A stretch of DNA of 64,000 bases, taken from NCBI GenBank assembly GCA_963800795.1, contig CAWDCJ010000013.1, positions 6,916-70,915 on the forward strand. The letters run 5' to 3'. A program made the translations under genes and the position numbers. This document shows positions 1 through 64,000 of the stretch, piece after piece. How positions within the stretch are numbered: the first letter of the stretch is position 1; every line of letters starts with the position of its first letter. The notes under the pieces were generated by a model. It had not been told where the DNA came from, ran no database searches, and saw only the letters and a program-made list of their open reading frames with translations. Origin of the DNA: an uncultured Chloroflexia bacterium (GTDB taxonomy: Bacteria > Chloroflexota > Limnocylindria > Limnocylindrales > CSP1-4).

Positions 1-935
1 GCCTGGATGAACCGGGCAACGCCCGCCTTCCTCCGTCCCGTTACCGTGCCCACCACGGTCATCCCCCCGTCGACGCCGAGAGCGGGCGCGAGCTCGTCGA
101 GGAGTGCTGGGTCGAACGTGAACAGGAGCTCGTAATCCTCGCCGCCGGACAGGGCACCGGCGATCGCCCGTCGGCTGCCGAGCGCCTCGACCGCCGCCGG
201 CGCGAGCGGCACACGGTCGACGTCGATCTCGATGCCCACGCCGCTGGCACGCGCCAGGTGGTGCGTCTCGCTCACCAGCCCGTCGCTGATGTCGATCGCG
301 CAGCGAACGCCCAGCCGGGCCAGGATCGAGCCGGCCGCGAGGCGCGGGACCGGCCGGTGCAGCGCCGCCAGCAGCGGATCGACGGCTGCCTCGAGATCCG
401 GCCCGCGTTCCGTGAGCAGCGCGAGGCCAGCCGACGCGGCGCCGAGCTTCCCGGTGACGGCGACGAGGTCGCCGACACGGGCGGCGTCACGGCGGAGGAG
501 GCGCGCACGATCGGCCTCGCCGACGAGCGCGACGTTGATGACGAGCGGGCCGGGTGAGCGGACCGTATCCCCGCCGACGACCCGCGTGCCGGTTCGGTCC
601 GCGAGCGACTGGAGCCCGCGCGCGACCTCGACGACGAGGGCGCGGCGACTGGCGTCAACGGCCACGGAGACGAGCGCGCGGCCGGGCCGCGCGCCCATCG
701 CCGCGAGGTCGGACAGGTTGACGGCGAGGGCCTTCCAGCCGAGGTCGTCGGCGCTCGTCCAGTCGAGGCGAAAGTGGATCCCCTCCACCAGCATGTCCGT
801 CGTCGCGACCGCGACGGTGTCCCCTGCGGCCGGCCAGCTGGCGGCATCGTCGCCGATGCCGAGGCCGTCCGAGGGTGACCCGAAGATCGTCGCGAGCCTC
901 GCGATGAGCTCGAACTCCCCCGTTGGCTCGGTCAC
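1..935 (-). CDS. thiL: thiamine-monophosphate kinase (3' end beyond window start)
   Basis: Own reverse-strand translation from GTG (933-935): VTEPTGEFELIARL..GIGDDAA..ATTDMLVEGIHF..VVGGDT..LSGGEDYELLF, the ThiL/AIR-synthase-like pattern. GTGA overlap with the thiE stop. Absent from the ORF track because there is no stop inside the window. Confidence 0.85.
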   Translation of the reverse strand, partial: MTEPTGEFELIARLATIFGSPSDGLGIGDDAASWPAAGDTVAVATTDMLVEGIHFRLDWTSADDLGWKALAVNLSDLAAMGARPGRALVSVAVDASRRALVVEVARGLQSLADRTGTRVVGGDTVRSPGPLVINVALVGEADRARLLRRDAARVGDLVAVTGKLGAASAGLALLTERGPDLEAAVDPLLAALHRPVPRLAAGSILARLGVRCAIDISDGLVSETHHLARASGVGIEIDVDRVPLAPAAVEALGSRRAIAGALSGGEDYELLFTFDPALLDELAPALGVDGGMTVVGTVTGRRKAGVARFIQ

Positions 936-1630
936 GTCCGCGCCCCGGGAGACCCCGGCGATCCGCCCTGGGCCGCACGGACCACGTCCAGCAGGCGGCG
1001 GGCGGCTGAACCCGGATCCGGCGCGGCGGCGATCGCACTGATCACCGCCAGCACGTCCGCGCCGGCCCGGACGGCGCCTGCCGCATTCTCCAGGGTGATC
1101 CCGCCGATGGCGACGATCGGGAGATCGACCGCGGAGCGTGCGGTCGCCAGGAGCTGGAGGCCCGTGAGCTGCGCGTCCGCCTTCGAGCCGGTCTGGAAGA
1201 CCGCGCCGACACCCAGGTAGTCGGCCTCGCTGAGGTCGGTTGCCTCGAGCTGCACCGCGTCCGTGATGGAGAGCCCGATCAGCGCGTCCGGGCCCAGCAT
1301 CGCCCGGGCAACGCCAAGCGGGAGGTCATCCTGTCCGAGGTGCACGCCGTCGGCCTCCGCGGCGATCGCCAGGTCGAGGCGGTCGTTCACGAGCAGGAGT
1401 GCCCCACGCCCACGGGTCAGGCCTCTGAGCGTTCGAGCTACCTGAAGGGCGTGACGGGTCGTCCCCGCCTTCTCGCGGACCTGGATGACCCGGACCCCGG
1501 CCTCGAGGGCCGCCACCGCGATCTGCGCGGATGTCCGTCCGCCGCTGAGCGCTTCCTCGGTGACGAGATAGACGCCGGCTTCGCGGAGCTGCTGGCGCCG
1601 GCGGAGGCGCAGCGGGCCGGCTTCGTTCAC
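932..1630 (-). CDS. thiE: thiamine-phosphate synthase
   Basis: Track ORF 932..1663 shows VYLVTEE, VIQVREK, LLVNDRLDLA, DGVHLGQDD, YLGVGAVFQT, PIVAIGGI. The in-frame GTG at 1630 gives a GTGA overlap with the thiM stop, so it is preferred as the start. Confidence 0.85.
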   Translation of the reverse strand: MNEAGPLRLRRRQQLREAGVYLVTEEALSGGRTSAQIAVAALEAGVRVIQVREKAGTTRHALQVARTLRGLTRGRGALLLVNDRLDLAIAAEADGVHLGQDDLPLGVARAMLGPDALIGLSITDAVQLEATDLSEADYLGVGAVFQTGSKADAQLTGLQLLATARSAVDLPIVAIGGITLENAAGAVRAGADVLAVISAIAAAPDPGSAARRLLDVVRAAQGGSPGSPGART

Positions 1631-2451
1631 GCCGGCCACGCCTCGGTCACCGTCGCGCGGCAACGGGCGCGGATGGCGTTGCCGTCAAGCCCATACACGG
1701 CATCCATGAGCTGCTGGCGGAACGTTCCCGGGCCGGCGCTGTGCTCGGCGGCGATCTCCCCCGCGACGCCGAAGGCGACCATCGCGGCGGTGGCCGCGAG
1801 GAACGGGTCGGGCTGGACCGCGAGGAAGGCGCCGACGAGGGCGGTGGCCATGCAGCCGGACCCCGTGATCGCGCCCATCAGCGGGTGGCCATTCTCGACC
1901 CGGGCGGCCCGTGTCCCATCCGTGACGTGGTCGACCACGCCGCTGGCGACGGCCGCGCCGCCCGTTCGGCGGGCGACGATCCGGGCGGCTTCGTCCGGAG
2001 CGCTGGCAGAAACCGAATCGACGCCCCGGATCTCGGCCGCGAGGCCCGCGATCGCCGAGAGCTCCGCGGCGTTGCCCCGGACGACGTCGACCCGGACGGC
2101 GGCGAGGATCGCCTCCACCGCGTCGGTCCGGAGCGTCGTCGCGCCGACGCCCACCGGGTCGAGGACCACCGGGACTCCGCGCTCGTTCGCCTCCCTGCCC
2201 GCCGCGAGCATCGCTTCGATCCAGGCCGGGTCGAGGGTCCCGATATTGAGCACGAGGGCGCCCGCGTGGCGGACCATCTCGCGGACCTCCCCGATCGCGT
2301 GCGCCATGACCGGCGAGGCACCGATGTGGAGGGTGACGTTGGCCGTGTCGTTCATCACGACGTAGTTCGTGATCTGGTGGATCAGCGGGCGCCGCGCCCG
2401 GATCTCGGCGAGGGCTTCGGCCGTGACGGCCGCGAGGTCGACCTCAGGCAT
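1627..2451 (-). CDS. thiM: hydroxyethylthiazole kinase
   Basis: LIHQITNYVVMNDTAN, VLNIGT, VVLDPVG, ITGSGC motifs. Start taken at MPEVD (ATG 2449-2451) inside track ORF 1627..2484. Confidence 0.85.
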   Translation of the reverse strand: MPEVDLAAVTAEALAEIRARRPLIHQITNYVVMNDTANVTLHIGASPVMAHAIGEVREMVRHAGALVLNIGTLDPAWIEAMLAAGREANERGVPVVLDPVGVGATTLRTDAVEAILAAVRVDVVRGNAAELSAIAGLAAEIRGVDSVSASAPDEAARIVARRTGGAAVASGVVDHVTDGTRAARVENGHPLMGAITGSGCMATALVGAFLAVQPDPFLAATAAMVAFGVAGEIAAEHSAGPGTFRQQLMDAVYGLDGNAIRARCRATVTEAWPA

Positions 2452-3322
2452 CGCGCTGCCTCCACAGGTGATTGACGGGCCCATGGCCCGCCCCGAGCGG
2501 TTCGGCGTGCTCCAGCGCGCCCTGCAGGAATACCTTCGCGGCCCTGGCCGCCTCGAGGGCGGACTGGCCGCGAGCGAGACCGGCCGCGATCGCGGCCGAG
2601 AACGTGCACCCGGTCCCGTGCGTGTGCGGCGTGTCGATCCGCGGCGCAGAAAGGACGTCGAACGCCGTCCCGTCGAAGACGATGTCGTCGGAGCGGTCGC
2701 CGCCCAGGTGTCCGCCCTTCACGATGACGACACGCGGCCCGAGCGCGTGGATGCGGCGGGCGGCCTCGCGGGCGGTGGAAGCGTCCACGACCTCGAGGCC
2801 CGCGAGCACCGAGGCCTCCGGCGCGTTCGGCGTGACGACCGTGGCGAGCGGAAGGAGCAGCTCCCGGAGCGCGCTGACCGCCTCGTCCTGGAGGAGGTGA
2901 TCGCCGCCCTTCGCGACCATGACGGGGTCCACCACGAGGCGCGCCACGCCGCCGGACCGGAGCCGACCGGCCACCGCCTCGACGATCGCGGTGCTGAAGA
3001 GCATCCCCGTCTTGACCGCGTCCGACCCGATGTCCGATAGCACGGCGTCGATCTGGGACACGACGACCTCGACGGGAACCCCGTGGATCGCCGTCACGCC
3101 CAGCGTGTTCTGGGCGGTGATCGCCGTGACCACCGAGGCGCCGTACACCCCGAAGGCCGCGAACGTCTTGAGATCTGCCTGGATGCCGGCGCCGCCCCCC
3201 GAATCCGAGCCGGCGATCGTCAGCGCGCGCGCCCGCGATCGAGCGATCGGGCGATCGGCGGATACCATCGGGCCTGCAGTCTCCTGACCATCGAACCCGT
3301 CCTCGGGGCAATGGGACGGCAT
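2444..3322 (-). CDS. thiD: hydroxymethylpyrimidine/phosphomethylpyrimidine kinase
   Basis: [49 protein letters not shown]. First gene after the TPP riboswitch. Confidence 0.9.
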
Positions 3323-3337
3323 CGAGTCAGGTGCGGC

Positions 3338-3420
3338 CTGCTTCCTTCGCTGGTACGGGCCAGATCAGGTTCGGCGGGTCTGTGGCGGGTGCCACACTCT
3401 CAGCGCTCAGCGCTCCCCGG
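3338..3420 (-). promoter_or_regulatory. TPP (THI-box) riboswitch
   Basis: Reverse strand reads GGGGAGCGCTGAGCGCTGAGAGTGTGGCACCCGCCACAGACCCGCCGAACCTGATCTGGCCCGTACCAGCGAAGGAAG. It has the conserved CTGAGA and ACCTGATCTGG..TACCAGCG cores and lies about 15 nt 5' of the thiD start. Confidence 0.9.
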
Positions 3421-3547
3421 AGGCGGTCTTCAATTCGATTCGCAGTATATGGGATCAGCGGAATCGGTCTCCCGGGCCTGGCCTCCGCCGGCGGCGGACT
3501 CGGCCCGGCCACCGGCAGGAGGGCCACGCCCGGGCTATCCTCCGGCC

Positions 3548-4384
3548 ATGCCTCAGCTGCCCGCCCGCGATCCTGCCCCGCGCCTCGTGCGGGGAAGGCA
3601 GCGGCGCGCCGTGACGCCGGATCCACCGGCTGACCGGGCGCTCGTTGCCGCGCACGAGTGGCGACCCGAACGGTTCATGGTGATCGTGGCCCACCCCGAC
3701 GACGCCGATTTCGGCCCCGCCGCCACGGCGGCGAGGTGGGTCGACGCGGGGTCCGTCGGCCGGCTCGTGTGCTGCACGAGCGGCGACCAGGGTGGCGAGG
3801 ACGCGACGCTCGACCCACTGGAGCTGGCGGCCGTTCGCGAGGCCGAGCAGCGCCGCGCGGCCGCCGTCGTCGGCTACGCCGACGTCCGCTTCCTCCACCA
3901 GCCGGACGGGGCCCTTGCCAACGGGCTTCCGCTCCGGGAGCTCCTGGTCCGCGAGATCCGGGAATTCCGGCCCGACGCGGTGCTGACCCACGATCCCGAG
4001 GTCCTCTTCTACCGTGGAGGCGGAGTCAATCACACCGACCACCGGGCGGCCGGGATCGCCGCCGTGGACGCCGTGTATCCGGCTGCCCGCAATCCCATGG
4101 CGTTCCCGCATCTCGCCCGGGCCGGGCTGGCCCCCCACCGGGTTCGCCGGATCTACCTGTTCTGGCCCGGGGTGCCGACCGCGTGGGTCGAAGTCGGGCG
4201 CACGATCGACCGCAAGATCGACGCGCTGCGCTGCCACCCGAGCCAGTTCAGCGCGGACGCGGCCTTCGCGGAACGGATGCGCTCCTGGGCCGCCGAGGAT
4301 GGCGTGGCGATCGGGGCGCCGGCCGCCGAAAGCTTCCGCCTGGTGGTCCTCGACGACGACGACCAGGCGTCGCCGACCGAGTAG
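3548..4384 (+). CDS. PIG-L/LmbE family deacetylase
   Basis: VIVAHPDDADFG, GVNHTDHRAAG, HPSQF motifs. Start ATG 3548 chosen inside the longer track ORF 3083..4384. Confidence 0.75.
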   Translation: MPQLPARDPAPRLVRGRQRRAVTPDPPADRALVAAHEWRPERFMVIVAHPDDADFGPAATAARWVDAGSVGRLVCCTSGDQGGEDATLDPLELAAVREAEQRRAAAVVGYADVRFLHQPDGALANGLPLRELLVREIREFRPDAVLTHDPEVLFYRGGGVNHTDHRAAGIAAVDAVYPAARNPMAFPHLARAGLAPHRVRRIYLFWPGVPTAWVEVGRTIDRKIDALRCHPSQFSADAAFAERMRSWAAEDGVAIGAPAAESFRLVVLDDDDQASPTE

Positions 4385-4388
4385 ATCC

Positions 4389-5833
4389 TCAGGGGGCGTC
4401 CAGCAGCAGCGGGCGCACGCGGCCCCAGGCGTTCCAGAGCTCGGTGAGCGGCTCGGCCCGGCGTCCCAGCATGTCCAGCATCTCGCCCATGGTCAGGCCC
4501 CCGGCCGTTTCCGCCAGGTAACGTCCGGCGTCGACCTGCACGTCTCGGAAGAGCGCTGGCATGTCCGCCTCCGATGGCCAGAAGCGGACCCGCATCGGGT
4601 CCTCGCCGGCGTAGCCGATGGCCAGCGAGAGGTCGCGCTGGCCCGGTACGCGCCCGTCGGCGAAGCCGCCCAGGCCGTCGAACCGGTACCCGAGGGCGGC
4701 CAGGGCCGTCGCGATCTCGCGGCATTGGGCCTGCGAGTACGGACCCCACAGGACGTGGCCGGTCGGGAAGGTGAGTGCCGAGGCGTCGATCGCCCGGGCC
4801 ACGATGGCGTCGACCAAGTCGGACACAAGGAGCTGCCAGCGACGCTGCTCGATGGGATCGCTCCCCGCCAGGCGGTCCACGATCGCGCGCATCGTCGCGC
4901 GGTCACCTCGAAGGAGCCGCAGGATGGCGACGTCCTGCCCGGCCGCGGCCGGCAGCCCTGCCGCCGCGGGCTCCTGCCCCGCGTGATCCAGCTGCGTCAC
5001 CGGGGCAGCCACCTCGGGTGGGGGAGACCCAAGGCGCTCGGCTTCCTCGCAGGTGGCCAGGACCATCCGCGCAGCCCGGCATTCCTCGGCCGCGTGCTCG
5101 CTCCCGATCCGGGCCACGTCGGCGTCCAGCCCCGCCTGGTCCACCGCCTTGAGGAGCCCGATCTCGACGGCGGCTTCGCGGCTCATGACCAACGTCGATG
5201 CCCGGCTCCGGGCGTTGATCCGGTTGATCTCCCGCAGCCAGGCCGCGGCTGCCGCCTCGATCGCCGACCGGTCCCGCGCGGCGAGCCGACTTCGGCGGAA
5301 CTGGGCCTGGGCGTCGTCCTTGGCCGCACGGATGGCGCGTGGATCATTGGTCGCCGCGGCTCGATCGCGGCGCGCCACGTGCTCGTCGTACGCGCGTCGT
5401 GCGTCCCGCAGCCGCTCCTGGGCCGCGGCCGCGACGGCGGCCAACCGGTCGGCGCGCCCGCACGCATCGTCCGCCGCCGCGCGCTGCGCCGAGCACGGGT
5501 CGACCGGCTCGGCCTGGGCGGTTCCCGGTCCCGCCCCACGGGCAGGTGCCAGACGGCCGGTCCCGGGCGGGTTCGCGCGTGCCGGAGCCGAACGGCCGTT
5601 CGCTCGGGCCGGAGTCGGGGGCGAAGACGTCGTCACGACCGCGGGTGCAGCTCGGACGCCTGCAACGGGGTCGCGAGCGTCGCCGCTCGGCCGCCGCTCG
5701 GACCGGCAGAGATCGTCACGCGGACCTCGCGCTGGGCCGCCGGGCGAGCCCGGAAGACCTCGATCGCGGCGCCGCCCGCCAACAGTCCGAGCGCAAGACC
5801 ACAGGTCAGGAAGACGAAATCGCTGGGACTCAC
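4389..5833 (-). CDS. hypothetical membrane-anchored coiled-coil protein (apparent frame break near 5640-5700)
   Basis: The 3' third of the 1091-aa track ORF 4389..7664 is protein-like: an Ala/Arg-rich helical region, then a C-terminal domain ..FPTGHVLWGPYSQAQCREIATALAALGYRFDGLGGF... A plausible N-terminus with a TM helix (MSPSDFVFLTCGLALGLLAGGAAI) sits in another frame (track ORF 5633..5833). Confidence 0.5.
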
Positions 5834-6092
5834 TCTGAGGTTCCTCGGTCTGCTCCATGAAGTCGACGCGTCGGACGACGGGGCGCGGCCGCGGGTCGAG
5901 CGTAGCTGCGCCGTCGCGGCACGTCAATCCGAAGACCATGCCGCGTGATGCATCGCCACGTGGGCCGATCCGTGCACGAGTGCGCATCCTCGTGTAGATT
6001 CCGGCCCGTCGATCCCCCGGCGTCGACCGGCGCCGCGCCGCATCCGCGCCCCGAGCCCCGCCAGCCGCAGGTACGAACGAGGCCCCCGCATC

Positions 6093-7928
6093 GTGCCCAT
6101 CGACCCCAACCAGGAATTCCTCGTCCAGCCGGTAGATGCGTCCTGGCTCCAGTGCAACATCGAGTGCCAGGAGGCCTGCCCTGTCGGCACGAATTGCCGC
6201 GGCTACCTGAACCTGGCCGCGGAGGGTCGGTTCGAGGAGGGCTATCTCCTTTCGCGCGAACCGAACCCCGTCGCCGCAATGTGCGCCTACGTCTGCTCCG
6301 CGCCATGCGAGCGGGCGTGCCGCCGCGGTGATATCGACCGGCCGCTCGCCATCCGGGCGATGAAGCGGTTCCTGGTCGAATGGCACGAGGCGTCCGGCAT
6401 CCCCGACGTCCTCCCGCCGATCACGCCGCGTGAAGAGCGCGTCGCGGTGGTGGGGGCCGGGCCGGCAGGCATCGCGGTTGCCCGTGAGCTCGCCGTCAAG
6501 GGGTACCGCGTCACCGTCTTCGACAGCCTCCCGTTCGCCGGCGGCACGATGCTGATCGGCGTGCCTGCCTTCCGGCTGCCTCGCGAGGCGATCGAGATGG
6601 ACGTACGGCTCGTGGAGCGGTTGGGCGTCACCTTCCGGTACAACACGAAGATCGGGCCGGATATCAGCTTCGAGACGCTCCTTCGCGACTTCGATTGCGT
6701 CGCGATCTGCGCCGGAGCGATGGACGCGGTGGGGCTCGACATTCCCGGGGCGGAGCTTGCCGGCGTGCAGTACGGCGTCGACTTCATGAAGAAGGCGAAC
6801 CTGGGCGAGCCGCTGGAAGTGGGTCGCAACGTGGTCGTGGTCGGCGGCGGCTACACGGCGATGGACTGTTCGCGGACCAGCCTGCGCCACGGTGCCGAGA
6901 ACGTCACGATCGCCTATCGCCGGACGCGCTCGGAGCTCGTCGTGGACGAGGAGGAGCTGGGCGAGACAGAGCGGGAGGGCGTCAGGATGGAGTTCCTGGT
7001 CAGCCCGATCGAGCTGGTCGGCGAGGATGGGAAGCTGACCGGCGTCCGCTTCATCCGCAACAAGCTCGGCGAGCCCGACGCCTCCGGCCGCCGTTCGCCG
7101 GTGCCCATTCCCGGCTCCGAGTTCGTCGTCCCAGCCGACACGGTCATCCCGGCCGTGTCCCAGGCCGCGGACCTCAGCTTCCTGCCCGTGGAGGCGACCT
7201 TCGAGGTGGCCCGGGGTCGCCTCAAGGTGGATCCGGCGACCTACGCCACGAACGTGCGCGGCGTCTTCGCCGCAGGCGACTTCGTGACCGGGCCGGCGAC
7301 CCTGATCGAGGCCGCCGGGCACGGCAAGAAATGCGCCTACGCGATCGATCGCTACCTGAGCGGGCGGGTCGACGTGACGGTGGCCGCCAACGTCAAGATC
7401 ACGTCGTCCTGGCGCCACGACATGCCGGAGTACTACGACGTGCTGCCGCGCCAGCACATCCCGATGCTGCCGGTCGAGGCGCGCATGGCATCCCGTGAGC
7501 CGGAGGTCAACTTCACCACCGGCGTGGAGCTGGGCTTCAGCGCAACGCACGCGGTTGCCGAGTCCACCCGTTGCTTGATGTGCAACTACAACATCTGGTT
7601 CGACCCGTTCCGGTGCGTCCTGTGCGGCGCCTGCGCCGACGTCTGCCCGGAGGGCGTCATCCACATGATCGACGTGAACCAGATGAAGTCCGAGGGGTTC
7701 CTGCCCGAGCTCGAGGAGGCTTACGGCTGGGACCAGGGCGCCGCCATGATCCTCGACGAGGAGCGCTGCATCCGCTGCGCTCTCTGCGTGAAGCGGTGTC
7801 CGTTCGACGCCATTACGATGGAGCGGTTCGAGCTCCAGGAGATCTCGACCGACGGTCGGCTCTACAAGGAGTCCTACCGGGACGCGCAGCTTGCCGGGAC
7901 GCCCGGCGTCGCAGGAGGGGCCAGGTGA
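6093..7928 (+). CDS. GltD-like NAD(P)H-dependent FAD/Fe-S oxidoreductase with C-terminal 2x[4Fe-4S] ferredoxin domain
   Basis: N-terminal Cys clusters (CNIECQEACPVGTNC, CAYVCSAPCERAC). Two Rossmann motifs (VAVVGAGPAGIA, VVVVGGGYTAMD) and VFAAGD. C-terminal CVLCGACADVCP and CIRCALCVKRCP. Stop overlaps the cytochrome b6 GTG start (GTGA). Confidence 0.85.
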   Translation: MPIDPNQEFLVQPVDASWLQCNIECQEACPVGTNCRGYLNLAAEGRFEEGYLLSREPNPVAAMCAYVCSAPCERACRRGDIDRPLAIRAMKRFLVEWHEASGIPDVLPPITPREERVAVVGAGPAGIAVARELAVKGYRVTVFDSLPFAGGTMLIGVPAFRLPREAIEMDVRLVERLGVTFRYNTKIGPDISFETLLRDFDCVAICAGAMDAVGLDIPGAELAGVQYGVDFMKKANLGEPLEVGRNVVVVGGGYTAMDCSRTSLRHGAENVTIAYRRTRSELVVDEEELGETEREGVRMEFLVSPIELVGEDGKLTGVRFIRNKLGEPDASGRRSPVPIPGSEFVVPADTVIPAVSQAADLSFLPVEATFEVARGRLKVDPATYATNVRGVFAAGDFVTGPATLIEAAGHGKKCAYAIDRYLSGRVDVTVAANVKITSSWRHDMPEYYDVLPRQHIPMLPVEARMASREPEVNFTTGVELGFSATHAVAESTRCLMCNYNIWFDPFRCVLCGACADVCPEGVIHMIDVNQMKSEGFLPELEEAYGWDQGAAMILDEERCIRCALCVKRCPFDAITMERFELQEISTDGRLYKESYRDAQLAGTPGVAGGAR

Positions 7929-8653
7929 GCTTCCTGGAGCGGGTGGATCAGACGATCCGGCGGAGCCCCGTCTTCCGGTCCATCTTCCGCAACCCGTACC
8001 CCAACGACGAGCGGTCGCGGGCGTACGCGGTGATGAACAACGTCTTCCTCCACCTGCACCCGGTCCGCGTGCGCCAGCATGCCGTGAAGTTCGCCTACAC
8101 CTTCTGCCTGGGCGGGCTCTCGTTCTTCCTGTTCCTGGTGCTCACGGTGACCGGCGTCTACCTGATGTTCTTCTACGCCCCGTCCGCCACCCAGGCGTAT
8201 TCGGACATCCTGCAGATCCAGTCCCAGGTGCCGTTCGGGCTGCTGACCCGCAACATCCACCGCTGGGCAGCCCACCTGATGGTGTTCTTCGTCTTCCTGC
8301 ACATGATGCGGGTCTTCTACCACGGCGCCTACAAGCCGCCCCGCGAGTTCAACTGGGTGGTGGGGGTCGTCCTGCTCTTCCTGACCCTTTTCCTGAGCTT
8401 CACCGGCTACCTGCTGCCGTGGGACCAGATCGCCTATTGGGCCATCACGATCGGCTCCAACATGGCCGGCTACGCGCCGCTCTTCAACACGCCCTCGAAG
8501 ACGCTGCTGCTGGCGGGACTGGAGGTGAGCGGCAACACCCTGCTCCGCTTCTACGTCCTCCACATCATGGTCTTCCCGTTAGTGGCGGCGGTCTTCCTGG
8601 CGGTGCACTTCTGGCGCATCCGCAAGGACGGCGGGATCTCGGGGCCGCTATGA
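7925..8653 (+). CDS. petB: cytochrome b6-like (N-terminal half of cytochrome b)
   Basis: From GTG 7925: VSFLERVD..NVFLHLHP..RNIHRWAAHLMVFFVFLHMMRVFYHGAYKPPRE..LLPWDQIAYWA. Four TM helices with the heme-ligand His pairs. Confidence 0.9.
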   Translation: MSFLERVDQTIRRSPVFRSIFRNPYPNDERSRAYAVMNNVFLHLHPVRVRQHAVKFAYTFCLGGLSFFLFLVLTVTGVYLMFFYAPSATQAYSDILQIQSQVPFGLLTRNIHRWAAHLMVFFVFLHMMRVFYHGAYKPPREFNWVVGVVLLFLTLFLSFTGYLLPWDQIAYWAITIGSNMAGYAPLFNTPSKTLLLAGLEVSGNTLLRFYVLHIMVFPLVAAVFLAVHFWRIRKDGGISGPL

Positions 8654-8721
8654 CGGCTCATCCCTTCGTTGGCACCTCCGCTCGCTCACTCACGCACGGC
8701 GAAGTGCGCTCGCTCGCGTGC

Positions 8722-8831
8722 TCGGCGCCGCCTTGGTCTGATCCCGTCCTCGCCGCCCCGAGGATGACTCGCTCGGTCGCGGCCCGCCGGTCGGCGCCGC
8801 CTTGGTCTGATCCTGTCCTCGCCGCCCCGAG
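8722..8831. repeat. 41-nt direct repeat, two copies (8722-8762 and 8791-8831), 1 mismatch
   Basis: TCGGCGCCGCCTTGGTCTGATCC(C/T)GTCCTCGCCGCCCCGAG occurs twice, 69 nt apart, in the 187-nt gap between the cytochrome b6 and subunit IV genes. Confidence 0.9.
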
Positions 8832-8840
8832 AGCCGTCGC

Positions 8841-9437
8841 ATGACGGAGCAGAAGGCACCGCCGGAGCGCCGCGTCGTGCTGCCGGTCGATCCCGCCCGC
8901 CGGACGGAGATCGACAAGCAACGGGTGCCGATGTCGGCCCGGCCGTATCGCCTGCTCGCGCTCGTGAAGCAGGACGCCGTGGTGCGCGTCCAGAAGGAAC
9001 CCGACGACACGGTCATGACCTGGCCGCACCTGCTCTCGATCGAGTTCCTGGCCGCCGTCTTCATGAGCATCTTCCTGCTGTTCATGGGCCTGTTCGTGAA
9101 CGCCCCGCTCGAGGAGCTCGCCAACGGGAACGTCACGCCTGAGGTGGCAAAGGCGCCCTGGTACTTCCTGGGGCTCCAGGAGCTCCTGGCCTACTTCCAC
9201 CCGACCGTCGCCGGCGCGCTCGTCCCGATCTTCGTGCTGGTCGGCGCGGCGCTGATCCCGTTCGTCGACCGCGAGAATGTCCGCGCCAACCGGCCCTCGG
9301 ACCGCAAGACCGCGGTCGTGCTCTTCTCGCTCTTCTGCGGTCTTGGGCTCGTCCTGACGTTCCTGGGTATCTTCTTCCGTGGCCCCGGCTACGCGTTCAC
9401 GCTGCCCTGGGTCAGCGGCTTCCACTTCAGTCTGTGA
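8841..9437 (+). CDS. petD: cytochrome b6f subunit IV-like (C-terminal part of cytochrome b)
   Basis: The ..VAKAPWYFLGLQELL.. motif (PEWY-type Qo site element) and three TM helices. Confidence 0.85.
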   Translation: MTEQKAPPERRVVLPVDPARRTEIDKQRVPMSARPYRLLALVKQDAVVRVQKEPDDTVMTWPHLLSIEFLAAVFMSIFLLFMGLFVNAPLEELANGNVTPEVAKAPWYFLGLQELLAYFHPTVAGALVPIFVLVGAALIPFVDRENVRANRPSDRKTAVVLFSLFCGLGLVLTFLGIFFRGPGYAFTLPWVSGFHFSL

Positions 9438-9444
9438 GCGTCCC

Positions 9445-10114
9445 ATGAGCAACTATCAGGTCGAACCCGCCAGCAAGCCCGGAGCCCTCACCAGCGAGGC
9501 GCTCAAGTCGATGCGCAACGAGGCGCCGAAGGGACTCTCGCGCCGGCAGCTCCTCCGAACGTCGCTCGGTGCGGGCGTGGGCCTCTGGCTCCTCGAAGTC
9601 TCCGCAGGCACCCTGGGGTTCCTGTGGCCCAACCTGTCGGGCGGATTCGGCGGCAAGGTCCCGCTGGGCTCGTTCACGGACGTCAAGAACGCGAACGCGC
9701 TGATCCCGTTCGGCGATGGGTACCCGGCCTACTACCAGGACGCGCGGTCGTTCATCGTGCTCGTGGACACCACTCGCCAGGAGTTCGTCCCGGGCGACGA
9801 TCCGACCGGCGACGGGACCGCCCTCAACGTGCGTGCCCTCTACCAGCGCTGCACGCACCTGGGCTGCAAGCCCAACTTCTGCGTCAAGAGCTACTGGTTC
9901 GAGTGCCCCTGCCACGGATCCCGCTACGATCGGTTGGGAACCAAGGTCAAGGAGCTCGGCCCGGCGCCGCGCTCGCTGGACCGGTTCGCGGTGAGCGTCG
10001 GCGGGCGACGGGAAGCTCACCCTCGACACGAGCAAGCTGACGCTCGGTCCGCTGCCCATAGCGCTGGGCCAGCCGGGTCTCATCCCATCGATGAGCCCGA
10101 CCGGCTGCATCTGA
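9445..10114 (+). CDS. petC: Rieske 2Fe-2S protein (1-nt frame break near 10003-10008)
   Basis: Twin-arginine signal SRRQLLRTSLGAG; CTHLGC and CPCHGS cluster boxes. A +1 slip after ..FAVSVGG reads the typical tail DGKLTLDTSKLTLGPLPIALGQPGLIPSMSPTGCI* (stop 10112-10114). Confidence 0.85.
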
Positions 10115-10142
10115 TCCGCATGACCACGACCGACGGCCTCCG

Positions 10143-11295
10143 ATGACCGAGCAGCCGGGCCAGCGCCCGGACGAGCGCCTGCCCGTCCCGCGTGAGCCGG
10201 ACCCGGTCGTCCCGCCGGAGCCGGGTGCGGTCGTCCCGCGCGAGCCCGCGGAGGTGGATCGGTTCACCGCGCACCCGAGCGCGCACACGGCCGGGCTGAC
10301 GCCCGAACGCGCCGCGAAGATCGTCAGCCAGAGCGCCAGCGCGCGCTGGGTCGCCTTCCTGGCCGTCACGATCGTCTCCCTGTTCGTGATCGTCTACTAC
10401 TTCTACGACCTCGGCGTCCCCGGCGTCGCGAACTCCAGCCGCTTTGGCCAACGAGGTCGCCGCCCAGCAGGTCACGGCCGTGACGCAGGGGTACGCGCTG
10501 TTCGAGGCGAACTGCGCGCGCTGCCACGGCGCCCAGGGCCAGGGCGGGATCGGGCCGACCCTCAACGACCAGGCCAAGCTGCTGACCCACCTCACGCCGG
10601 GCTACCTGCAGAGCGTCCTCACGGTGGGTGGCCGCTACGTGTGCGGTGACCCGAACTCGCTGATGCCGATCTGGTCGGACCAGGGCAACCCGCCCGGGCC
10701 GTTGAACTACCGGAACCTCCAGGAGCTGATCGCGTTCATCACGGCCCCGTCCACCCTGCAGTTCCAGGGCGTCGACCCGACCACCGGCCAGACCGTCACC
10801 ATGTCCGGCTGGCGCGACCCGAGCTACGTCCTCCCGGCGGGCGCCACCCCGGTTCCAGCGTGCTGGAAGGACGCGTTCACCTCGGCCTCTTCGCCCGCGG
10901 CCAGCGCGGCCCCCAGCGCCGGGGCCAGCGGGGCGCCGAGCGCGGCCCCAGCGAGCGCGGCGCCCTCCGGCAGCCCGGCCGGCTCGCCCGGCCGCATCCG
11001 GCGGCGCCGCGGAGACGGTCCTCCAGCTGGCGGCGGCGAACATCGCCTACGACCAGACCGACCTGACCGCCCCGGCGGGGGTCCCGTTCCAGATCGCGTT
11101 CACCAACAACGACGCGGGGATCCCCCACAACGTCTCGATCCACCAGGGCTCGCCGACCGGCACGGAGGTCTTCAAGGGCACGATCTTCACGGGCGTGGCC
11201 ACCCAGACCTACGACGTGCCGGCGCTCCCCGCCGGGACGTACAGCTTCGTCTGCTCGGTCCACCCGAACATGGCGGCACGCTCACGGTCAAGTAG
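10143..11295 (+). CDS. membrane-anchored monoheme cytochrome c fused to an amicyanin-like cupredoxin domain (frame breaks near 10441, ~10990, ~11272)
   Basis: TM helix WVAFLAVTIVSLFVIVYYF. Heme box CARCH with SLMPIW. Ala/Pro/Ser linker. Then FQIAFTNNDAGIPHNVSIH..YSFVCSVHPNMAGTLTVK* (His, Cys-x2-His-x2-Met copper ligands). Confidence 0.8.
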
Positions 11296-11347
11296 CGCGG
11301 GCGCGGCCGCGGCAGGGAGGTCCCGGGGCCGCTTGCAGGGAGGGCAG

Positions 11348-12848
11348 ATGACGGAACAGGCGCTCGGTCCAGGCGGCACGGTGGTGCGCAGGCGGGCCTT
11401 CTTCGGGCTGCTCGACGCGAACGGCTGGGGCTGGGCGGGCGTCAAGGCGACCGTCTGGTTCGTTCTCATCATCATGCTGATGGCCTACCTGCCGGACCGC
11501 GCGCTCTATGCGACCGTGCAGAACACGATCGACCTCGGCGTCGCGCTCAAGGTCTTCAACCCGGCCCTCGATGTCACCCCGATCAACTTCTGCCCTGCGT
11601 CCAACGAGACCGTGCCCTGCCCCGCTCCGGCCGGGACGGTCCTGCCCTGGGAGCCCAGCCCGGTCCAGCTGGCGCTGCCGCAGGCGCGCACCGACGCGGC
11701 GATCGTGGGAGCCGGCCTCGAGACGCTGCTGGTCGGCGGCACCGATCCGACCGGGACACCGCAGGCCAGCGTCTTCGCCACCGTCATCCGGCCGGACGGC
11801 AACATCGATGCATGGAGCCAGGGCGCCCCGCTGCCGGCTCCGCGCGCCCAGGCGGCGGCGGTCTTCTTCTCGGGCACCGCGTATGTCATCGGCGGCCTCG
11901 GCGCGGACGGCCAGCCGACCGACACCGTCTTCGCCGGCACCCCGGATGTCGCGACCGGCAAGATCACGACCTGGACCGAGTCGACGGACCTGAAGCTGCC
12001 GGCTCCGCGTGCCGGCGCCTCGGTCGCCGTCGCGAGTGACGGCATCTTCCTCGTGGGTGGCACCGACGGCAAGGGTCCCGTGGACACGGTGTGGAAGTCG
12101 GCGCTGAACGCGACGACCGGCAAGCTCCAGGCATGGGCGCCCAACGCGCCGCTCACTTCGTTCGACGCCTCCGGGGCTGCCCAACCGGCGCCGCGTGTGC
12201 ACGTCGGTGGCGACGGTCCTCGGCCAGGAGCTGTTCGTGTGGGGCGGCGAGGATGCGGCGGGGCCCACGCGGACCGTGCTCCGCGGTGACATCTCGACGG
12301 ACAAGGCGACGCTGGGCCAGGTGACCCGATGGGGAACCTCGAGCACCGCCGCCCAGAACCTGCCGGCAGCCCACAAGGGCGCCTTCGGCTGGGTAGCCAA
12401 CTCGAACCTGTACTACGCCGGGGGCGCGGGCTCCAACGGCGAGATCGTGTGGGCGATCCCGGACGCGAACGGCAACATCCCGGGCTGGGTGCATCTCGCC
12501 GCGAGCGACCTGCCGTCGACGCTCGACCTGCAGGACGCTGCGCCGATCGTCTCCGGCTCGCATGTCTTCCTCGTCGGCGGGACCACGTCGTCCGGCGCGA
12601 CGACCGGGACGGCGCGCGCGAACCTCTCCCCGGCGCTCCCGTTCTTCCAGCTCGGCCTCTTCTACATCGTGGTTCCCGCGATGGGCATCCAGGGTCCGGT
12701 CGGCCAGCAGCTCTCGTACCTCGCGGCCGCCGGCGTGGCCACCGGCGACTTCGTGCTCCTGCTGCTGCTGGGGTACGCGTTCAACCACAAGGAGCGCACG
12801 CGCGCGTTCCTCCACCACCTGCGCAACCGGCGGCAGCGAACCGCCTGA
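11348..12848 (+). CDS. Kelch-repeat beta-propeller membrane protein (frame break near 12185)
   Basis: N-terminal TM (VWFVLIIMLMAYL). Repeated blade motifs LLVGGTD, AYVIGGLG, IFLVGGTDG, LFVWGGED, LYYAGGAG, VFLVGGTT. C-terminal TM pair. Merges track ORFs 11195..12289 and 12195..12848. Confidence 0.7.
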
Positions 12849-13350
12849 CTCGCGCCGCCCCGGACGGGGGTCGCGCCCCGGGGGTGTCGCGCCGCTCCCG
12901 ACGTGTCGCGCTCCTCCCGCGGGGCTGCCCGGCCCCGGCGGCCGCGCGTGTCGTCGGCGCAGGGTCCCGTGGCCTGGATTGAACGGGCTCCGCGGTCATC
13001 TCGGGCGGCCTCAGCCGTTCCGTGCCGTGCCCGGTGCGGCGAGAGCTGCTCCCCACACCGAGGAACCGTGTGCAGGCGGCTACTCCCGGGAGTGCTCGTC
13101 GCGCTGCAGCCTCGCTCGCAAGCCCGTGCGCGCTCCTCCGAGGGCGGCGGTTCGCCTGGCGGGCGAGGGAATGCCGCCGCACCTGCCGCACGCGCGGCGG
13201 GCCGCCCGGCGTCTGGCTCGGCGTTGTCACGCTCGCTTGCGCTCTGCGTAACACTGTCGCGAGTAGCGGGTCGCTTAAGGACCGCGAGGGCGGGACCCGC
13301 GAGAGGGGGACCCGCGAGGGCAGAGCCCGCGAAGAGGCGGCGCGAGGAGC
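12849..13350. repeat. non-coding region bounded by inverted arrays of short GC-rich repeats
   Basis: Left arm has four (C/G)TCGCGC(C/T) units (12849-12925). Right arm has four CCCGCGA(G/A) units (13283-13345). CTCGCGCCGCC at 12849 has its reverse complement GGCGGCGCGAG near 13339. No protein-like ORF lies between them. Confidence 0.6.
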
Positions 13351-13413
13351 TGGTCCCGCAGGAACCCGCGGCTCGGCCGCGGGCATCCCGGCGAGGATCC
13401 GGCGAGCAACCGC

Positions 13414-13800
13414 TCAGGCGGGCGGGTCGCCTTCGCCGGGGGCAAGCGGCCCGCGCCGGACCTCCAGCCCCGCGCGCTCCCAGGCGTCCATGCCCCCGGC
13501 CACGTTGTAGACCTGCGTCCAGCCGTTCCGGAGCAGGAACGACGTCACGGCGGCCGAGCGGCTGCCGGTGTGGCAGATGACGTGGATGGGCCGGTCGTGG
13601 GGCAGCTCCGAGAAGCGGAGAAGGAACGACGAGGTCGGGTAGAGGAGTGCGCCGGGCACGCGAACGGCGGCGAACTCGTGGCGTTCACGGACGTCCAGCA
13701 GGATCGGCGTCGCGACCTGGGGATGTGTCCGCTGGGGGTCCGTGTGCGCCGCGTGGGCATCGACGACGCCGAGCGTCGGGAGGGTCGCGCCGGGCTCCAT
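13414..13800 (-). CDS. rhodanese-domain sulfurtransferase
   Basis: LLDVRERHEF, active-site loop ICHTGSRS, VYNVAGGMDAW. Confidence 0.85.
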   Translation of the reverse strand: MEPGATLPTLGVVDAHAAHTDPQRTHPQVATPILLDVRERHEFAAVRVPGALLYPTSSFLLRFSELPHDRPIHVICHTGSRSAAVTSFLLRNGWTQVYNVAGGMDAWERAGLEVRRGPLAPGEGDPPA

Positions 13801-13878
13801 CAGCCATCCCTCCGGGGGAGCGGGAGGGGCGCAATCGGGAGGGGAGCGCGGTGGGACCGGCCGATGGGGCCGGCGACG

Positions 13879-14400
13879 TCATGCGACGGCGGTGCGGCTT
13901 CGGCCCTTCGCGGTGCCGTGCCAGGGCCCTGGCCGAGCTCCATGCCGGCCGGTGCCCGGCGCGACGGCGGCGATGCTGCCAGGAGCCCTTCGGAGAGCGC
14001 TGCCGGGCGCACTCGAGCAGAGGTCCTCGACGCGCTCCAGGCGGTCCTCGAGGCCGGCCAGGAGCAGGTCCAGGTCGACCCATCCGGCGGTGCCAAGTGC
14101 GCCACGGGCCCGGTCGGCAGCCGTGGCGGCGGTCTGCAGGCGCTCACGGGCTCCCCGGAGGTTCGTCCGGACGCCCAGCGCGTTTCCTCGCGCCGCGTGG
14201 ACGTAGGCGGCGGCGAGCTTGATGAGGCCGCTCAGCAGGGCACGCTCCGCGGGGTCGTCGGTCCCCATCCAGGCGGGTTCGAGCTCCTCGTGGGCGAGGT
14301 ACCAGGCCCCGCGCGCGTACGCGGCGAGCCCCCGTTCCACGGCCGCGGCACGAATCTCCGGCGGCAGTGGTCGGTAGGCTTTCGACCGACCGCGCTCCAT
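13879..14400 (-). CDS. DUF309 domain protein
   Basis: RGLAAYARGAWYLAHEELEPAWM..LLSGLIKLAAAYVHAARGN pattern. Start at MERGRS (ATG 14398-14400) inside track ORF 13879..14919. Confidence 0.65.
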   Translation of the reverse strand: MERGRSKAYRPLPPEIRAAAVERGLAAYARGAWYLAHEELEPAWMGTDDPAERALLSGLIKLAAAYVHAARGNALGVRTNLRGARERLQTAATAADRARGALGTAGWVDLDLLLAGLEDRLERVEDLCSSAPGSALRRAPGSIAAVAPGTGRHGARPGPWHGTAKGRSRTAVA

Positions 14401-14486
14401 GACGCGCCCGGAGAGCCCGGACATCGTGGTCGCAGCGCCGCTGCGGGGAGACCCTGGGTCGCCCGGCGCCCCAGGGTGCCGCGCCG

Positions 14487-14950
14487 TCACGAGAGCTCGA
14501 CGAGCGGCCGTCGGCCGCCGAACCCCGCGTTCAGGTCGTGCCAGAAGTGGATCTCGTCCTCGCCCAGCTGCCAGCAGAGCCACACCTGGCGCCCGTTGAC
14601 AAGCGCCGGGAAATCCGCCAGGCCCTGCTCGATGTCGCGCAGCTGCACGCTCCACGCCGTCCAGTCGGGCGACCGCGGCCTCCATCTGGTCGATGACGGC
14701 CCGGATCCGGGCGTCGAGGACGCGCGGAGAATCGGAGGTCGTCGTGCCCGGCTCGCCGCTCGCGGCTTCACCGAGCGCCTCGTCGACGAGCGTGCGTCCC
14801 TCTCCCGGCGCCTGGGTTCGCCTGCGTGCCGCGACCAGGCGATCCCGCAACGCGATCAACTCGAGGCGCTGCGAGCGCAGCTGCTCGAGCACCCCGAGCG
14901 ACCTCGGAGAGTCGGGCATTGGCGCGATCGATGTCGTAGAAGTCGGTCAC
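14487..14950 (-). CDS. DUF2203-like conserved protein (two frame breaks)
   Basis: The C-terminus DIEQGLADFPALVNGRQVWLCWQLGEDEIHFWHDLNAGFGGRRPL (track ORF 14487..14771) is family-typical. The N-terminus MTDFYDIDRANARL (14950) and the middle LEQLRSQRLELIALRDRL lie in other frames. Confidence 0.55.
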
Positions 14951-15061
14951 CCCCCGATCATACCGGGAGACCGCTCGAAGGCCAGTGGGGCGCAGGTCAT
15001 GCCCGGGTCCGGTTGGGCCGGCCGCCCGGCGCGGGCCGCCCGTCCGACGCCCCCGCCGCGC

Positions 15062-16492
15062 CTACCAGGTGGGAAGCAGCTGCCGGCCGAGCCAGTCCGC
15101 GGGTTCCAGGCGCGGACGGATCAGGGCAGCCCGCCCGCCGCGGATTGCCACTTCGGCCGGCACCGGATGGCTGAGGAAGAACGGCATCGACTCCGTGAAT
15201 CCGTAGGCGCCCGCGTCCAGCACCGCCACCAGGTCCCCGACAGCCGGAACCGGCAGCCGCGCATTCGCGGCGAAGATGTCCAACCCGGAGCAGAGCGGGC
15301 CGGCGACCGTGACAGGCCAGGATCGGGCCGTCCCGGCCCTGGCTCCCAGGACCCGCACGCGGTGCTCCTGCCCGACCAGCGCGGGTCGAAGCAGGTGGTG
15401 GACGCCGCCGTCGAGGATGGCGACCTCGGCCTCGCCGACGCGCTTGCGGTCGACAACCTGCGCGACATAGGCGCCGGCGGCCCCCACCAGGAAGCGGCCC
15501 GGCTCCAGGAGCACCCGGAGATCGCCCAGCCCTGGCGTGGCAGCCCAGCCCTCGGCGAGGGTCGCCAGGCGGCGGCCGAACCCGACCACGTCGAGCGACT
15601 CCTCGTGCGGCTCGTAGGGGATGCCCAGGCCGCCCCCCGCATCGACCAGGCGGAGCGGGACCGCGGCGTGGGCGGCCACCGCCCGTGCCAGCTCGACCGT
15701 CTCGCGCACGTGCGTCGCCAGGCGCCCGGCGTCGAGCACGTTGGATGCCCCGAACCGGTGCAGCCCGAGCAGCTCGAGGTGCCTCGACCGGGCGATGGAG
15801 CGCGCCGCTACCCACAGGTCGGGCTCGTCCATCCCGAACTTTCCGGCCCCGTCGTCTCCGACCAGCCGGACGCGCTCCAGGCCTTCCACTGCGCTGATCG
15901 AGGCGCGCAGCAGGACAGGGACGCGGCGACCCGCGCCGGCCGCGATCCTGTCCAGGCGGTCCAGCTCGCCCAGTGACTCGAGCGTGATCGCCCGAAGGCC
16001 GGCCGCCATGGCCTCACGGAGCTCGGCGTCGCGCTTGCCGGGACCCGTCACGACGATCCGCTGCCCGGGGATCCCCGCCTCGCGGGCGATGGCCAGCTCT
16101 CCGCCCGAGGCCACGTCCGCGCCCAGGCCAAGGCGGCCGAGGTGGGCGACGATCGCGAGGGCCGGATTCGCCTTGACCGCGTAGGCGATCTCGACGATCG
16201 GCGGCAGCGCCGCCCGCAAGGTCTGGACCTGGCGCTCGATGACGTCCAGGTCGTAGACATAGAGCGGCGTTCCGAACCGGGCCACGAGGTCGGCCGGCTC
16301 GAGGCCGCCAAGTCGGTCGCCGCGCAGGATCTCGTTGCGGGCGGGCGGCCGGCCTCGCCGCGGGGCGGTCGAACCCGGCAGCGCTCTCGAGTCGCGCGGC
16401 GTGACCGGCAATGTCTCGCTCGCCGGCCCCGCGTCCCGGCCCGCGGCAGCCTCGGGTTGGCCCCGGGAGGTGCGGAGGCCAGACGTCGTCAC
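15062..16492 (-). CDS. lysA: diaminopimelate decarboxylase
   Basis: FGTPLYVYD, AYAVKAN, ASGGEL, VDAGGGLGIPY, LLEPGR, GPLC..D, AGAYG. GTG start overlaps the dapD stop (GTGA). Confidence 0.9.
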   Translation of the reverse strand: MTTSGLRTSRGQPEAAAGRDAGPASETLPVTPRDSRALPGSTAPRRGRPPARNEILRGDRLGGLEPADLVARFGTPLYVYDLDVIERQVQTLRAALPPIVEIAYAVKANPALAIVAHLGRLGLGADVASGGELAIAREAGIPGQRIVVTGPGKRDAELREAMAAGLRAITLESLGELDRLDRIAAGAGRRVPVLLRASISAVEGLERVRLVGDDGAGKFGMDEPDLWVAARSIARSRHLELLGLHRFGASNVLDAGRLATHVRETVELARAVAAHAAVPLRLVDAGGGLGIPYEPHEESLDVVGFGRRLATLAEGWAATPGLGDLRVLLEPGRFLVGAAGAYVAQVVDRKRVGEAEVAILDGGVHHLLRPALVGQEHRVRVLGARAGTARSWPVTVAGPLCSGLDIFAANARLPVPAVGDLVAVLDAGAYGFTESMPFFLSHPVPAEVAIRGGRAALIRPRLEPADWLGRQLLPTW

Positions 16493-17350
16493 CGGAGCGC
16501 CTCCTCGAGCGCCACCCGGGCATCGGTGCGCGCGTCGCGATGCTTCACGATGAGGGCGACCAGCGTGCCCAGCCCGTGCTGCTCCGCGAACGCGCCCGGA
16601 ACCGTGCGCGTCCCCGGCACCACCACCGATCCCGGCGGGACGCGGAGCGGCTCTTCCGGCGACCCGGCGATGAGCCGTTCGCCGGGCAGGTCATAGAGGC
16701 GCGACGTGCCGGTGAGGGTGACCCCGGCCGCCAGGACCGCGCCCTGCCCCACCAGCACGCCGTCGAGCAGAAGGCAGCCCGCACCGACGAACGCGTCGTC
16801 CTCGACGATCACCGGGCCGCGCCCCGGCCGGCTCGAGGACGCCGCCCACCACGACGCCCGCGGCCAGGTGGACGCGCGCGCCGACCTGCGCGCAGGAGCC
16901 GACCAGCACGTGCGAGTCGATCATCGTGTCGGCGCCGATCCACGCGCCGACGTTGACGTAGGACGGCGGCATGACGACGACGCCCGGCTCCAGGTGCGCG
17001 CCCGCCCGGATCGCGGTTCCGCCGGGGACGACCGCCCGGACGGCCGGTCGCCACCGCGGCACGCGCGTCGGTCGAGCCGGCCAGGTCCTTGGCGGGAGGC
17101 CGACCCGATCCACGAACCCGAACGTCTCGGCGGCCGACCACGGCCGCGTGGCGCGGTCGGCGAAGCAGGGAAGGATCGCGGCTTCGCACGTCGGGCCGGA
17201 CCGCCCAGCCGTCCGGGGATGTCGGGATCCGGCACGGCGGCCCGGAGCTGGCCCGTTTCCAGGGCCGCGAGAACCTGGGCCGCGTCGGGTGAAGCCGGCC
17301 GCGGGCGGCGTATCGGTGCGGGCCGCGTCAGCCGTCGCGCGGCGGCTCAT
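16489..17350 (-). CDS. dapD: tetrahydrodipicolinate N-succinyltransferase (several frame breaks)
   Basis: [68 protein letters not shown] + [31 protein letters not shown] matches E. coli-type DapD hexapeptide repeats. Pieces lie in track ORFs 16489..16812 and 16691..18691. ATGA overlap with the dapA stop. Confidence 0.8.
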
Positions 17351-18337
17351 GCCGCACCCTCGACCGGCAGTGCCGTCTCCCGCGCCGAGCGGCCACCGGG
17401 AAGCTCCAGCAGCCCGAGCGAGCGCAGCAGGAGCGCCAGGCGCTGGCGCGCGCTGTCGTCGAGCGAGAGCAGCGGCCGCCGGACGACGTCGGAGACGAGG
17501 CCCATGAGGGCGAGCGCCGCCTTGACGGGCACCGGGTTCGGCGCGCCGCGGAAGTTCGCCAGCATGAGGGGCAGCCACCGCTCGTGGATGCGTCGCGCCC
17601 GCTCCCAATCGCCGTCCCGGGCGGCAGCGCAGAGCGCGACCATCTCGCCTGGGATCTCGTTCGAGGCGACCGAGATCACGCCGTTGCCGCCCAGCGCGAG
17701 CATCGGCAGCGTCCAGGCGTCGTCGCCCGGCAGGACCGCCACGTCGGGCGGCCGCTCGCGGCAGACCCTCGCGATCTGCTCCAGGTTGCCCGAGGCTTCC
17801 TTGATGGCCACGATCCGTGGATGCGCGGCCAGCCGCAGGAACGTGTCCGCCTCCACGTTCGTGCCCGTGCTGGCCGGCACGTTGTAGACGACGACCGGCA
17901 GGTCCCCCCTCGTCGGCGACGGCCCGGAAGTGACTCTCCAGCATCCGCTGGTCCGGCCGGTTGTAGTAGGGCGCCACCACGAGCGCCGCGTCCGCGCCCA
18001 GGTCGGCGGCTCGCCGGGTAGCGCGGATCGTCGCGTCGGTGTCATTGGTCCCGGTGCCGGCCACGATCGTGACGCGGCGATGTGGCGCGCGGGCGGCCGC
18101 GACCTCGACCGCGATCTCGATGAGCCGCTCGCGCTCCGCCTGGGCAAGGGTGGGCGCCTCGCCGGTGGTGCCGCAGGGGACCAGGCCGTCGATGCCGGAC
18201 AGGACCTGCCAGCTGACGAGGTGCCGGAAGGCGGGTTCGTCGAGCGCTCCGTCGAGCGTGAAGGGCGTGACGAGCGCGGTCAGGGCGCCGCCAAGGACCG
18301 GGTGGGTTTGGTCGGCGCTGCGGGTGATCGGTGTCAT
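17347..18337 (-). CDS. dapA: 4-hydroxy-tetrahydrodipicolinate synthase (frame break near 17905)
   Basis: N-terminal [39 protein letters not shown] in one frame. C-terminal [26 protein letters not shown] in track ORF 17347..18147. Confidence 0.85.
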
Positions 18338-18416
18338 GGAAGCGGCTCCGTTCGGATGTTCGAGAGGAGTGGCCGAATCGGCCTGGCAGGAGCAACTGCG
18401 GGCGCGGCTCATGGCG

Positions 18417-19178
18417 TCAGCTGGCGGCGTGCACCTCCGAGCGATCGTCGACGCCGAGGACGGCCTCGAATGGATGGAGACCTGCGGGCCGGGATTCGGC
18501 GACCAGCCAGTCGGCAGCCGCAACAACCCCCGACGCGCATGCGCTCCGATCACGAGCGCTGAGAGTGAGCTCGAGCGTCTCGCCCGGGCCGTCGAAGCCG
18601 ACGAGATGGCGGCCGGGGTTCGTGCCTGCCCGCACTCCGACCACCTCGAGCGCCCCGGCCTCCCCGGGGCCGTCGGTGGCTGCGGCAACACGATCGAGCG
18701 ACGGGTTCACGGCGAGGATGCGCCGGGCGAGGTCTCGGGCCGTGCCGGAAGGCCGGTCGGCCTTCGCACGCCGATGCCATTCCACCACGTACGGCTCGTA
18801 GCCCGGCAGGCCCGCCACCTGGCGCGCGGCCATCTCCACGAGCCGGGCGAAGACGAGGGCACCCGGGCTGAAGTTGGAGGCGGCGACCGCGGCCGCTCCC
18901 CGGGTGCGAAGCAGCTCGGCGACGTCGCGCCTGTCCCGATCCCACGCGGTGGTCGCAATGACGAACCGTCGGACACCTCCTCCGACCGCGGCCTGGATGT
19001 TCGCGAGGACCGCCTCGCCACGCGACGCATCGACGACCACGTCGATGCCGGCGAAGACGCCCCGTCCGTGCGCTCCGGCCAGCGGTCGCCCGACGACGTG
19101 CACGGCGACTCCGTGCGCGCTGAGGGCGTCGGACACTGCCCTCCCGAACGGGCCGTCACCCAGGATCGCTGCCTGCAT
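18417..19178 (-). CDS. dapB: 4-hydroxy-tetrahydrodipicolinate reductase
   Basis: [42 protein letters not shown]. Confidence 0.8.
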
Positions 19179-19250
19179 CGTGGTGTCCTCCGCGTCAAGT
19201 GGAAGTGACGCGGGGTTCCGCCGGGGAGGAGGGCCGGATCGCCGCCGGGC

Positions 19251-19289
19251 GAATCAAAAAGACCGCGGTCACCGTCGGTGTCCGCGGCC
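19251..19289 (-). terminator. intrinsic-terminator-like hairpin + U-tract in the dapB leader
   Basis: Reverse strand: GGCCGCGGACACCGACGGTGACCGCGGTC followed by TTTTTG. Two stacked stems (CCGCGG/CCGCGG and CACC/GGTG). Lies 73-110 nt upstream of the dapB ATG on the same strand. Confidence 0.5.
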
Positions 19290-19509
19290 CTCGGAGCCTC
19301 CGTTCCCTGGAGGCCCCCGGTCGTCGTCTGCGCGCGCCGTCAGAGCCCCAGGGCCCGTGCCTCCCGGCTGGGCCGCCAGAGCTTCTTCTTCGCCTCCGAC
19401 GAGAAGAGGTGCCAGCGCATTCGCGGACAGTAGCCGGATCTGCAGGCTTACGCAACCATTTCCGGCGCTGCACCCGTCAACCCCGCGGCAGGTATCGTCT
19501 ACGCCGCGT

Positions 19510-19584
19510 GGGCCCGTAGCTCAGCGGCAGAGCGAGGGACTTTTAATCCCTGCGTCGTGGGTTCGAATCCCACCGGGCTCACCA
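19510..19584 (+). tRNA. tRNA-Lys (anticodon TTT), CCA encoded
   Basis: GGGCCCGTAGCTCAGCGGCAGAGCGAGGGACTTTTAATCCCTGCGTCGTGGGTTCGAATCCCACCGGGCTCACCA. 7-bp acceptor stem, TTCGAAT T-loop, CTTTTAA anticodon loop. Confidence 0.9.
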
Positions 19585-19600
19585 CCGGGCTCACCACGAT

Positions 19601-19888
19601 TCACGCACGGACCCGACTCCGGACTCCCGGATCGCCCGTGGGGAGCGCGTCCGAGCCGGGTCCCCAGGTCTGCCCCACGACCCGGACCCGGGCGTCCGCC
19701 GCAACGACACCCGGGAGCGATGTGCCGAGCAGGCGAAGTCCGTGTGGCTCGCGGAGAGCGTCCGGCGACGGGGTGGCTCCCCGTACATGCGCGAGCGGCA
19801 CCTCGATCGTGCTCTTGAGAGCCAGCACCTTGTCCATGCCCTGTACCACGACCCGGAGGTGGCTATCGGTGATCTCCACGATCGTCAT
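19601..19888 (-). CDS. small conserved hypothetical protein
   Basis: The track ORF MTIVEITDSHLRVVVQGMDKVLALKSTIEVPLAHVRGA.. looks like a real N-terminus. The C-terminal half is low-complexity and may be frame-shifted. Confidence 0.4.
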   Translation of the reverse strand: MTIVEITDSHLRVVVQGMDKVLALKSTIEVPLAHVRGATPSPDALREPHGLRLLGTSLPGVVAADARVRVVGQTWGPGSDALPTGDPGVRSRVRA

Positions 19889-19906
19889 AACGGCTCCTCG
19901 TTCGGC

Positions 19907-21064
19907 TCAGAACATCAGGCCGGCCGGCAGGGGCTGGTGCCCATCCGGGCCGTTGAGGTGGTTCGCTCCCTGTCCCGGAACATCGGTTGCCCCGTATTGC
20001 CAGACGATCTTGTTCGTCGCGGGGTCCACGATCACCAGCCGGTGCCGGAAGTCGTCGTTGATGGAGATCGTGCCACCGGGGAGCGGGGTCGCCAGGCTGG
20101 GGTGGTCCAGACGGCCTGGGCCCGTGGTCGGCCCGTAGCGCCAGAGCAGCTTCCCGGCAGGGCTGACCTTGACCACGGAGCCGGGGTTGCTGTAGTCGGC
20201 CACGATCACGTTCCCGGCGCTGTCCAGCTGGGCGTCGGACGGGTAGTGGACTGGGACGTGGATGTCGAAGACGACGTGACCGTCGGCGGCCAGCCGCACC
20301 ACGCGAGATCCGGTGATCTCGGTTATGAGGAGGCCGCCATCCGGGAGCGGCGTGTCCCCGTTGGGACGACCGTATGTCGCCGGTGCGGAAGGAGTGCAGG
20401 CCCCGGTCCGGCCCCACTGCCGGACGACCTGCTTCGCCGGGCTGATCTCGAGCACCCGGCAGTTCTCGATGTCCGCCACCACGATGTTGCCATTCGCCAG
20501 CGGATAGGCGTCATCCGGGGTGTGGAGGAACCCGGTCCCCGAACCGGCCCGGTTGTAGTGGCCGTACTGCCAGGTGATCCGGCCCGTCGCGATATCGATG
20601 CGGTCGATCACCTGGTGGGTCTCGTCATTGGCCACGATCGTGCGCCCGTCGGGGGCGAGGAACGCGTCGTCCGCAGCGAATGCCTGGCCGGCCGGCACAG
20701 CCCCGGAAGAGGTCGGGAAACGCCACCAAATCTTGCCTGTCCGGTCGATCGCCAGGATTCGGCCGTTCCCGCGATCCGCGACGAGAAAGCCTCCGGGGAA
20801 TGCCCGCGTGGTTGAAGCCGCCGCCCCCGGCGAGCTCGCGACCGGGCTTGTCGAGCCGGTCGGCGATCCAGGACCGGTCGCCGAGGATCCGCCACCAGCG
20901 GCCCCGGCGAGCATCGCGCCTGCGGGCGCGGGCGACGGCGACAGGGCGTGGCCCGACGTACTGACTGTCGTCTGCCCGCACGCGGCGACGAGGCCGACGA
21001 CCACGGAGGCTGCGAGCAGGGCGGCGTGCCGGGAGTGGCGGGGCGGGGTACTTGGTTCGTCCAT
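19907..21064 (-). CDS. secreted beta-propeller lipoprotein
   Basis: Signal + lipobox (LLAASVVVGLVAAC); Ser/Pro/Gly linker. Repeated blade-like units (FLVADRGNGRILAID, IVANDETHQVIDRID, IVVADIENCRVLEI, LLITEITGSRVVRL, VIVADYSNPGSVVKV, ISINDDFRHRLVIVD). Confidence 0.7.
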   Translation of the reverse strand: MDEPSTPPRHSRHAALLAASVVVGLVAACGQTTVSTSGHALSPSPAPAGAMLAGAAGGGSSATGPGSPTGSTSPVASSPGAAASTTRAFPGGFLVADRGNGRILAIDRTGKIWWRFPTSSGAVPAGQAFAADDAFLAPDGRTIVANDETHQVIDRIDIATGRITWQYGHYNRAGSGTGFLHTPDDAYPLANGNIVVADIENCRVLEISPAKQVVRQWGRTGACTPSAPATYGRPNGDTPLPDGGLLITEITGSRVVRLAADGHVVFDIHVPVHYPSDAQLDSAGNVIVADYSNPGSVVKVSPAGKLLWRYGPTTGPGRLDHPSLATPLPGGTISINDDFRHRLVIVDPATNKIVWQYGATDVPGQGANHLNGPDGHQPLPAGLMF

Positions 21065-21157
21065 GTTGACGAACGCTACCGGCCCAACCGCTCGCGTGGG
21101 GCATTCGTTGCCGAACTGGCATCAAGTTCGCATGAGCCGACAACAAAGCCGCCGCCG

Positions 21158-21430
21158 TCACCCGGGCCGAGGAGCGGTCGCGCCCGCCAGGTACGCAAAT
21201 CGGTCGAGAGCGGGCTCGCGATCCCCCACCAGCGACTCTCCGCCGTCGACTTCCATGAGTGCCGCCCGAGCGATCGATATGTGGATGCCGGTCAGCCAGT
21301 TTCCGGTGTCGGCGATGAGGAAGCGGATCACCCAGCTCTGGTCATCGAAGAAGAAGTCCCGTACCGACCCGATCTCACCGTCAAGGCCGGCCAGCCCGTA
21401 GCCGGCAATCACACTGGCTTCCCACAACAT
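21158..21430 (-). CDS. PRC-barrel domain protein
   Basis: GYGLAGLDGEIGSVRDFFFDDQSWVIRFLIADTGNWL pattern. Confidence 0.65.
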   Translation of the reverse strand: MLWEASVIAGYGLAGLDGEIGSVRDFFFDDQSWVIRFLIADTGNWLTGIHISIARAALMEVDGGESLVGDREPALDRFAYLAGATAPRPG

Positions 21431-21454
21431 CGCCGCGCTCCTCTCAGCCGAAGC

Positions 21455-22297
21455 CTAGTCTGCCAGCCCTTCGCGAATGACTTCCAGCTCCTTCTGCCGT
21501 CGTGCGGTGACCTTCGGGTACTCCATGTGCAACTCGTTGAACGCGTCGAGGATGATCTGGGAGACGATCAGCCGGGCGGTGTCCTTGTCATCGGCTGGGA
21601 CGACGTACCAGGGCGCGTGCCGCGTGCTCGTCGCGCCCAGGCACGCCTCGTACGCGTCCATGTACGCCTTCCAATGGTTCCTCTCGAGGATGTCGGCCTG
21701 GCTGAACTTCCAGTTCTTGTCCGGCTCGTCGATGCGGGCCAGGAAGCGCTTCCGCTGTTCGTCCTTCGAGAGGTGGAGGAAGAACTTCAGGATTCGCGTG
21801 CCGTTCCGATGGAGATGCTCCTCGAGCTCCACGATGGAGCGATATCGATCCCTCCAGATGGTCTTCTCGTCGATCAGCTCGGGCGGGAGGTGCTCGGTCC
21901 GAAGGATGTCCGGATGCACCCGAACGACGAGCACCTCCTCGTAGTACGAACGGTTGAAGATCCCGATCCGCCCGCGCTCGGGAAGCCGGGTTGTCGTCCG
22001 CCAGAGAAAGTCATGCTGGAGTTCCTCGGCGCTCGGCTGTTTGAAGCTGAAGACCTCACAGCCTTCCGGATTGACTCCGGACATGACGTGCCGGATTGCG
22101 CCGTCCTTGCCGGCGCCGTCCATCCCCTGGAAGATCAGCAGCAAGGCATATCGGTCGGACGCGTAGTGGAGGCGCTGGAGCGAGCTCAGCTCGGCGACGT
22201 GGTCAGCCAACAGCTTCCGATAGTGCTTCTTCGACTTGGCGACTGGGTCGATGCTCGTCGGCCACCCACCGAGGTCGACCTGTTGGTCCGGAGGCAC
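21455..22297 (-). CDS. ppk2: polyphosphate kinase 2 family protein
   Basis: [15 protein letters not shown] (Walker A), [33 protein letters not shown] possible upstream MKIEFD start (22325) lies in another frame. Codon usage is visibly A/T-richer than in the neighbours. Confidence 0.9.
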
Positions 22298-22720
22298 CCG
22301 GAAGTCCGTCGAATTCGATCTTCATCTCGATCCTTTCGGCAATGCCCAACGTGGCTGCATGGCGCCAGGTGCACGTCTCCCCTCGATCAGGTCATCGCTG
22401 CCACATGACCTGCGGAGCTTCCTGCGGAACGGCCAAGCCGTCGAGGTGCGGTATCACGCGCGCCGTGTACGCGCCCGGTGGGCGGCTCCAAGCCACGGCC
22501 GACTGATCGCCGACGGGGACAGTCTCATCCACAAATCACCGCTCTCGGTGCGGCTGGGAGGGAGTCCAAGCGGCACCGGGAGCAGCGCGGAGGGGAGTAT
22601 TCGACCTGAACGCCTAAATCCCGCGATCGATCGGGGGGTGTTGGCAATCTGCGCCGTGCGGACGCGAGCGTCATTACGGTCCGTCATGCGGCTCGGCAGG
22701 GCCCGATCCGCGGGGACCCG

Positions 22721-22846
22721 TCAGCCAGGCGGCGCGGCACCGACGGTCATCACGACGACGAGGAGGACCAGGAGGATCCCGAGGAGGAGGACCATCGTCT
22801 CGAGCTTGGCCCTTCCCCTTGCCCCGGCCTCGGCCTGGATGGCCAT
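22721..22846 (-). CDS. possible 41-aa single-TM peptide
   Basis: MAIQAEAGARGRAKLETMVLLLGILLVLLVVVMTVGAAPPG at the 3' end of track ORF 22721..23017. Supported only by the hydrophobic helix. Confidence 0.25.
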   Translation of the reverse strand: MAIQAEAGARGRAKLETMVLLLGILLVLLVVVMTVGAAPPG

Positions 22847-23080
22847 CCCGCCGCCTGGATTGTCAGCGCGGCGGGCTTCGACGGCGGTCACAGGCTCTCC
22901 CGGTTCTCGCGCAAGCGCTTCACGACCGACCCCCCGGGATCTCGATGCCGATCCGCTCTGGACGCAACGGACGGCAGTCTCGGGCCTCCAGGCGGCCGCG
23001 TCATTACGGCTCGTCATGCCGCGATCACGGGGATCCCCGCAGGACGCGTAGGCGCTGGCGGACCCTGCGAGAGCGGCCCC

Positions 23081-23260
23081 TCAGGCAGTGGGGCGCCGGC
23101 CCATGAGCGGCCTGTACACGACAACGACGACGATGCCCCAGGCCACGGCGACGACGATGCTCTCGACGTTGACGCCGGTCTCGTCGGCGACCTTGAGCAC
23201 CGTGCCGGCGAGGTAGCCCCCGACGACCGCACCCGCGACGCCCAGGATGACCGTCGCGAT
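23081..23260 (-). CDS. GlsB/YeaQ/YmgE-like transglycosylase-associated membrane protein (start unresolved, possibly truncated)
   Basis: Own translation: ..GVIATVILGVAGAVVGGYLAGTVLKVADETGVNVESIVVAVAWGIVVVVVYRPLMGRRPTA* (stop 23081-23083). No canonical start codon in frame. Not in the ORF track. Confidence 0.4.
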   Translation of the reverse strand: MATVILGVAGAVVGGYLAGTVLKVADETGVNVESIVVAVAWGIVVVVVYRPLMGRRPTA

Positions 23261-23284
23261 AACGCCCCGCGCCGGCTCCGGCCG

Positions 23285-24067
23285 TCAGCGGATCGGCTCG
23301 CCCCCGTCGCTCGCGCTCGGCCCGCCCCAGCCGGTGTTGGAGAAGGTGGGGATGAAGCGGTAGCCCTGGCCGGGGATCGTGGCGATGAAGCGGGGGTGGC
23401 GGTAGTCGTTCTGGAGCTTGATGCGCAGGCTCCGGATGTGGCGGTCGACGATGTTGCTCTCGGCCACGAAGTCGGTGCCCCAGATGGCGTCGAGGATGTC
23501 CTCGCGGCTCACGACCCGCCCGCCCCGGCTCGCGAGCAGGTAGAGCAGGCTCTGCTCGATGCCCGAGAGGTGGACGACCGAGTCGCCCGCCCGGACCTGC
23601 CGGTTGAGGATGTCGATCTCCATCTCGCCGAGCCGGATCGCGGGGATGAGCGGGCGGTCGGTCCCCGACGCCCGCCGGGTGATCACGATCGAGCGGGCCA
23701 GCAGCTCCTCGGGCGAGAAGGGCATCGTCAGGATGTCGTCCACCCCGAGGTCGAACGCCGCGAGCTTGGTGCGCAGGTCGCCCCGCCGGGTCAGGCCCAG
23801 GACGGGGGTGGGAACCCGGGTCAGGCCGTTCGAGGCCCCGATCCGGCCGAGCAGGGCGGTGCTGTCGTCGTGGTCCATGTCGATCACCGCGAGGTGGGGG
23901 GACCAGTCGCGCAGGATCGCCTCCGCCCCCGCGAGGGTGCTCGCGGCCCGGACGGCGAAGACGCCGTGGTTGAGCGTCAGGGTGATGAGGTCCACCACCA
24001 GCGGGCGGTCGTGGAGCACGAGCGCGCGGCGGGCTTCGATCATAGGAGACTCAATGGTGCCGTCCAT
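23285..24067 (-). CDS. OmpR/PhoB-family response regulator with atypical receiver domain
   Basis: Winged-helix output (LSGIEQSLLYLL..SREDILDAIWG..VDRHIRSLRIKL..IATIPGQGYRF). The receiver keeps the phospho-Asp (LAVIDMD) and Thr (LGLTRRGD) but has LHDRP in place of the DD pocket and LTMPF in place of the K-P-F Lys. Confidence 0.85.
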   Translation of the reverse strand: MDGTIESPMIEARRALVLHDRPLVVDLITLTLNHGVFAVRAASTLAGAEAILRDWSPHLAVIDMDHDDSTALLGRIGASNGLTRVPTPVLGLTRRGDLRTKLAAFDLGVDDILTMPFSPEELLARSIVITRRASGTDRPLIPAIRLGEMEIDILNRQVRAGDSVVHLSGIEQSLLYLLASRGGRVVSREDILDAIWGTDFVAESNIVDRHIRSLRIKLQNDYRHPRFIATIPGQGYRFIPTFSNTGWGGPSASDGGEPIR

Positions 24068-24173
24068 CGCGATTTACCCTCGGGTGCGCCTCGCAGTCCG
24101 AAGAGCATTCCACTGCTCGATGGCCGGATGAGGGGCCCCGCGCGGTGCCGGCCTCGCTGCCGCCGCGCTTCCG

Positions 24174-26158
24174 TCAGACGGCTTCTTCGAGCGCCTCGAC
24201 GAACTGGCTGTTGTACAGGTCGGCGTAGAAGCCGTTCCGCGCCAGCAGGTCCTTGTGGGTGCCCTGCTCGATGATCCGGCCGTGGTTCATGACGAGGATC
24301 GTGTCGGCGTCGCGGATGGTCGAGAGGCGATGGGCGATCACGAAGCTCGTGCGTCCCTTCATCAGCCTGGCCATCGCCCGCTGGATCAGGACCTCGGTCC
24401 GCGTGTCCACGGAGCTCGTCGCCTCGTCGAGGATCAGGATCCGCGGGTCGGCGAGGAACGCGCGGGCGATCGTGAGGAGCTGCTTCTCGCCGGCGGAGAC
24501 GCTCGTCGCGTCGTCGTCGAGGATGGTGTCGTAGCCGCCCGGCAGCGTCCGCACGAAGTGGTCGACGTGGGCGGCCTCGGCGGCCTGCTGGATCTCCTCC
24601 TCGGTCGCGTCCAGGCGCCCGTAGGCGATGTTCTCCCGGATCGTGCCGTTGAAGAGCCAGGCGTCCTGGAGGACCATCCCGAACGTCCGTCGAAGGTCGT
24701 CGCGGGTCATGTCCTTGACGTCGACCCCGTCCACGGTGATCCGCCCCGAGTCGATCTCGTAGAAGCGCATGAGCAGGTTCACGACCGTCGTCTTGCCGGC
24801 CCCGGTCGGGCCGACGATCGCGATCGTGTGGCCCTCGTCCGCCACCAGGTTCAGGTCCTCGATGAGCGGGACGTCGGGCAGGTAGCGGAACGAGACGTCG
24901 TCGAGCACGACCCGGCCCGCTGCCTCGTGCGACGGCCGGGCCGTGGCGGCGTCGGGGGCCTCCTCGGCCTCGTCGAGGAGCTCGAAGACGCGCTCGGCGG
25001 AGGCGACCGCCGACTGCAGCACGTTGATGATGCTGGCCGTCTGGACGATCGGCATGGTGAACTGGCGCGAGTACTGGATGAAGGCCTGGACGTCGCCGAG
25101 GGACATCGTCCCCGACGCGACCCGCACGCCGCCGATGACGCAGATCGCGACGTAGTTCAGGTTCGAGATGATGTTCATCGCCGGCTGGATGGTTCCGGAG
25201 ATGAACTGGGCCTTGTAGGACGCCTGGAAGAGGGCCTCGTTCTCCACCTCGAACTTGTCGATCGCCTCCTGCTGGCGTCCGAACGCCTTGACGATGGCAT
25301 GGCCGGTGTGCATCTCCTCGACGTGGCCGTTGAGCGTGCCCGTCCGCTCCCACTGCCTGGCGAACTGCTTCTGGGACCGGCTCGCGATCAGGATGGTCAC
25401 GACCAGCGCGGCGGGCACGACGAGCAGGGAGATCACCGCCAGGAGCGGGCTGATCGAGAACATCATGATCAGCACGCCGATGACCGTGAACACCGAGGTG
25501 ATGAGCTGGGTGAGGCTCTGCTGGAGCGTCTGGGCGATGTTGTCGATGTCGTTGGTGACGCGGCTCAGGATGTCGCCGCGCGACTCGCGGTCGAAGTAGG
25601 ACAGCGGCACGCGGCCCAGCTTCTCGTCGACGCGCCGGCGCAGGCGATAGACGGTGCGCTGGGTCACGCCCGCCATCAGGTAGGCCTGGCCCCAGGAGAA
25701 GCATCGAGCTGACGGCGTAGATGCCGGCCACCAGCAGCAGGACCCCGCCGAGGGCGCCGAAGTCCACGCCCTGCCGGGCGTCACGTTCATGCTGGCCAGC
25801 ATGTCGGCGAGGTTCGGCTGGCTCGCCGCGCGGAGGCCGGCAACGGCCTGCGCCTTGGTCACACCGGCAGGTAGCTGCTTGCCGATCACGCCGTCGAACA
25901 GGAGGTTGGTGGCGTTGCCCAGGATCTTGGGACCAAGGATGGCGAGCACCACGCTGACGATCGCGAGGAGCATCACCGCGATGACGACCCGGCGCTCCGG
26001 CCGGAGCTCGCCGATCAGGCGCCGGAAGGAGCCCCGGAAGTTCTTCGGCTTCGCCACCGGCATGGCGGCGAAGCCCATCGGCCCGCCACGGCCGGGGCCG
26101 CCGCCGCGCGCATCGGGGGCCGGCCGCCACCCGGACCACCCGTGTGCGGCCCGCTCAC
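24174..26158 (-). CDS. ABC exporter, fused permease/ATPase (frame breaks near 26090 and a compensated pair near 25700-25790)
   Basis: Six-TM domain, then GPTGAGKTT (Walker A), VSAGEKQLLTIARA (signature), ILILDEATSSVD (Walker B). GTG start 26158 overlaps the stop of the upstream exporter gene (GTGA). Confidence 0.85.
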
Positions 26159-27884
26159 GCGACCTCCTCCTCGGAGAGCTGCGAGTAGACGATCTCGCGG
26201 TAGGTCTCGCAGGTCTGCATGAGCTCGTCGTGGGTGCCGATGCCGACCACGCTCCCGGCGTCGAGGACCACGATCCGATCGGCGTGCAGGATCGTCCCGA
26301 CCCGCTGGGCGACGATGAGGACCGTGGCGTCGGCGAGGTTCTCGATCAGCGCCGCGCGGAGGCGGGCGTCCGTCCGGAAGTCGAGCGCGGAGAAGCTGTC
26401 GTCGAAGACGTAGACGTCGGGCTTCTTCACCAGGGCCCGGGCGATCGAGAGGCGCTGGCGCTGGCCGCCGGAGACGTTGGTGCCCCCCTGGGTGATCGGG
26501 GCCTCGAGTCCCCCTTCCATCTCCTGGACGAAGTCCCGGCCCTGGGCAATCTCCAGGGCGCGCCAGAGGTCCGCCTCCGAGGCGCTCTCGTCGCCGTAGC
26601 GAAGGTTGCTGGCGACCGTGCCGCTGAACAGGAATGCCTTCTGGGGGATCAGCCCGATCCGGCTCCAGAGGTCGGCGCGGTCCATCTCGCGCACGTCGAC
26701 CCCGTCGACGAGCACCGACCCGCCGCTCACGTCGTAGAAGCGCGGCAGGAGGTTCACGAGGGTGGACTTGCCGCTGCCGGTGCTGCCCACGATCGCCGTG
26801 GTCTCGCCCGGACCCGCCACGAACGAGATCCTGCGCAGGACCGGCTCCTCCGCGCCCGGGTAGCGGAACTCGACGTCCCGGAACTCGACGTGGCCGCTGC
26901 GCGGTGGCTGCACCGGGTCGGCCGGATCGTGGATGGATGGCTCCGTGTCCAGCACCTGCGCGGATCCGGTCGCTCGACACCGCGGCGCGCGGCACGATCA
27001 CGAACATGAAGGTCGCCATCATGATCGCGAACAGGATCTGGATGATGTACTGGAGGAACGCGGTCAGGTTGCCGATCGGCATCTGGCCGCTGTCGACCCG
27101 GATGCTGCCGAACCAGAGCACGGCCACGGTGGACAGGTTCATGATTGCCATGAGGGTCGGCATCATCAGGGCGAAGAGCCTGTTGACCCCGAGGGCGGTC
27201 TCGAACAGGTCCTCGTTCGCCTCGTCGAAGCGTCGCTCCTCGTAGTCCGTCCGCACGAATGCCCGGATCACGCGGACGCCGGACAGCGTCTCGCGCATCA
27301 CCTGGTTGATCCGGTCGATCTTGATCTGCATCGCCCGGAAGAGCGGCATGGCGCGGCGGACCAGGGTGCCGATGATCAGCGCCATCAGCGGCACGATCAC
27401 CAGCAGGATCGACGTGAGGGGGACGTCCTGGCGCAGGGCCATGATCACGCCGCCGACCAGCATGATCGGCGCCGACACCATCACGGTGAGACCGATGAGA
27501 ACGACCGTCTGGACCTGCTGGACGTCGTTCGTGTTGCGGGTGATCAGCGAGGCCGCTCCGAAGTGGTTCACCTCGACCTGCGAGAACGCCTGCACCTGCC
27601 CGAAGATGGCGGCGCGGAGATCGCGCCCGAAGGCCATCGACACCTTGGCGCGCCCAGTAGACGGCGATGATCGAGGCGACCCCCAGGGCGGCCGTCACGG
27701 CGAGCATCAGGCCGCCGATCCGCATGATGTAGTCCGTGTCCCCCTTCGCGACGCCGTTGTTGATGATGTCGGCGTACAGCTCCGGCAGGTACAGGTTGGC
27801 CAGCGACTGCACGAGCAGCAACGAGACCACGAGGACGAGCGCCCGCCGGTAGGGGCGCAGGAAGTTGACCAGGAGTCCCGTCAT
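26155..27884 (-). CDS. ABC exporter, fused permease/ATPase (frame breaks near 27650 and 26960)
   Basis: N-terminus MTGLLVNFLRPYRR.. (27884), TM core in track ORF 26015..27643, ATPase in 26155..26955 (GSTGSGKST, VSGGQRQRLSIARA, VYVFDDSFSALD). Confidence 0.85.
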
Positions 27885-28327
27885 CGGGCTGTCTCCGCCG
27901 CCCGATCCGCGATCAGGCAGACCAGCCGATGGAAGTCCGCCAGCTCGCCCGGCGTGAGCACGTCAAGGGCGCGCCGGGCCATCTCGAGGCGCTGTCCCGA
28001 CATCTCGTCGATGAGGCTGCGGCCGGCGTCCGCCAGCGCGCAGTCCACGATCCGCCGATCATCGGTGCGGTGCTGGCGAACGACAAGGCCATGCCGCTCC
28101 AGGCGCTCCACGATGCCCGATGCAGAGGCCACTGACACGCCGAGGATCTCGGCGAGCCGGCCCATCGGGAGCGGCGCCTCATGCGCGATGAGGAAGAGGG
28201 TCCGCACCTGCGCGAGCGTAAGGTCCTGCGCGAGCCAGCCGGGGAGCCCCGGCCCGCCTTGGAGACCCGGCCCGCCGGGGAGACCCGGCCCGCCGGGGAG
28301 GTGAAACGCGCGCGCCATGTCGGACAT
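27881..28327 (-). CDS. MarR family transcriptional regulator with internal PGGPGL repeat
   Basis: wHTH core LAQVRTLFLIAHEAPLPMGRLAEILGVSVASASGIVERLERHGLVVRQHRTDDRR. Start taken at MSDMARAF. Stop overlaps the exporter start (ATGA). Confidence 0.8.
   Translation of the reverse strand: MSDMARAFHLPGGPGLPGGPGLQGGPGLPGWLAQDLTLAQVRTLFLIAHEAPLPMGRLAEILGVSVASASGIVERLERHGLVVRQHRTDDRRIVDCALADAGRSLIDEMSGQRLEMARRALDVLTPGELADFHRLVCLIADRAAETAR
28241..28300. repeat. 18-nt tandem repeat, about 3.2 copies, in frame inside the marR-like gene
   Basis: GGAGCCCCGGCCCGCCTT / GGAGACCCGGCCCGCCGG / GGAGACCCGGCCCGCCGG / GGAG. Encodes LPGGPGLPGGPGLQGGPGLPG on the minus strand. Confidence 0.85.
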
Positions 28328-28502
28328 GACGGCGGCCGTGAGATCGGGGGAAACGGAGGCTGGTGGCATTCGCGGATAGTACGGCTGCACCTAAAGTATT
28401 GTCAACAGGCCAAACGATCCATGGCAATGTGAGTGATTCTTCACGGGTACGGCCGGGATCCCGGGTGCCGTGGTCGGCGCGGGACCGGTACGATGGCCGC
28501 CG

Positions 28503-29402
28503 ATGAGCGCTGGATCGGCCGCGTGGGCACGCCTGTTGAAGCGCGCTGTCCCCGGCCCACCGCGCTCACACCTCGCGTCGCCCGCGTGGCGCGACGTCGA
28601 GCCCCGGTCGCTCGCTCCGGTCGTGCTCATGGCCGGCGGCTTCCTGACGATGCCAGGCGGGTACGACAGCCTGGCTGCCATCCTGCGCGCCCGCGGGGCA
28701 GCCGACATCGTCGTCGCACCGGTGTACCCGCCCGACTGGATCCTCGCCGCGGCGCGCGGCCTGGGCCCGATCACGAACCGCGTGGGCCGGGCGTTGCTGG
28801 AGGCCGGTTCCCGATCGGCGGGATCGCCGGCATCCCGGGGAGCCCCGGTGCTCTACGTCGGCCATAGCGCGGGCGGCCTGATCGGCCGGCTGCTCACCTC
28901 AGCGGTCCCGTTCGAGGGACGGGCCATGCGCGCGGCCGGCCGGATCGGCGCGCTCGTCACGCTCGGAACGCCGAACGTGGCGAGCCCGGGGGCCGCCGAC
29001 GCTGGCCGCTGGGGCCGGCGCGTCGGGGAGGCCGGCGCGCACTTCGCCCAGCGCCACGTTCCGGGCGCGACGTGGGCGCCGACGACCGGGTATGTCAGCG
29101 TGGCATCGCGGTGCCTCGTCGGCCGGCTCGACGCCCGGGACGCCGGCGAGCGGTTCATCCGACGCCTGTACGAGGATGTCCACCCGCAGCCGGACCTCGA
29201 TTCGGTCGAGGGCGACGGGCTCGTCCCGGTCGCGGCGGCGCTGCTGCCGGGCTCACGCCAGGTCGTCCTGGCGGACGCGGTCCACGGTCCGAGCCGGCGT
29301 GCCACCTGGTACGGCAGCAGCGTCAGCGTCGATGTCTGGTGGCCCGTCGCGCTGGACGCCTGGCGCGAGGCCCTGCGGGCCCGCCAGTCCGACGCCGCAT
29401 GA
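28503..29402 (+). CDS. alpha/beta hydrolase (lipase/esterase-like)
   Basis: Nucleophile elbow VGHSAGG, LVTLGTPN, GDGLVP. Start ATG 28503 inside track ORF 28470..29402. Confidence 0.65.
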   Translation: MSAGSAAWARLLKRAVPGPPRSHLASPAWRDVEPRSLAPVVLMAGGFLTMPGGYDSLAAILRARGAADIVVAPVYPPDWILAAARGLGPITNRVGRALLEAGSRSAGSPASRGAPVLYVGHSAGGLIGRLLTSAVPFEGRAMRAAGRIGALVTLGTPNVASPGAADAGRWGRRVGEAGAHFAQRHVPGATWAPTTGYVSVASRCLVGRLDARDAGERFIRRLYEDVHPQPDLDSVEGDGLVPVAAALLPGSRQVVLADAVHGPSRRATWYGSSVSVDVWWPVALDAWREALRARQSDAA

Positions 29403-30604
29403 CTGCCGGGCAGGGACCCGGGCGTCGCTCCGACGGCGTGACCACGCTGGGATATGCGAGCTTCATCCTCATCGGCTGGAGCGCGCTCCTCGTCCCGGCG
29501 CTCGTGCCCGCGATCGAGCGCGATTTCACCCAGTCCGATGCCGGCGTGGGCGTCCTCTACCTCGCATCGTCGCTCCTGTTCGTGCTCGGGTCGCTCGCCA
29601 GCGGGTACCTCATGGAGCGGCTCGGACGAGGCCTCGTCCTGCCGGCCGCGGTCCTCGCCCTGGGGGTGGGGCTCGGCGTGGAGTGCCTCGCGCCCAGCTG
29701 GGTGCTTTTCGTCCTCGGAGCCGGCATCAGCGGACTGGGGTCCGGGTCGGTCGAGGTCGGGGTGAACGGCCTGTTTCTCGACCGCTTTCACGAGGATCGC
29801 GGCCGTGCCATGAACCGTCTTCACCTCTGCTACAGCGTCGGGGCCCTGGCCGCGCCGCTGGCGGTGGGTGCGCTCGTGGAGGTGGGCGTTGCGTGGCGCG
29901 TGCCGTTCGCGGTGACCAGCGCCCTCGTGGTCGCCGTCGCCCTGCGGCTTGTCACCCGCGATCTCGGCACCCCCGGCGTCGCGTTGAGCGGCCCCTCGCT
30001 GCGCGGCCTGGGAGCCCGGCGCGTGCCGCTCCCCCTGGTCTTGCTGGCCCTGGCGATCGCCTGCTACGTTGCCTCCGAGAACGGCGTGTCCAGCTGGCTC
30101 GTTCGCTTCCTCAAGGATGCGCCCGTCGGCGTGTCGACGGCCGCCCTCTCCGTCTTCTGGGCAGGCCTCACGGGTGGAAGGATTGTCGCCAGTCGGTTTG
30201 CCGGCCGGTTCGCCCCGATCGCGGTCGCGACAGCCTGCGTGTTCGCGGCCGGGGTCGCCATCGTGACTGCTGTGGCGGTCCCGTGGGTCGGGGCATCAAT
30301 CGCCCTGTTCGGCGCCGCGGGATTCGCCTGCGGCCCGGTCTACCCGATGATCATGGCCTCGGCGGGCGGGCTCTACCCGGCGCGATCGAACGCGGTGAGC
30401 GGGATCCTCACCGCCGCGGCCGTGACCGGGTCGGTCGTCTACCCGCCCGTGATGGGATTCGTCTCGAACGGCGTCGGGCTCGGCGCCGGGATGGCCGGCG
30501 CAGGGCTGATCGCGTTCGCCTGCGCCGCCGCCCTGCTCGCGCTTCGCACGCTCGCACACGGATCCGGTACGCCGGCTGGCGCGCCGGCTCCGCATCGCGC
30601 GTAG
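29398..30604 (+). CDS. MFS transporter
   Basis: About 12 predicted TM helices. ATGA overlap with the preceding stop. Real part of track ORF 29072..30604 starts at MTAGQGPG. Confidence 0.75.
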
Positions 30605-30630
30605 GCATCGCCAGCGCCGACGCGATCCCC

Positions 30631-30659
30631 TTGACAGGGGCCGGGCGGCGGGGTAGCGT
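30631..30659 (+). promoter_or_regulatory. candidate sigma-70-type promoter upstream of the SorC regulator / microcompartment operon
   Basis: TTGACA (30631-30636), 17-nt spacer, TAGCGT (30654-30659). Lies 30 nt before the TTG start at 30689. Confidence 0.4.
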
Positions 30660-30688
30660 TGTCAACACATGAGCAATAGGCTGCACAT

Positions 30689-31705
30689 TTGAGCATTGCG
30701 ATCGACCCCGTCGCTTCCGGGGGGTCGGCGGCCGCGCGCGCCGGTGAGCCACTCGCCGGGGAGACGCGGCTCATGCTTCGCGCAGCCCAGCTCTACTACC
30801 GGCTGAACCTCACCCAGGACCAGGTGGGGGAGCGGCTGGGCGTCAGCCGCTTCAAGGTCGGCCGGCTTCTCGACCGCGCCCTGCGCGAGTCGGCCGTCCG
30901 GATCGAGATCGTCCACCCGGCGGCGCGTTTCGTGGAGCTGGAGGATGCGCTCGCGAACCGGTTCGGGCTGCGCGGCGCCGTGGTCGTGGATGTGCCGGCC
31001 ACGGGTTCCTTGCCGGACGACGAGCTCCTCGCGCGCGAGCGCGTGGCCGAGGCCGGTGCCGCCCACCTCGCGTCGCTGCGGCCCGCTGGAGCCATCGGCG
31101 TCTCGTGGGGTCGCACCATGCTGGAGCTCGCCGCGCACCTGCGGCCCGGCTGGACCGCGGCCACGGAGATCGTCCAGCTCAACGGCGCCACGTCCCGTTC
31201 CACGTACCCGACGCGCGCCCACGAGATCGTGGAGCGGTTCGGGGCGACGAGCGGGGCCGCCCTGCGACTGATGCCTGCACCTGCGATCGTCGGCTCGCCA
31301 GAGCTGCGCGACGCGCTGGAGGATGATCCCTCGGTTGGCGAGACGCTGGCCGCCGCGCGCGAGGCTGGCACGGCGGTCTTCAGCATGGGCCTGATGGGTC
31401 CGGATAGCGTCCACGTGGCCTCGGGCTACCTCGGCGAGGCTGATCTGGCGGCGCTGGCCGATGCCGGCGCCGTGGGGGACGTCCTGGGGAGGTTCCTCTC
31501 CCGTGACGGTCGCATCGCCCTCCCATCGCTGGACCGGCGCACGATCGGGCTGCCGCTGGAGGATCTCCGGGAGAAGGCACTGACCGTCGGCCTGGCGGCC
31601 GGGCCCGGGCGGGGCCCGATCGCCCTGGCGGCCCTGCGGGCGGGGTGCATCACGGTGCTGGTGGCAGACGAGGCGACGGCCGCCTGGGTCCTTGAGCATG
31701 CCTGA
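30689..31705 (+). CDS. SorC/DeoR(Bsu)-family sugar-phosphate-binding transcriptional regulator
   Basis: N-terminal HTH LRAAQLYYRLNLTQDQVGERLGVSRFKVGRLL, then SorC sugar-binding domain (IGVSWGRT, VQLNG, GDVLGRF). Confidence 0.85.
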   Translation: MSIAIDPVASGGSAAARAGEPLAGETRLMLRAAQLYYRLNLTQDQVGERLGVSRFKVGRLLDRALRESAVRIEIVHPAARFVELEDALANRFGLRGAVVVDVPATGSLPDDELLARERVAEAGAAHLASLRPAGAIGVSWGRTMLELAAHLRPGWTAATEIVQLNGATSRSTYPTRAHEIVERFGATSGAALRLMPAPAIVGSPELRDALEDDPSVGETLAAAREAGTAVFSMGLMGPDSVHVASGYLGEADLAALADAGAVGDVLGRFLSRDGRIALPSLDRRTIGLPLEDLREKALTVGLAAGPGRGPIALAALRAGCITVLVADEATAAWVLEHA

Positions 31706-32360
31706 CCAGCGCCCGCGCGTGCAGGTGGATCCCGCGGCCCCGGCTGCCGGACTGTCGCCGGACGCGGTCCGGGAGGTGGTGCGCCGGATCGTTGACGCCA
31801 CCCTCGCCGGCGACGCGACTGCCACGCCCGTCGCCGCGGCCGCGACAAGCGTGGCGCAGGCATCCACCCCGGTCGCCCAGGAGGGCGTTGCGATCGCGAT
31901 CGGCGCCGACCACGGCGGGGCCGCGCTCAAGGACAGGATCGGCCAGGTGCTGGCGGAGTCCGGCTTCGCGGTCCAGGACTGTGGCACGCACGGGAGCACG
32001 CCCGTCGACTACCCTGACTTCGCCCATGCTGTCGCCCGCCTCGTGGCGGACGGGACCTGCCGCTGGGGCATCATCGTGGATGGCGCCGGGATCGGCTCGT
32101 GCATGGTCGCCAACAAGGTCCCGGGCGTCCGCGCCGCCCTCTGCCACGACCTTTCCTCCGCCCGCAACAGCCGCGAGCACAACCATGCCAACGTCCTGAC
32201 GCTGGGTGCCGGGTTCATCGGCGAAGCCCTCGCCATCGAGATCGTCCGGGCCTGGCTGGGGACTGCCTGGGGACCGGGCCGCCACGCAGCACGGGTCGAG
32301 AAGATCATGGACGTCGAGCGCCGTTACATGCGACCAGCCGGTGAGGGCCGAACAGGATGA
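31698..32360 (+). CDS. rpiB: ribose-5-phosphate isomerase B family enzyme with ~65-aa N-terminal extension
   Basis: Core [45 protein letters not shown]. The extension has the amphipathic helix [16 protein letters not shown] plus an Ala/Thr/Pro linker. Confidence 0.85.
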
Positions 32361-33254
32361 CCGAGACGAGCAGCCAACGCGACGACCTGGTGGAGGCGAT
32401 CACCCGGCAGGTGCTCGCGGCATTCGCCAACGGGGCGGGTGCAGGTGCCCAGGGCGCCGACGGTGACCCGTGCGCATCGTGCCGAGGGGCCTGCGCGGCC
32501 CAGTGCGCGACCAAGGTCCGCGACGTCGTGGCCGGCGGCGCGACGCGCGTCGATTATCACGGCCGCGCCGCCGACGTCCCCGCCGACCTCGCCCACTACA
32601 TCGACCACACGCTCCTGCGGCCCGACGCCTCCGCCGCGGACATCGACCGGCTCTGCGCGGAGGCGGCGGAGTACCGCTTCGCCGCGGTCTGCATCAACCC
32701 CACCTGGGTTCGCCGTGCGCGCGGACAACCTCCGCGGCACGGACGTCGTGGTGGCCTCGGTGATCGGCTTCCCGTTCGGGGCGGCGACGAGCGAGGTCAA
32801 GGCGCTCGAGGCGCGCCGGGCCATCCGCGACGGGGCCCGCGAGATCGACATGGTCATCAACATCGGGGCCCTCAAGAGCGGGATGCTCGACGCGGTCCGC
32901 GAGGACATCGCCCGGGTCTCGGATGCCTGCCACGAGGCTGGCGCGCTGAACAAGGTGATCATCGAGACGGCGCTCCTCAGCGACGAGGAGAAGGTGATCG
33001 CGTGTCAGCTCGCCAAGCAGGCGAAGGCGGACATGGTGAAGACGTCCACCGGGTACGCCTCGGGCGGGGCCACCGTGTTCGACGTCGCGCTGATGCGCGA
33101 GACGGTCGGGCCGAAGATGGGCGTCAAGGCGGCCGGCGGAATCCGCACCGCCCAGGACGTGCAGGACATGATCGCGGCCGGCGCGACCCGCATCGGGGCC
33201 TCGGCCGGCGTCAAGATCGTCACGGGAGAGAAGGGCGCGCATGGGCAATATTGA
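32357..33254 (+). CDS. deoC: deoxyribose-phosphate aldolase with ~65-aa N-terminal extension (frame break near 32706)
   Basis: [22 protein letters not shown] | [38 protein letters not shown] (Schiff-base Lys), VKAAGGIRT. Extension [15 protein letters not shown] plus [12 protein letters not shown]. Confidence 0.85.
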
Positions 33255-33871
33255 TCTTCGGGCGTACGTCTTCCTGGACAGCCTCCAGGCCCAGTACGCC
33301 GCGTTCCTCGGCACGGTCGCCCAGGGCTTCCTGCCGCTCGCCGGCGACGCCTCGCTCTCCATCGAGGTCTCGCCCGGGATCGAGATCAACCGGCTGACCG
33401 ACATCGCCCTCAAGACCACGTCCGTGAAGCCGGGCATGCAGATCATCGAGCGCTATTACGGCATGCTGGAGATCCACTCGCCGTCGCAGGCGGAGGTGCG
33501 GGCCGCGGGCGCCGCGATCCTCGCCGAGGTCGGGCGTGGCCGAGACGGACCGGATCAAGCCGCGCGTCCTGTCGAGCCAGATCATCCGCCGGATCGACGA
33601 CCACCAGGCCCAGCTCATCAACCGGACCCGGCATGGCCAGATGCTCATCCCTGGCCAGACGCTGTACGTGCTGGAGCTCGAGCCGGCCGCCTACGCCGCG
33701 CTGGCCGCCAACGAGGCGGAGAAGGCGGCCCACATCAACATCCTGGAGGTGCGGGCCTTCGGCTCCATGGGCCGCATCTACCTCGGAGGCGAGGAACGCG
33801 ACATCGACGTCGGCTGGCGCGCCGCGCTGGCCGCGATCGAGGGGCTCGAAGGACGCGAAGCAAAACCATAG
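33241..33871 (+). CDS. BMC-T shell protein, CcmP/CsoS1D-like tandem BMC domains (frame break near 33535)
   Basis: [56 protein letters not shown].. then ..[61 protein letters not shown]. Merges track ORFs 33241..33924 and 33536..33871. Confidence 0.75.
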
Positions 33872-33902
33872 TCGGACAGGGTCGTAGAAGGAGAACGGAT
33901 CG

Positions 33903-34211
33903 ATGGCAGAAGCGCTCGGGATGATCGAGGCGCGCGGGTTCGCGGCGGTGGTCGAAGCCGCCGACGCGATGGTCAAGGCGGCCAAGGTCGAGCTCGTCAG
34001 CTACGAGAAGACGGGCGGCGGGTACGTGACGGCCGTGGTGCGGGGCGACGTCGCAGCGGTCAAGGCGGCGGTCGAAGCCGGCGTCCGGAATGCCGCCAAG
34101 GTCGGTGAGGTCGTCGCCAGCCACGTGATCGCCCGGCCGCACGTCAACGTGGACCTCGTGCTGCCGCTCGGGCGGCTGGACGAGGCGAAGGCGGAGTCGG
34201 GCCAGGGCTAG
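33903..34211 (+). CDS. BMC-H hexameric shell protein (PduA/EutM-like)
   Basis: [58 protein letters not shown] is near-canonical. Confidence 0.95.
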
Positions 34212-34272
34212 GACGCGGGACGGGCGCGCCGGCTCCAAGCCGGCGCGCCGCTCCCCAGGCAGGTGGTGGAAG

Positions 34273-34560
34273 ATGCTTCTCGGACGCGTGACCGGGACCC
34301 TGGTGGCGAGCCGCAAGGAACCGCTCATGGAGGGCTGGACGCTCCTGGTGGTGCGCCAGCTGGATGCGGAGAACCACGAAGCCGGCGGGTATGTCGTGGC
34401 GGCCGACACGGTCGGGGCGGGCATCGGCGAGGTCGTCCTGTACGCCACCGGGAGCTCTGCCCGCCAGACCGAGACCACCCGGGACCGGCCCTGCGACGCC
34501 GTGATCATGGCGATCGTCGACACGTGGGAGATCGGCGGCCGGGAGGTCTACCGCAAGTAG
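34273..34560 (+). CDS. BMC-P pentameric vertex protein (EutN/CcmL family), copy 1
   Basis: [59 protein letters not shown]. Confidence 0.9.
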
Positions 34561-34572
34561 CGGGGACAGGCC

Positions 34573-36036
34573 ATGAATGAGCTCGACGGACGCGAGATCG
34601 CCGACATCATCGAGCGGGTACGCCGCCGTGTCGCGGCCGCCGGCGGCGAGCGGCCGGGCGCCGGCCTCCGGGCAGAGGCGGAGCTCTCGGCCGCCGCGGC
34701 GGCGGAGCTGGGCGACGGCATCCACGCCACGATCGACCAGGCAGTGGCTGCCGCCGCGGAGGCCTTCCGCGCCTTCGAGGCCCAGGGCCTCGCCGGCCGG
34801 AAGGTGATCATCGACGCCGTGCGCGGGTCGATGCTGGACCACGCCGAGCAGCTGGCCCGCATGGCCCACCAGGAGACGCACCTCGGGCGGGTCGAGGACA
34901 AGGTCGTCAAGAACCGCCTCGTGGCATCCAAGGCTCCCGGGCCGGAGGACCTCGAGGTCCAGGCCGTCACGGGCGATGCCGGGATGATGGTCACCGAGTT
35001 CGCCCCGTTCGGGGTGGTGGCGGCGATCACCCCGGTGACCAACCCGACTTCGACGATCATCAACAACACGATCAGCATCGTTTCGGCCGGCAACGCCGTG
35101 GTCTTCAACGCGCATCCCGGCGCGCGGCGCTGCTCCGCTGAGACGATCCGCCTCATCAACCGGGCGATCGTCGGGGCCGGCGGCCCGCCGAACCTCGTGA
35201 CGGCCGTGGCGACCCCCACGATCGAGACTGCCCGGGCGCTCATGCGCCACCCCGACGTGCGCGTGCTCCTCGTGACCGGGGGTCCCGCTGTCGTGCGAGA
35301 GGCGCTCCGAACGGACAAGCGGGCGATCACCGCCGGGCCCGGGAACCCGCCCGCGGTCGTCGACCAGACCGCCGACATCGAACGGGCCGCGCGGGACATC
35401 GTTCGCGGCGCCTCGTTCGACAACAACCTCGTCTGCATCGACGAGAAGGTCGTCCTCGTCGTGGACTCCGTCGCCGACCGGCTGCTCCGGGCCATGACCC
35501 AGCACGGGGCGTACCTGCTCAAGGAGCACGAGCTGCGCCGGCTGGAGCGCGTCATCTTCACGGAGCTCGGCCAACCCGGCAGGCCGGGCGTGATGAACCC
35601 GGCCTGGATCGGGCGCGACGCGGCGAAGATCCTGGCGGAGATCGGTGTCCAGGCGGAGCCGGCGCCGCGCCTGCTCGTCGCCGACGTCCCGCGCGAGCAC
35701 AGCCTGGCCTGGACCGAGCAGATGATGCCGGTCCTCCCGGTCGTCCGGGTGGGGACGGTGGAGCAGGCGATCGACCTGGCGGTGCGGATGGAGCACGGCT
35801 TCCGCCACACGGCCTCCATCCATTCGACGAACGTCGAGACGATCACCCGGATGGCCCGGGCGATGAACTGCAGCATCTTCGTGACGAACGGGCCAAACGT
35901 CGCCGGCCTCGGCGAGGGGGGCGAGGGATTCACCTCGTTCTCCATCGCCAGCCCGTCCGGCGACGGGCTGACCAGGCCCCGCACCTTCTCGCGCGAACGG
36001 CGGATCACCGTCGTCGGCGCGCTGCGGATCGTCTGA
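34573..36036 (+). CDS. CoA-acylating aldehyde dehydrogenase (EutE/PduP-like) with N-terminal encapsulation-peptide-like helix
   Basis: FGVVAAITPVTNPTST, AGNAVVFNAHP, TAGPGNPPAVVD, FDNNLVCIDEK (catalytic Cys), HTASIHS. N-terminal REIADIIERVRRRV plus a Gly/Ala linker. Confidence 0.9.
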   Translation: MNELDGREIADIIERVRRRVAAAGGERPGAGLRAEAELSAAAAAELGDGIHATIDQAVAAAAEAFRAFEAQGLAGRKVIIDAVRGSMLDHAEQLARMAHQETHLGRVEDKVVKNRLVASKAPGPEDLEVQAVTGDAGMMVTEFAPFGVVAAITPVTNPTSTIINNTISIVSAGNAVVFNAHPGARRCSAETIRLINRAIVGAGGPPNLVTAVATPTIETARALMRHPDVRVLLVTGGPAVVREALRTDKRAITAGPGNPPAVVDQTADIERAARDIVRGASFDNNLVCIDEKVVLVVDSVADRLLRAMTQHGAYLLKEHELRRLERVIFTELGQPGRPGVMNPAWIGRDAAKILAEIGVQAEPAPRLLVADVPREHSLAWTEQMMPVLPVVRVGTVEQAIDLAVRMEHGFRHTASIHSTNVETITRMARAMNCSIFVTNGPNVAGLGEGGEGFTSFSIASPSGDGLTRPRTFSRERRITVVGALRIV

Positions 36037-36635
36037 TGGGAGACGCCCGGCCCGCGATCGAGCCCGCCCTCGCTCTCCTCGAGCTGGGCTCGATCGCCGC
36101 GGGCATCGAGGCCGGCGACGCGATGGCCAAGCGGGCCCCGATCGACGTGATCCGGGCCGGCACGGTCCACCCCGGCAAGTACCTGATCCTCGTTGCCGGC
36201 GCGGTCGCCGACGTGGAGGAGGCCGCTCGAGGCGGGTCGCGAGGTCGGAGCCTCCTGGGTGCTCGACGCCGTCCTCATCCCCAACGTCCGCCAGGACCTC
36301 GTCGCCGCCATCCGCGGCGAGCGCCGCGCCGCCTCGGGTGAGGCGCTCGGCATCATCGAGACCGGCACCGTCGCGGCGATCCTCGAGGCCGCCGACGCAG
36401 GGCTCAAGGGCGCCCGGGTCAGCCTCCTCGAGATCCGGCTCGCCGACGACCTCGGCGGCAAGGGCTACCTCCTGTTCGACGGGACGGTGGCCGACGTGGA
36501 GGCGGCGCGTGGAGATCGGCAGTGACCGGATCGGCGGGTCGCCCGGCCTCGCGTGGCGGGTGATCCCCCTGCTGCACGCGAGATGGCCCGCAACCTGGCC
36601 GCCGACGCCCGCTTCGCCGCGCGGATCCGGGAGTA
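36036..36635 (+). CDS. BMC-T shell protein, PduT-like fused tandem BMC-H domains (2-3 frame breaks)
   Basis: Domain 1 ALALLELGSIAAGIEAGDAMAKRAPIDVIRAGTVHPGKYLILVAGAVADVEEA. Domain 2 ALGIIETGTVAAILEAADAGLKGARVSLLEIRLADDLGGKGYLLFDGTVADVEAA. Own reading ends ..ARFAARIRE* at 36633-36635. Confidence 0.75.
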
Positions 36636-36642
36636 GGCCGCC

Positions 36643-36928
36643 GATGCAGCTGGCGCGCGTGATCGGGACGGTGGTCGCCACCGTGAAGTCGCCGGGCCTC
36701 GAGGGCGTGAAGCTGCTCGTGATCCAGCCGCTGGACCGGGCCTCACAGCCGATCGGGGGCCAGCTCGTGGCCGCGGACGCCATCCACATGGCGGGTCCGG
36801 GCGAGCTGGTCTACTTCGTCGCGGCACGCGAGGCCGCCCAGGCCATGCCCGACCCGTTCGTCCCGGTCGACCACGCCATCGTGGGGATCGTGGACGCGGT
36901 CGCGGCGCTCCGCGGGGCAACGCCGTGA
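36643..36928 (+). CDS. BMC-P pentameric vertex protein, copy 2
   Basis: MQLARVIGTVVATVKSPGLEGVKLLVIQPLD..LVAADAIHMAGPGELVYFVAAREA..HAIVGIVD. ATG 36643 inside track ORF 36338..36928. Confidence 0.85.
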
Positions 36929-37443
36929 AGATCGGCCGCGTCGTGGGGACCGTCGTGTCGACGATCAACGCCCCGGCCTTCGACGGCCGGACGCTCCTTC
37001 TCTGCGATCTCCTGGACCCGGCCGGGACGCCGGCCGGTGGGTACGTCATCGCGGTGGACTCGGTCGGGGCCGGGGCCGGCGAGACGGTCCTGATCCTTGA
37101 CGAGGGCAACTCCGCGCGCCAGGTCCTGGCAGCAGCCGGGGCTCCGATCCGGACGGTCGTGGTCGGCATCGTTGACGCGGTTGTCGAGTCCGCGTCCCCA
37201 GCCGCCTCCCGGGAGGCACAGGCGATCCTCAGCGGCGCGCGCAGCCCCCGGGACGGTGCGCCCGACACAGCGTGCGACCGGGCGACCGGCGCGCCGCGGC
37301 CCGCCCGGCCCGCCCGGCGCCTCGCCGTTGAACGCGACCGGCGAGGTCGGCGCCTCCCGCGTTCCGGGCACCATGGAAGGCGCCCCGACCGCGCTCCGGC
37401 AGCTCCTCGAGGATGCCGCCGCAGGTCGCTTCCCGCCCGCTGA
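36925..37443 (+). CDS. BMC-P pentameric vertex protein, copy 3 (3' end uncertain)
   Basis: GTG start in a GTGA overlap. MKIGRVVGTVVSTINAPAFDGRTLLLCDLLD..YVIAVDSVGAGAGETVLILDEGNSAR..VVVGIVD. Only the first ~90 codons look like the domain. The Arg/Pro-rich tail to 37443 overlaps the next gene and may be a frame artefact. Confidence 0.7.
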   Translation: MKIGRVVGTVVSTINAPAFDGRTLLLCDLLDPAGTPAGGYVIAVDSVGAGAGETVLILDEGNSARQVLAAAGAPIRTVVVGIVDAVVESASPAASREAQAILSGARSPRDGAPDTACDRATGAPRPARPARRLAVERDRRGRRLPRSGHHGRRPDRAPAAPRGCRRRSLPAR

Positions 37444-38044
37444 CGGCCGGACGCAGGTTCTCCCGGCGCCGGACGGTCCCGTCCACGCCGTCCTTTCCTT
37501 CACCGGTCACCACGTCATCGCGGCGGACGTCGACCCTGCCGAGGTGGCAGCCCACCTGGACCCCGACGACATCGCGGCGCCCATGGGCGCTCCCTTCCTG
37601 GCCTGGCTCGGCGAGCGCTTGGGCGCTGTGCCCGGGACGCTGGACGTGGTGCTGGCAGCCCGGGCCGGCGCAGGCGCCCCGCCCTTCCCTGACGAGCTCC
37701 GCGAGATCGCCCCGGACGTGGACCACCCGCGGCTGGCCCGCGCCTGTCGCTACCGCACGGATGTGCGCGCCTGGGAGTCGGGCAACGGCGACGGCCTCGT
37801 GATCGTCGGGCGCGGGCTTGCCGGCCGCTGGGAGGCGGCTTTCGAGGTCTCCGGACCGGCACGTGGCCGGGGCCTGGGCCGCACGTTGGCCGCAGTTACG
37901 ATGCTTGCCGTTCCGCGCGGCGAGCGCGTCTTCCTGCAGGTTGCGCCCGGGAACGCGGCCTCACTGCGGGCCGTGCTCGCGGCAGGCTTTCACCCAATCG
38001 GGGCAGAGGTCCTGTTCCTCAAGGACGGTCGGCCGCCCCGCTGA
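37373..38044 (+). CDS. GNAT-fold (acetyltransferase-like) protein, last gene of the microcompartment operon
   Basis: ARGRGLGRTLAAV resembles the acetyl-CoA-binding R/Q-x-x-G-x-G/A loop; ..ASLRAVLAAGFHPIG.. is a typical C-terminal GNAT strand. Confidence 0.5.
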   Translation: MEGAPTALRQLLEDAAAGRFPPADGRTQVLPAPDGPVHAVLSFTGHHVIAADVDPAEVAAHLDPDDIAAPMGAPFLAWLGERLGAVPGTLDVVLAARAGAGAPPFPDELREIAPDVDHPRLARACRYRTDVRAWESGNGDGLVIVGRGLAGRWEAAFEVSGPARGRGLGRTLAAVTMLAVPRGERVFLQVAPGNAASLRAVLAAGFHPIGAEVLFLKDGRPPR

Positions 38045-38070
38045 GTCGTGCGGGTGCTCCGCCGTGGCCC

Positions 38071-38116
38071 CTGCCGCCGCGGCCCTCTGCCCGCGGCCCT
38101 CTGCCGCCGCGGCCCT
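38071..38116. repeat. short tandem repeat (16/14/16 nt units)
   Basis: CTGCCGCCGCGGCCCT / CTGCCCGCGGCCCT / CTGCCGCCGCGGCCCT just downstream of the GNAT stop. Confidence 0.8.
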
Positions 38117-38417
38117 CCGCACGGAACGCTGCTCGATCCTCTCAATTGCCCGCCAGGCGAACCGTATGCGGTCTCTTGCCGCCGGACCGGGCCGTCCAAG
38201 GGCTGTCCGAACCGCGTTCGGGGTTGGATCTGCCCAACGACCCTTTCATCTCCGCGCTCGCACGAGCACCTGACCGATTTGGATGGGCATCGGACCGACA
38301 TGAGCGAGCTCGGCGGGTGACCGACTACCCATACGGTTTGCGATCCGCGCTTTTGACAGGATCGGAGCGTCGGGACTGATCGGGGCCCCCGGGAGCGGTT
38401 GCGACGGTGCGCTGCGC

Positions 38418-39749
38418 CTACCCGGTGATCCGCTCCAGCACGACGGGCATGGGAGCCGGCGGCTCGTCGCCGATCATGACCGCGGCACGAACCTCGCGCG
38501 CCGCGGCCTCGGCCTGGGCCTCGGAGCGCGCGTGCACGAGGCAGATGGGCCGGTCCGGGCCGACCGCGGCGCCGATCGGCGCGAACCGCGTGAGGCCCAC
38601 CGCGTGGTCGATCTGCTGGTCGGCGCGAACGCGCCCGCCGCCCAAGCCGACGATTGCGAGGCCGATGGCCCGCGTGTCCTCGGCGACGATGAACCCGCTC
38701 CGCTCCGGGCGGACGGGGAGCGTGACCTCGGGCAACGGCAGGTATACGTCCGGGCGCTCGAGCAGATCCGCGGGCCCGCCCAGCGCCGCGACCATCCGGG
38801 CGAAGCGATCGGCCGCCTCCCCGGACGCCAGGGCCAGCTCGCAGGCAGCCCGCGCCGCCGCCGCGTCTGCGAACAGGCCACCGGTCACGAGCAGCTCGGC
38901 GCACAGCGCCATCGTGACCTCGTGCTGGCGGGGTTCGCGAGCGCCTGGGCCGCCTTCGCCGGCCAGGTAGGCGATCGCCTCGCGCGTCTCGACGGCGTTT
39001 CCCGCCGTGTGCCCACGCACCTGGTTCATGTCCGTCAGGAGCGCGGTCGTCCGGCACCCGGCACCGTTGGCAACCGACACGATGCTCTCGGCCAGGGCGC
39101 GCCCGTCCTCGGCCGTGGTCATAAATGCGCCGCTGCCGAATGTCACGTCCTGTACCAGGCCGACAAGGCCAGCGGCCAGCTTCTTCGACAGGATGGACGA
39201 GGTGATGAGCGGGATGCTCTCGACGGTGGCGGTGACGTCCCGGATGGCGTACAGGCGCCGGTCGGCCGGCGCCAGGTCGGCAGTCGCGCCGATGATCGCG
39301 CAGCCGACCTCGCGGACGACCCGGCGGAAGGTGGCATTGTCGGGAACGCTCGTGTAGCCCGCGATCGCGTCCAGCTTGTCCAGGGTGCCGCCGGAGTGGC
39401 CCAGCCCCCGCCCCGAGATCATCGGGACCGCGCCGCCGCAGGCCGCCACGATCGGCGCCAGCATCAGCGATACGGTGTCGCCGACGCCGCCGGTGCTGTG
39501 CTTGTCGAGCGCCGGGCCGGGCAGGTCCGCGCGGGACCAGTCGAGGACCGTGCCGGAATCGCGCATGCCGTGGGTAAGGGCGATCACTTCCCGTCGCGTC
39601 ATCCCCCGGACCAGCACGGCCATCGCGAAGGCCGCCACCTGCCCCTCGCTGATCGAGCAGTCCGTGATGCCGGCCACGAAGAACGCGATCTCCTGGTCCG
39701 TGAGGGCGCGGCCATCGCGTTTCGCTCGGATGACTTCCTGCGGAAGCAT
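38418..39749 (-). CDS. deoA: thymidine/pyrimidine-nucleoside phosphorylase
   Basis: [52 protein letters not shown]. Confidence 0.95.
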
Positions 39750-39752
39750 CCG

Positions 39753-40622
39753 CTAGTCCCCCGACGCTGGCTGGGCCGCGAACGAGCCGGCGAAGGCCCG
39801 GACCAGGCGCGTGAGGTCCGCCGCGGCGATCGCGGCACCCCGAAGCGTCTGGGCATGGTCGACCGGCACCGCGCTCATGCCCACCGCGAGATTGGTGATC
39901 GCGCTGATCGCCGCGACCCGGAGCCCGGCGTGGCGCGCGACGATCACTTCGGGCACGGTGGACATGCCGACCGCGTCCGCACCGAGGGCGCGGTAGGCGC
40001 GGATCTCCGCGGGCGTCTCGAAGATCGGGCCGAGGAGCGCGCAGTAGACGCCCTCGTGGAGGTGGATGCCGAGCCCTGCCGCAAGCCCCAGCAGCCGGCT
40101 GCGGAGTGCCGGGTCGTAGGCGTCCTCGAGGCCAGTGAACCGCTCGCCCCAGGCGTCGTCGTTCGGTCCGACGAGAGGGTTCGTTCCCATGAGGTTGAGG
40201 TGATCGGTGATCAGCATCAGGCTGCCCGGCCCTGCCTCTGCACGCAGTGAGCCGGCTGCGTTCGTCAGCAGGAGCGCCTCGACGCCGAGCGCGGCGAACG
40301 TCCGGATCGGGAGCCGGATCACCGCAGGAGGGAGGCCCTCGTAGAGATGGAAGCGGCCCTGCATGCAGGCGACCGTGGTGCCGTCGAGCTCGCCGATCAG
40401 GAACCGGCCGGCGTGGCCCGCCACGGTCGATGTCGGGAAGCCCGGGATCTCGGCGTACGGGACGGCGACCGCCGCATCGAGGATATCGGCGAGCCCGCCG
40501 AGGCCTGATCCCAGCACGATGCCCAGGCGTGGAGTGCGTCCTCCCGCCCGTTCCCGGAGCAGCGCCGCGATTGCGACGGGATCGCCGGGGAGGTGGGCGT
40601 CGCCGGCGCCGCGGGGGCTCAT
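39753..40622 (-). CDS. punA: purine nucleoside phosphorylase (trimeric PNP family)
   Basis: GIVLGSGLGG, FPTSTVAGHAG, QGRFHLYEG, LTNAAG, GPIFETPAE, GADAVGMSTVPE. ATGA overlap with the cdd stop. Real part of track ORF 39753..40877. Confidence 0.9.
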   Translation of the reverse strand: MSPRGAGDAHLPGDPVAIAALLRERAGGRTPRLGIVLGSGLGGLADILDAAVAVPYAEIPGFPTSTVAGHAGRFLIGELDGTTVACMQGRFHLYEGLPPAVIRLPIRTFAALGVEALLLTNAAGSLRAEAGPGSLMLITDHLNLMGTNPLVGPNDDAWGERFTGLEDAYDPALRSRLLGLAAGLGIHLHEGVYCALLGPIFETPAEIRAYRALGADAVGMSTVPEVIVARHAGLRVAAISAITNLAVGMSAVPVDHAQTLRGAAIAAADLTRLVRAFAGSFAAQPASGD

Positions 40623-41044
40623 CGCGGGGTCTCCTTGAGCAGGAACTCGGGTCCGAAGCTGAGCGGGAGCAGCTCGCCGAGCGTCACGCTGCGGATGACC
40701 CCACCCGGCCCGGCAAGGTGGACAAGCCCGTCGAGCGGCATGAACTCGCGGAGCCGCTGTCGGCATGCGCCGCACGGGGTGGGGAGCCCGGACGCAGGAT
40801 CGGCGACGACGAGGGCCTCGACGATTCGACGACCGCCCGCGGCGATCAGCATGCCGATCGCGGACGCCTCCGCGCACTGGCCCTGGGGGTAGGCGGCGTT
40901 CTCCACGTTCGGCGCAGCGTGGACCCGGCCGAGCTCGTCGCGCAGCGCCGCGCCCACGGCGTAGCCCGAGTACGGCGAGTAGGTCCGCTCCCGCGCCGCG
41001 AGCGCGGCGGCGAGGAGGTCATCCGGCGAGCCGGCGGTTGGCAT
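40619..41044 (-). CDS. cdd: cytidine deaminase
   Basis: YSPYSGYAVGAAL, zinc motifs CAEASAI and PCGACRQ. Confidence 0.9.
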   Translation of the reverse strand: MPTAGSPDDLLAAALAARERTYSPYSGYAVGAALRDELGRVHAAPNVENAAYPQGQCAEASAIGMLIAAGGRRIVEALVVADPASGLPTPCGACRQRLREFMPLDGLVHLAGPGGVIRSVTLGELLPLSFGPEFLLKETPR

Positions 41045-41120
41045 CGGGTCGGGCCTCCGTCATTGCGCTGGTGGGCCGGTGCGCACCGTGCCTCGAACGC
41101 CCGGATGCGTGGACATTCCT

Positions 41121-41149
41121 TTGACCGTCCAGCCTCGAATGTGTATAGT
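41121..41149 (+). promoter_or_regulatory. sigma-70-type promoter of initiator tRNA
   Basis: TTGACC (41121-41126), 17-nt spacer, TATAGT (41144-41149). The tRNA 5' end follows 6 nt later. Confidence 0.7.
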
Positions 41150-41154
41150 ACCGG

Positions 41155-41229
41155 GGCGGGGTGGAGCAGCGGCAGCTCGTCGGGCTCATAACCCGAAGGT
41201 CAAGGGTTCGAATCCCTTCCCCGCAACCA
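41155..41229 (+). tRNA. initiator tRNA-Met (anticodon CAT), CCA encoded
   Basis: GGCGGGGTGGAGCAGCGGCAGCTCGTCGGGCTCATAACCCGAAGGTCAAGGGTTCGAATCCCTTCCCCGCAACCA. Three G:C pairs close the anticodon stem, and position 1:72 is unpaired (G:A); both are initiator hallmarks. Confidence 0.9.
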
Positions 41230-41245
41230 ACCACGAATCCACCAG

Positions 41246-41273
41246 CGAACCCCGGCCCGCCCGCCGGGGTTCG
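41246..41273 (+). terminator. hairpin downstream of tRNA-fMet
   Basis: CGAACCCCGG-cccgcccg-CCGGGGTTCG, a 10-bp perfect stem followed by TGATTCC. Confidence 0.55.
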
Positions 41274-41401
41274 TGATTCCGGGGCCGACGTGCCCGGCCC
41301 TTGCGGTGTCGCCTTCCACGGGCTGGCCCCGCGGTATCCTCACCTTCTTCCGCGGGACGACGCCAGGCCGACCGGGGTGGCCGGCAGGATCGAGGTTACG
41401 A

Positions 41402-42938
41402 ATGACACAGGTTGGTGAGCCACGCGTGGAAGCCCGTGCGGCTCTGGAGCGGGTGAACCACTGGATCGGTGGAGCGCGCGTGGCCGGGACCTCGGGGCGC
41501 TTCGGGCCCGTCTACGACCCCGCCATCGGAGCCGTCGCCCGGACGGTGGACTTCGCGTCGGTCGAGGAGGTCGACGCAGCGGTCGCGTCAGCGCGCCGCG
41601 GCCTTCCCGGCGTGGCGTGCCACCTCGCTCTCGAAGCGCACGGAGATCCTGTTCCGGGTCCGCAACCTCGTCGAGGCGCACCGGACGGAGCTCGCGGCGC
41701 ACCTGACGGCGGAGCACGGCAAGGTCACCTCGGATGCGCTCGGTGAGATCGCGCGCGGCCTGGAGAACCTGGAGTTCGCCTGCGGCATCCCCACGCTCAT
41801 CAAGGGCGGCTTCTCCGAGCAGGCCTCCACCGGCGTGGACGTCTACCAGATCCGCCAGCCGCTCGGCGTGGTCGCGGGGATCACGCCGTTCAACTTCCCG
41901 GCCATGGTCCCGATGTGGATGTTCGGCAACGCGATCGCCTGCGGCAACACGTTCATCCTGAAACCGTCGGAGAAGGACCCATCCGCAGCCATGCTCATGG
42001 CCGAGCTGCTCGCGGAGGCGGGCGTGCCGGCGGGCGTCTTCAACGTGGTCCAGGGCGACAGGGTGGCGGTGGACCGGCTCCTGGAGCACCCCGCCATCGC
42101 CGCGGTCAGCTTCGTCGGCAGCACGCCGATCGCGCGGCACATCTACGAGACCGCCACGAAGAACGGCAAGCGCGTCCAGGCGCTGGGCGGGGCGAAGAAC
42201 CACATGCTGGTCCTGCCGGACGCGGACATCGACATGGCCGCCGACGCCGCGGTCTCGGCCGGGTACGGTTCCGCGGGCGAGCGCTGCATGGCGATCGCGA
42301 CCATCGTCGCGGTGGGCGACGTCGCGGACCCGCTCGTCGAGGCGATCCGCGCCCGGCTGCCCAGGGTCACCGTGGGCCCCGGCACCGATCCCGCGTCGCA
42401 GATGGGCCCGCTCGTCACGCGCCAGCACATGGAGAAGGTCGCTTCCTACCTCGAGTCGGCTCCGGCGCAGGGCGCCACCCTCGTCGCGGATGGACGCGAG
42501 CACCCGCTCCATCGCGCCGGCGATGGCTTCTTCCTGGGCGCCAGCCTGATCGACCACGTCGACACGGGCATGGACTGCTACCGCGACGAGATCTTCGGCC
42601 CGGTCCTCACGGTGATCCGGGTTCGGACCTACGAGGAAGGGGTCCGGCTCATCAACGCGAACCCGTACGGCAACGGGGCCGCGATCTTCACCCGCGACGG
42701 AGGCGCCGCGCGGCAGTTCCAGTTCGAGGTCAACGCCGGGATGGTCGGCATCAACGTGCCGATCCCGGTCCCGGTCGCCTATTACAGCTTCGGCGGCTGG
42801 AAGGCCTCCCTGTTCGGCGATCTCCACATGTACGGGCCGGAGGGGATCCAGTTCTACACCCGGGCGAAGGTGGTCACCTCGCGCTGGCCGGACCCGGGTA
42901 CCTCCTCGGTCGACCTGGGCTTTCCCCGCACGCGGTAG
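41402..42938 (+). CDS. mmsA: CoA-acylating methylmalonate-semialdehyde dehydrogenase (frame break near 41590)
   Basis: HWIGG.., GITPFNFPAMVPMWMF, FILKPSEKDP, FVGSTP, GGAKNH, GERCMA, RDEIFGPVL, YSFGGWKASLFGD. N-terminus MTQVGEP (ATG 41402) lies in a different frame from track ORF 41469..42938. Confidence 0.9.
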
Positions 42939-43008
42939 GCGGCCGGGCGGCGGGTCGCACACCGCCGCCGCGTGCCGCGGGCACGGGCGGGATGGTCGCT
43001 GCTGCCGC

Positions 43009-43816
43009 CTACTCCCAGCGGAACGCGCGCGCGGTGAGGGCCGACGCGCCGGCCGCCCAGGCGCCGAGGAGCAGGAGCGGCCCGACGATGTCGCCGGTGC
43101 TGCTGCCGAGGCCGATCCGGAGCGAATCGGCGAGCGCCGCGGACGGGAGGAGCGAGGCGAAGGCGCCGAGCGCGCCCGGCAGCTGGTGAGCCGGCACGAG
43201 CAGCCCTCCGAGCAGGAGCGCAAGCAGGAACAAGCGCGTTGGTGAGCGCCATCGTCGCCTCAGCGCGGAGCGTCCCGGCCAGCAGCAGGCCCAGCGCGCT
43301 GAACGCGCCGGTTCCGAGCGCGATGGCCGCGACCACCGCCAACGGATCCCATCCCGGCGCGGGCCGCCAGCCGAAGACGGCGACCGCGAGTCCGATCAGG
43401 AGGACGGCCTGGACGGCCTCGACCACGACGATCGTCGCGATCTTCGCGACGAGGAGCTGGCCGCGCGTGAGCGGCGACCCTCCCAGCCGCTTGAGCACGC
43501 CGTAGGAGCGCTCGAACCCGGTCGAGATCCCGAGGTTGACCAGGCCGGCCGCGACGATCGCCGTGGCGAGGATCGCCGGGAGGACCGCGTCGATCGGGCG
43601 CGCGCCCGGCGCTGCGGTCGCCGCGGCCGGGAGGATGTCCACCGACCCGAAGAAGAGCAGCAGGACCGCCGGCAGCACGAGCGTCACGAAGAGGTTCTCG
43701 AGGCGGCGGCCGGTCAGCCGCAGCTCCATCTCGAGCGCGGATGCGATCCGCGCCAGCGGCGAGGACGGCCGGCCGTCGCCGCCGCGAAGCGCGTCGGGCA
43801 TCGCCGCGCGGCTCAT
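43009..43816 (-). CDS. ABC-2 type transporter permease (frame break near 43235)
   Basis: Multi-TM protein. ERSYGVLKRLGGSPLTRGQLLVAK is an ABC-2 signature-like stretch. C-terminus is in track ORF 43009..43233. ATGA overlap with the ATPase stop. Confidence 0.75.
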
Positions 43817-44879
43817 GGCGCGTCCCTCAGCGCACGTTCGGCGCCGGCTCCGGAATCCGCCTCCGGACGCGCCTCCGCGATCAGCTCCAGGAAGCGCTCC
43901 TCCAGGGTGCCGCCCGACGTCTGCAGCTCGGCGATGAGCAGGCCGCGCTGCTCGCACCAGTCGGCCAGGAAGGCGATCGCCCGCGGGTCCGGGGCGCGCC
44001 CGGCAAGCCGGTGGCGTCCGGGCCCCCCATCCGGCTCGAGAGTCCCGCCGAGAGCGTGGCCCAGCGCCTGGATCTCGTCCGCCGCGATCGCGACCCGTGC
44101 TCCGTCGCCGCTCGCCAGGTGGAAGCGCAGAACGGGTCCGGACCCCGCGACGAGCTCCGACGGCGTCCCGGCCGCGATGACCCGGCCGCGGTCGATCACC
44201 ACGACCCGGTCTGCGAGACGCTCGACGTCGGCCAGCTCATGGGTCGTCAGGAGGATCGTGCGGCCGAGCGACCGCAGATCGCCGAGGAGCGCGCGCACGG
44301 CCGCCTTCGCGGCAGGATCCATGCCGGCGGTCGGCTCGTCGAGGATCAGGAGCTCGGGACGCCCCACCAGCGCGAGTGCCAGCGAGAGCCGCTGCTTCTC
44401 GCCGCCCGAGAGGAGCTTGTAGCGCCGGTTGGCCGCGTGGCTGAGCCCAAGCAGGTCCAGCAGCTCGTCGGGATCGGCCGGGTCGGCGTAGAAGCGGGCG
44501 TGGAGCCGCACGAGCTCGCGCGGCCTGCCCTGCGGCGTGATCCCGCCGTTCTGCAGCATCAGGCCGACCCGCGCGTGGAGCGCGGCGCGGTCCCGGGACG
44601 GATGCATTCCGAGGACGCGCACCTCGCCGCCGTCCGGGTTGCGATAGCCCTCCAGGATCTCCACGGTGGTGGTCTTGCCCGCGCCGTTCGGCCCCAGCAG
44701 CGCCACGAGCTCGCCGCGTGGGACCTCGAGGTCGAGGTTGTCGAGGACCTGCAACGCCCCGTAGCGCTTCGATAGGCCCCGAACGTCGATCGCGAGCGGC
44801 ACGCCCCGGACGGCGGTCGCCGCCTCGGCCGGCTCGAGCGTGGGTTCGCGAAGGGCGGCCGCGGCACCCCTGGCGGCGG

Positions 44880-44883
<4 letters not shown>
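43813..44883 (-). CDS. ABC transporter ATP-binding protein (DrrA/ABC-2 type)
   Basis: GPNGAGKTTT, LSGGEKQRLSLALAL, LLILDEPTAGMD, TTHEL. Start MTAARG (ATG 44881-44883) overlaps the TlpA-like stop. Confidence 0.9.
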
Positions 44884-45440
<557 letters not shown>

Positions 45441-45510
45441 GCGAATGGTCCCGGTGCCGGGAGGGCGCCGCCCCGACCCGCTGGTCGCGACGAGTCGCCG
45501 GCGCGTGTGG

Positions 45511-45888
45511 CTACTTGACCGTCAGGGTGCCGACCATGTTCGGATGGACGGAGCAGACGAAGGTGTACGTGCCGGCCGGCAGGGCCGGCACGTCATAGGT
45601 CCGGGCCCCGGTCCCGGTGAAGATCTCGCCCTTGAAGACCTCCGTGCCGGTGGCCGAGCCCGCATGGATCGAGACGTTGTGGGGGATCCCCGCGTCGTTG
45701 TTCGTGAAGTCGATCTGGAAGGGCGTGTTGGCGGGCGCCGAGAGGTCGGTCTTGTCGTAGGCGATCCCGCTCGCGGTGAGCTGGAGCGCGACCGCGGCGC
45801 CGGGCGCTGCGCTCGCCGCCGGCGATCCGGCCGCCGGCGCCGGATCCGGCCGCCGCGCTTGCCGCGGGTGCCGCGGACGGGGAGGGCG
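45511..45888. repeat. copy 1 of a ~380-bp duplicated block (cupredoxin module + linker)
   Basis: 45511-45839 matches 49247-49575 base for base except one position (45595 A vs 49331 G). A further ~50 nt are similar, with a 7-nt indel. Confidence 0.9.
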
Positions 45889-46737
45889 CCGTACCGGCGC
45901 CGGCCGCCGCGGCCGGGCCCGGGGACGCTGCCACGCTCGCTGCGGGTTCCCTCGGCGGCACGATCCCTTCCGCGACGAGCACGCTCAGGACGAGGATCGC
46001 GCCGAACAGGAGCAGCGTCCCGGTGGGGAAGCGCGGGGCGGGAATGTTCTCGAGATGGCCCGTGGCGTCCGCCCGCACCGTCTCGCGGTACTCGGCCCGC
46101 GCGTCGCGCAGCCAGCCCAGGAGGGCAACCACGAGCATCACCACGCCGCCGCTGAGGATCGCGACGTTGAGGACCCCGCCGACGACCATCACGGATGCCG
46201 CCAAGGCCAGGATGAACGGCCGGAAGCTCGGCCCCGGCATGTGCACCCCGGCGGGCGGTCCCGGGTGCACGACCGCGGGCAGGGCGGTCGGCGCCTCGAG
46301 CGCGTCGTATTCGCGACTGGCCTCGCGCCCCCAGTACGAGCAGGCCGGACAGGAGCGCCAGGAGGCCGATCGCGATCGCGAGGAGGCCGGGCGGCTGGAT
46401 CGTCCACGACGTGGAGTCCGCGATCGGCTGCTTGGTCGCCGGATCCACCTGCGGGACCGACGTGGACGAAGAGGATCGCGAGGAAGAAGCAGGCGAAACC
46501 CGCCGCCGCCAGGAACGGGGCGAGGCTGGGCCCCGGCATATGGATGTGCGCCGGCGTGGGCGTCGCGGGCAGCGGCCGCGTCCGCGTTGGTGGCGCGGTG
46601 AGCGCCCGCCGCATGATCCAGCCGAGGTAGGCCACGACGAGCGCCGCGACCGCGAGCGGGATCAGCGCAACCAGCGCACCCCAGTCCGGCGAGACCAGCT
46701 GGTTGAGCAGGGCGAGGAGCGAATTCCAGGGCGACAT
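45511..46737 (-). CDS. membrane protein with two tandem CoxIII-N-terminal-like 2-TM modules fused to an amicyanin-like cupredoxin (three frame breaks)
   Basis: HIHMPGPSLAPFLAAAGFACFFLAILF and GVHMPGPSFRPFILALAASVMVVGGVL resemble the H-x-H-M-x-x-P-S-x-x-P start of canonical oxidase subunit III. An Ala/Pro/Ser linker follows. C-terminus FQIDFTNNDAGIPHNVSIH..YTFVCSVHPNMVGTLTVK* (stop 45511-45513). Confidence 0.65.
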
Positions 46738-46761
46738 GGACTGCCGGATCGCCGCGCCGCG

Positions 46762-46944
46762 CTACTCGGTCTCGTCGCCGCGCGGTGAGGCGGTCATCAG
46801 GACGAAGGCCAGCATCCCCATCGAGAGGCCCAGGGCCAGCAGGAGCGTCACGCCGATCCATTCGTGGCTGACCAGCCCGTAGGAGACGCCGAGCCCGATG
46901 AAGATCAGACCGATGAGCATCGCTCGGCGCGGCCGCATGATCAT
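46762..46944 (-). CDS. small 2-TM oxidase-cluster protein (subunit IV-like)
   Basis: MIMRPRRAMLIGLIFIGLGVSYGLVSHEWIGVTLLLALGLSMGMLAFVLMTASPRGDETE. Call rests on position between ctaE and the CoxIII-N-like gene. Confidence 0.5.
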   Translation of the reverse strand: MIMRPRRAMLIGLIFIGLGVSYGLVSHEWIGVTLLLALGLSMGMLAFVLMTASPRGDETE

Positions 46945-46963
46945 GCGCGCGATCCCTCCATGA

Positions 46964-47600
46964 TCAGAGCAGGTAGAGCGTCGAGAAGAGTGCGATCCAG
47001 ACGACGTCCACGAAGTGCCAGTAGATGGAGGTCGCCTCCACCGCGTCGTGGTGCTTGGCCGAGAACTGCCCGGACATCCCGCGGTAGAGCACGACGCTGA
47101 GCATGATCGCACCGCCCAGGACGTGCGCGCCGTGGAAGCCCGTCAGCGTGTAGAACGTGCTGCCGAACGCCGTGTCGGTGATCCCGAACCCGAGCTGCGT
47201 GTAGTCGTAGATCTGGCCGATCAGGAAGATCAGCCCGAGGACCAGGGTGATCCCGGTGTTGCGAAGGAAGCCCGTCCGATCGCCGCGCCGGATGGACCAC
47301 ACTCCCAGCTGCATTGTCACCGAGGAGAGCACGAGGACCATCGTCAGGGTCGCCGGAAGCAGGATCTCGTGGTGGATCTGGAAGGGCTCGAACGGCGCCT
47401 CGTTCACGAGGGGCGGCCACTGCGTCGCGTTCAGGCGAACGTTGAAGTAGGCGGCGAAGAGGCCCGCGAAGAACATCACCTCGGAGGTGATGAACAGGAT
47501 CATCCCCAGGATCGGGTTGCTGATTCCCCGCTGGCCGTGCGCCCGGCTCTCGCCCGGGACACCGGCGCGTGCGTGCCAGGGCCGTGCTGCTCGTCGTCAT
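46964..47600 (-). CDS. ctaE: cytochrome c oxidase subunit III, 5-helix form (frame break near 47585)
   Basis: LGMILFITSEVMFFAGLF, TLTGFHGAHVLGG, YWHFVDVVWI. ATG at 47598-47600 lies in another frame, 2 nt after the ctaD stop. Confidence 0.85.
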
Positions 47601-47602
47601 GC

Positions 47603-49237
47603 TCAGTGCCCCGCCGGAAGCGCCGGCACGTCGTTGGCGTGGCGGAGGTCGAAGACCGGTCGCTCGGAACGGATCGGCGGGAGGTGGTCGAAGTTGTACG
47701 GCGGTGGCGGGGACGAGGTCGCCCACTCCAGGGTGTTCCCCTCCCACGGGTCGTCGCCGGCGGGCTCGCCGGAGCGCAGCGTGATGAAGACGTTCCACAG
47801 GAACGGCAGCATCGCGACCGCGATCGTGAAGCCCCCGATCGTGGCAAGCAGGTTCAGATCGTTCCAGCCGGCGGTGGCGCTGTAGTCGGCGATACGGCGC
47901 GGCATCCCGGACAGGCCCAGCAGGTGCATCGGGAAGAAGGTCAGGTTCATCCCGATGAAGATCCCGACGAAGTGGATCTTGCCCAGGGTCTCGTTCAGCT
48001 TCCGGCCGAACATCTTCGGCCACCAGTAGTAGAGCCCCGCGAAGACGCCCATGATCGAGCCGCCGAACAGCACGTAGTGGATGTGGGCGACGATGAAATA
48101 GGTCGCGTGGACGTGGTAGTCGACCGGCACGGCGGCCAGGACCGCGCCGTTGATCCCGCCGATCAGGAACAGCGAGAGGAAGCCAACCGCGAAGAGCATC
48201 GCGGACGTGAAGCGGAGCTTGCCCCGGAACATCGTGGCGACCCAGTTGAACATCTTCACGCCGGTCGGCACCGCGATCAGGAACGTCATCAGGCTGAAGA
48301 ACGGCAGGTAGACGGTCCCCGTCGTGAACATGTGGTGGGCCCAGACCGAGAAGCCGAGCGCGCCGATCCCCGCGGTCGCGAAGATGAACGCCTTGTAGCC
48401 AAAGAGCGGCTTCCGACTGAAGGTCGGCAGCACCTCGGAGACGATCCCCATGGCGGGCAGGATCATGATGTAGACGGCCGGGTGGCTATAGAACCAGAAG
48501 ACGTTCTGCCACAGGATCGCGTTGCCGCCCAGCGCGGTGTTGAAGAAGCTTCCGCCGAGATTCCGGTCGATGTAGAGCATGATCAGGGCGCTCGTCAGGA
48601 CCGGGGTTCCCATCAGCACGAGCACGCTCGTGACGAGCATCGTCCAGACGAAGATCGGCATCCGGAAGAGGGTCATCCCCGGCGCCCGCATCTTGAAGAT
48701 CGTCACCAGGAAGTTGATGGCGCCCAGGATGGAGCTGGTGCCGACCAGCGTGAGCGCGACGATCCAAAGGTCCGTCCCAGGCCCCTTGGAGAACGCCGAT
48801 TCAGCCAGCGGGCTGTAGCTGGTCCAGCCCTCCGCGGCCGCGCCGCCGAGCGGGAAGCCCAGCAGGGCGATCAGCGCCGAGAGCGGCAGCAGCCAGAACG
48901 ACAGGGCGTTGATGCGTGGGAACGCCATGTCCGGCGCGCCGATCATCAGCGGGACGAGGTAGTTACCGAAGCCCGCCAGGAACGGGATGACCACCCAGAA
49001 GATCATCACCGAGGCGTGCATGGTGAACATCTGGTTGTAGGTGGCCTCGCTCATGAACTGGAGCCCGGGCTGGGCCAGCTCGGTGCGAACCGCCAGCGCG
49101 AAGAGTCCACCGACCAGGAACAGGATCAGCGAGTTGAACGTGTAGAGGATCCCGATCTTCTTGTGATCGGTCGTGGTGAGCCATTCGTAGAGCCCGGTCC
49201 GGTAGGTGGCCGCGGGGCGCAGCACGGTGGTGGCCAT
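47603..49237 (-). CDS. ctaD: cytochrome c oxidase subunit I (aa3 type)
   Basis: TTDHKKIGILY, MAFPRINALSFW, WTSYSPL, FWFYSHPAVYIMILP, WAHHMFTTG, HFHYVL-type IVAHIHYVL. Confidence 0.95.
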   Translation of the reverse strand: MATTVLRPAATYRTGLYEWLTTTDHKKIGILYTFNSLILFLVGGLFALAVRTELAQPGLQFMSEATYNQMFTMHASVMIFWVVIPFLAGFGNYLVPLMIGAPDMAFPRINALSFWLLPLSALIALLGFPLGGAAAEGWTSYSPLAESAFSKGPGTDLWIVALTLVGTSSILGAINFLVTIFKMRAPGMTLFRMPIFVWTMLVTSVLVLMGTPVLTSALIMLYIDRNLGGSFFNTALGGNAILWQNVFWFYSHPAVYIMILPAMGIVSEVLPTFSRKPLFGYKAFIFATAGIGALGFSVWAHHMFTTGTVYLPFFSLMTFLIAVPTGVKMFNWVATMFRGKLRFTSAMLFAVGFLSLFLIGGINGAVLAAVPVDYHVHATYFIVAHIHYVLFGGSIMGVFAGLYYWWPKMFGRKLNETLGKIHFVGIFIGMNLTFFPMHLLGLSGMPRRIADYSATAGWNDLNLLATIGGFTIAVAMLPFLWNVFITLRSGEPAGDDPWEGNTLEWATSSPPPPYNFDHLPPIRSERPVFDLRHANDVPALPAGH

Positions 49238-49246
49238 CAGGGTCTC

Positions 49247-49631
49247 CTACTTGACCGTCAGGGTGCCGACCATGTTCGGATGGACGGAGCAGACGAAGGT
49301 GTACGTGCCGGCCGGCAGGGCCGGCACGTCGTAGGTCCGGGCCCCGGTCCCGGTGAAGATCTCGCCCTTGAAGACCTCCGTGCCGGTGGCCGAGCCCGCA
49401 TGGATCGAGACGTTGTGGGGGATCCCCGCGTCGTTGTTCGTGAAGTCGATCTGGAAGGGCGTGTTGGCGGGCGCCGAGAGGTCGGTCTTGTCGTAGGCGA
49501 TCCCGCTCGCGGTGAGCTGGAGCGCGACCGCGGCGCCGGGCGCTGCGCTCGCCGCCGGCGATCCGGCCGCCGGCGACGGCCGCCCGATCCGGCCGCCGCG
49601 CTCGCCGCGGGTGCCGCGGACGGGGAGGGCG
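49247..49631. repeat. copy 2 of the ~380-bp duplicated block
   Basis: See copy 1 (45511-45888). Confidence 0.9.
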
Positions 49632-50454
49632 GCGGTGCGAGCTGTTGCTGGAGCCAGGCGTCGTAGTCGGCCTTCGATTCGACCTGCACCTGGAACTCCA
49701 TGAACTCGTGGTAGAGGCCGCAGAACTGGGTGCACTGGCCGCGGTAGGTCCCGATCCGATCCGCGGTGAACTGGATCACCTGGTCCTTGCCGGGCGTGAT
49801 GTCGCGCTGGTACAGGAAGGCCGGGACGTAGAACGAGTGGATCACGTCCATGGAATGCAGCTGGAGCTCCACCGTCTCGTTCACCGGGACGTGCATGATC
49901 GGCGGCGACCAGCCCGTGCGGTCACCTCCCGACGGGAGCGTTCCGAAGACGGTCACGCACTTGCCCTGGTTCGCTTGCGCGTTGCAGTCCTGCCACGCCA
50001 CGCCGTCAGGTGCGTAGACGAACTGCCACTGCCACTGGTAGGCGACCACCCCGATGCGGATCGGAGGCGTGGGCGTATGTGCGTCGACCGTGTTGAGCGT
50101 CTGCCATGAGAGCGCGAACAGGGCCAGCACGATCGCAATGGGGATGGCGGTCCAGACGATCTCCAGCCGGTTGTTGCCGTGGATCTGCGGCGGCAGCTCA
50201 TCGTCGCCGTCCCGCCGGCGATAGCGCAGGACCGCGAACAGGATCAGGCCTTCCACCAGCACGAAGATCGCGACACCGATCGCGAAGATGACGAGGTAGA
50301 GGTTTCGCGTGGCTTCGCCCTGGACCGAGGCCGCTTCCGGCGGGAGGGCCGTCCGCAGGTTGAAGTCCGAGCAGGCGGAGACGAGGAGCGCGATGGCACC
50401 GAGCGCCGCGAGCGTCCCGACGCGGCGGACCCATCGCTTCGCTGTCTGACCCAT
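49247..50454 (-). CDS. ctaC: cytochrome c oxidase subunit II (CuA) fused to a C-terminal amicyanin-like cupredoxin (frame break near 49576-49595)
   Basis: Lipobox-like LLVSAC, two TM helices, DVIHSFYVP, CuA loop CTQFCGLYHEFM. Then an Ala/Pro/Ser linker and the cupredoxin ..IPHNVSIH..FVCSVHPNMVGTLTVK*. Confidence 0.85.
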
Positions 50455-50740
50455 GGGTGTGGTAGACCTCGTGCAGCTGGCGCGGCGCTCCACCGGGACG
50501 CGTCCGGTGGTCCCTCCTCGCATCGCTCCGGCTCCGGGGACGGCGGAGAGGCGGAAGCGCGGGCATGATACCCGAAGTGCCCGAAAACATGCGCAGATGC
50601 GCACGCTGGCGTGGACGTTGTTCCCGCCTCCGGGACGAGGCGGGCCGGCGACGCCACCGTTCGGGGCCGCTTCGCGCCACAATCGCCCCGTGACCGCCCC
50701 CGACTCACCCGCCGCGTCCGGCCCGGCCGGGTTCCGCCGC

Positions 50741-51760
50741 ATGTGCCCGGGCCCCCGCCGCTGGTTCCCAGCCGGGTCGGTGCTGCTCGCCCTGCTCGCG
50801 GGTGCTCCGGTCGTGTCCGCCCACGGGACCGGCGTGCCTTCCGCCCCGGACGCCGCGGGGTTGGTGCTCGGCTGGTCCTTCGACCCGACGATCTGGCTCC
50901 CTCTCGCGATCGCCGCCGCCGCCTACCTGTGGGCCGTCCGACGGGTCAACGCGGCTCACCCGGCGCACCCGGTCCCCGCGGATCGGCCCGCGTTCTTCCT
51001 GCTTGGGCTCGCCGCGATCGCGATCGCCCTTCAGTCCGGTATCGAGCGCTACGACACGACGCTGTTCTCGCTGCACATGGTTCAGCACGTGATCCTGATC
51101 TTCCTCGCCGCGCCGGCGATCGTGCTGTCGGCCCCGATCACGCTGATCCTGCGAGTCGCATCGCCCCGGGTGCGGCAACGGTGGGTCCTGCCCATCCTCG
51201 ACTCGCGCGCGGTCAGGGTGATCGGCCACCCGCTCGTCGCGTGGGTCCTCTTCACCGCCGTGATGTGGGGCACCCACTTCTCGCCGCTCTTCGATGCCGC
51301 GCTCGAGAACGTCTGGCTGCACGACCTGGAGCACGTGCTCTACCTGGTCAGCTCGGTGCTCTTCTGGATGCCGATCGTGGGCCGCGACCCGAGCCCATGG
51401 CGGATGGGCTACCCGGCGCGCCTCCTCTACCTGTTCGTCCAGATGCCGCTCAACTCGTTCCTCGGGGTCGCGATCCTCTATTCCGGGATCGATCCTCTAC
51501 CCCCATTACGCGACCACGGTCGCCTGTGGGGTCCTTCGCCGCTGCAGGACCAGCAGGCGGCCGGCGCGATCATGTGGGGGCTCGGCGACGCCGGGTTCCT
51601 GGTCGCCCTGCTCCTCGTCATCGCCGCGTGGATGCGCTTCGACGAGGCCGCCACGCGCCGCCGCGAGTCGGCCGAGGATGCCCGGATGACGACCCGTGCC
51701 GCCGGGGCGGAGGCGGGGAGCGCGGCGACTGCCGCCAACCCGAGGCTCCCGTCCCCCTGA
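50741..51760 (+). CDS. ctaG: cytochrome c oxidase assembly factor CtaG (caa3-CtaG family; compensated frame-break pair near 51485-51525)
   Basis: Multi-TM protein with HMVQHVILIFLAAP, HDLEHVLYL and QQAAGAIMW motifs. Start ATG 50741 inside track ORF 50453..51760. Confidence 0.8.
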   Translation: MCPGPRRWFPAGSVLLALLAGAPVVSAHGTGVPSAPDAAGLVLGWSFDPTIWLPLAIAAAAYLWAVRRVNAAHPAHPVPADRPAFFLLGLAAIAIALQSGIERYDTTLFSLHMVQHVILIFLAAPAIVLSAPITLILRVASPRVRQRWVLPILDSRAVRVIGHPLVAWVLFTAVMWGTHFSPLFDAALENVWLHDLEHVLYLVSSVLFWMPIVGRDPSPWRMGYPARLLYLFVQMPLNSFLGVAILYSGIDPLPPLRDHGRLWGPSPLQDQQAAGAIMWGLGDAGFLVALLLVIAAWMRFDEAATRRRESAEDARMTTRAAGAEAGSAATAANPRLPSP

Positions 51761-51763
51761 GGG

Positions 51764-52759
51764 ATCAGGCCGGGATCGGTGCCCGGAGATAGGCGAGGTA
51801 GCGCTCCGGGTCGACGTTGCCGCCCGAGACGACGGCCACCACCGTGCCCTGGGCCAGCGGCAGCCCCAGGTCGTGCGGCATGGAAGCGGAGCGCCGCGAT
51901 CGTCAGGGCCCCGGATGGCTCCACGACCAGGCGCGCCTCCTCGGCCCCCAGCCGGACGCCGGCCGCGATCTCGACCTCCGAGACGGTCACGATGCCGTCC
52001 AGGTGGGCGCGCAGGTGGGCGAACGTGCGGGCACCCAGCGCCTGGGTCCGCGTTCCATCGGCGATGGTCCGCGAGACGTCGGCCGCCGACCACTCCACGA
52101 TTCGACCCAGCTCCAGCGATTCGCGGGCGTCGGCGGCGAGCTCCGGCTCCACGCCGATCACACGGGCCGAAGGATGGAGCGCCTTCACCGCCACCGCCAC
52201 GCCGCTGGCCAGCCCGCCGCCGCCGATCGGCACGATCACGAGCGCCAGGTCTTCGACGTCCTCCGCGATCTCCAGGCCGCAGGTTCCCTGGCCGGCGATG
52301 ATGCGATCGTCGTCGAAGGGCGGGATGATCGTCGAGGCCGCGCTCAGCGGCGATGCGTTCGGCGACGGCCTGCCGCTCGGCGCTGGCCGGCCCCACCGTC
52401 ACGACCTCGGCGCCGTCGTCGAGGACCCTGGCGCGCTTGATCGCCGGGGCGTTGTCCGGCATGACCACGACGGCGGGGCAGCCCAGCAGGCGGGCGGCAC
52501 GGGCCACGCCCTGGGCATGGTTGCCCGACGAGTACGTGATGACGCCGCGCCGCAGCTCGGACGGCCCCAGCGAGGCGATGGCCGTGTACGCGCCGCGAAG
52601 CTTGAACGCCCCGATCGGCTGGAGCGACTCCGCCTTGAGGAGCTGCCCGCGCGCCGGATCGCCGAACGCCACGAGGGGTGTCCGGGCGGCGACCCCGCGC
52701 AGCACGATGGCGGCCTCGCGGATACGGTCGAGGCCGACCAATGCGCCGGCAGCGCTCAT
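51764..52759 (-). CDS. PLP-dependent threonine/serine dehydratase, short form (frame breaks near 52300 and 51880)
   Basis: ESLQPIGAFKLRGA (PLP Lys), TYSSGNHAQG, VIVPIGGGGLASG. Own reading of the tail is ..VVSGGNVDPERYLAYLRAPIPA* (stop 51764-51766). Confidence 0.8.
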
Positions 52760-52802
52760 CGGCAGGCTTGCCGGAGAACGGGCTGCTGCCGGGAGCGCTC
52801 GC

Positions 52803-53150
52803 TCAATGGGCGTGGCTGCCGCAGGCAACGCACGTCGTCGCCCACGGGACCAGCTCCTGGCGCTCGGCCGGGATCGCGGCGCCGCACGTCTCGCAGGTCG
52901 GGTAGGTTCCCGCGGCAAGGCGCGCGAGGGCATGGTCGACGGCGTGGAGCCGGCGTTCGGCCTGCTCACGCAGGGCAAGGTCGCGCTGCTGGGCGAAGAC
53001 ATGCGATGCCGCGGCGGCCTGCGAGCCGTAGGTCATCTGACCGGGCGCCTCGATCTCCTCGCCGAGCTCGGCGAGGAGGCCTGTCCGCACGTCCTGGAGG
53101 CGCGCGCGCGCGGTGGCGATCCGATCCGTGTCTGCAGTCACGCCGTCCAT
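52803..53150 (-). CDS. DksA/TraR-family C4 zinc-finger protein
   Basis: C-terminus YPTCETCGAAIPAERQELVPWATTCVACG after a coiled-coil region. Start MDGVTAD inside track ORF 52803..53303. Confidence 0.75.
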   Translation of the reverse strand: MDGVTADTDRIATARARLQDVRTGLLAELGEEIEAPGQMTYGSQAAAASHVFAQQRDLALREQAERRLHAVDHALARLAAGTYPTCETCGAAIPAERQELVPWATTCVACGSHAH

Positions 53151-53241
53151 GCTACGCCGCCCCTGCGAGCATCGCACCCCTGCCCGTATACTCCCGGGGA
53201 GTACCGGGCTCGAGACCGGAGGCATCCCAGGAGGCGGCACC

Positions 53242-53415
53242 ATGGCAGTTGCGATCGACCCGGTCTGCGGCATGGAGGTCGACACGGAGACGGCGACCCT
53301 CACGAGCGAGCACGAGGGGACGACCTACTACTTCTGCGGCAAGGGCTGCAAGCTCGACTTCGACGAGGACCCGGACACCTACCTCGATCCCGCCTACACC
53401 CCTCACGGCATGTGA
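53242..53415 (+). CDS. YHS/TRASH-domain metal-binding mini-protein
   Basis: MAVAIDPVCGMEVD..YYFCGKGCKLDFDEDP. GGAGG Shine-Dalgarno about 8 nt upstream. Confidence 0.75.
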   Translation: MAVAIDPVCGMEVDTETATLTSEHEGTTYYFCGKGCKLDFDEDPDTYLDPAYTPHGM

Positions 53416-53469
53416 CCGACGGCGGTCGATGGGCGCGGGCCCGTCACCGCCGTGCTCTTGCCGCGCCGG

Positions 53470-54114
53470 TCAGGCCCACTCCTTGATGATGAGGTCGGCG
53501 CGACCTCGACTGGTCGCGACGAGCCTCGCGTTTGGGCCGTCGGTGGTGGCCGCCCAGGCCGCCGCGTCGTCTCGACTCCGCCCGTACCGCATGTGGCGTT
53601 CGATCAGCCACTGCTCGCGATCCTCGCCGCCGGGATCCAGGTACCAGGCCTCGGCGAGGAGCTCCGGCATCCCGGGCCCAGGGGCCGGGGTCGAGCAGGA
53701 GGTAGTTGCCTTCGGCGATCACCATGGGCAGGTCGGAGCGGGATAGCGATGGCGCCCGCGATCGGCTCCTCGATCTGGCGACGGAACTCGGGCGCATACC
53801 CCGTGCCGGTGCCTCGTCTTGATCCGCCGCAGAAGCGCTACGTACCCGGCTGCGTCGAAGGTGTCCGGCGCGCCCTTGCGTGACTGGCGACCGAGCCGGA
53901 CGAGCTCGGAGTTCGCGAGATGGAAGCCATCCATCGGCAGGCCGACCGCCAATCCCTGAATGTGGCCGACGAGCGCCGCTGAGAGCGTTGACTTCCCTGC
54001 GCCCGGTGGGCCGGTCATGCCCAGGATCACTCGGCCGCTCGATACCGCAAGACGGCGGGCCCGATCCACCAGGTCCGCGAGGGTGACGCGCACCGCAACC
54101 GGCGAGTCCGTCAT
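53470..54114 (-). CDS. P-loop nucleoside/sugar kinase-like protein (PRK/uridine-kinase fold, FrcK-like; 2-3 frame breaks)
   Basis: ILGMTGPPGAGKST (Walker A), LPMDGFH, VIAEGNYLLLD, and the C-terminus in track ORF 53470..53670. Confidence 0.65.
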
Positions 54115-54161
54115 GGGCCGTCCGACGCACGGCCCGCGAGCGATATCGTCACTGGCGCGGG

Positions 54162-55085
54162 TCAGGCTGGCGGCCAGCCCCCGAGCTGCGCGAGGGTCGG
54201 CGGGTCGGCGCCCGGGCGCTCGCAGACCATCGCGGAGGCGCGGACGGCGAACCGGACCGCGCGCAGGACGGCCGCCGGCTCCGCGACGGCCTCGCGCCCG
54301 CCCCCGCCCGCGAGCAGGCACGCGAGGAACGCGCCGCCGAACGTGTCCCCCGCCCCGACGGTGTCGACGACCGTGACCGCTGGCGCCTCCACCTCGGACA
54401 CGGCGCCGTCGATCCACGCCCGCACCGGCCGGGCGCCATCCGTGATCAGCACGACCCGCGGCCCGAGCGCCGCCACGCGCCGCGCCGCCTCGTCGGCAGA
54501 CTCGCCGGGCACGAGGAACGCCAGGTCCTCGGTGCTCACCTTCACGACGTCGGCCCGCGCGAGCACGCGGCAGATCCGCGCCCGGAACCCGTCGGGATCG
54601 CGGATGATCGAAGGTCGGCAGTTGGGATCGACCATCAGCAGCACGTCGTCCGGGAGTGCCGCGACGAGCGCCTCGAATGTCGTGGCCATCGGCTCGAGCA
54701 CGAGGCCGAGTGTCCCGACGTGGACCGCCCGGGTGGACCCCGGAAGCCCGGCGGCGAGCGCCTCGGCCGTCACGGCGGGCGCGGACGTGCTGTCCACGTA
54801 GAACCGGTAGGTCGCCGCGCCGCCGTCGTCGAGCTCGGCGACGGCGAGCGTCGTCGGCAGGTCGGTACGCCTGGCGAGCGCGAGCGAGACCCCGTCGTCC
54901 GCGAGCCCATCCTCGAGCACCCGCCCGAAGTGGTCGCGCGACAACCCGCCGAGCCATGCCACCTCGACCCCGAGGCGCCCGATGGCGCGCGCCGTGTTGT
55001 ACGGCCCCCCGCCGGCCACGGGGACCAGCTGGCCGTCCGGGCGCACGATGAGATCGATCAGGGCCTCACCGGCAACGACGATCAC
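54162..55085 (-). CDS. PfkB-family carbohydrate kinase (fructokinase-like)
   Basis: GGGPYNTA, DPNCRP, and the C-terminal DTVGAGDTFGGAFL signature. Confidence 0.85.
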   Translation of the reverse strand: MIVVAGEALIDLIVRPDGQLVPVAGGGPYNTARAIGRLGVEVAWLGGLSRDHFGRVLEDGLADDGVSLALARRTDLPTTLAVAELDDGGAATYRFYVDSTSAPAVTAEALAAGLPGSTRAVHVGTLGLVLEPMATTFEALVAALPDDVLLMVDPNCRPSIIRDPDGFRARICRVLARADVVKVSTEDLAFLVPGESADEAARRVAALGPRVVLITDGARPVRAWIDGAVSEVEAPAVTVVDTVGAGDTFGGAFLACLLAGGGGREAVAEPAAVLRAVRFAVRASAMVCERPGADPPTLAQLGGWPPA

Positions 55086-55562
55086 GGCTCGCTCCTGATC
55101 TCCGGTCGCGTGGCGGACGGTCTTCCCGCGGAGTGGCGGTGAACGCCCGGCAGGCAGACGCCGATCGTCAGCAGGAGGTTGGCGTAGATCCGCTCATCGC
55201 CCGTCGAGACCGCGAGGGCGACGTCCCGGCCACGCGCCATGTCGTAGAAGTCCCGGCGCCCATGGGGCTGGAGCTCGATGCCGGGCAGCAGCGCCCGGAA
55301 GTCGGCGAAGATGCCCGGCTCCTCCCCGCTGTCCGGGGCCATCACGTCCGCCGCCTCGATCGGGATGCTGTCGACCAGCACCTCCAGCACGTCGGTGCAC
55401 CGTGACCATGCCCGGAGCCAGGTTCAGGTAGACCCGCCTCGCGGTGGCGCTCGACCGGGTCAGCAGCGGGTAGTTGCCGTCGGCGATGAGCACCTGGGCG
55501 CCGTGGCCTGCCTCGCCGAGGGCCGCCAGGATCTCCGGGTGAAGGAGGCGGGTCTTCAGCAT
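55082..55562 (-). CDS. RbsD/FucU-family sugar mutarotase/pyranase (frame break near 55395)
   Basis: MLKTRLLHPEILAALGEAGHGAQVLIADGNYP.. then ..IYANLLLTIGV, as in RbsD/FucU. Confidence 0.7.
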
Positions 55563-55991
55563 CGGGTGTTCCTCTCGCGCGGTCTGGTGGATCGGATGCC
55601 TGCCGTGGCCACCGATTGCTTCGGCCGGTGTCGGGCGGCGATGCAGAGTGCCAGCGTCCCCTCTGGATGTCCGAATGTCCGAGGTGAGCCCGACCGCCAC
55701 CACGCCTCGAGCCGGGACGAGCGGCGCGACGTGCGTCCTCCCGCGGGCACCGACGACCGCCGGGGCCTCCGACCGACGGGGCCTCCGACCGCCATCGCGG
55801 TCCGCCCCGGGCGCGTCGCTCATGGCGGGTAGGCCCGCGCCGGAAGCGGCTCGAGAGGCAGTGCGACCGGTCAGCCGGATCTGCCCGGCTGTGACCGTGC
55901 GGCGGCTGGGTCGGGCCCGCGTGACGGGAGGAGGGGTCGTCACGCGGGCCGTTGTGTAGTCGCGACGTGAAGCCGCGCAGCCGTCGCCGGC

Positions 55992-56683
55992 TCACGGCGT
56001 GCCTGCTGTCTGGCCTCGTGTCGTCGCGCCGGGCACGGGCTCCTCCATCACATCGGCGATCGCCGACGCCAGGACGGGGTCGACCTCGATGGCGGCCGTC
56101 GTGGTCGCACCCGCCACGGCTGCCGTCCGGAACGCCGCCCTGGCCGCCTCCACGACTGGCGGGTGGCATCGTCGACCGAGGTGGAACCGGTGTCGACAGT
56201 CAGCCCGTACCCGGCCGGCTCATCGGAATGGCGGTTGTAGAAACGGGAGACGAACTTGTGATGCCCGATGTCGTCCTCGTGCAGCTGTTCCTCGGCGGCT
56301 GCGGCATCGGTCAGGCCCTGGCTGGCCATGATCCGCTGGACCCGCTGCGCCATCGGCGCGACGACGTGCACGTTCAGCGCGTCGGCGTAGCCGCCCAGGA
56401 CCGCGAAACCGACCCGGCTCAGGATCACCACCTTGCCGCGCCTGGCGAGCGCCTCCAGGATCTCGTTGTACATCGAGATGATGAGGAGGTTCTCGACGCG
56501 CACGAGGTCGAGGAGGCTGGGCCCCGAGTCGTACAGCTCCTTGAACTTGGTCAGCCCGTACTGGCGGAGGATGCGATCGGACGTGTGCTCGTCGACGAGC
56601 GCGTAGCCCAGCTCCGCCGCCACGCGACCGGCGATCTCGACGCCGCCGGTCCCGAGCTCGCTCGAGATGGTGATGACACCCAT
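55992..56683 (-). CDS. cytidylate-kinase-like family P-loop protein (frame break near 56160; 3' end inferred)
   Basis: MGVITISSELGTGGVEIAGRVAAELGYALVD... The C-terminal helix VVEAARAAFRTAAV reads in another frame, ending at TGA 55992-55994. Confidence 0.55.
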
Positions 56684-56708
56684 GGTGAGCGCTCCCGTCG
56701 GATCCACG

Positions 56709-58219
56709 TCATGCACCCGCGGATCCGACCGCGTACTGCATGATGGTCTCTTCGCTGGCCTCGGCTCGTGACAGCTCCTTCACGATCCGACCCTGGCGCA
56801 TGACCATGATCCGGTCGCTCATGCCCAGCACTTCGGGCAGCTCCGACGAGATCATGATGATCCCGACGCCCTGCTTGGTCAGCTCGTCCATGATCTGGTA
56901 GATCTCGGACTTGCTGCCGACGTCGATGCCGCGCGTCGGCTCGTCCATGCAGGAAGATCCGGGTGCCCACGCTGAGCCAGCGCGCCAGCACGACCTTCTG
57001 CTGGTTGCCGCCGCTCATGTTGACGACCAGGAAGCTTGGAGCTCGGCGTCTTGATGCGCAATTCCTGGATCATTCGCTTGACGAGGGTCAGCTCCTTCCC
57101 GAAGTTGATCACGCCCAGGCGCGTCAGCCGTCTCAGGCCGGAGATCGTGGTGTTGATCCGGACGCTCAGCTGGAGGAACAGCCCCTGGGCCTTGCGGTCC
57201 TCGGTGACCAGGGCCACGCCGTTGCGGATGGCCGCGGCCGGCGAGTGCGGCTTGTACGGCTTGCCGGCGATGCGCATCTCGCCGCTGGACGGGTCCGCGC
57301 CGAAGATGGCGCGCGCCAGCTCCGTCCGCCCCGATCCCACGATGCCCGCGAACCCGACGATCTCGCCGGCGTGGAGCTGGAACGAGATGTCCCGCAGGAG
57401 CTTCGGCTGCGAGAGGTCGCCCACCTCGAGGAGGACGTCGCCCTGCTCGACGGTCCGCTTCGGGTACACGTCCTTCAGGTCGCGCCCGATCATGAGCTTG
57501 ACCAGGTCGTCCATCGTCACCTCGGAAACCTTCCGCGTGGCGACGTAGCGCCCGTCCTTGAGGATCGTCACCTCGTCGGCCAGCGCGAAGATCTCCCTCA
57601 GGCGGTGGGAGATGTAGATGATCCCGATGCCCTGGGCCTGGAGCGACCGGACCACCCGGAACAGGTTGTCCAGGTCCTTCTCCCCGAGCAGGGCGGACGG
57701 CTCGTCCATGATCAGGATGCGGGTCTTCCGGTTGAGGGCCTTGGCGATCTCGACGAGCTGCTGCTCGGCGACGGACAGCGACGAGATCGGGGCATCGACC
57801 GAGAACTCGACACCCAGCGTGTCGAGGATCTCGCGCGTCCGGGCCTTGACCGTCGTCCAGTCCACGGTCACCCCCTTCGTGGGCAGGTGGCCGAGGAAGA
57901 CGTTCTCGGCGACGGTGAGGTCGCGGGCGAGGTTGAACTCCTGGTAGATGGTCGAGATGCCCAGCGCCTGGGCGTCGTGCGGGCCGCGGATCTCGACGGG
58001 CTGTCCCTCGAACAGGATCTGCCCCTCGTCCATGCGGTAGGCGCCCGAGAGGATCTTGATCAGCGTCGACTTGCCGGCGCCGTTCTCGCCGAGGAGGGCG
58101 TGGACCTGGCCCTCCTTGACCGTCAGCTGGACGCCTTCCAGCGCCCGGACGCCGGGGAACGTCTTCCCGATGCCCTGCATCTCCAGCAGGACGTTGCCCG
58201 GGGAGGTGGAACCACTCAT
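56709..58219 (-). CDS. sugar ABC transporter ATP-binding protein, duplicated ATPase (RbsA/MglA type; frame breaks near 57020 and 56955)
   Basis: [19 protein letters not shown], second half [35 protein letters not shown]. Confidence 0.9.
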
Positions 58220-58240
58220 CGCGACATGCCTCCCGACTCG

Positions 58241-59237
58241 CTACTTGCTGCGGTGCGACAGCGCGTCGACGGCAACCGCGAGGATCACGAGGACGCCGGT
58301 GATGAGGACCTGGTAGTTGGATTCGACACCCATCAGCTGGAGGCCATTCCGGAACACGCCCACGATGAGCGCTCCGATCAGCGTGCCGAAGATCAGGCCG
58401 CGTCCCCCGAAGAGGCTCGTGCCGCCCAGCACGACCGCCGTGATGGCGGCGAGGTTGTCCTGCGTCCCCGCGCCTCCGGAGTTGGGGTCGCCCACGCCGG
58501 TGCGCGCGACCAGGAGCAGGCCGGCGATGGCATAGAACAGGCCGGCCGTCGCGTACACGCCCATGAGGACGCGGTTCGTGTTGATGCCGGCGAGTCGCGC
58601 GGCCTCCGGATTGTCGCCGACCGCGTACACGGCTCGCCCGGCGGCGGTCGAGCGGAGCACGAACCACACGACCACGTACAGGATCAGCATCACCACCGAG
58701 CCGTAGGTGACGTCGGTGCCGCCGACCGTGAACGTGTTCCCCAGGAAGGTCTGGACAGTCGGGCAGCCGGTTGATCGTCTCGCTGGTGTAGATGTGGACC
58801 AGGGCGGTGGCGATGCTGAAGGTGCCCAGGGTCACGATGAACGGTGGGAGCCTGATGGCCGTGACAAGCCAGCCGTTCAGGAGGCCGAACGCCATGCCGA
58901 CGAGGAGGCCGACGAAGATCGCGACGACGGGATCCATGCCGGATCGCATGGTGAGCCCGGTCATCATCACCGTCGACAGGGCCATGATCCAGGAGCACGA
59001 GAGGTCGATCCCGGCCGTGAGGATGATCAGCGTCTGGCCGATGGCCAGGGTGCCGACCACCATCACCTGCTGGAGGATCAACGAGAAGTTGGATCCGGAG
59101 AGGAACTTGTCGCTCTGTGTTGCGAAGACGACGATCGCCAGCACGAGCGCGGCCAGGGGGCCCATGATCGCCGAGCCCCCAAGGACGCCCAGGACACCCG
59201 ATCGCCGCGCGGTGACTCTGCTGATGAATGCGGTCAT
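58241..59237 (-). CDS. sugar ABC transporter permease (RbsC type; frame break near 58750)
   Basis: TLIILTAGIDLS.., AVGDNPEAARLAGINT, LGGTSLFGGRG. Confidence 0.85.
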
Positions 59238-59303
59238 GGGCCATCCTCCCGACGAGAGGGCGGCGGCGGGGCAGCGCCCCGCCGCCAGCCAGTCAGATCG
59301 ACC

Positions 59304-60348
59304 TTACTTGGTGCCCCAGCAGTTGGCAGTGCCGTACGTGGAGTCCTTGCTGTCCACGCCGGTCTGGGCCTTGTCCGTGATCAGGGTGACGCCCGTGTCC
59401 GTGTAGCCGCTCGGCTTGGTGCCCTTGGTGGCGTAAGTCGTAGAGGGCCTGGACGCCGAGGGATGCCATCTTGAGCGGGTACTGCTGCGACGTCGCGGCG
59501 ATCTTGCCGTCGACCACGCCCTGGACGCCCTGGCAGCCGCCGTCGACGGAGACGATCGTGATGGCGTTCTGCCTTGCCGGCGCTCTTGATGGCCGTGTAG
59601 GCGCCGAACGCGGCGGGTTCATTGATCGTGTAGACGAGGTTGATGTTGGGGTTCTTGCGTCAGGCAGTTCTCCATGGCCGTCTGACCTTCGGTCTGGTCG
59701 CCATGGGTGTCCTGCGAGCAGACGACCGCCGCGTTGGTCGCGAGGTCGGTCGAGTTGGGGTCGATGCCGCTGACCAGGCCGTAGCCCTGGAGGAAGCCGT
59801 TGTGGCGCTGGGCGCCGACGGTGATGCCGGGCTGCAGGTCGAGCGTCGCGATGACGGGCGTCTTGCCGGCCATGTACGCCTTGGCCCACTGCCCGATCAG
59901 GAGCCCGGCATTGAAGTTGTTGGTGGCGAACAGCGCGTCGACGGCCGACTGCGGATCGGTGGCCGTGTCGAGCGCGATGACGACCACGCCCTTGTCGCGC
60001 GCCTTCTGGATGCTCGGGACGATGGCCTTGGTGTCGCTCGGGGTGATGAGGATGCCCTTGGCCCCGGCGTTGACCATGTTCTCGAGGGCCGTGACCTGGC
60101 CGGTGTTGTCGCCGTCCTTGGCGCCGGCGCCGGTCAACAGCTTGATGCCGAGCTCGGTCGCCTTGGCCTGGGCGCCTTCCTTCATCTTGACGAAGAACGG
60201 GTTGGTCTCCGTCTTGGTGATGAGGCCGACGATGATCTGGCCGCCGCTCGCCGCCGCACTGGCGGCCGGCGCCTGGGTCGCCGGAGCCGCTACATGCGGC
60301 CAGCAAGACTCCCGCGATCAGCAGGGTTGCAACACGCTTGATGGACAC
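59304..60348 (-). CDS. periplasmic sugar-binding lipoprotein (RbsB type; several frame breaks)
   Basis: GTG start with GGAGGAG SD. Signal + lipobox [14 protein letters not shown]. Core in track ORF 59619..60185 ([16 protein letters not shown]). Own reading of the tail is ..[13 protein letters not shown] (TAA 59304-59306). Confidence 0.8.
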
Positions 60349-60749
60349 CGAACTGCTCCTCCGTCTATCTAGGTACCTGAGCCTGGCAATGTGCTGGCGG
60401 AGCCCGCCTCCGGTTCCGCCTCGATGGACGATGGTGGTCGCCATTCGTCGATCCGCGAGCCGCTCCCTCCGGTCCGTCGTGGCTCCGCGAACGCAACGCG
60501 CGGTCGCCCGCGTCAGCTCGATCGCGACGGATGGCCGGATGGCGCGACGGCACCGGAGACCACCGGCACGTTGCGGCCTGCCTTCCCGGGGACCCCCGTG
60601 GCCCCCGGAAGGATCACGACGCCCGATGGTGTCGTCGTCGGCGGCGCTTCGTCACCCGTGAGACGGGCCTCCCGGCCGTCCGCCGGTCGTCCTGGCAGGA
60701 GCTCGACACCGTTGTGTGGCCGCTGCCTCCTTTCCCCCGCCGGGACGAC

Positions 60750-60763
60750 TGACAACGTTGTCA
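60750..60763. promoter_or_regulatory. LacI-family operator, perfect palindrome
   Basis: TGACAACGTTGTCA, between the sugar-uptake operon and the divergent lacI-family gene. Confidence 0.7.
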
Positions 60764-60850
60764 TCGAGACATAGGCTGGCGTCCTGCGATTGTCAATACC
60801 CATCTTGATCTCGTCGGGTCGAGCGGGTACGATGGCACCAGTGGACAGGA

Positions 60851-60864
60851 AGACAACGTTATCA
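60851..60864. promoter_or_regulatory. second LacI-type operator (imperfect)
   Basis: AGACAACGTTATCA, 35 nt upstream of the regulator ATG. Confidence 0.55.
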
Positions 60865-60898
60865 GTCCGGCGGGTCCGAGGACATCTCCCGGCCGACG

Positions 60899-61898
60899 AT
60901 GCGCGACGTGGCTGCGCTTGCCCGCGTCGGACTCAAGACGGTCTCGCGCGTGATCAACGGCGAGCCAGGGGTGTCGCCCGCGCTGCAGGGCCCGTGTCCA
61001 GCGGGCGATCGAGCAGCTGGACTACCTGCCGAACCTCAGTGCGAGGAATCTCCGGCGCTCGAGCGGCCGCAGCGCGACGATCGGCCTGATCCTCGAGAAC
61101 GTCGCGAACCCGTTCTCGTCCGCCCTTCACCGCGCGATCGGTGATGTGGCCTGGGCCCGGGGGTCCAGATGTTCTCGGGCAGCGTCGACGAGGACGCGAT
61201 CCGCGAGCGGCATCTGGTGTCGACGTTCGCCGGCCGTCGCGTCGATGGCCTCGTCGTGGTGCCGGCGGGCCACGATCACAGCTATATGCTCGCTCAGAAG
61301 CAGGCCGGCATGGCTATCGTGTTCGTCGACCGCCCGGCCGAGTTCCTCGACGTGGACGCCGTCGTCAGCGACAACGCGGGTGGCGCGGAGGAGGCGGTTC
61401 GCCACCTGGTGGCCGCCGGCCACCGCAGGATCGCCTACCTGGGCGACACTGCGAGCGTCTACACGGCGCGCGAACGGTACGCGGGCTACGCGCGGGCGCT
61501 CGAGCGGGCCGGCATTCGCTTCGATCCGGCCATCGTGCGGCAGGACCTCCAGGACGTTGAGGCCGCCGAGCTGCGGCGGCGGCCTGCTTGCCTCGCCAGT
61601 CCCGCCGACCGCCATATTCGCCAGTCAGAACCTCGTCACGATCGGCGCGGTCCGGACGTTGCACCGGGTCGGTGTCCAGCACCGGGTCGCGGTCGTGGGC
61701 TTCGACGACGTGATGCTCGCCGACATGCTGGAGCCCGCCGTGACCGTCGTCGCCCAGGATCCGCGCGCCATCGGGACGCTGGCCGCGGAGATCCTCTTCC
61801 TGCGGATGGACCGAGACGTTGCCCCCACCGCCGTCCACGTGGTCCCGACGCGTCTCATCCGGCGGGGCAGTGGGGAGATCGTTCCCCCCGCGGCCTGA
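60899..61898 (+). CDS. LacI-family transcriptional regulator (about four frame breaks)
   Basis: HTH MRDVAALARVGLKTVSRVINGEPGVSPAL, then (other frames) RVQRAIEQLDYLPNLSARNL, VDGLVVVP, IAYLGD, ERYAGY, AIFASQNLVTIGA, VVGFDD. Confidence 0.8.
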
Positions 61899-62423
61899 CC
61901 GCCAGTCGTGCGGCACGGGATGTCGCCCGGCGCGGGATGTTGTGGCGCGTCGACACGCCGCCTCGAATAAGCCCGCGATAAGCCGGGTGCGGCAGACTCC
62001 CCGGCGTGGGGCACGCCCACCGCCGGCTCGGCGGCCTTCGTGTGGAGGCGCTCGATGCGCCATGCCAGGGGCGTCGTCGCCCTCATCACCTCGGTCCTAC
62101 TCGGCTGGGTCCTGGTCACCAGCGCGCAGCCCGCGGCGCGACACCAGCCACACCCTGGCCCGCAGGGAACAACTGCGGCTTCTCTTGGCAGGGTCCCGGT
62201 CCCGCAACCGCTGGTGGCAAAGCGCTGGTCCTGAGCCGCCGCGCCAGGCTCGTGGCGCCCGATCTCACGCTGGCGCCCGGACCGCCCAGCGCGCCGCGAC
62301 CGGCTGCAGGGGCCGGTCACGCCCAGGCTCCCGGTGGTACCCTCCATTTCGCGCGCGATCGCCGGCACCGGTGGCGACGCCGCCGGTGCGAACGCAACCC
62401 GACAAGCGGAGGAGTCCTTCCAG

Positions 62424-62711
62424 ATGACCTACGTGATCGCCGAGCCGTGCGTCGACGTGATGGACCAGGCGTGCGTGGCCGTCTGTCCCGTCGACTGCAT
62501 CCATTTCGAGCAGGGCACGGACCGTACCCTGTACATCGACCCGAACGAGTGCATCGACTGCGGCGCGTGCGAGCCGGAGTGCCCAGTCAACGCGATCTAC
62601 CCGGAGGAGTCGCTGCCGGCCGGTTGGGCTGGCTACACGGAGCTCAACGCGCTGTGGTTCACGGACAAGGCTGCCGCGCGCGCGATGCTCGAGACGCTGA
62701 AACCCGCCTGA
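62424..62711 (+). CDS. fdxA: 7Fe-type ferredoxin ([3Fe-4S][4Fe-4S])
   Basis: MTYVIAEPCVDVMDQACVAVCPVDCI and CIDCGACEPECPVNAI. GGAGG SD. Start ATG 62424 inside track ORF 62334..62711. Confidence 0.9.
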   Translation: MTYVIAEPCVDVMDQACVAVCPVDCIHFEQGTDRTLYIDPNECIDCGACEPECPVNAIYPEESLPAGWAGYTELNALWFTDKAAARAMLETLKPA

Positions 62712-62712
62712 C

Positions 62713-62735
62713 GGGTCGGCCCTGAGGGCCGGTCC
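62713..62735 (+). terminator. strong hairpin after the ferredoxin gene (no U-tract)
   Basis: GGGTCGGCCC-tga-GGGCCGGTCC, a 10-bp stem including two G:U pairs. Confidence 0.4.
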
Positions 62736-62831
62736 ACCGTTCGCACGCATGTTCGGGCGGCCGGCGCGCCGCCGCGACTACCGACGACCGGCCCCGATCC
62801 AGGCGGCCGGTCGTTCCGTCCCCGGAGCACG

Positions 62832-63707
62832 ATGCGCATCGTCTCGCTTCTCCCCGCAGCCACGGAGATCGTCGGCGCGCTGGGGCTCGCCGATGACCTC
62901 GTCGGCGTCACGGACGCCTGCGAGGTCCTGGACACTGCCGGCCCGCAGGTCGTCGCGCGGCACGCGAACTCCAGCCTCGGTCCGGGATCCGCTCGCCTGG
63001 AGGTGGACGACGCGCTGGTCGCGGAGCTTCAGGCCGACCTCATCCTCGTGCCGGGGCCATGGAGCCCGGCACTTCCCAGGGCGCCCAACCCCGGCGAACC
63101 GGCCGGAGCCCGCCGCAACACGCCAACCGTCGTGACGCTCGCGCCGGGGACCATCGAGGGCATCCTCCACTCGATCACCACGATCGGTGCCATGACCTCT
63201 GCCGAGGACGAGGCACTGGGCCTCGTCGAGATCCTCCGCGAGCGCCTGGCCGACGTCGAGGAGGTCGTTGTCGCGCGCCGGGCCCAAGGCCACGCGCCGC
63301 CCCGGGTCGTCGCGCTGGAATGGCTTGATCCGCCATTCACAGCGGGCCGATGGGTTCCCGAGCAAGTCCGTCGGGCCGGCGGCTGGGACGTGCTGGGTCG
63401 CGAAGGCGAGCGGGCCGCACCCGCGACCTGGGACGCGATCGGAGACCTGGACCCCGAGATGCTGCTCCTCATGGTGCGTGGCGCGGACCTCGCCGGAGTG
63501 CTGGCCGCCTGGAAGCGGATCCCGCGCCCGCCCGGCTGGACCGGCCTGCACGCCGTGCGGCGGGGCCAGGTCTTCGCGCTCGACGCGGCGTACTTCGGGA
63601 ATCCCTGTCCCCACGTGATCGACGGCATCGAGCTGCTCGCCGAGCTGTTCGACCCGGCCGGCTTCGTCGATATCGCGCCGCCCGGCGGCTGGGTCCCGGT
63701 CGAATGA
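62832..63707 (+). CDS. BtuF/periplasmic-binding-protein-fold (cobalamin/siderophore-binding-like) protein without signal peptide
   Basis: MRIVSLLPAATEIVGALGLADDLVGVTD.. and ..RVVALEWLDPPFTAGRWVPE.. are typical of the class III PBP fold. Confidence 0.65.
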   Translation: MRIVSLLPAATEIVGALGLADDLVGVTDACEVLDTAGPQVVARHANSSLGPGSARLEVDDALVAELQADLILVPGPWSPALPRAPNPGEPAGARRNTPTVVTLAPGTIEGILHSITTIGAMTSAEDEALGLVEILRERLADVEEVVVARRAQGHAPPRVVALEWLDPPFTAGRWVPEQVRRAGGWDVLGREGERAAPATWDAIGDLDPEMLLLMVRGADLAGVLAAWKRIPRPPGWTGLHAVRRGQVFALDAAYFGNPCPHVIDGIELLAELFDPAGFVDIAPPGGWVPVE

Positions 63708-64000
63708 GCGACGGCGCACCCGAGCGGCGCGACGCGGCGGCCGCTGCGTCGCGCCCATTCGATTGCCTCTGGTGCGGGCGCACATGGCGGCCCGACCGCG
63801 CGGACGACCTGGCGACGCTCGCTCGGCTCTGCCCGGACTGCCTCGCCCGCGCCGATTCGAACCCGTTCATCCGGTTCCGTCTCCACGCGGCGCTGGCGGC
63901 TCGCGCGGAAACAGCGCTCGTGGGATCCGCCGTCTCGGCCACCCCGACGCACGAGGACGAGTTGGTGCCGTACTACCAGGCCAGGGCGCCCGAGTACGAC
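63704..64000 (+). CDS. 5' part of a protein with an N-terminal Cys4 ribbon, probably continuing into a SAM-dependent methyltransferase (runs off window)
   Basis: ATGA overlap with the preceding stop. FDCLWCG..LCPDCL, then ..LVPYYQARAPEYD, which resembles the start of class I methyltransferase domains. Confidence 0.4.
   Translation, partial: MSDGAPERRDAAAAASRPFDCLWCGRTWRPDRADDLATLARLCPDCLARADSNPFIRFRLHAALAARAETALVGSAVSATPTHEDELVPYYQARAPEYD

What the first reader, a model, noticed from the sequence alone, without database searches (positions are those of the whole stretch)
10143..11295. Cytochrome c of the bc complex is fused to an amicyanin-like blue-copper domain
A single reading (after three frame corrections) gives a TM anchor, a monoheme cytochrome c (CARCH), an Ala/Pro/Ser linker and a cupredoxin with His..Cys-x2-His-x2-Met ligands (IPHNVSIH, FVCSVHPNM). 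Oxidase subunit II (49247-50454) and a third membrane protein (45511-46737) end in closely related cupredoxin domains. Together these suggest tethered copper domains, not a soluble cytochrome c, carry electrons from the bc complex to the aa3 oxidase.
Basis: partly seen in the sequence, partly recalled or inferred. Interest (0 to 1): 0.7.

Follow-up and report, generated by a model that had tools for sequence, protein, structure and literature searches.

The report
Cytochrome c fused to blue-copper domain
A whole class of soil and freshwater bacteria (Limnocylindria, Chloroflexota) builds the cytochrome c subunit of its respiratory bc complex with a blue-copper domain on a flexible leash, and puts near-identical copper domains on two subunits of its oxygen-reducing oxidase, so the two enzymes are probably linked by tethered copper carriers rather than a free cytochrome c.

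Summary
Window 10143-11295 encodes one 383-aa protein. It consists of a cytoplasmic tail, a TM anchor, a monoheme class I cytochrome c, an Ala/Ser/Pro/Gly linker and a type-1 copper cupredoxin. The three frame breaks are single-base indels at short base runs. More than 100 intact orthologues 55-95% identical to the window protein exist, and at least 356 GTDB species carry a relative. Heme ligands (CxxCH, Met) and copper ligands (His, Cys-x2-His-x2-Met) are invariant. The gene always sits in a six-gene module: GltD-like FeS flavoprotein, cyt b6, subunit IV, Rieske, cyt c-cupredoxin, Kelch membrane protein. The aa3 oxidase operon carries the same cupredoxin on CoxII (most lineages, not all) and on a CtaF-like subunit IV. 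Cupredoxin copies within one genome are often 96-100% identical, against about 70-76% between genomes, which indicates concerted evolution. The best explanation is a leash-mounted copper carrier that passes electrons from heme c to the oxidase in a monoderm cell. This is inferred, not demonstrated. Absence of other carriers elsewhere in the genome could not be tested. I found no description of it in the searchable literature. It is a new variant of a known kind, namely carriers tethered between complexes III and IV.

The parts
10143..11295 (+). Gene for the membrane-anchored cytochrome c-cupredoxin fusion (383 aa after correcting three 1-nt indels at ~10446, ~10987, 11275)
10347..10406 (+). 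N-terminal transmembrane anchor WVAFLAVTIVSLFVIVYYFY (N-in/C-out by charge distribution; helix 54-90 in the AF2 model of P0009)
10444..10884 (+). Class I monoheme cytochrome c domain. Heme motif CARCH is at 10513-10527. The presumed axial Met lies in NSLMPIW at 10654-10674. Invariant Cys167 and Cys240 may form a disulfide.
10885..11017 (+). Ala/Ser/Pro/Gly-rich flexible linker (median 33 aa in orthologues; pLDDT below 50)
11018..11292 (+). Type-1 copper cupredoxin domain. The His ligand is in IPHNVSIH (11120-11143). The Cys-x2-His-x2-Met loop CSVHPNM is at 11252-11272.
9445..10114 (+). Rieske iron-sulfur protein (1-nt insertion at ~10002). The CPCHGSRY signature S-Y predicts a high potential.
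8841..9437 (+). Subunit IV (C-terminal half of cytochrome b), Qo motif APWY
7925..8653 (+). Cytochrome b6-type subunit. It has a Cys in FCLGG at the position I recall as the heme ci ligand of b6f complexes. Its start overlaps the stop of the upstream flavoprotein gene.
6093..7928 (+). GltD/DPD-like FeS flavoprotein (Fer4_20 + Pyr_redox_2 + 2x[4Fe-4S] ferredoxin domain), the first gene of the conserved module
11348..12848 (+). Kelch beta-propeller membrane protein (frameshifted in the window), the last gene of the conserved module
49247..50454 (-). aa3 oxidase subunit II (CuA motif CTQFCGLYHEFM at 49699-49734) with a C-terminal linker and cupredoxin; one frameshift
47603..49237 (-). Oxidase subunit I
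46964..47503 (-). Oxidase subunit III. The listed ORF is 179 aa, whereas orthologues are 214 aa, so the true start is probably nearer 47600.
46762..46944 (-). Conserved 60-aa two-helix membrane protein between coxIII and the subunit IV-cupredoxin gene
45511..46737 (-).
45511..45810 (-). 300-nt cupredoxin cassette about 100% identical to 49247-49546 (one mismatch in the alignment), read as a gene-conversion tract
44880..45440 (-). TlpA-like thioredoxin (AhpC-TSA/Redoxin in the syntenic orthologues), a probable CuA/heme maturation factor

Best explanation
The gene encodes the cytochrome c subunit of a b6-type Rieske/cytochrome b complex of Limnocylindria (Chloroflexota). An N-terminal helix holds it in the membrane. 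On the outer face it carries one heme c domain, which takes electrons from the high-potential Rieske cluster. A type-1 copper cupredoxin is joined to it by a disordered leash of about 30-50 residues. The cupredoxin acts as a built-in mobile carrier: it takes the electron from heme c and delivers it to the aa3 oxidase. Delivery goes either directly to CuA or through the near-identical cupredoxins leashed to CoxII and to the CtaF-like subunit IV. Shown: the fusion, the ligands, the fold, the disordered linker, the operon contexts, class-wide conservation, and homogenisation of the three copper modules. Inferred: direction and partners of electron transfer, copper and heme occupancy, and physical association of the complexes.
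For: More than 100 intact orthologues carry both domains, and at least 356 GTDB species hold a relative. CxxCH, Met174, His328, Cys370, His373 and Met376 are invariant in 20- and 71-sequence alignments. Among the full-length hits (>=330 aa), the only two without copper ligands are one frameshifted call (P0030) and one degenerate sequence (P0034). The AF2 model shows a TM helix, a cytochrome c domain (pLDDT about 90), a linker (pLDDT below 50) and a cupredoxin (pLDDT about 97). The best fold matches are the electron carriers auracyanin and amicyanin. Sequence matches are to plastocyanin and amicyanin. The gene follows Rieske by 28 nt and is the only c-type cytochrome in a six-gene module conserved in all 80 loci examined. 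The Rieske signature S-Y (77 of 79 loci) predicts a potential above 260 mV, compatible with a type-1 copper acceptor. The oxidase operon carries the same domain on CoxII and on a PF12270 subunit. Within genomes the domains are often 96-100% identical across host proteins, against 69-76% between genomes. For 26 of 41 domains the nearest relative is in the same genome on another host protein, so they behave as one interchangeable carrier species. A divergent lineage keeps the same operon but has two cupredoxins with a different ligand loop (Cys-x4-His-x4-Met) behind the same cytochrome c. Selection is therefore for a tethered copper domain as such. Chloroflexota are monoderm (established knowledge), so carriers must be anchored.
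Against: There is no biochemical, proteomic or expression evidence. The genome outside the window was not searched, so other carriers may exist. CoxII lacks the cupredoxin in some lineages, so that element is dispensable. The conserved FeS flavoprotein and the uncharacterised APWY Qo motif mean that the direction and energetics of the complex are uncertain. No complex modelling of cupredoxin with CuA or heme c was possible.
Confidence: 0.68

Rival explanations
1. The tethered cupredoxins are a branch point, or an entry point, rather than a dedicated wire from the bc complex to aa3. They could hand electrons to other copper or heme enzymes such as nitrite or nitrous-oxide reductases. Alternatively they could accept electrons from extracytoplasmic dehydrogenases and feed them backwards through the complex to quinone or NAD(P) via the FeS flavoprotein.
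For: A GltD-like NAD(P)-type flavoprotein is translationally coupled to cyt b6 and is 83-94% conserved. Cytochrome b with the APWY Qo motif has not been characterised, and a reversed Q cycle was proposed for one member of that clade. Anammox Rieske/cyt b complexes with such subunits are proposed to make NAD(P)H. Chloroflexi often fuse cytochrome c and cupredoxin domains to Nir enzymes. Amicyanin-type proteins classically accept electrons from a dehydrogenase.
Against: Identical cupredoxins sit on two subunits of the aa3 oxidase itself and are homogenised with the copy on cytochrome c. No Nir, Nos or dehydrogenase gene lies in the conserved neighbourhoods. Limnocylindria are described as aerobic heterotrophs in the papers read.
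Confidence: 0.17
2. The cupredoxin domains are copper-delivery or assembly modules for CuA/CuB (PCuAC/Sco-like), not redox carriers.
For: They sit in an operon with CtaG and a TlpA-like thioredoxin. Foldseek also matches uncharacterised Cupredoxin_1 copper- or zinc-binding proteins.
Against: The full His-Cys-His-Met type-1 ligand set with an amicyanin-type loop is invariant. The best structural and sequence matches are electron carriers. A copper chaperone has no reason to be fused to the cytochrome c of the bc operon in every species.
Confidence: 0.07
3. The fused reading is an artefact. In this view the window carries a decayed pseudogene, or two genes joined by the reader's frame corrections.
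For: Three frame changes are needed in 1.15 kb. P0030, a 99%-identical gene call from another contig, is also frameshifted.
Against: Intact orthologues at 93-95% identity read straight through. The indels are single bases at short base runs and also hit neighbouring essential genes. Sequence after each shift stays fully conserved, including all ligands.
Confidence: 0.03

Closest known systems
Actinobacterial bcc-aa3 supercomplex (diheme QcrC; CtaC, CtaF)
   Same: It is a monoderm respiratory chain without a free cytochrome c. The cytochrome subunit of complex III has two redox domains in series, and the outer one feeds CuA. The oxidase here is closest to the actinobacterial type: NF050117 aa3_CtaC_Actin scores 218 bits and the PF12270 CtaF-like subunit is present. 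The cytochrome c domain weakly matches QcrC.
   Different: The second redox domain is a type-1 copper cupredoxin on a disordered leash, not a second heme c. The anchor is N-terminal. Cytochrome b is split (b6 plus subunit IV) with an APWY motif. Extra cupredoxins sit on CoxII and subunit IV. All NCBIfam actinobacterial models score below their cut-offs.
caa3-type oxidases and membrane-anchored cytochromes c of Firmicutes/Thermus (CoxII-cyt c fusion; B. subtilis CccA c550; QcrC)
   Same: A carrier domain is fused to the C-terminus of CoxII. The monoheme cytochrome c has an N-terminal TM anchor, and NF045773 cytochrome c550 is the best NCBIfam hit (6e-8).
   Different: The domain fused to CoxII is a cupredoxin, not heme c; CoxII has no CxxCH. 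The cytochrome c carries an additional copper domain.
Archaeal copper carriers: halocyanin fused to oxidase subunit IIa in haloarchaea, and sulfocyanin SoxE in the Sulfolobus SoxM supercomplex
   Same: A blue-copper protein anchored in the membrane, or fused to a small oxidase subunit, mediates transfer from Rieske/cyt b to the oxidase (PMC3128077; PMC4122944).
   Different: Those systems have no c-type cytochrome. Here heme c and copper lie in one polypeptide, and the organism is a bacterium.
Auracyanins of Chloroflexia (with Alternative Complex III)
   Same: They come from the same phylum, are membrane-tethered type-1 copper carriers, and are the best Foldseek matches (6kol, 2aan, 1qhq).
   Different: Auracyanins are separate proteins that serve ACIII. 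From my recollection their ligand loop is Cys-x4-His-x4-Met, whereas here it is Cys-x2-His-x2-Met (amicyanin-like). The divergent relative P0367 does have the longer loop.
Three-domain copper nitrite reductases with tethered cytochrome c or cupredoxin
   Same: A heme c and a type-1 copper centre are linked in one chain for intramolecular electron transfer.
   Different: Those are catalytic enzymes. Here both domains are pure carriers attached to a quinol oxidoreductase.
Rieske/cyt b complexes with a cytoplasmic oxidoreductase subunit (anammox R/b-2 and R/b-3)
   Same: An FeS flavoprotein gene lies in the bc operon next to cyt b (PMC5600118, PMC12954380).
   Different: The high-potential side differs: multiheme cytochromes there, heme c plus copper here. 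The host here is an aerobic heterotroph.

Membership tests
Type-1 (blue) copper cupredoxin electron carriers | Greek-key beta-sandwich cupredoxin fold | tested here: met
   In the AF2 model, residues 280-371 have pLDDT about 97. Foldseek matches auracyanin and amicyanin with E 1e-8 to 1e-7 and TM(target) about 0.65. Pfam PF13473 and PF00127 score above their cut-offs.
Type-1 (blue) copper cupredoxin electron carriers | His ... Cys-xn-His-xn-Met ligand set | tested here: met
   H328, C370, H373 and M376 are invariant. 109 of 116 sequences have C-x2-H-x2-M, and 5 more have C-x2-H-x3-M.
Type-1 (blue) copper cupredoxin electron carriers | Binds copper, with 600-nm absorption and small A-parallel EPR | not testable with these tools
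   Needs purified protein.
Amicyanin (TIGR02657 equivalog) | Score above the curated cut-off, and partnership with methylamine dehydrogenase | tested here: not met
   It scores 28-31 bits against a cut-off of 110.2. No mau genes occur in the conserved neighbourhoods. Only the ligand-loop spacing is amicyanin-like.
Class I c-type cytochrome | CxxCH heme attachment motif and a distal Met, on the outer face of the membrane | tested here: met
   C124, C127, H128 and M174 are invariant. PF13442 and PF00034 score above their cut-offs. The TM anchor with positive charges on its N-terminal side places the domain outside. This topology is an inference.
Cytochrome subunit of a Rieske/cyt b complex (functional analogue of c1 / f / QcrC) | Encoded with Rieske and cytochrome b, and the only c-type cytochrome of the operon | tested here: met
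   Synteny holds in 80 of 80 loci. There is a single credible CxxCH in the window.
Cytochrome subunit of a Rieske/cyt b complex (functional analogue of c1 / f / QcrC) | Homology to cytochrome c1, cytochrome f or diheme QcrC | tested here: not met
   There is no c1 or f hit. NF050122 bc1_QcrC_actin scores 26.7 bits against a cut-off of 200.
Cytochrome subunit of a Rieske/cyt b complex (functional analogue of c1 / f / QcrC) | Co-purifies with Rieske/cyt b and is reduced by quinol | not testable with these tools
   Needs membranes or complexome data.
caa3-type oxidase subunit II | CuA domain followed by a fused heme c domain | tested here: not met
   The CuA motif is present in 98 of 98 sequences. 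The fused domain is a cupredoxin, with no CxxCH. It is therefore an analogue, not a member.
Actinobacterial-type oxidase subunit IV (CtaF, PF12270) | Match to PF12270 in a protein encoded in the cox operon | tested here: met
   61 of 62 family members match at E <= 0.01, with best E 9e-12. The two individually reported members score below the 26.9-bit cut-off: the window copy at 21.2 bits and P0241 at 19.2 bits. How many members pass the cut-off was not reported. The gene sits after coxIII in L083, L084 and the window.

The most novel reading that the evidence does not exclude
Limnocylindria run a respiratory chain of a previously undescribed design. A b6-type Rieske/cyt b complex carries a cytoplasmic NAD(P)-linked FeS flavoprotein on one face. 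On the other face it carries a heme c-copper hybrid subunit. It is coupled to an actinobacterial-type aa3 oxidase through a relay of two or three leash-mounted cupredoxins, which gene conversion keeps nearly identical. This would be a self-exchanging copper 'bucket brigade' that replaces both soluble cytochrome c and the rigid diheme bridge of actinobacterial supercomplexes.
Probability: 0.35. Interest if true: 0.72.

Novelty: new variant of a known kind. Interest (0 to 1): 0.58.

Why it matters
Limnocylindria are abundant in soils and lakes and have no well-studied cultured model. This module is probably their main aerobic energy-conserving pathway. It offers a natural, single-chain heme c to type-1 copper pair for studying intramolecular and leash-limited electron transfer. 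It extends to bacteria a principle known from archaea, in which copper proteins replace cytochrome c between complexes III and IV. It also shows how monoderm cells solve the lack of a periplasm in a third way, beside fused cytochromes c and rigid supercomplexes. The concerted evolution of the three copper modules gives a genetic signature of functional interchangeability that can be tested. The attached NAD(P)-type flavoprotein makes the same complex relevant to the open question of what oxidoreductase-bearing Rieske/cyt b complexes do.

Tried and rejected
(1) Pseudogene or artefact: rejected, because intact orthologues exist and the indels are single bases. (2) Assembly collapse as the cause of the identical CoxII and subunit IV cassettes: unlikely. 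There is one mismatch between them, and the flanks differ. The same near-identity recurs in independent assemblies, sometimes between other pairs of host proteins. (3) Single-sequence search of the third protein's membrane part against the PDB found nothing. Foldseek with the whole model returned only cupredoxin matches. Family-wide Pfam scanning was needed to see PF12270. (4) The 38-nt direct repeat in the cyt b6/subunit IV spacer was tested for RNA structure, and it folds no better than shuffles (z = +1.5). (5) Nine literature searches found no description of this fusion, only analogues. Absence from the held library is not proof of absence. (6) The profile search of 1.84 billion representatives was used to look for the architecture outside the family. 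It mostly returned fragments and multi-cupredoxin proteins. Two divergent full-length relatives (P0367, P0376) were informative. The taxonomy of those two could not be established.
Full report
OBSERVATION. An ORF opens at ATG 10143. It continues in a second frame from about 10446 and in a third from about 10990. It returns to the second of these frames for the last seven codons and stops at TAG 11293-11295. The assembled 383-aa protein has five parts:
- a Pro/Glu/Arg-rich N-terminal tail;
- one hydrophobic helix (WVAFLAVTIVSLFVIVYYFY, 10347-10406);
- a cytochrome c domain with CARCH (10513-10527);
- an Ala/Ser/Pro/Gly linker;
- a cupredoxin with IPHNVSIH (11120-11143) and CSVHPNM (11252-11272), ending in GGTLTVK.

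Pfam finds Cupredoxin_1, Copper-bind, Cytochrome_CBB3 and Cytochrom_C, all above their curated cut-offs.

THE FRAMESHIFTS ARE ERRORS, AND THE FUSION IS REAL. A search of 5.8 billion proteins returned more than 100 uninterrupted full-length orthologues (343-392 aa, 55-95% identity, 100% coverage). Nearly all have both cytochrome c and cupredoxin Pfam domains, and those that carry names are from 'Candidatus Limnocylindrales' or Chloroflexota MAGs. I aligned the window with an intact short-read contig of about 94% DNA identity (L085). The three frame changes fall at single-base indels at short base runs: 10446, ~10987 and 11275. Similar indels lie in the adjacent Rieske (10002) and Kelch (12203) genes. 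CoxII and the third protein also need frame corrections. The window therefore comes from an indel-prone assembly. Most related MAGs carry 'MFD' isolate labels and come as very long contigs; I did not check the sequencing platform. Both fail.

CONSERVATION. In alignments of 20 and 71 sequences the following residues are invariant:
- the heme cysteines and histidine (C124, C127, H128);
- the presumed axial Met174 (SLM);
- the four copper ligands (H328, C370, H373, M376);
- two further cysteines, C167 and C240, which may form a disulfide in the cytochrome domain (inference).

Of the 116 hits of at least 330 aa, 109 have Cys-x2-His-x2-Met. Five have a loop one residue longer, one is a frameshifted gene call, and one looks degenerate. 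A scan of one genome per GTDB species found at least 356 species with a relative. The best 80 are all full length (47-86% identity) and include Limnocylindrus and Aquidulcis.

STRUCTURE. An AlphaFold2 model of the 94%-identical orthologue P0009 shows the following:
- a long helix at residues 54-90;
- a helical cytochrome c domain at 100-247 (pLDDT about 90);
- a disordered stretch at 248-276 (pLDDT below 50);
- a beta-sandwich at 280-371 (pLDDT about 97).

Foldseek against the PDB ranks Roseiflexus and Chloroflexus auracyanins and Paracoccus amicyanins first (E 1e-8 to 1e-7). Sequence search ranks plastocyanins and amicyanins first (E about 4e-6). The Cys-x2-His-Pro-x-Met spacing is the amicyanin loop (my own knowledge of amicyanin ligands His53, Cys92, His95, Met98). 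The amicyanin equivalog model scores only 28-31 bits against a cut-off of 110. The domain is therefore amicyanin-like, not an amicyanin. The cytochrome domain is a generic class I cytochrome. Its best NCBIfam hit is the TM-anchored Bacillus cytochrome c550, and it weakly resembles CcoP and actinobacterial QcrC.

CONTEXT 1: THE bc MODULE. In the window and in intact relatives the gene is fifth in a six-gene array:
- a 611-aa GltD/dihydropyrimidine-dehydrogenase-like FeS flavoprotein with an extra 2x[4Fe-4S] domain;
- a 242-aa cytochrome b6 whose start abuts the flavoprotein stop;
- a 198-aa subunit IV;
- a 222-aa Rieske protein;
- the fusion gene;
- a Kelch beta-propeller membrane protein of about 498 aa.

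tblastn shows this order in every one of the 80 species loci, as far as each contig reaches. The flavoprotein (83-94% identity) and cytochrome b6 (85-98%) are much more conserved than the fusion protein (49-73%). Subunit IV has the Qo motif APWY (75 of 76 loci). The Rieske protein has the S-Y signature (77 of 79 loci). Cytochrome b6 keeps a Cys in CLGG, which I recall as the heme ci ligand position of b6f complexes. Kao and Hunte (PMC4122944) place Chloroflexi in an uncharacterised 'APWY clade' whose Rieske proteins are predicted to be mid-to-high potential, and they read S-Y as above 260 mV. The fusion protein is the only c-type cytochrome of the module, and the only credible one in the window. 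It is therefore the obvious acceptor for the Rieske cluster.

CONTEXT 2: THE OXIDASE. About 35 kb away lies the oxidase operon, in this order:
- CtaG (divergent);
- CoxII;
- CoxI;
- CoxIII;
- a 60-aa membrane protein;
- a membrane protein of about 400 aa;
- a TlpA-like thioredoxin.

CoxII (49247-50454, one frameshift) has COX2_TM, COX2 with the CuA motif CTQFCGLYHEFM, a linker and a cupredoxin. About 95 intact orthologues of about 390 aa share this architecture, and the closest NCBIfam model is actinobacterial CtaC. The fusion is not universal. In L084, CoxII is 309 aa and ends 10 nt before coxI, and about a dozen other hits of 290-325 aa carry only the two COX2 Pfam domains.

Its model has five or six helices, a 40-residue disordered linker and a cupredoxin. 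In 61 of 62 members it matches PF12270, the actinobacterial-type oxidase subunit IV (best E 9e-12). The oxidase thus carries one or two leashed cupredoxins of its own.

CONCERTED EVOLUTION. In the window the cupredoxin cassettes of CoxII and subunit IV are identical over 300 nt, apart from one mismatch seen in the alignment. Both are 80% identical in protein to the cytochrome c copy. Domains on different host proteins of one genome are often 96-100% identical, and the pair involved varies: cyt c with subunit IV, CoxII with subunit IV, or all three. The same host's domain averages only 69-76% between genomes. For 26 of 41 domains the nearest relative is in the same genome on another host. I read this as recurrent gene conversion. 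It argues that the modules are functionally one carrier species.

A divergent relative (P0367, 550 aa) sits in the same six-gene operon. It carries two cupredoxins with a Cys-x4-His-x4-Met loop behind a homologous cytochrome c domain. P0376 has one such domain. The copper module has been exchanged while the architecture was kept.

MECHANISM (inference). Quinol is oxidised at the Qo site and one electron goes to the high-potential Rieske cluster. From there it passes to heme c of the anchored subunit, and then to the leashed type-1 copper. Linkers of median 33, 31 and 45 residues could each span several nanometres. The copper domain could therefore reach CuA, or the oxidase-borne cupredoxins, without a rigid supercomplex. 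Chloroflexota are monoderm (established knowledge), so a free carrier would be lost. Firmicutes, Thermus and Actinobacteria solve this with anchored or fused cytochromes c. Haloarchaea and Sulfolobus use anchored copper proteins, including a halocyanin fused to oxidase subunit IIa (PMC3128077; PMC4122944). The Limnocylindria design combines both: heme c and copper in one subunit, and copper on the oxidase. I put about 0.68 on this reading.

RIVALS. There are three:
- a branch-point or reverse-flow role linked to the NAD(P)-type flavoprotein (0.17);
- a copper-chaperone role (0.07);
- an artefact or pseudogene (0.03).

The flavoprotein is a reminder that oxidoreductase-bearing Rieske/cyt b complexes are known but not understood (PMC5600118, PMC12954380).

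NOVELTY. Nine full-text searches found no description of this fusion or of the cupredoxin-bearing CoxII/CtaF. Papers on Limnocylindria that I read do not mention it. Annotation pipelines label the proteins only generically, as 'plastocyanin/cytochrome c553' or 'cupredoxin domain-containing protein'. I rate it a new variant of a known kind: carriers tethered between complexes III and IV.

LIMITS. There is no functional data. There is no genome-wide census of carriers. No multimer modelling was possible. Genome identity for the concerted-evolution test was inferred from shared contig lengths.

Noticed in passing
window 6093-7928 (+), and L001-L082 upstream of cyt b6: A 611-aa GltD-like FeS flavoprotein (Fer4_20 + FAD/NAD(P) domain + 2x[4Fe-4S]) is translationally coupled to cytochrome b6. 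It is 83-94% conserved in all 60 loci that reach it. This makes the complex one of the little-understood Rieske/cyt b complexes with a cytoplasmic oxidoreductase subunit, as in anammox bacteria.
   Followed up: partly
window 45511-45810 vs 49247-49546, and 17 related genomes: The cupredoxin cassettes on different host proteins (cyt c, CoxII, subunit IV) are kept 96-100% identical within many genomes, but are only about 70-76% identical between genomes. I read this as concerted evolution by gene conversion over at least 300 nt.
   Followed up: yes
window 11348-12848 (+): A Kelch beta-propeller membrane protein of about 498 aa always follows the fusion gene (76 of 80 loci). Its role in or near the complex is unknown.
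   Followed up: partly
window 8725-8762 and 8794-8831 (+): Two copies (one mismatch) of a 38-nt motif, GCGCCGCCTTGGTCTGATCCYGTCCTCGCCGCCCCGAG, lie in the cyt b6/subunit IV spacer and nowhere else in the window. The spacer folds no better than shuffled sequence (z = +1.5).
   Followed up: partly
window 7925-8653 and 8841-9437; 80 loci: Cytochrome b6 keeps a Cys in the CLGG motif, which I recall as the heme ci ligand position of b6f. Subunit IV has the uncharacterised Qo motif APWY. The Rieske protein has the high-potential S-Y signature. All three features are conserved across the class.
   Followed up: partly
window 10002, 10446, ~10987, 11275, 12203-12215, and the cox genes: Single-base indels at short base runs break many essential genes, so the assembly is indel-prone. 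Any gene call in this window needs frame correction.
   Followed up: yes
L084 9001-9930 (CoxII P0211) and other ~290-325-aa CoxII hits: Some Limnocylindria lineages have CoxII without the cupredoxin, while keeping it on subunit IV and on cytochrome c. The CoxII fusion is therefore a gain or loss within the class.
   Followed up: partly
P0367 (550 aa, JGI contig 11.4 kb) and P0376 (426 aa): Divergent relatives in the same six-gene operon carry one or two cupredoxins with a Cys-x4-His-x4-Met loop instead of the amicyanin-type loop. The copper module was swapped while the architecture was kept. The taxon is unknown.
   Followed up: partly
P0377, P0379, P0419 (profile-search hits, not in the window): These are membrane-anchored proteins with two or three tandem cupredoxins of the same CxxHPxM type. 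One is from an Actinomycetota MAG. They may be multi-copper tethered carriers in other monoderm lineages.
   Followed up: no
window 10143-10340 (N-terminal tail of the fusion protein): The cytoplasmic tail has a conserved motif (MTDQPG..PE.RLPVPR) that is invariant or nearly so across the family. This suggests a contact on the cytoplasmic side, possibly with the flavoprotein.
   Followed up: no
window 46762-46944 (-): A conserved 60-aa two-helix membrane protein lies between coxIII and the subunit IV-cupredoxin gene. It has no family assignment.
   Followed up: no

Follow-up and report, generated by a model that had tools for sequence, protein, structure and literature searches.

The window, which is the whole stretch of 64,000 nucleotides analysed here, carries a run of closely spaced genes on its forward strand. 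The run opens with a SorC-type sugar-binding transcriptional regulator (30689..31705; Pfam Sugar-bind, E=3e-50), found in the same place in L081, the syntenic locus of a 94%-identical relative in which every gene is intact. The stop codon of the regulator overlaps the start of an RpiB-like gene (31698..32360; 220 aa from the ATG; Pfam LacAB_rpiB, E=1.1e-50; PDB alignment; database product P0121), and the rpiB stop overlaps the start of deoC (ATGA). The DeoC/DERA gene (32357..33254; Pfam DeoC; PDB DERAs, E=6e-77) encodes a 298-aa protein if a single extra base near 32719 is left out. It is followed by BMC-Tdp, a CcmP-like double-permuted shell protein of 209 aa (33241..33871; PDB CcmP 4ht5, E=4.5e-86), a BMC-H shell hexamer protein (33903..34211; Pfam BMC, E=1.5e-29), the first of three BMC-P pentamer proteins (34273..34560; Pfam EutN_CcmL, E=5.8e-29) and a CoA-acylating AldDH of the PduP/EutE type with 487 aa (34573..36036; PDB 5jfl, E=4e-129). 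A tandem-domain BMC-T shell protein (36036..36640; Pfam BMC in both halves; an intact 199-aa gene in L081) and the second and third BMC-P (36644..37443, as 36644-36928 and 36925-37443; Pfam EutN_CcmL, E=9.5e-26 and 2.2e-23) come next.

By Pfam and PDB matches, the shell gene set (CcmP-like BMC-Tdp, BMC-H, BMC-T and three BMC-P) is complete for an SPU (sugar-phosphate-utilising) bacterial microcompartment (BMC), and the three BMC-P genes form the triplet typical of SPU loci. Nucleoside-catabolism genes adjoin the locus on the reverse strand (38418..41044; Pfam; same order in L081), namely a pyrimidine-nucleoside phosphorylase, a purine-nucleoside phosphorylase and a cytidine deaminase, and could provide a source of deoxyribose phosphate.

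Three of these genes are interrupted in the assembly. DNA alignments against L001, L002, L008 and L081 revealed a 1-nt insertion at about 32719, in a GCGCGCG run (32715..32721), that breaks the DeoC frame; intact 298-aa DeoC homologues occur at 95% identity. Another 1-nt insertion, at about 33532, disrupts BMC-Tdp, and three 1-nt indels, at 36223, 36507 and 36577, disrupt BMC-T.

Anatomy of the N-terminal extensions

The first-pass annotation had proposed that RpiB, DeoC and AldDH all carry N-terminal extensions made of a helix and a linker, and we found this arrangement in each of them: a conserved helix, a linker of variable length and then the catalytic domain. Both among close homologues and in 80 loci that represent Chloroflexota, Actinomycetota, Acidobacteriota and further phyla, all three helices are kept, and the linkers are not. 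The extensions are missing from free-living homologues, as had been claimed; PDB and Pfam alignments start only at residues ~65 (RpiB), 77 (DeoC) and 47-49 (AldDH), and solved structures of free-living homologues do not have them. The non-BMC DeoCs of L057 and L068 likewise lack an extension, and neither has an RpiB next door. The proposed length of 45-65 extra residues fits RpiB (domain from ~65) and AldDH (~47) but not DeoC, whose extension spans ~76 aa, since the free-living DERAs 8qps, 5dbu and 6d33 align only from residue 77-78.

In RpiB, the peptide first singled out corresponds to residues 21-36 of the ORF from ATG 31698 (31758-31805), and the start position then given, 31752, lies two codons 5' of it. 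AlphaFold2 predicted a helix over residues 21-38 (31758..31811; pLDDT ~73 over residues 21-30), disorder over residues 39-61 (pLDDT 31-33) and the domain from residue 65. The Ala/Thr/Pro-rich flexible linker (residues 39-63; 31812..31886) differs in length by tens of residues among homologues, whereas V28 and R29 of the helix are invariant and the helix motif is kept across phyla. In the 222-aa form that begins at the TTG, the Pfam LacAB_rpiB match starts at residue 68. Residue 3 of the PDB RpiB 3he8 aligns to residue 66. The helix is not at the extreme N-terminus but follows a variable ~20-aa leader, which speaks against the encapsulation-peptide reading.

In AldDH, the peptide REIADIIERVRRRV covers residues 7-20 of the ORF from 34573 and ends exactly at 34632. 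The helix extends over residues 7-23 (REIADIIERVRRRVAAA; 34591..34641), the stretch between G6 and G24 being free of Gly and Pro, and its ExEIQxIIERVRxRV-type motif is kept in ~25 orthologues. The following Gly/Ala-rich linker (residues 24-46; 34642..34710) varies in both sequence and length across orthologues. AldDH aligns from residue 49 to the truncated PduP structure 4c3s, and the alignment to 5jfl runs to the last residue, leaving no C-terminal extension.

In DeoC, the peptide noted earlier covers residues 9-23 of the ORF from 32357. AlphaFold2, run on a 95%-identical DeoC (P0001), predicted a helix over residues 5-24 (32369..32428; pLDDT 56-68) and coil over residues 25-37 (32429..32467; pLDDT <50), the latter being a Gly/Ala linker that varies by up to ~21 aa among close homologues. 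Within the helix, L11, I15, T16 and V19 are invariant among close homologues, and an LVExITREVL-type motif occurs in 64 of the 80 loci. Helix and Gly/Ala linker are thus present as described, but a Cys-rich module (residues 38-76; 32468..32584), not the catalytic domain, comes after the linker. This module consists of C39-x2-C42-x3-C46-x3-C50 (CxxCxxxCxxxC) and then a VVxAGAxR segment. None of the four Cys varies in alignments A1 and A4, which comprise 22 and 30 close homologues. At least four Cys, spaced Cx2Cx3Cx3C or Cx3Cx4Cx3C, are present in the DeoC extension in 52 of the 80 loci, and the VVxAGAxR segment in 75. The module is found at DERA N-termini only and has no match in Pfam or PDB.

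Amphipathicity was assessed as the Eisenberg hydrophobic moment of 14-mer windows in comparison with shuffled sequences. The helices of RpiB (0.746) and AldDH (0.863) have the top moments among the 207 and 474 windows of their proteins, values attained by 0.7% and 0.65% of shuffles, so the amphipathic character ascribed to all three helices stands for these two. It does not stand for DeoC, where the moment (0.519, rank 15 of 285) is reached by 38% of shuffles; the moment test does not demonstrate amphipathicity for this helix, hydrophobic and strongly conserved as it is.

Probable encapsulation peptides and rival readings

Taken together, we consider it very probable that this is an SPU BMC locus in which RpiB, DeoC/DERA and acylating AldDH each bear an N-terminal encapsulation peptide. 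Every computable point is consistent with the encapsulation-peptide reading: the extensions are terminal, absent in non-BMC homologues, built of a conserved helix and an indel-variable linker, set among shell genes and recurrent across phyla. From the literature, we infer a targeting and bundling function and a pathway as follows. Each peptide would be a short helix whose hydrophobic stripe follows the pattern h-x-x-h-h-x-x-h-h, joined to the enzyme by a flexible linker that can diverge freely. By analogy with characterised encapsulation peptides, which drive cargo assembly and form trimeric bundles and condensates (PMC12339742), the helices would bundle together and attach to the inside of the shell. 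RpiB, DeoC and AldDH would then coalesce into a core enclosed by BMC-H, BMC-T, BMC-Tdp and BMC-P. Inside the shell, DERA would cleave deoxyribose-5-phosphate, as in the accepted SPU model, and AldDH would convert acetaldehyde to acetyl-CoA.

The unremarkable moment and moderate AlphaFold2 confidence of the DeoC helix count against this reading, and a simple encapsulation-peptide model leaves the Cys-rich module unexplained. It is possible, if rather doubtful, that most of the DeoC extension forms a small structured domain (Cys4 plus AGAxR), metal-binding or redox-responsive, with its own function and with the helix as part of it rather than as a generic encapsulation peptide; such a domain could bind Zn or Fe-S, cross-link the core through disulfides or dock RpiB. 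The conservation of the four Cys and of VVxAGAxR and their restriction to DERAs favour such a domain, as do the unremarkable moment of the helix and the conservation of its motif, which far exceeds that of typical encapsulation peptides. However, Acidimicrobiia and some Anaerolineae have lost one to four Cys and kept the helix and the AGAxR segment, AlphaFold2 confidence over the Cys-rich region is low, neither Pfam nor PDB offers a match for the domain, and the linker between helix and module is indel-rich and variable, as in encapsulation peptides. A structured Cys4 domain would also be compatible with a targeting role.

If the frameshifts were real, the locus would be non-functional, and the extensions would be relics without current function in a decaying pseudogene cluster. 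Such decay, which we judge improbable, would agree with the five 1-nt indels that, in comparison with all relatives, interrupt three genes out of the ten in the locus. Similar lone 1-nt indels occur in unrelated neighbours such as ABC transporters, several of them in GCGC contexts, as is typical of systematic long-read error. The locus is free of in-frame stops and of large deletions, the DeoC frame as corrected 3' of the shift has 18 synonymous versus 5 non-synonymous codon differences from L001, and all genes are intact in the 94%-identical relative. The 1-nt insertions in DeoC and the two shell genes are most likely sequencing errors.

It is scarcely credible that the extensions are artefacts of ORF calling, with frames merely left open 5' of the true starts and the peptides never made. 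High-GC DNA (72% G+C in this genome) does produce long spurious ORFs, many overlapping ORFs are present, and sequence alone does not decide whether RpiB starts at ATG 31698, at TTG 31692 or at a GTG further downstream. However, the helix protein sequences are kept across phyla of very different G+C content, the start codons overlap upstream stops (ATGCCTGA and ATGA), which suggests translational coupling, in DeoC and AldDH no more than four in-frame codons lie between the ATG and the stop upstream of it, and independent gene calls in relatives give identical full lengths (220, 298 and 487 aa).

The RpiB-like protein

The first-pass annotation had also placed sugar-phosphate chemistry, including that of RpiB, inside the shell. 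The DERA step agrees with the accepted SPU model. RpiB does not lend itself to the claim, having VDGAG where the Clostridium thermocellum enzyme has ICGTG, with Asp128 in place of the catalytic Cys and Ala130 in place of the helper Thr. Both residues are invariant in alignment A5, and Asp is present in nearly all orthologues. His and Arg residues that belong to the active site in characterised RpiBs are retained, so another substrate is possible and the loss of activity may be incomplete. According to PMC11585597, all SPU RPIs have Asp at the catalytic Cys position, and the tested SPU RPI showed little or no ribose-5-phosphate isomerase activity, with a packaging or scaffold role proposed. Therefore, the presence of RpiB is no proof of isomerase chemistry in the shell, and the RpiB-like protein is more likely a packaging partner of DERA than an isomerase.

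Comparison with known systems

The present extensions resemble the peptides of Pdu and Eut BMCs, in which an ~18-residue amphipathic helix is followed by a disordered linker and the enzyme, and they share the hydrophobic register h-x-x-h-h-x-x-h-h. Against the PduP peptide, which we take to be MNTSELETLIRTILSEQL, RpiB V24, V27, V28, I31, V32 and L36 align with L6, L9, I10, I13, L14 and L18. On the same assumption, the invariant RpiB R29 aligns with R11, and DeoC E13 and R17 with the E7-R11 salt-bridge pair. The numbering of this assumed peptide agrees with E7, I10, R11 and E16 in the study of the PduP peptide (PMC12339742). N-terminal encapsulation peptides are described for PduP, PduD, EutC and EutE (Fan 2010, Kinney 2012 and Aussignargues 2015, as cited in PMC11585597). 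Unlike those systems, the present cargo enzymes are others, the RpiB helix follows a 20-aa leader, DeoC has an extra conserved Cys-rich module, and targeting is read from sequence, models and locus context.

Catalytically defunct scaffolds with encapsulation peptides are represented by CcmM of beta-carboxysomes and, in GRM loci, by a second AldDH that is inactive (PMC11585597). The RpiB-like protein likewise keeps fold and peptide and lacks the catalytic Cys and Thr; together with its conserved adjacency to DERA and the complex formed by SPU6 DERA and RPI (same paper), this suggests a structural or packaging role. It differs from these scaffolds in that its loss of activity is read from residues and may be partial.

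SPU loci have been catalogued before (Axen 2014, PMC4207490; Sutter 2021, PMC8217296), and Dwyer, Sutter and Kerfeld 2024 (PMC11585597) reported N-terminal extensions on every SPU DERA, every SPU RPI and the AldDHs outside SPU6. According to the same paper, SPU DERA is active, and the full-length protein is insoluble, which deletion of the extension relieves; no discussion of the Cys4 motif was found in its searchable text. Our locus shares with SPU BMCs the enzyme trio of RPI (PF02502), DERA (PF01791) and acylating AldDH, the RPI-DERA adjacency, the BMC-P triplet and BMC-Tdp. The likeness extends to a ~70-aa DERA extension starting with a helix, an RPI helix with a long unstructured linker, an AldDH N-terminal peptide of the non-SPU6 pattern, and Asp for the RPI catalytic Cys. 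DERA keeps its catalytic Asp and two Lys too, the columns matching D165, K229 and K258, listed in PMC11585597 for the Chloroflexi SPU DERA, being invariant (numbering as in A1). Nothing essential sets it apart; the present member comes from a high-GC Chloroflexota (Limnocylindrales-like) genome. With a CcmP-like BMC-Tdp and an AldDH N-terminal peptide, and without PduS, PTAC and alcohol dehydrogenase, it resembles SPU2 or SPU3 more closely than the experimentally studied SPU6, a likeness by gene content rather than by BMC Caller subtype models. Since N-terminal encapsulation peptides on SPU DERA, RPI and AldDH had already been reported (PMC11585597), the present locus adds one more case of a known feature.

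Gene order and reading frames of the microcompartment cluster

The three enzymes under study are encoded in a single plus-strand gene cluster at 30.7–37.4 kb of the window, which has a G+C content of 72%. The cluster opens with a SorC-type sugar-binding regulator (30689–31705), followed by the RpiB-like gene (31698–32360), DeoC/DERA (32357–33254), a CcmP-like BMC-Tdp shell protein (33241–33871; PDB 4ht5, E=4.5e-86), a BMC-H protein (33903–34211), the first BMC-P protein (34273–34560), an acylating aldehyde dehydrogenase (AldDH) of the PduP/EutE type (34573–36036; PDB 5jfl, E=4e-129), a tandem BMC-T protein (36036 to ~36640), and the second and third BMC-P proteins (36644–36928 and 36925–37443), all three BMC-P genes being of the EutN_CcmL family. 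The three enzyme genes are interspersed with the shell genes for BMC-Tdp, BMC-H, BMC-T and the three BMC-P proteins, so that candidate cargo and shell share one locus, as expected for encapsulation peptides (EPs). Directly downstream, on the minus strand, lie genes for a pyrimidine-nucleoside phosphorylase, a purine-nucleoside phosphorylase and a cytidine deaminase (38418–41044). Beyond these lies another, non-BMC aldehyde dehydrogenase (41469–42938) that resembles methylmalonate-semialdehyde dehydrogenase, and this arrangement is kept in L081, a syntenic relative with 94% identity. In the part of the window that was examined, no gene for a phosphopentomutase was identified.

In the window, the frames of DeoC, BMC-Tdp and BMC-T are interrupted by single-base indels (~32719, 33532, 36223, 36507 and 36577) that are absent from all relatives. 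Taken at face value, three broken frames would describe a locus decaying into pseudogenes. This is unlikely given that the entire locus and the neighbouring genes are intact in L081, that the corrected DeoC frame past the frameshift differs from that of the related locus L001 by 18 synonymous vs 5 non-synonymous codons, and that indels also occur in unrelated genes. Compared with L081, the window carries about 20 isolated 1-nt indels over 18 kb, including some in ABC transporter genes, with further sites at 25702–28466, 37200–37296 and 41593. We therefore regard the indels as most likely assembly or base-calling errors, not gene decay. Several of them fall in GCGC or GCGCGC contexts, which suggests that long-read base calling erred systematically, possibly where a motif is methylated. 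In practice, DeoC and two shell proteins will be missed or truncated when this locus is annotated automatically.

Two length differences were also observed. The third BMC-P frame (36925–37443) encodes 172 aa, compared with 134 aa in L081 and 92–117 aa in the related loci L002 and L008, and its C-terminal tail was probably created by the indels at 37200–37296. A MarR-family regulator gene on the minus strand (27881–28390) contains an 18-nt insertion relative to L081 at ~28247 (28181–28304); the site is a repeated GGPGLP-coding stretch at the N-terminus, and the insertion is an in-frame difference in tandem-repeat length.

N-terminal extensions of RpiB, DeoC and AldDH

Residues are numbered from the ATG at 31698 for RpiB and from the frames opening at 32357 and 34573 for DeoC and AldDH. 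The first-pass annotation had placed the three peptides within 31752–34632, and these positions are exact: the range opens two codons ahead of the RpiB helix and closes on the final residue of the AldDH helix peptide. Homology to solved structures of free-living enzymes starts only at residues 64–66 of RpiB (residue 3 of 3he8 pairs with residue 66), 77–78 of DeoC (8qps, 5dbu and 6d33) and 47–49 of AldDH (4c3s). Since the solved enzymes align only from those points, the extra stretches amount to about 63, 76 and 46 residues, respectively, and the Pfam domain starts are consistent with these boundaries. The originally proposed range of 45–65 extra residues thus holds for RpiB and AldDH but underestimates DeoC. 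Its companion claim, that free-living homologues lack the extensions, is borne out by these alignments and by the non-BMC DeoCs of two compared loci (L057 and L068), which have no neighbouring RpiB and no extension. When the three extensions alone were scanned against Pfam with E values up to 10, no family was matched.

The possibility that the extensions are artefacts of ORF calling was rejected, as they are conserved across phyla. Placement of the three start codons is well supported: the rpiB ATG overlaps the stop of the regulator (ATGCCTGA), that of deoC overlaps the stop of rpiB (ATGA), and between the upstream stop and the ATG of DeoC and of AldDH there are only four in-frame codons. The gene calls of the relatives also agree on lengths of 220 (RpiB), 298 (DeoC) and 487 aa (AldDH).

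AlphaFold2, run on the window's RpiB with 29 homologues, predicted a helix at residues 21–38 (pLDDT ~73 for 21–30), disorder at 1–20 and 39–61 (pLDDT 31–33), and a Rossmann-like domain from residue 65. The DeoC run used an intact homologue, 95% identical to the window's DeoC, and returned a helix at 5–24 (pLDDT 56–68), coil at 25–37 and a low-confidence helix at 38–59, with pLDDT 36–40 over a cysteine-rich segment. For AldDH, the putative helix at residues 7–23 is assigned from sequence and conservation; the segment contains neither Gly nor Pro. Hydrophobic moments were computed for 14-mers (Eisenberg scale, 100 degrees), with shuffles of the extension as the control. The RpiB helix reached 0.746 (rank 1 of 207; equalled by 0.7% of shuffles) and the AldDH helix 0.863 (rank 1 of 474; 0.65% of shuffles), and both are predicted amphipathic helices of about 15–20 residues, as is usual for EPs. 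The DeoC value was 0.519 (rank 15 of 285), which 38% of shuffles attained. A hydrophobic stripe with i, i+1, i+4, i+8, i+9 spacing is present (L11, V12, I15, V19 and L20, also F23); hydrophobic as the DeoC helix is, its amphipathicity does not stand out statistically. The assignment of amphipathic helices to all three enzymes therefore stands for RpiB and AldDH, but for DeoC only as far as the predicted helix itself. The linkers are rich in Ala/Thr/Pro (RpiB), Gly/Ala (DeoC) and Ala/Gly/Glu (AldDH); they are poorly conserved, with indels that can span tens of residues, and their AlphaFold2 pLDDT is below 50, in the manner of EP linkers.

A pattern scan using one genome per species yielded 80 loci for comparison. 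The closest are Chloroflexota MAGs, the database names of near RpiB homologues being 'Candidatus Limnocylindrales', and the remainder represent Acidimicrobiia, Acidobacteriota, Anaerolineae and other phyla. In 72 of the 80, DeoC is preceded by an RpiB match. The RpiB helix keeps the pattern (D/E)-x-V-R-x-(I/V)-V-x-R-(I/V)-V across phyla, and V28 and R29 are the sole invariant residues of its extension among 30 close homologues. An LVExITREVL-type motif is recognisable in the DeoC helix of 64 loci, while an ExEIQxIIERVRxRV-type motif is kept in the ~25 loci that possess a PduP-like AldDH. In all three enzymes the segment after the helix varies: its sequence diverges, and indels change its length. 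A conserved helix on a freely varying linker is the classic hallmark of an encapsulation peptide. With three cargo proteins bearing conserved terminal helices on disordered tethers beside a full set of shell genes, the identification of the extensions as encapsulation peptides is well supported computationally.

Many loci from Acidobacteriota and Anaerolineae encode an additional module of ~45 aa before the RpiB catalytic domain, sometimes after the EP helix (L049, L065, L069, L071, L038, L058, L022, L024 and others), with the pattern ITxxDV...GAxVTPLAxD...I. The window's RpiB does not have this module, for which Pfam gave sub-threshold matches to PF15953 (PDU_like) only.

A four-cysteine module in the DeoC extension

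The DeoC extension had been described as a helix and a Gly/Ala linker leading directly into the catalytic domain. This description does not hold, because a conserved segment with four cysteines (Cys4 module; window 32468–32584, residues 38–76) intervenes between the linker and the catalytic barrel. Its order is C39-x2-C42-x3-C46-x3-C50, followed by a 17-residue segment that includes VVxAGAxR. The four Cys are invariant among 22 and 30 close homologues in two alignments, and 52 of the 80 diverse loci have at least four, chiefly with the spacings Cx2Cx3Cx3C (16 loci) and Cx3Cx4Cx3C (15 loci). Some or all of them are lost in Acidimicrobiia and some Anaerolineae. A phmmer search with DeoC residues 1–80 against the whole library gave only 45 matches, nearly all of them N-terminal fragments of DERA, and a few long multi-stretch matches that look like low-complexity noise. 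Judged at phmmer sensitivity, the module is confined to DERA N-termini and absent from other enzymes.

An arrangement of the four Cys along one helical face (i, i+3, i+7, i+11) fits Cx2Cx3Cx3C, but the equally common Cx3Cx4Cx3C breaks this geometry, and we rejected the model. Tentatively, the module may serve as a small element that binds metal (Zn or Fe-S) or forms disulfides, a proposal we consider rather doubtful, with metal binding as our leading guess. If it were true, the signature enzyme of this microcompartment class would gain a step, in core assembly or in activity, that depends on redox state or on metal, and the repeated loss of the module in some lineages would mark a switch of lifestyle or assembly mode. 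The searchable text of the papers on sugar-phosphate-utilising (SPU) microcompartments, including the 2024 paper PMC11585597, does not discuss the motif. The Cys4 module is an unexplained feature of the DERA extension and the one loose end of this locus.

Relation to known SPU microcompartments

By the definitions of Axen 2014 and Sutter 2021, this is an SPU microcompartment locus. DERA (PF01791), which keeps its catalytic Asp and two Lys, occurs together with an acylating AldDH and shell genes; a BMC-P triplet is present (34273, 36644 and 36925); and a PF02502 protein whose catalytic Cys is changed to Asp adjoins DERA. Dwyer, Sutter and Kerfeld (Commun Biol 2024; PMC11585597) describe for every SPU DERA an N-terminal extension of ~70 aa that contains an amphipathic helix and two strands that are predicted weakly, for SPU RpiB-type proteins (RPIs) a typical N-terminal EP with a long unstructured linker, and for SPU AldDH an N-terminal EP in all subtypes but SPU6. 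According to the same study, full-length DERA was insoluble and deletion of the extension relieved this insolubility; DERA was active and formed a complex with RPI. The EPs of this locus are thus an already known SPU feature, rediscovered in one more genome. That a high-GC Chloroflexota lineage follows the published rule for DERA, RPI and AldDH adds little new biology; the helix, linker and domain boundaries are now exact for construct design.

The active site of RpiB bears on what would happen inside the shell. Residues 126–131 (window 32070–32090) read IVDGAG, and compared with ICGTG of Clostridium thermocellum RpiB the segment VDGAG has Asp128 for Cys and Ala130 for Thr. Both D128 and A130 are invariant among homologues, and the Asp is found in nearly all RpiBs of the 80 loci. 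Because these residues replace the catalytic Cys and Thr, tagging of RpiB does not show isomerase chemistry in the shell. From its active-site residues, the window's RpiB is probably not a working isomerase, and a packaging role beside DERA is at least as likely. The earlier proposal of sugar-phosphate chemistry within the shell accordingly stands for the DERA step, which lies inside in the accepted model, and draws no support from the tagging of RpiB. In PMC11585597, all SPU RPIs carry Asp for the catalytic Cys, and the single RPI assayed was nearly or wholly without ribose-5-phosphate isomerase activity; the Asp/Ala pair of the window's RpiB agrees with this published view of SPU RPIs as probably not ribose-5-phosphate isomerases.

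The neighbouring nucleoside phosphorylase and cytidine deaminase genes fit the proposed SPU role, the recycling of deoxyribose from DNA. Deoxyribose-1-phosphate may be set free from nucleosides by the adjoining phosphorylases; once it is converted to the 5-phosphate, DERA would cleave it in the lumen, and AldDH would trap the acetaldehyde as acetyl-CoA.

The window's helices share their hydrophobic register with the PduP peptide. The invariant V28 and R29 of RpiB correspond to I10 and R11 of PduP, and E13 and R17 of DeoC to E7 and R11. The PduP residue numbers agree with PMC12339742. By analogy with characterised EPs (PMC12339742), apolar faces and i/i+4 salt bridges would hold the helices together, and the helices would also dock on the inner shell surface to nucleate a DERA-RPI-AldDH core that is then enclosed by the shell.

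In one compared locus (L021, ~9200–10900), RpiB and DeoC are apparently fused in a single open frame of 581 codons that retains the DeoC helix and the Cys4 module internally, which fits the RPI-DERA fusions reported for SPU3. A PduS gene is absent from the window's locus, which is atypical for SPU2/SPU3; nevertheless, the CcmP-like BMC-Tdp together with the N-terminal EP of AldDH would place it closer to SPU2 or SPU3 than to SPU6.

Follow-up and report, generated by a model that had tools for sequence, protein, structure and literature searches.

In this work, we ask whether a nucleoside-breakdown operon that converges on a bacterial microcompartment locus could be feeding that compartment. 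Both units lie within the 64-kb stretch of DNA that we analysed, hereafter the window (Table 1). The operon comprises cdd, punA and deoA, whose open reading frames are all intact on the minus strand and encode proteins of 141, 289 and 443 aa, respectively. We took the NCBIfam equivalog cut-offs as the criterion of identity, and they are exceeded by all three genes. The cdd translation carries the zinc-ligand motifs CAE and PCGACR, the NF006054 match spans residues 18-278 of the 289 of PunA, and the Pfam domains Glycos_trans_3N, Glycos_transf_3 and PYNP_C were all found in deoA. Open reading frames and profile scores thus agree with the original prediction, which had placed the three genes here, overlapping by an ATGA at one junction and 3 nt apart at the other. 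Indeed, the ATGA at 40619-40622 is both the stop of cdd and the start of punA, and 3 nt separate the TAG stop of punA from the ATG of deoA. The cdd/punA overlap (ATGA or GTGA) is kept in 21/21 related loci, and the punA/deoA gap measures 2-4 nt in 17/19 of them. We conclude that cdd-punA-deoA is a translationally coupled operon of the standard nucleoside-breakdown type, devoted to cytosolic nucleoside phosphorolysis. As is established for the three enzyme families, Cdd converts (deoxy)cytidine into (deoxy)uridine, DeoA splits thymidine or deoxyuridine into the base along with 2-deoxyribose-1-phosphate, and PunA, by the same kind of phosphorolytic cleavage, acts on (deoxy)inosine and (deoxy)guanosine. 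Since Cdd and PunA act on ribonucleosides too, the operon could be accounted for by base salvage only.

Table 1. Features of the two convergent units and their surroundings (positions in the window; bit scores are given against family cut-offs where these apply)
Feature	Position	Strand	Evidence and remarks
MFS transporter	29438..30604	+	Pfam MFS_1 98 bits; just upstream of regulator gene
Operator-like direct repeat (AACACATGAGCA-N6-TGCACATTTGAGCA)	30664..30695	+	Between promoter-like TTGACA/TAnnnT pair and regulator start codon
SorC-family regulator resembling Bacillus-type DeoR	30689..31705	+	Pfam Sugar-bind 171 bits
RpiB-like protein, N-terminal extension	31692..32360	+	Pfam LacAB_rpiB 172 bits; directly upstream of DeoC
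DeoC/DERA deoxyribose-phosphate aldolase, signature enzyme	32357..33254	+	Pfam DeoC; ~77-aa N-terminal extension; frame broken at 32719
CcmP-like double-stacking BMC-T shell protein (BMC-Tdp)	33241..33871	+	Frame broken at 33532; L001 copy vs CcmP 5lsr E 1e-86
BMC-H shell protein	33903..34211	+	Pfam BMC 102 bits
BMC-P shell protein 1	34273..34560	+	Pfam EutN_CcmL 101 bits
Compartment-type aldehyde dehydrogenase (AldDH)	34573..36036	+	Pfam Aldedh; intact, 487 aa; among shell genes
Tandem-domain BMC-T shell protein	36036..36637	+	Two BMC-domain matches in two frames; broken at 36223 and 36507
BMC-P shell protein 2	36644..36928	+	Pfam EutN_CcmL 88 bits
BMC-P shell protein 3, last shell gene	36925..37331	+	Pfam EutN_CcmL 83 bits; tail frame-shifted
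238-aa ORF, not shell	37328..38044	+	No Pfam match; true last gene of plus-strand operon
deoA, predicted thymidine phosphorylase	38418..39749	-	TIGR02643 653.4 bits vs 570.7; three Pfam domains
punA, inosine/guanosine-type purine nucleoside phosphorylase	39753..40622	-	NF006054 358.1 bits vs 218; start overlaps cdd stop
cdd, tetrameric-type cytidine deaminase	40619..41044	-	TIGR01354 116.2 bits vs 113.65
Conserved 18-nt element GTCCACGCATCCGGGCGT in cdd leader	41097..41114	-	Exact or near-exact in ~20 related loci; beside tRNA-Met promoter
tRNA-Met (CAT)	41155..41229	+	ARAGORN, Rfam; divergent from cdd, part of conserved block
CoA-acylating methylmalonate-semialdehyde dehydrogenase	41469..42938	+	Pfam Aldedh 438 bits; past tRNA-Met

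The locus facing this operon is, as judged from its gene content, a complete microcompartment locus of the Sugar Phosphate Utilizing subtype 6 (SPU6) in a Chloroflexota (Limnocylindria) genome. This subtype is recognised by a DeoC-type aldolase (pfam01791), an RpiB-family protein (pfam02502), a compartment-type aldehyde dehydrogenase, a Chloroflexi host and a ~130-aa EutQ-like protein without Pfam match. We found the aldolase, the adjacent RpiB-family protein, the aldehyde dehydrogenase and the occurrence in Chloroflexi, together with the expected shell set of three EutN_CcmL genes, one BMC-H and the CcmP-like Tdp. The tandem-domain BMC-T (199 aa in the intact copy of L001, the closest related locus) comes in addition to these and sets the locus apart from the published SPU6. 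In all, the locus fits the SPU6 description in Supplementary Data 2 of PMC8217296. The signature enzyme is a true deoC, the intact L001 copy scoring 273.5 against a cut-off of 117.3 for TIGR00126. Homologues of the AldDH that are of equal length and 82-93% identical come from Limnocylindrales MAGs, and the closest loci belong to MAGs labelled Chloroflexota or Ca. Limnocylindria, while loci at 69-74% AldDH identity bear Acidimicrobiia or Acidobacteriota labels. The operon had been said to end about 370 nt from the last microcompartment gene. The distance is right, with 373 nt between the deoA stop (38418) and the stop of the 238-aa ORF (38044), but this last plus-strand gene is not a shell gene, and the last shell gene ends near 37331. 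The 238-aa ORF has neither a Pfam nor a PDB relative, its faint GNAT-like match having an E of 0.28, and was found in 6 related genome loci only, those of the closest relatives.

At least four compartment genes of the window have broken reading frames. Compared with L001, DeoC has a +1 insertion at 32719, its two halves lying in different frames, BMC-Tdp has an insertion at 33532, the tandem-domain BMC-T has indels, and BMC-P shell protein 3, which in the L001 model has 134 aa with its EutN domain, shows indels at 37206-37296. One could then imagine that the compartment locus is decaying here, the frameshifted DeoC and BMC-T being pseudogenes and the adjacency having no present function. We hold this to be very improbable and rejected pseudogenisation, since every break in the compartment genes is a single-base insertion relative to L001, which is 94% identical, and since similar indels, mostly in GCGC-type contexts, affect unrelated genes, two of them for ABC exporters and the others for the methylmalonate-semialdehyde dehydrogenase and the ribose-type ABC ATPase. 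The compartment genes are, moreover, intact in all relatives. The MAG contigs behind L001 and many related loci, of hundreds of kb to several Mb, are taken to be long-read assemblies, and we read the frameshifts in the compartment genes as probable errors of long-read assembly.

How, then, would the two units work together? The reading that we favour, although with only moderate confidence, is that of a split deo pathway. The phosphorylases would act outside the shell and give a sugar-1-phosphate, an unlinked phosphopentomutase would turn this 1-phosphate into the 5-phosphate, and the compartment would take over the aldehyde-generating step. The gene identities, the structure of the operon, the type of compartment and the synteny pattern are what the analysis shows; a real supply of the compartment by the phosphorylases, and a mutase encoded elsewhere in the genome, we infer. 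It had been argued that the products of the operon are one mutase step away from the substrates of DeoC and RpiB. Catalytically active RpiB has its active-site Cys in a CGTG motif. In the RpiB-like protein of the locus, whose L001 copy scores 141.9 against 138.65 for TIGR01120, this catalytic Cys is missing and an Asp stands in its place (VDGAG versus ICGTG in the alignment to 3he8 and 3ph3). The substitution agrees with the little or no isomerase activity that PMC11585597 gives for the SPU6 RpiB-like protein, so that "RpiB substrates" make a weak argument.

As originally predicted, the window has no recognisable deoB. Neither DeoB nor a PGM-type mutase was detected with Pfam among most of its ORFs, and a tblastn search of the whole window with a validated DeoB probe gave no match better than E 0.37. 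DeoB was likewise absent within 10 kb in all of 80 related loci. With the same probe, DeoB was detected immediately behind deoA in 13 loci devoid of shell genes. All the matches listed in a DeoB search of a large protein database are from Enterobacterales, which makes that search uninformative on Limnocylindria. The lack of deoB near all these loci would be explained if the compartment took in deoxyribose-1-phosphate coming from the phosphorylases next to it and one of its components, for instance the RpiB-like protein with its Asp for Cys, performed the 1,5-mutase step. We know of no precedent for such chemistry in the RpiB fold, and we consider this idea the least probable of those discussed here. 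The split pathway, for its part, finds an echo in shell-less lineages, where the same deoA and punA families are found together with deoC, an aldehyde dehydrogenase gene and deoB in a single operon (ABC importer-punA-deoC-AldDH-deoA-deoB-add in L126). Such operons, with phosphorylases, DeoC and AldDH, point to a recurrent functional module.

We then consider the control of the two units. The regulator that heads the compartment locus has B. subtilis DeoR (8r7y, E 5e-39) as its best PDB match, and NF053881 (Bacillus-type DeoR) as its best NCBIfam family, at 210.2 bits under a cut-off of 420. In the Bacillus-type DeoR, an effector-binding lysine makes a Schiff base with deoxyribose-5-phosphate. 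The alignment sets the QLKGG segment of DeoR, a candidate place for this lysine, opposite QLNGA in our regulator. The operator-like repeat upstream of the regulator gene is kept in at least 36 loci, and we made weight matrices from it. The repeat is the sole site in the 64-kb window to reach 60% or more of the matrix maximum, and the region upstream of cdd gave no hit in 23 loci, which led us to reject an operator common to both units. The cdd leader has its own conserved element, GTCCACGCATCCGGGCGT, which differs from the regulator-gene repeat and is not common to the compartment operon. A promoter-like site at 41121-41149 belongs to the tRNA-Met side of this leader, and Rfam had no match in the leader, whether to a riboswitch or to another known RNA. 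A search for an intrinsic terminator between the convergent units gave none. Because they are convergent, the two are not co-transcribed, and the compartment operon and cdd-punA-deoA are most likely separate transcription units under separate control.

Could the compartment be fed by another route, from free deoxyribose or another pentose through a kinase, or from a different sugar phosphate, the operon only recycling bases? The lack of a local mutase would fit such a route, as would the RpiB-like protein, the role of which is left unexplained in PMC11585597. The window also holds, at ~54.2-61.9 kb, a cluster not mentioned in the original prediction, with genes for ribose-type ABC uptake, for an RbsD/FucU protein and for a PfkB kinase (54162-55085). 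However, this kinase scores best as a fructokinase, at 141 against a cut-off of 450, and falls far under every cut-off, the binding protein resembles RbsB weakly, and the cluster lies 13-20 kb off. The DeoR-like regulator and the true deoC as signature enzyme also speak against a different feed, which we judge improbable. The MFS gene does sit ahead of the regulator gene as announced, and its specificity cannot be assigned, all its NCBIfam matches being far under cut-off. It is kept in the closest relatives only, other relatives having efflux-type MFS genes at that place, and with no assignable family we rejected it as a nucleoside or sugar-phosphate carrier.

We now turn to the conservation of the adjacency. 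The downstream convergent arrangement is kept in 22 of the 66 informative species-level related genome loci, and in independent metagenome contigs searched from deoA, compartment genes adjoin 8/8 close deoA relatives with informative flanks. The expected conservation in relatives is thus real but partial, as all 22 loci fall in a single clade of Limnocylindria, the adjacency is missing from 41 informative loci, and the AldDH tree implies at least five losses. By inspection of representative sequences from the operon-less loci, the flanking genes (P-type ATPase, S9 peptidase, Dps, arginine deiminase, citrate synthase, etc.) are unrelated to nucleosides. The spacing between the units varies from 860 to 6479 nt, and many loci have unrelated genes inserted there (a Kelch-serpin fusion, a YceI-like protein, a nitrilase-family CN_hydrolase). 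On the other side of the operon, the tRNA-Met is kept beside cdd in relatives, and the methylmalonate-semialdehyde dehydrogenase gene (L001 copy at 675 against 448.5 for TIGR01722) comes next in at least seven loci, so the operon may be part of a different neighbourhood. The restriction to one clade, the losses, the variable spacing with its inserts and the block with tRNA-Met are what one would expect of an inherited neighbourhood without functional coupling, in which the compartment locus was inserted, by chance and in one ancestor, beside an ordinary salvage unit next to tRNA-Met and often to the methylmalonate-semialdehyde dehydrogenase gene, with the adjacency eroding slowly ever since; the convergent orientation, the lack of a common operator and the absence of deoB nearby add to this. 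We nevertheless find this explanation rather unlikely, because the juxtaposition occurred a second time, independently. In L021, L026 and L041, which form a group nested inside the convergent-arrangement group on the AldDH tree, the compartment locus lies beside a different set. Upstream of the regulator gene are an ABC importer, a uridine-phosphorylase-like gene, cdd and punA, and downstream there is another deoC, which lacks the extension. These cdd and punA copies are 40-47% identical to those of the window and non-orthologous. Assuming a chance of 1-2% for each, two such contexts in about twelve would arise with a probability of ~0.007-0.02, a rough inference rather than a formal test. The presence of the same enzyme families in operons with deoC and AldDH in bacteria devoid of shells also goes against mere inheritance.

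A split deo pathway remains the reading that we favour. The idea that deoxynucleosides or DNA feed the compartment survives in part: the true deoC, the DeoR-like regulator, the 22 loci, the second arrangement and the shell-less operons support it, but the synteny is restricted to one clade, with neither common operator nor local deoB. A tight coupling of the operon and the compartment is opposed by the missing local DeoB, the absence of a recurring operator and the repeated loss of adjacency.

The classical deo operons, such as the shell-less one of L126 or deoCABD of E. coli, use the same enzyme families and the same logic, from phosphorolysis to deoxyribose-phosphate aldolase and aldehyde oxidation. 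Here, in contrast, the genes for the aldolase and AldDH are grouped with shell genes on the opposite strand and in a separate transcription unit, cdd is inside the phosphorylase operon, and the neighbourhood is devoid of deoB; aldolase, phosphorylases and phosphopentomutase are thus not co-transcribed, as they are in a classical deo operon. B. subtilis has a dra-nupC-pdp operon with the SorC-family repressor DeoR (regulator structures PDB 8r7y, 4oqp). There, too, a SorC-family regulator (HTH and sugar-binding domain) is found at a deoxyribose-phosphate aldolase locus, but the phosphorylase is part of the regulated operon, whereas here the apparent operator is missing from the phosphorylase operon. 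Compared with the SPU6 descriptions (Sutter et al. 2021, PMC8217296; Dwyer et al. 2024, PMC11585597), the available text of which mentions neither, our locus is headed by a DeoR-like regulator gene and neighboured by nucleoside phosphorylase and deaminase genes. For the SPU-type compartments of Hodarchaeales, a genome-wide reconstruction from deoxynucleosides to deoxyribose-5-phosphate was given in a preprint (PMC12747264). It proposes the same chain, from nucleoside phosphorylase to mutase and on to encapsulated DeoC and AldDH, but with scattered genes and a uridine phosphorylase, whereas here the phosphorylases physically adjoin the locus and the mutase escaped our search. DNA-derived deoxyribose-5-phosphate is named as a hypothetical SPU substrate in PMC11585597, PMC8217296 and PMC12747264, and a DNA or deoxynucleoside feed of SPU compartments has already been published (PMC4207490, PMC8217296, PMC11585597 and, explicitly, PMC12747264).

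The gene adjacency alone thus appears to be undescribed so far, whereas the hypothesis was already known, as were the enzymes and the type of compartment. SPU compartments are among the commonest bacterial microcompartments. To our knowledge, no study has demonstrated in vivo which substrate they process physiologically. The adjacency leaves the SPU concept unchanged, and the system itself is not of a new kind; the neighbourhood gives modest new support to the published idea of DNA deoxyribose as the source. The linkage to nucleoside phosphorylase genes, in two arrangements, provides inexpensive comparative evidence that the deoxyribose phosphate may derive from DNA or deoxynucleosides, and it suggests thymidine, deoxycytidine and deoxyinosine as candidate inducers.

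The cdd, punA and deoA genes are found on the minus strand where the original prediction had placed them, and all three products score above their family cut-offs (see the table). Reading frames were picked through third-position GC because the window has about 72% G+C. The predicted coupling is also there, with an ATGA overlap of the cdd stop with the punA start and a 3-nt gap between the punA stop and the deoA start. Both junctions are conserved among relatives (ATGA or GTGA in 21/21 related loci, a gap of 2-4 nt in 17/19), so the three genes constitute one operon. The 18-nt element in front of cdd could act as promoter or operator of this gene or belong to the tRNA promoter as its upstream element, and the cdd leader matches no Rfam family. 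One sub-clade of related loci (L006, L007, L009, L010, L012-L014) carries in this leader, about 60-110 nt upstream of cdd, a conserved sequence of about 50 nt after a TACAGT box (GAGGGCCCTCGTCGGGCCGATGCGCCGCGAGCGAACCGGGAGC), which has no Rfam match and might be a short upstream ORF or fold into a structured leader. In at least 7 relatives, the methylmalonate-semialdehyde dehydrogenase gene comes after cdd and tRNA-Met. Reductive thymine catabolism and valine catabolism both pass through methylmalonate semialdehyde, so this enzyme might conceivably be connected with the thymine that DeoA sets free.

Features of the window, with family scores against their cut-offs where available (L001, closest relative)
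Feature	Position	Strand	Details
cdd	40619-41044	minus	141 aa; TIGR01354, 116.2 bits (cut-off 113.65)
punA	39753-40622	minus	289 aa; NF006054, 358.1 (cut-off 218)
deoA	38418-39749	minus	443 aa; TIGR02643, 653.4 (cut-off 570.7); 3/3 Pfam domains
Conserved 18-nt element GTCCACGCATCCGGGCGT	41097-41114	minus	between tRNA-Met promoter and cdd; about 20 related loci
tRNA-Met gene	41155-41229		divergent, upstream of cdd; own promoter-like site
CoA-acylating methylmalonate-semialdehyde dehydrogenase	41469-42938	plus	TIGR01722, 675 bits on L001 copy
Direct repeat AACACATGAGCA-N6-TGCACATTTGAGCA	30664-30695	plus	between promoter-like pair and regulator start; at least 36 related loci
Ribose-type uptake cluster	54162-61868		PfkB kinase, RbsD/FucU (frame-shifted), cytidylate-kinase-like protein, ABC ATPase, BPD_transp_2 permease, Peripla_BP_4 binding protein, LacI-type regulator
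TPP riboswitch	3324-3429	minus	Rfam RF00059, 62.1 bits vs 54.3; upstream of thiamine gene cluster
Thiamine gene cluster	~6-3364		ThiD Pfam-supported; ThiL, ThiE, ThiM by eye
Perfect 300-nt direct repeat	45511-45810 and 49247-49546		3736 nt apart; cupredoxin-like domain in each copy

The operon converges on a plus-strand locus (30.7-38.0 kb) that encodes, in this order, a SorC-family regulator, an RpiB-like protein, DeoC, a CcmP-like BMC-Tdp (E 1e-86 to structure 5lsr), BMC-H, BMC-P, a 487-aa compartment-type aldehyde dehydrogenase (AldDH), a tandem BMC-T, two further BMC-P and a 238-aa ORF for which a search found no relatives. This agrees with the Sugar Phosphate Utilizing subtype 6 (SPU6) microcompartment of the published catalogue, and Ca. 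Limnocylindria/Chloroflexota MAGs are the source of the closest AldDH homologues and related genome loci. The distance of about 370 nt that had been given to the last microcompartment gene holds as a number (373 nt from stop to stop), but it leads to the 238-aa ORF, and the last shell gene is about 1.1 kb from deoA. The L001 copies of deoC and rpiB, which are intact and were used for the family tests, score 273.5 (cut-off 117.3) and 141.9 (cut-off 138.65). The RpiB-like protein has an Asp in place of the CGTG-motif Cys of solved RpiB enzymes, in accordance with the little or no isomerase activity published for the SPU6 protein, which may serve cargo packaging (PMC11585597).

The reading frames of DeoC and of both BMC-T genes are broken in the window, as is that of the third BMC-P in its tail. 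The alignment to L001 (94.2% DNA identity; AldDH 99% identical) places these breaks exactly at single-base insertions (32719, 33532, 36223, 36507), among many single-base indels across 25702-45839 (also, for instance, 25702, 26955, 27651, 41593 and 43234), mostly insertions and mostly in GCGC-type contexts. Decay of the compartment genes was rejected, as comparable indels hit unrelated genes, among them two ABC exporter genes and the methylmalonate-semialdehyde dehydrogenase, and the compartment genes are intact in all relatives; the frameshifts look like errors that the long-read assembly made systematically, perhaps where a motif is methylated. Elsewhere, the 300-nt repeat copies bracket cytochrome oxidase subunit genes and could have arisen by recent duplication or gene conversion, or be artefacts of the assembly.

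Conservation of the adjacency was checked at species level in 80 genome loci that surround relatives of AldDH, each taken with 10-kb flanks and scored by tblastn with the window's proteins; 66 had sufficient flank. It stands in part: deoA-punA-cdd lies downstream in the same convergent orientation in 22 of these 66, all with an AldDH identity of at least 87%, but in 41 tblastn found none of these genes within reach of the compartment, and their flanks carry, by inspection, nucleoside-unrelated genes. On the AldDH neighbour-joining tree, the downstream operon looks ancestral to one large clade and has been lost at least 5 times. The spacing from the last BMC-P to deoA varies from 860 to 6479 nt, with inserts such as a nitrilase-family CN_hydrolase, a Kelch-serpin fusion, a YceI-like gene, an unknown gene of 152 aa and an additional BMC-T-like gene (about 222 aa, no Pfam match). 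The Kelch-repeat-serpin fusion of L006 (14753-17185; 810 aa, Pfam-confirmed) has equivalents in L010, L013, L015, L017 and L019, several of comparable size, and the fusion and the YceI-like gene occupy this place in many relatives. Seen from the other side, metagenome contigs retrieved with the window's deoA (at least 75% identity) gave 8 with adequate flank, in which compartment genes follow deoA, and 2 with just 2.5-3.3 kb, in which that stretch has none; in 30 others the flank is insufficient to judge.

That the two units are merely inherited neighbours, which the confinement of the adjacency to one clade would suit, seems to us the less likely reading; a second arrangement speaks against it. 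Three related loci (L021, L026, L041) fall inside the clade with the downstream operon, yet both their flanks differ. Upstream of the regulator gene they carry an ABC ATPase, two BPD_transp_2 permeases, a uridine-phosphorylase-like gene, cdd and punA; these last two share only 40-47% identity with the window's copies and are therefore not their orthologues. Downstream are a second deoC (260 aa, without N-terminal extension) and a purine-biosynthesis operon (purA-purD-purB-purC-purS-purQ-purL). An RCC1-repeat gene is also found on the second-deoC side (L021, 1-21458), and an SSB gene lies on the opposite strand immediately upstream of the regulator gene. By our own rough estimate, which assumes 1-2% per context, the chance of two nucleoside contexts in about 12 distinct ones is ~0.007-0.02.

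At locus L126, an operon for nucleoside catabolism without shell genes (ABC importer, punA, deoC, AldDH, deoA, deoB, add; named enzymes above cut-offs) begins with an ABC transporter of the same family as in these three loci, which suggests that it imports nucleosides. In more distant lineages, a plain deoC and an aldehyde dehydrogenase gene lie on the same strand as deoA and punA, and DeoB comes directly after deoA in 13 loci. Phosphorylases, DeoC and AldDH thus make up a recurrent module, of which DeoC and AldDH are the encapsulated half in the Limnocylindria clade.

The predicted lack of a phosphopentomutase gene in the window is borne out: the E. coli DeoB probe (100% identical to a database entry, and matching PDB phosphopentomutases at E 1e-103) gave no hit better than E 0.37 in the window or any of the 80 loci, and Pfam scans of most window ORFs gave no Metalloenzyme or PGM-type mutase. 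The MFS gene announced upstream of the regulator is present; no substrate can be assigned to it, and its counterparts in relatives resemble efflux pumps. The ribose-type uptake cluster, whose PfkB kinase has fructokinase as its best-scoring family, far under the cut-off, could be an alternative entry route for pentoses.

The regulator has B. subtilis DeoR as its closest solved relative (8r7y, E 5e-39), followed by LsrR, SorC and CggR, and it reaches 210 bits against the NCBIfam DeoR model (cut-off 420). The direct repeat in front of its gene is a candidate autoregulatory operator. In weight-matrix scans this repeat is unique within the window and never found upstream of cdd, whose leader has its own element, so a shared operator of both units receives no computational support; as the repeat is only a candidate binding site, this counts as weak evidence against one.

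SPU compartments have been proposed to process deoxyribose-5-phosphate from DNA degradation (Axen 2014, PMC4207490; Sutter 2021, PMC8217296; Dwyer 2024, PMC11585597), with deoB named as the step from the 1-phosphate (Dwyer et al. 2024), and a 2025 preprint on archaeal SPU-type compartments reconstructs genome-wide the full chain from deoxynucleoside through phosphorylase, deoxyribose-1-phosphate and mutase to deoxyribose-5-phosphate (PMC12747264). Thus, the idea of a deoxynucleoside feed is not new, and the components and concept of the locus are already known. These texts make no mention of nucleoside phosphorylase or deaminase genes beside the compartment locus, and only the adjacency of cdd-punA-deoA appears undescribed. 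The feed of deoxynucleosides or DNA into the compartment is partly supported, by the adjacency in two arrangements and the recurrent module, but neither a shared operator nor a local DeoB was found. We lean slightly towards a split deo pathway, in which the phosphorylases would work in the cytosol, a mutase encoded elsewhere would convert their product, and DeoC and AldDH would act inside the shell. The adjacency in two arrangements is small but usable comparative evidence for the published SPU-substrate hypothesis.

What the first reader, a model, noticed from the sequence alone, without database searches (positions are those of the whole stretch)
49247..50454. CuA subunit II carries a C-terminal type-1 cupredoxin where caa3 oxidases carry cytochrome c
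After the CuA loop CTQFCGLYHEFM and the end of the subunit II fold, an Ala/Pro/Ser linker leads into ..FQIDFTNNDAGIPHNVSIH..FVCSVHPNMVGTLTVK. Fusion of the electron donor to subunit II is well known for cytochrome c (caa3). A blue-copper equivalent is much less familiar. It would place two different copper centres on one subunit.
Basis: partly seen in the sequence, partly recalled or inferred. Interest (0 to 1): 0.62.

Follow-up and report, generated by a model that had tools for sequence, protein, structure and literature searches.

The report
Oxidase subunit II with tethered blue-copper domain
This is the gene for subunit II of a respiratory oxygen reductase that, in a group of uncultured soil bacteria, carries an extra blue-copper electron-carrier domain on a flexible tether; in this particular sequence the gene is split by a frame error that is most likely an assembly artefact.

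Summary
The two parts are real. Window 50454..~49579 (minus strand) encodes a lipoprotein CuA subunit II (CtaC). Window ~49579..49247 encodes an Ala/Pro/Ser linker and a type-1 cupredoxin with His/Cys/His/Met ligands. As sequenced they lie in different frames.

The break is a 26-nt imperfect repeat (49573-49598) that the closest genome (about 98% identical) lacks. At least eight other conserved genes in the window are also frame-broken but intact in relatives, so the break is most likely an assembly error added to real variation in linker length. There are not two genes: the cupredoxin has no start codon, signal peptide or promoter.

Orthologues are fused in frame in 64 of 80 Limnocylindria (Chloroflexota) species genomes, and in at least 25 Actinomycetota MAGs. 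The domain folds like auracyanin.

Near-identical cupredoxin modules also end two other proteins in the window: a subunit-IV-like membrane protein in the same operon, and the cytochrome c subunit of the bc complex.

Best reading: a tethered blue-copper relay from complex III to CuA, analogous to the cytochrome c domain of caa3 oxidases. I found no paper describing it, though databases already hold hundreds of copies. Interest is moderate.

The parts
49579..50454 (-). ctaC, N-terminal frame. It holds a lipoprotein signal (LLVSAC), two TM helices, the CuA cupredoxin domain (H206, C241, C245, H249, M252) and the first part of the Ala/Pro/Ser linker.
   Evidence: Pfam COX2_TM and COX2. TIGR02866 CoxB scores 176.7 bits against a cut-off of 147.7. 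CuA ligands are invariant in alignment A1. Foldseek best matches are mycobacterial CtaC and Thermus caa3 subunit II.
49699..49734 (-). CuA loop CTQFCGLYHEFM
   Evidence: Read directly from the sequence. C241, C245, H249 and M252 are invariant.
49573..49598 (-). The 26-nt extra segment that breaks the frame. It consists of a 14-nt perfect direct repeat, CGGCGGCCGGATCG, plus a 12-nt degenerate copy. One more C at about 49579 would restore ...AAGSGGPSPAAGSPAAS...
   Evidence: The window-versus-L004 alignment shows a single 26-nt gap.
49247..49579 (-). Rest of the linker plus the type-1 (auracyanin/amicyanin-like) cupredoxin domain, in the -1 frame. Ligands are His 49417-49415, Cys 49291-49289, His 49282-49280 and Met 49273-49271. 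The stop codon is at 49249-49247.
   Evidence: Pfam PF13473 and PF00127. Ligands align with amicyanin. AF2 model pLDDT is 94.9, and the best PDB folds are auracyanins at TMq 0.81-0.82.
47603..49237 (-). ctaD, oxidase subunit I, starting 10 nt after the cupredoxin stop codon
   Evidence: Pfam COX1 3.3e-164. Protein is 98% identical to the L001 orthologue.
46964..47600 (-). ctaE, subunit III. Its N-terminal ~15 residues are lost to a frame break (extra C at 47573).
   Evidence: Pfam COX3. tblastn and indel list.
46765..46944 (-). 60-aa two-helix protein with a faint resemblance to the N-terminal half of subunit IV
   Evidence: Syntenic in L001 and L004. PF12270 scores 15.8 bits, below cut-off.
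45511..46737 (-). 'cup400': a polytopic membrane protein, weakly subunit-IV-like, ending in the same linker and cupredoxin module. It is split over four frame pieces in the window.
   Evidence: The orthologues are intact: 400 aa in L001, about 401 aa in L004. Pfam cupredoxin, plus Cyt_c_ox_IV at 22.2 bits, below cut-off. The repeat 45511-45810 matches 49247-49546.
44880..45440 (-). TlpA-like thiol-disulfide oxidoreductase lipoprotein. A role as a CuA assembly helper is inferred.
   Evidence: Pfam AhpC-TSA and Redoxin. Syntenic in L001 and L003.
50741..51760 (+). ctaG (Caa3_CtaG family assembly factor), transcribed divergently
   Evidence: Pfam PF09678 7.6e-71. tblastn.
7571..10146 (+). bc-complex genes: cytochrome b6-like, subunit IV (PetD-like) and Rieske
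   Evidence: Pfam Cytochrome_B, Cytochrom_B_C and Rieske.
10143..11295 (+). Membrane-anchored monoheme cytochrome c (CARCH at 10513-10527) fused through an Ala/Pro/Ser linker to a third cupredoxin copy. It is split over three frames in the window.
   Evidence: Three-frame translation. Pfam cytochrome c. All 120 listed clusters carry cytochrome c, and all but a few truncated ones also carry a cupredoxin domain in one ORF.

Best explanation
The locus is ctaC of an A-family (aa3-type) heme-copper oxidase operon in a Limnocylindria (Chloroflexota) soil bacterium.

In this lineage CtaC is a lipoprotein built in this order:
- two membrane helices;
- the CuA domain;
- a disordered Ala/Pro/Ser linker of about 20-70 residues;
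- a C-terminal auracyanin/amicyanin-like type-1 copper domain.

The frame break in the window is most likely a one-base assembly error inside a real, strain-specific linker expansion. It is not a gene boundary.

Functionally (inferred), the tethered blue-copper domain is the electron-entry shuttle for CuA. That is the role played by the fused cytochrome c domain in caa3 oxidases and by the swinging second heme domain of QcrC in actinobacterial bcc-aa3 supercomplexes.

The same module also ends the cytochrome c subunit of the bc complex and a subunit-IV-like protein of the cta operon. The proposed electron path is therefore: Rieske, then heme c, then tethered T1 Cu (one or more near-identical domains, possibly by self-exchange), then CuA, then heme a, then heme a3-CuB.

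Shown: domain identities, ligand sets, in-frame fusion in relatives, operon context, and the three module copies. Inferred: copper occupancy, direction and route of electron transfer, and that the break is an artefact.
For: - Domains and ligands.
- In-frame fusion in relatives: more than 100 clusters; 64 of 80 genome loci; nearest genome L004 is in frame and lacks exactly 49573-49598.
- Artefact reading:
  - tblastn with proteins from a short-read scaffold gives one frame per gene in L004. In the window, PALP, ctaC, ctaE, cup400 and the ABC gene are split.
  - The window-versus-L004 alignment has 58 gap openings, none a multiple of 3.
  - The cyt c-cupredoxin gene is split three ways.
  - The other out-of-frame loci (L031, L033) are also 'MFD' MAGs on long contigs.
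  - The paralogous linker in cup400 carries a different non-triplet insertion of 19 nt at the same spot.
- Not a separate gene: no start codon or signal peptide, and no promoter-like or terminator-like site.
- Relay model:
  - All three T1 motifs in the window sit at the C-termini of respiratory-chain membrane proteins.
  - The cyt c-cupredoxin fusion is conserved in frame.
  - The linker is predicted to be disordered.
  - The subunit II fold is closest to mycobacterial CtaC of the bcc:aa3 supercomplex.
- Precedent for blue copper donating to oxidases, including a halocyanin-subunit IIa fusion: PMC3128077 and PMC8305020.
Against: - As sequenced the gene is broken, and no public run holds this sequence (best run holds 26% of its words), so reads could not confirm an error.
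- The extra segment is 26 nt, not a single base, so at least part of it is a real difference.
- The exact junction, with 0-2 extra bases allowed, was not found in JGI metagenome contigs or GTDB genomes.
- Five relatives have a ctaC ORF that stops after the linker, with no cupredoxin found. An unfused form may therefore exist.
- No biochemical data exist for any member. The copper content, the redox potential and the partner of the domain are all unknown.
Confidence: 0.72

Rival explanations
1. The frame break is a real mutation. In this strain CtaC ends in about 107 residues of out-of-frame tail, and the cupredoxin domain is not made (a decaying or truncated gene).
For: The 26-nt imperfect tandem repeat looks like a replication-slippage product in a repeat-prone linker. 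Linker length varies widely between close relatives. Five relatives have ORFs that stop after the linker.
Against: The same window would then need at least eight further independent frameshifts, in ctaE, cup400, PALP, the ABC gene and the cyt c-cupredoxin gene. Yet their protein pieces remain 89-98% identical to intact orthologues. The cupredoxin codons show no decay: there is 1 difference in the first 329 nt against its paralogue, and the ligands are intact.
Confidence: 0.13
2. The domain is fused and made, but it is not the electron donor to CuA. It might serve copper handling for CuA/CuB assembly, or pass electrons to or from a different partner.
For: The operon is flanked by assembly factors (CtaG, a TlpA-like protein) and a YHS metal-binding protein lies nearby. 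No functional data exist.
Against: The full type-1 ligand set (His, Cys, His, Met) and the auracyanin-like fold are those of electron carriers, not of PCuAC/Sco chaperones. The same module is attached to the cytochrome c subunit of the bc complex, which fits electron relay and not assembly.
Confidence: 0.1
3. Programmed -1 ribosomal frameshifting in the linker produces both a short CtaC and a fused CtaC-cupredoxin.
For: The shift needed is exactly -1, at a G/C-rich repeat.
Against: There is no X XXY YYZ slippery heptamer at the junction (TCG GGC GGC CGT). Orthologues are in frame. The paralogous break in cup400 would need +1 rather than -1.
Confidence: 0.02
4. Two independent genes: ctaC, followed by a separate small blue-copper protein gene.
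For: Two frames are present in the window.
Against: The only start codon in the cupredoxin frame is a GTG inside the CuA loop. It would give an Arg-rich leader with no signal peptide or anchor, although the domain must be extracytoplasmic. There are no promoter-like or terminator-like sites. Relatives have a single ORF.
Confidence: 0.01

Closest known systems
[quoted passage not shown] Thermus thermophilus 2yev chain B; Bacillus CtaC)
   Same: It has the same N-terminal architecture (TM helices plus a CuA cupredoxin) and the same logic of fusing the one-electron donor to the C-terminus of subunit II. 2yev_B is among the best structural matches.
   Different: The fused domain here is a type-1 copper cupredoxin, not a heme c domain. 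The ORF has no CxxCH motif. The connection is a long, disordered Ala/Pro/Ser tether.
Actinobacterial CtaC in the bcc-aa3 supercomplex (Mycobacterium, Corynebacterium)
   Same: It is the best structural match (7e1v_Q, 7.4e-16) and the top NCBIfam model (aa3_CtaC_Actin). It is a lipoprotein, and no soluble carrier is needed because the donor is tethered.
   Different: In actinobacteria the tethered donor is the second heme domain of di-heme QcrC. Here the complex III cytochrome c is monoheme and carries a cupredoxin, and CtaC carries its own cupredoxin. The score is below that model's cut-off (214.5 against 250).
Auracyanins of Chloroflexus/Roseiflexus (membrane-anchored blue copper carriers)
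   Same: They are the closest fold to the C-terminal domain (6kol, 2aan, 1qhq; TMq 0.81-0.82) and the best PDB sequence hit (1ov8, 2e-5). They come from the same phylum and are likewise tethered to the membrane.
   Different: Auracyanins are separate proteins of about 140 residues with their own anchor, and they work with alternative complex III. Here the domain is about 95 residues with an amicyanin-like short C-x2-H-x2-M loop, and it is fused to oxidase and bc-complex subunits.
Halocyanin-CbaD (subunit IIa) fusion of haloarchaeal ba3 oxidases (Halobacterium OE_4073R, Haloarcula)
   Same: A blue copper carrier is covalently joined to a subunit of the terminal oxidase it is thought to reduce (PMC3128077, PMC8305020).
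   Different: That fusion is archaeal and in a B-family oxidase. The fusion partner is the single-helix subunit IIa, with halocyanin at the N-terminus. It does not place T1 Cu and CuA on one polypeptide.
Cupredoxins in the rus operon of Acidithiobacillus (rusticyanin, AcoP); sulfocyanin of the Sulfolobus SoxM complex
   Same: Cupredoxins are encoded with aa3-type oxidase genes and act as donors or partners of the oxidase (PMC8239418 and PMC10804444 for rus/AcoP; sulfocyanin from my own knowledge).
   Different: These are separate polypeptides from acidophiles, with different cupredoxin subfamilies.

Membership tests
[quoted passage not shown] | N-terminal pair of transmembrane helices (COX2_TM) | tested here: met
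   PF02790 scores 39 bits against a cut-off of 22.8. The AF2 model of the orthologue has helices at 44-77 and 95-121.
[quoted passage not shown] | CuA ligand pattern H-x34-C-x3-C-x3-H-x2-M | tested here: met
   H206, C241, C245, H249 and M252 are present in the window and invariant in alignments A1 and A2.
[quoted passage not shown] | Score above the curated family cut-off | tested here: met
   TIGR02866 scores 176.7 bits against 147.7. PF00116 scores 55.2 against 22.
[quoted passage not shown] | Encoded next to subunits I and III | tested here: met
   ctaD lies at 49237-47603 and ctaE at ~47600-46964, immediately downstream.
Type-1 (blue) copper cupredoxin, plastocyanin/azurin family (PF00127; auracyanin/amicyanin-like) | Family profile match above cut-off | tested here: met
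   PF00127 scores 30.5 bits against 21.2, and PF13473 scores 38.3 against 27. The specific equivalog models amicyanin (29.3 against 110) and plastocyanin (19.9 against 88) are NOT reached, so this is neither of those two named proteins.
Type-1 (blue) copper cupredoxin, plastocyanin/azurin family (PF00127; auracyanin/amicyanin-like) | His...Cys-x2-His-x2-Met ligand set at canonical positions | tested here: met
   PHNV and C-S-V-H-P-N-M align with the PHNV and C-T-P-H-P-F-M of amicyanin 1id2. H, C, H and M are invariant in 30 sequences.
Type-1 (blue) copper cupredoxin, plastocyanin/azurin family (PF00127; auracyanin/amicyanin-like) | Greek-key beta-sandwich fold | tested here: met
   The AF2 model has pLDDT 94.9 and eight strands. 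Foldseek top hits are auracyanins, amicyanin and plastocyanin.
Type-1 (blue) copper cupredoxin, plastocyanin/azurin family (PF00127; auracyanin/amicyanin-like) | Binds one Cu with the blue ~600 nm band and a small A-parallel EPR signal | not testable with these tools
   This needs purified protein.
caa3-type oxidase subunit II (cytochrome c fusion) | C-terminal heme c domain with CxxCH | tested here: not met
   There is no cytochrome c Pfam hit in ctaC. The only credible CxxCH in the window is in the bc operon. A true COX2-cyt c fusion (P0387, CIACH) aligns differently.
Programmed -1 ribosomal frameshift site | Slippery heptamer X XXY YYZ, and an out-of-frame arrangement conserved in relatives | tested here: not met
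   The junction reads TCG GGC GGC CGT. Relatives are in frame.
Single continuous ctaC-cupredoxin ORF (the fusion itself) in THIS window | Both domains in one reading frame | tested here: not met
   The frames differ by -1, because of the 26 extra nt at 49573-49598. This is judged an assembly error because many other genes are broken in the same way, but it could not be verified against reads.

The most novel reading that the evidence does not exclude
Limnocylindria, and a set of uncultured Actinomycetota, run their aerobic chain on a fully tethered blue-copper relay in place of a soluble or heme-only carrier.

- Nearly identical type-1 copper modules sit on flexible Ala/Pro/Ser arms, attached to the complex III cytochrome c subunit, to CuA subunit II and to a subunit-IV-like protein.
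- The modules pass electrons by T1-to-T1 self-exchange within a bc-aa3 supercomplex.
- Gene conversion keeps the modules identical.
- The result would be a subunit II carrying three copper atoms in two different centre types.
Probability: 0.35. Interest if true: 0.6.

Novelty: new variant of a known kind. Interest (0 to 1): 0.42.

Why it matters
If the tethered domain is the donor to CuA, it is a natural copper-for-heme replacement of the caa3 design. It would put a blue (T1) centre and a purple (CuA) centre on one polypeptide.

- It would give a compact, self-contained system for studying Cu-to-Cu intramolecular electron transfer.
- Together with the cytochrome c-cupredoxin subunit of the bc complex, it suggests how abundant, uncultured soil Chloroflexota and Actinomycetota wire complex III to complex IV without a diffusible carrier.
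- It also bears on the copper demand of these organisms.

For genome annotation the practical lesson is narrower. The low-complexity linkers of these genes are places where short-read assemblies stop and long-read assemblies pick up frame errors, so the fusion is easily mis-called as a truncated COX2.

Tried and rejected
- Testing the frame break with reads. No public run holds the window; the best holds 26% of its words. Contigs of the four best runs all stop in the linker, with depth 0 at 49534-49574. The window's own called protein, P0021, is not on record in the contig index.
- Searching for the exact insertion junction, allowing 0-2 extra bases. There were no matches in JGI metagenome contigs or GTDB genomes. 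I could not show that an in-frame 27-nt allele exists.
- Literature. I also read five papers. None describes a COX2 C-terminal type-1 cupredoxin. The nearest is the halocyanin-subunit IIa fusion.
- A profile of very divergent fused proteins was too variable for the locus finder. A smaller profile worked.
- Foldseek on the full-length model returned only COX2 chains, so the C-terminal domain was modelled and searched on its own.
- Considered and rejected: programmed frameshifting, two separate genes, and a PCuAC/Sco-type chaperone identity for the domain. Reasons are given under the rival explanations.
- Names for divergent representatives were mostly unavailable. The taxonomic spread therefore rests on the record titles of genome loci.

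Full report
**1. What is in the sequence**

On the minus strand an ORF starts at ATG 50454. It encodes, in order:
- a lipoprotein signal (LLVSAC);
- two hydrophobic helices;
- a COX2 domain with the CuA loop CTQFCGLYHEFM.

Pfam gives COX2_TM at 39 bits and COX2 at 55.2 bits. NCBIfam TIGR02866 (CoxB) scores 176.7 bits against a cut-off of 147.7. After the domain comes [21 protein letters not shown], and then the frame runs into about 107 residues of Arg/Pro/Ser-rich text, ending at 49258.

In the frame offset by -1 the sequence reads PSPAAGSPAASAAPGAAVALQLTASGIAYDK...FTNNDAGIPHNVSIH...FVCSVHPNMVGTLTVK, with a stop at 49249-49247. This part matches Cupredoxin_1 (38.3 bits) and Copper-bind (30.5 bits), both above cut-off. 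As sequenced, the window does not encode one polypeptide.

**2. Nature of the break**

The closest genome locus is L004 (CAWFBS010000016.1, an 'MFD' soil MAG). Across the gene it differs from the window by 27 substitutions and a single 26-nt gap, at window 49573-49598. L004 reads through in frame (...AASAAAGSPAASTAPGAAVALQL...).

The extra 26 nt are a perfect 14-nt direct repeat (CGGCGGCCGGATCG) plus a 12-nt degenerate copy. Because 26 is 2 mod 3, the frame is lost. One additional C at about 49579 would give ...AAGSGGPSPAAGSPAAS... More distant relatives (about 90% DNA identity) differ in the same stretch by other indels. Linker length is very variable in general, and one homologue carries multiple ASAGAGAPA repeats.

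**3. Why I read the break as an artefact**

- I took the proteins of a short-read scaffold (L001) and ran tblastn against both sequences. In L004 every gene is a single frame. In the window several genes are split:
  - the PALP gene is in three frames;
  - ctaC is in two;
  - ctaE has lost its first ~15 residues (extra C at 47573);
  - the downstream 400-aa gene is in four pieces;
  - the last residues of the ABC gene are unmatched, near extra bases at ~43843.
- The window-versus-L004 alignment has 58 gap openings over 12.3 kb, none a multiple of three.
- A further gene at 10143-11295 is split across three frames, one break lying inside its copper loop.
- The protein pieces remain 89-98% identical to intact orthologues, which is not what decaying genes look like.
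- Among 80 species-level loci, the only two others with the cupredoxin in a different frame (L031, L033) are also MFD MAGs on long contigs. Six short-read contigs simply end at the linker, and public short-read contigs all break there too.
- The paralogous linker in the downstream gene carries a different non-triplet insertion (19 nt) at the same spot. That fits a real linker expansion read with one-base errors.

I could not verify this with reads, because no public run holds the sequence.

**4. Not two genes, not programmed frameshifting**

- The cupredoxin frame has no start codon other than a GTG inside the CuA loop, and no signal peptide or anchor.
- There is no promoter-like or terminator-like site between the parts.
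- The junction (TCG GGC GGC CGT) is not a slippery heptamer, relatives are in frame, and the paralogous break would need the opposite shift.

**5. The fusion is a conserved architecture**

- A search with the frame-repaired protein found 1,630 homologues among the candidates scored. Of the best 120 clusters, nearly all full-length ones carry PF02790 + PF00116 + PF13473/PF00127 in one protein. The few that are named are Candidatus Limnocylindrales.
- In genome loci, 64 of 80 have the CuA and T1 motifs in one ORF.
- An exhaustive profile search returned 25,284 proteins at E up to 0.001. About 35 of the top 150 representatives (50% identity level) span the whole profile.
- Members down to 30% identity keep both ligand sets.
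- A second genome scan found the same single-ORF architecture in at least 25 uncultured Actinomycetota MAG species. These have a C-x2-H-G-P-x-M copper loop and short, partly Cys-containing linkers.
- Five relatives have a ctaC that stops after the linker. Whether that is a natural unfused form or a misassembly is open.

**6. The domains**

- CuA ligands H206, C241, C245, H249 and M252 are invariant.
- The T1 ligands align with those of amicyanin (PHNV; C-x2-H-x2-M) and are invariant across 30 sequences.
- An AlphaFold model of an 88%-identical orthologue shows helices, the CuA sandwich, a disordered stretch at 277-309 (pLDDT below 50) and a confident C-terminal sandwich.
- Modelled alone, the window's domain reaches pLDDT 94.9. 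Its best PDB neighbours are the auracyanins of Roseiflexus and Chloroflexus (TMq 0.81-0.82), followed by amicyanin, plastocyanin and rusticyanin.
- The subunit II part is closest to mycobacterial CtaC in the bcc:aa3 supercomplex and to Thermus caa3 subunit II.

**7. Context that shapes the mechanism**

The operon on the minus strand, in order, is:
- ctaC-cupredoxin;
- ctaD;
- ctaE;
- a 60-aa two-helix protein;
- a ~400-aa polytopic membrane protein ('cup400'), with weak similarity to subunit IV below cut-off;
- a TlpA-like thioredoxin;
- an ABC transporter.

ctaG is transcribed divergently upstream.

cup400 ends in the same linker and cupredoxin. Window 45511-45843 and 49247-49579 differ at 2 of 333 positions. 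In L004 the two copies are identical, while in the more distant L001 they differ at 77 of 333. The module has therefore been homogenised recently by gene conversion.

A third copy, about 80% identical, ends a membrane-anchored monoheme cytochrome c. That gene follows the cytochrome b6, subunit IV and Rieske genes at 7571-11295. The cytochrome c-cupredoxin fusion is in frame in nearly all of the 120 listed clusters. A motif scan finds no other T1 site and only one credible CxxCH in the window.

**8. Mechanism**

The best-supported model is that the tethered T1 domain delivers electrons to CuA. This is the role of the fused cytochrome c in caa3 oxidases, and of the mobile heme domain of QcrC in actinobacteria. 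With the module also present on the complex III cytochrome c subunit and on cup400, electrons would pass in this order:
1. heme c;
2. one or more near-identical T1 domains;
3. CuA.

The sequence, fold and synteny facts are shown. Copper binding, redox potentials, docking and direction of transfer are inferred, from established knowledge that auracyanin, halocyanin, plastocyanin, rusticyanin and sulfocyanin serve as one-electron carriers to terminal oxidases or reaction centres. A copper-handling role is less likely, given the canonical T1 ligand set and the attachment to a cytochrome c.

**9. Comparison and novelty**

- It is a member of the CoxB/CtaC family, with all tested features met.
- Its extra domain is a member of the plastocyanin/azurin cupredoxin family, but it is not amicyanin or plastocyanin proper, since those equivalog cut-offs are not reached.
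- It is not a caa3 subunit II, because it has no heme c motif.
- The nearest published analogue I found is the halocyanin-subunit IIa (CbaD) fusion in haloarchaeal ba3 oxidases (PMC3128077, PMC8305020).
- Six full-text searches found no description of a type-1 cupredoxin fused to the CuA subunit. However, hundreds of such proteins already sit in public databases with both Pfam domains assigned.

I therefore rate it a new variant of a known kind, of moderate interest. The specific copy in this window is a frame-broken and probably mis-assembled representative.

Noticed in passing
window 43800-55400 and 10143-11295: The window is rich in one-base indels relative to its nearest relative. Conserved genes are split between frames: PALP (~52325, ~51875), ctaE (47573), cup400 (46451, 46337, ~45830), the ABC gene (~43843), and the cyt c-cupredoxin gene (three frames). 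This points to an error-prone, probably long-read, assembly.
   Followed up: yes
window 45511-45843 vs 49247-49579: The linker-plus-cupredoxin module is duplicated with 2 mismatches in 333 nt. The copies are identical in L004 but differ at 77 of 333 positions in L001. This indicates recent gene conversion between ctaC and the downstream membrane protein gene.
   Followed up: yes
window 45511-46737 (minus): 'cup400' is a polytopic membrane protein with a repeated H[IM]PGPS motif and a below-threshold match to Cyt_c_ox_IV. It ends in a tethered cupredoxin and may be an extra oxidase subunit.
   Followed up: partly
window 7571-11295 (plus): A bc-complex operon (cytochrome b6-like, subunit IV, Rieske) whose cytochrome c subunit is monoheme and fused to a C-terminal cupredoxin. 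The fusion is conserved in frame in nearly all of the 120 best clusters, which sources name 'plastocyanin/cytochrome c553'.
   Followed up: yes
L024, L027, L028, L035, L036: In these relatives the ctaC ORF stops right after the Ala/Pro/Ser linker, and no cupredoxin is found downstream. This could be a natural unfused form or a misassembly at a repeated module.
   Followed up: no
L084-L103, L110, L119, L134-L140: Uncultured Actinomycetota MAGs carry the same CuA + T1 single-ORF architecture. Many have a C-x2-H-G-P-x-M loop (L084-L103) and short linkers, so the fusion is not confined to Chloroflexota.
   Followed up: partly
P0004 and other homologues; window 49540-49640: The linker is hypervariable in length, with tandem ASAGAGAPA-type expansions. 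Short-read contigs of related soil and peat metagenomes end there.
   Followed up: partly
window 11195-12848 (plus): A Kelch-repeat (beta-propeller) protein gene directly follows the bc operon. It appears to be split between two ORFs (11195-12289 and 12195-12848).
   Followed up: no
window 53113-53415 (plus): A small YHS/TRASH-type metal-binding protein (57 aa in relatives) is conserved two to three genes from ctaG. A link to copper handling is possible.
   Followed up: no
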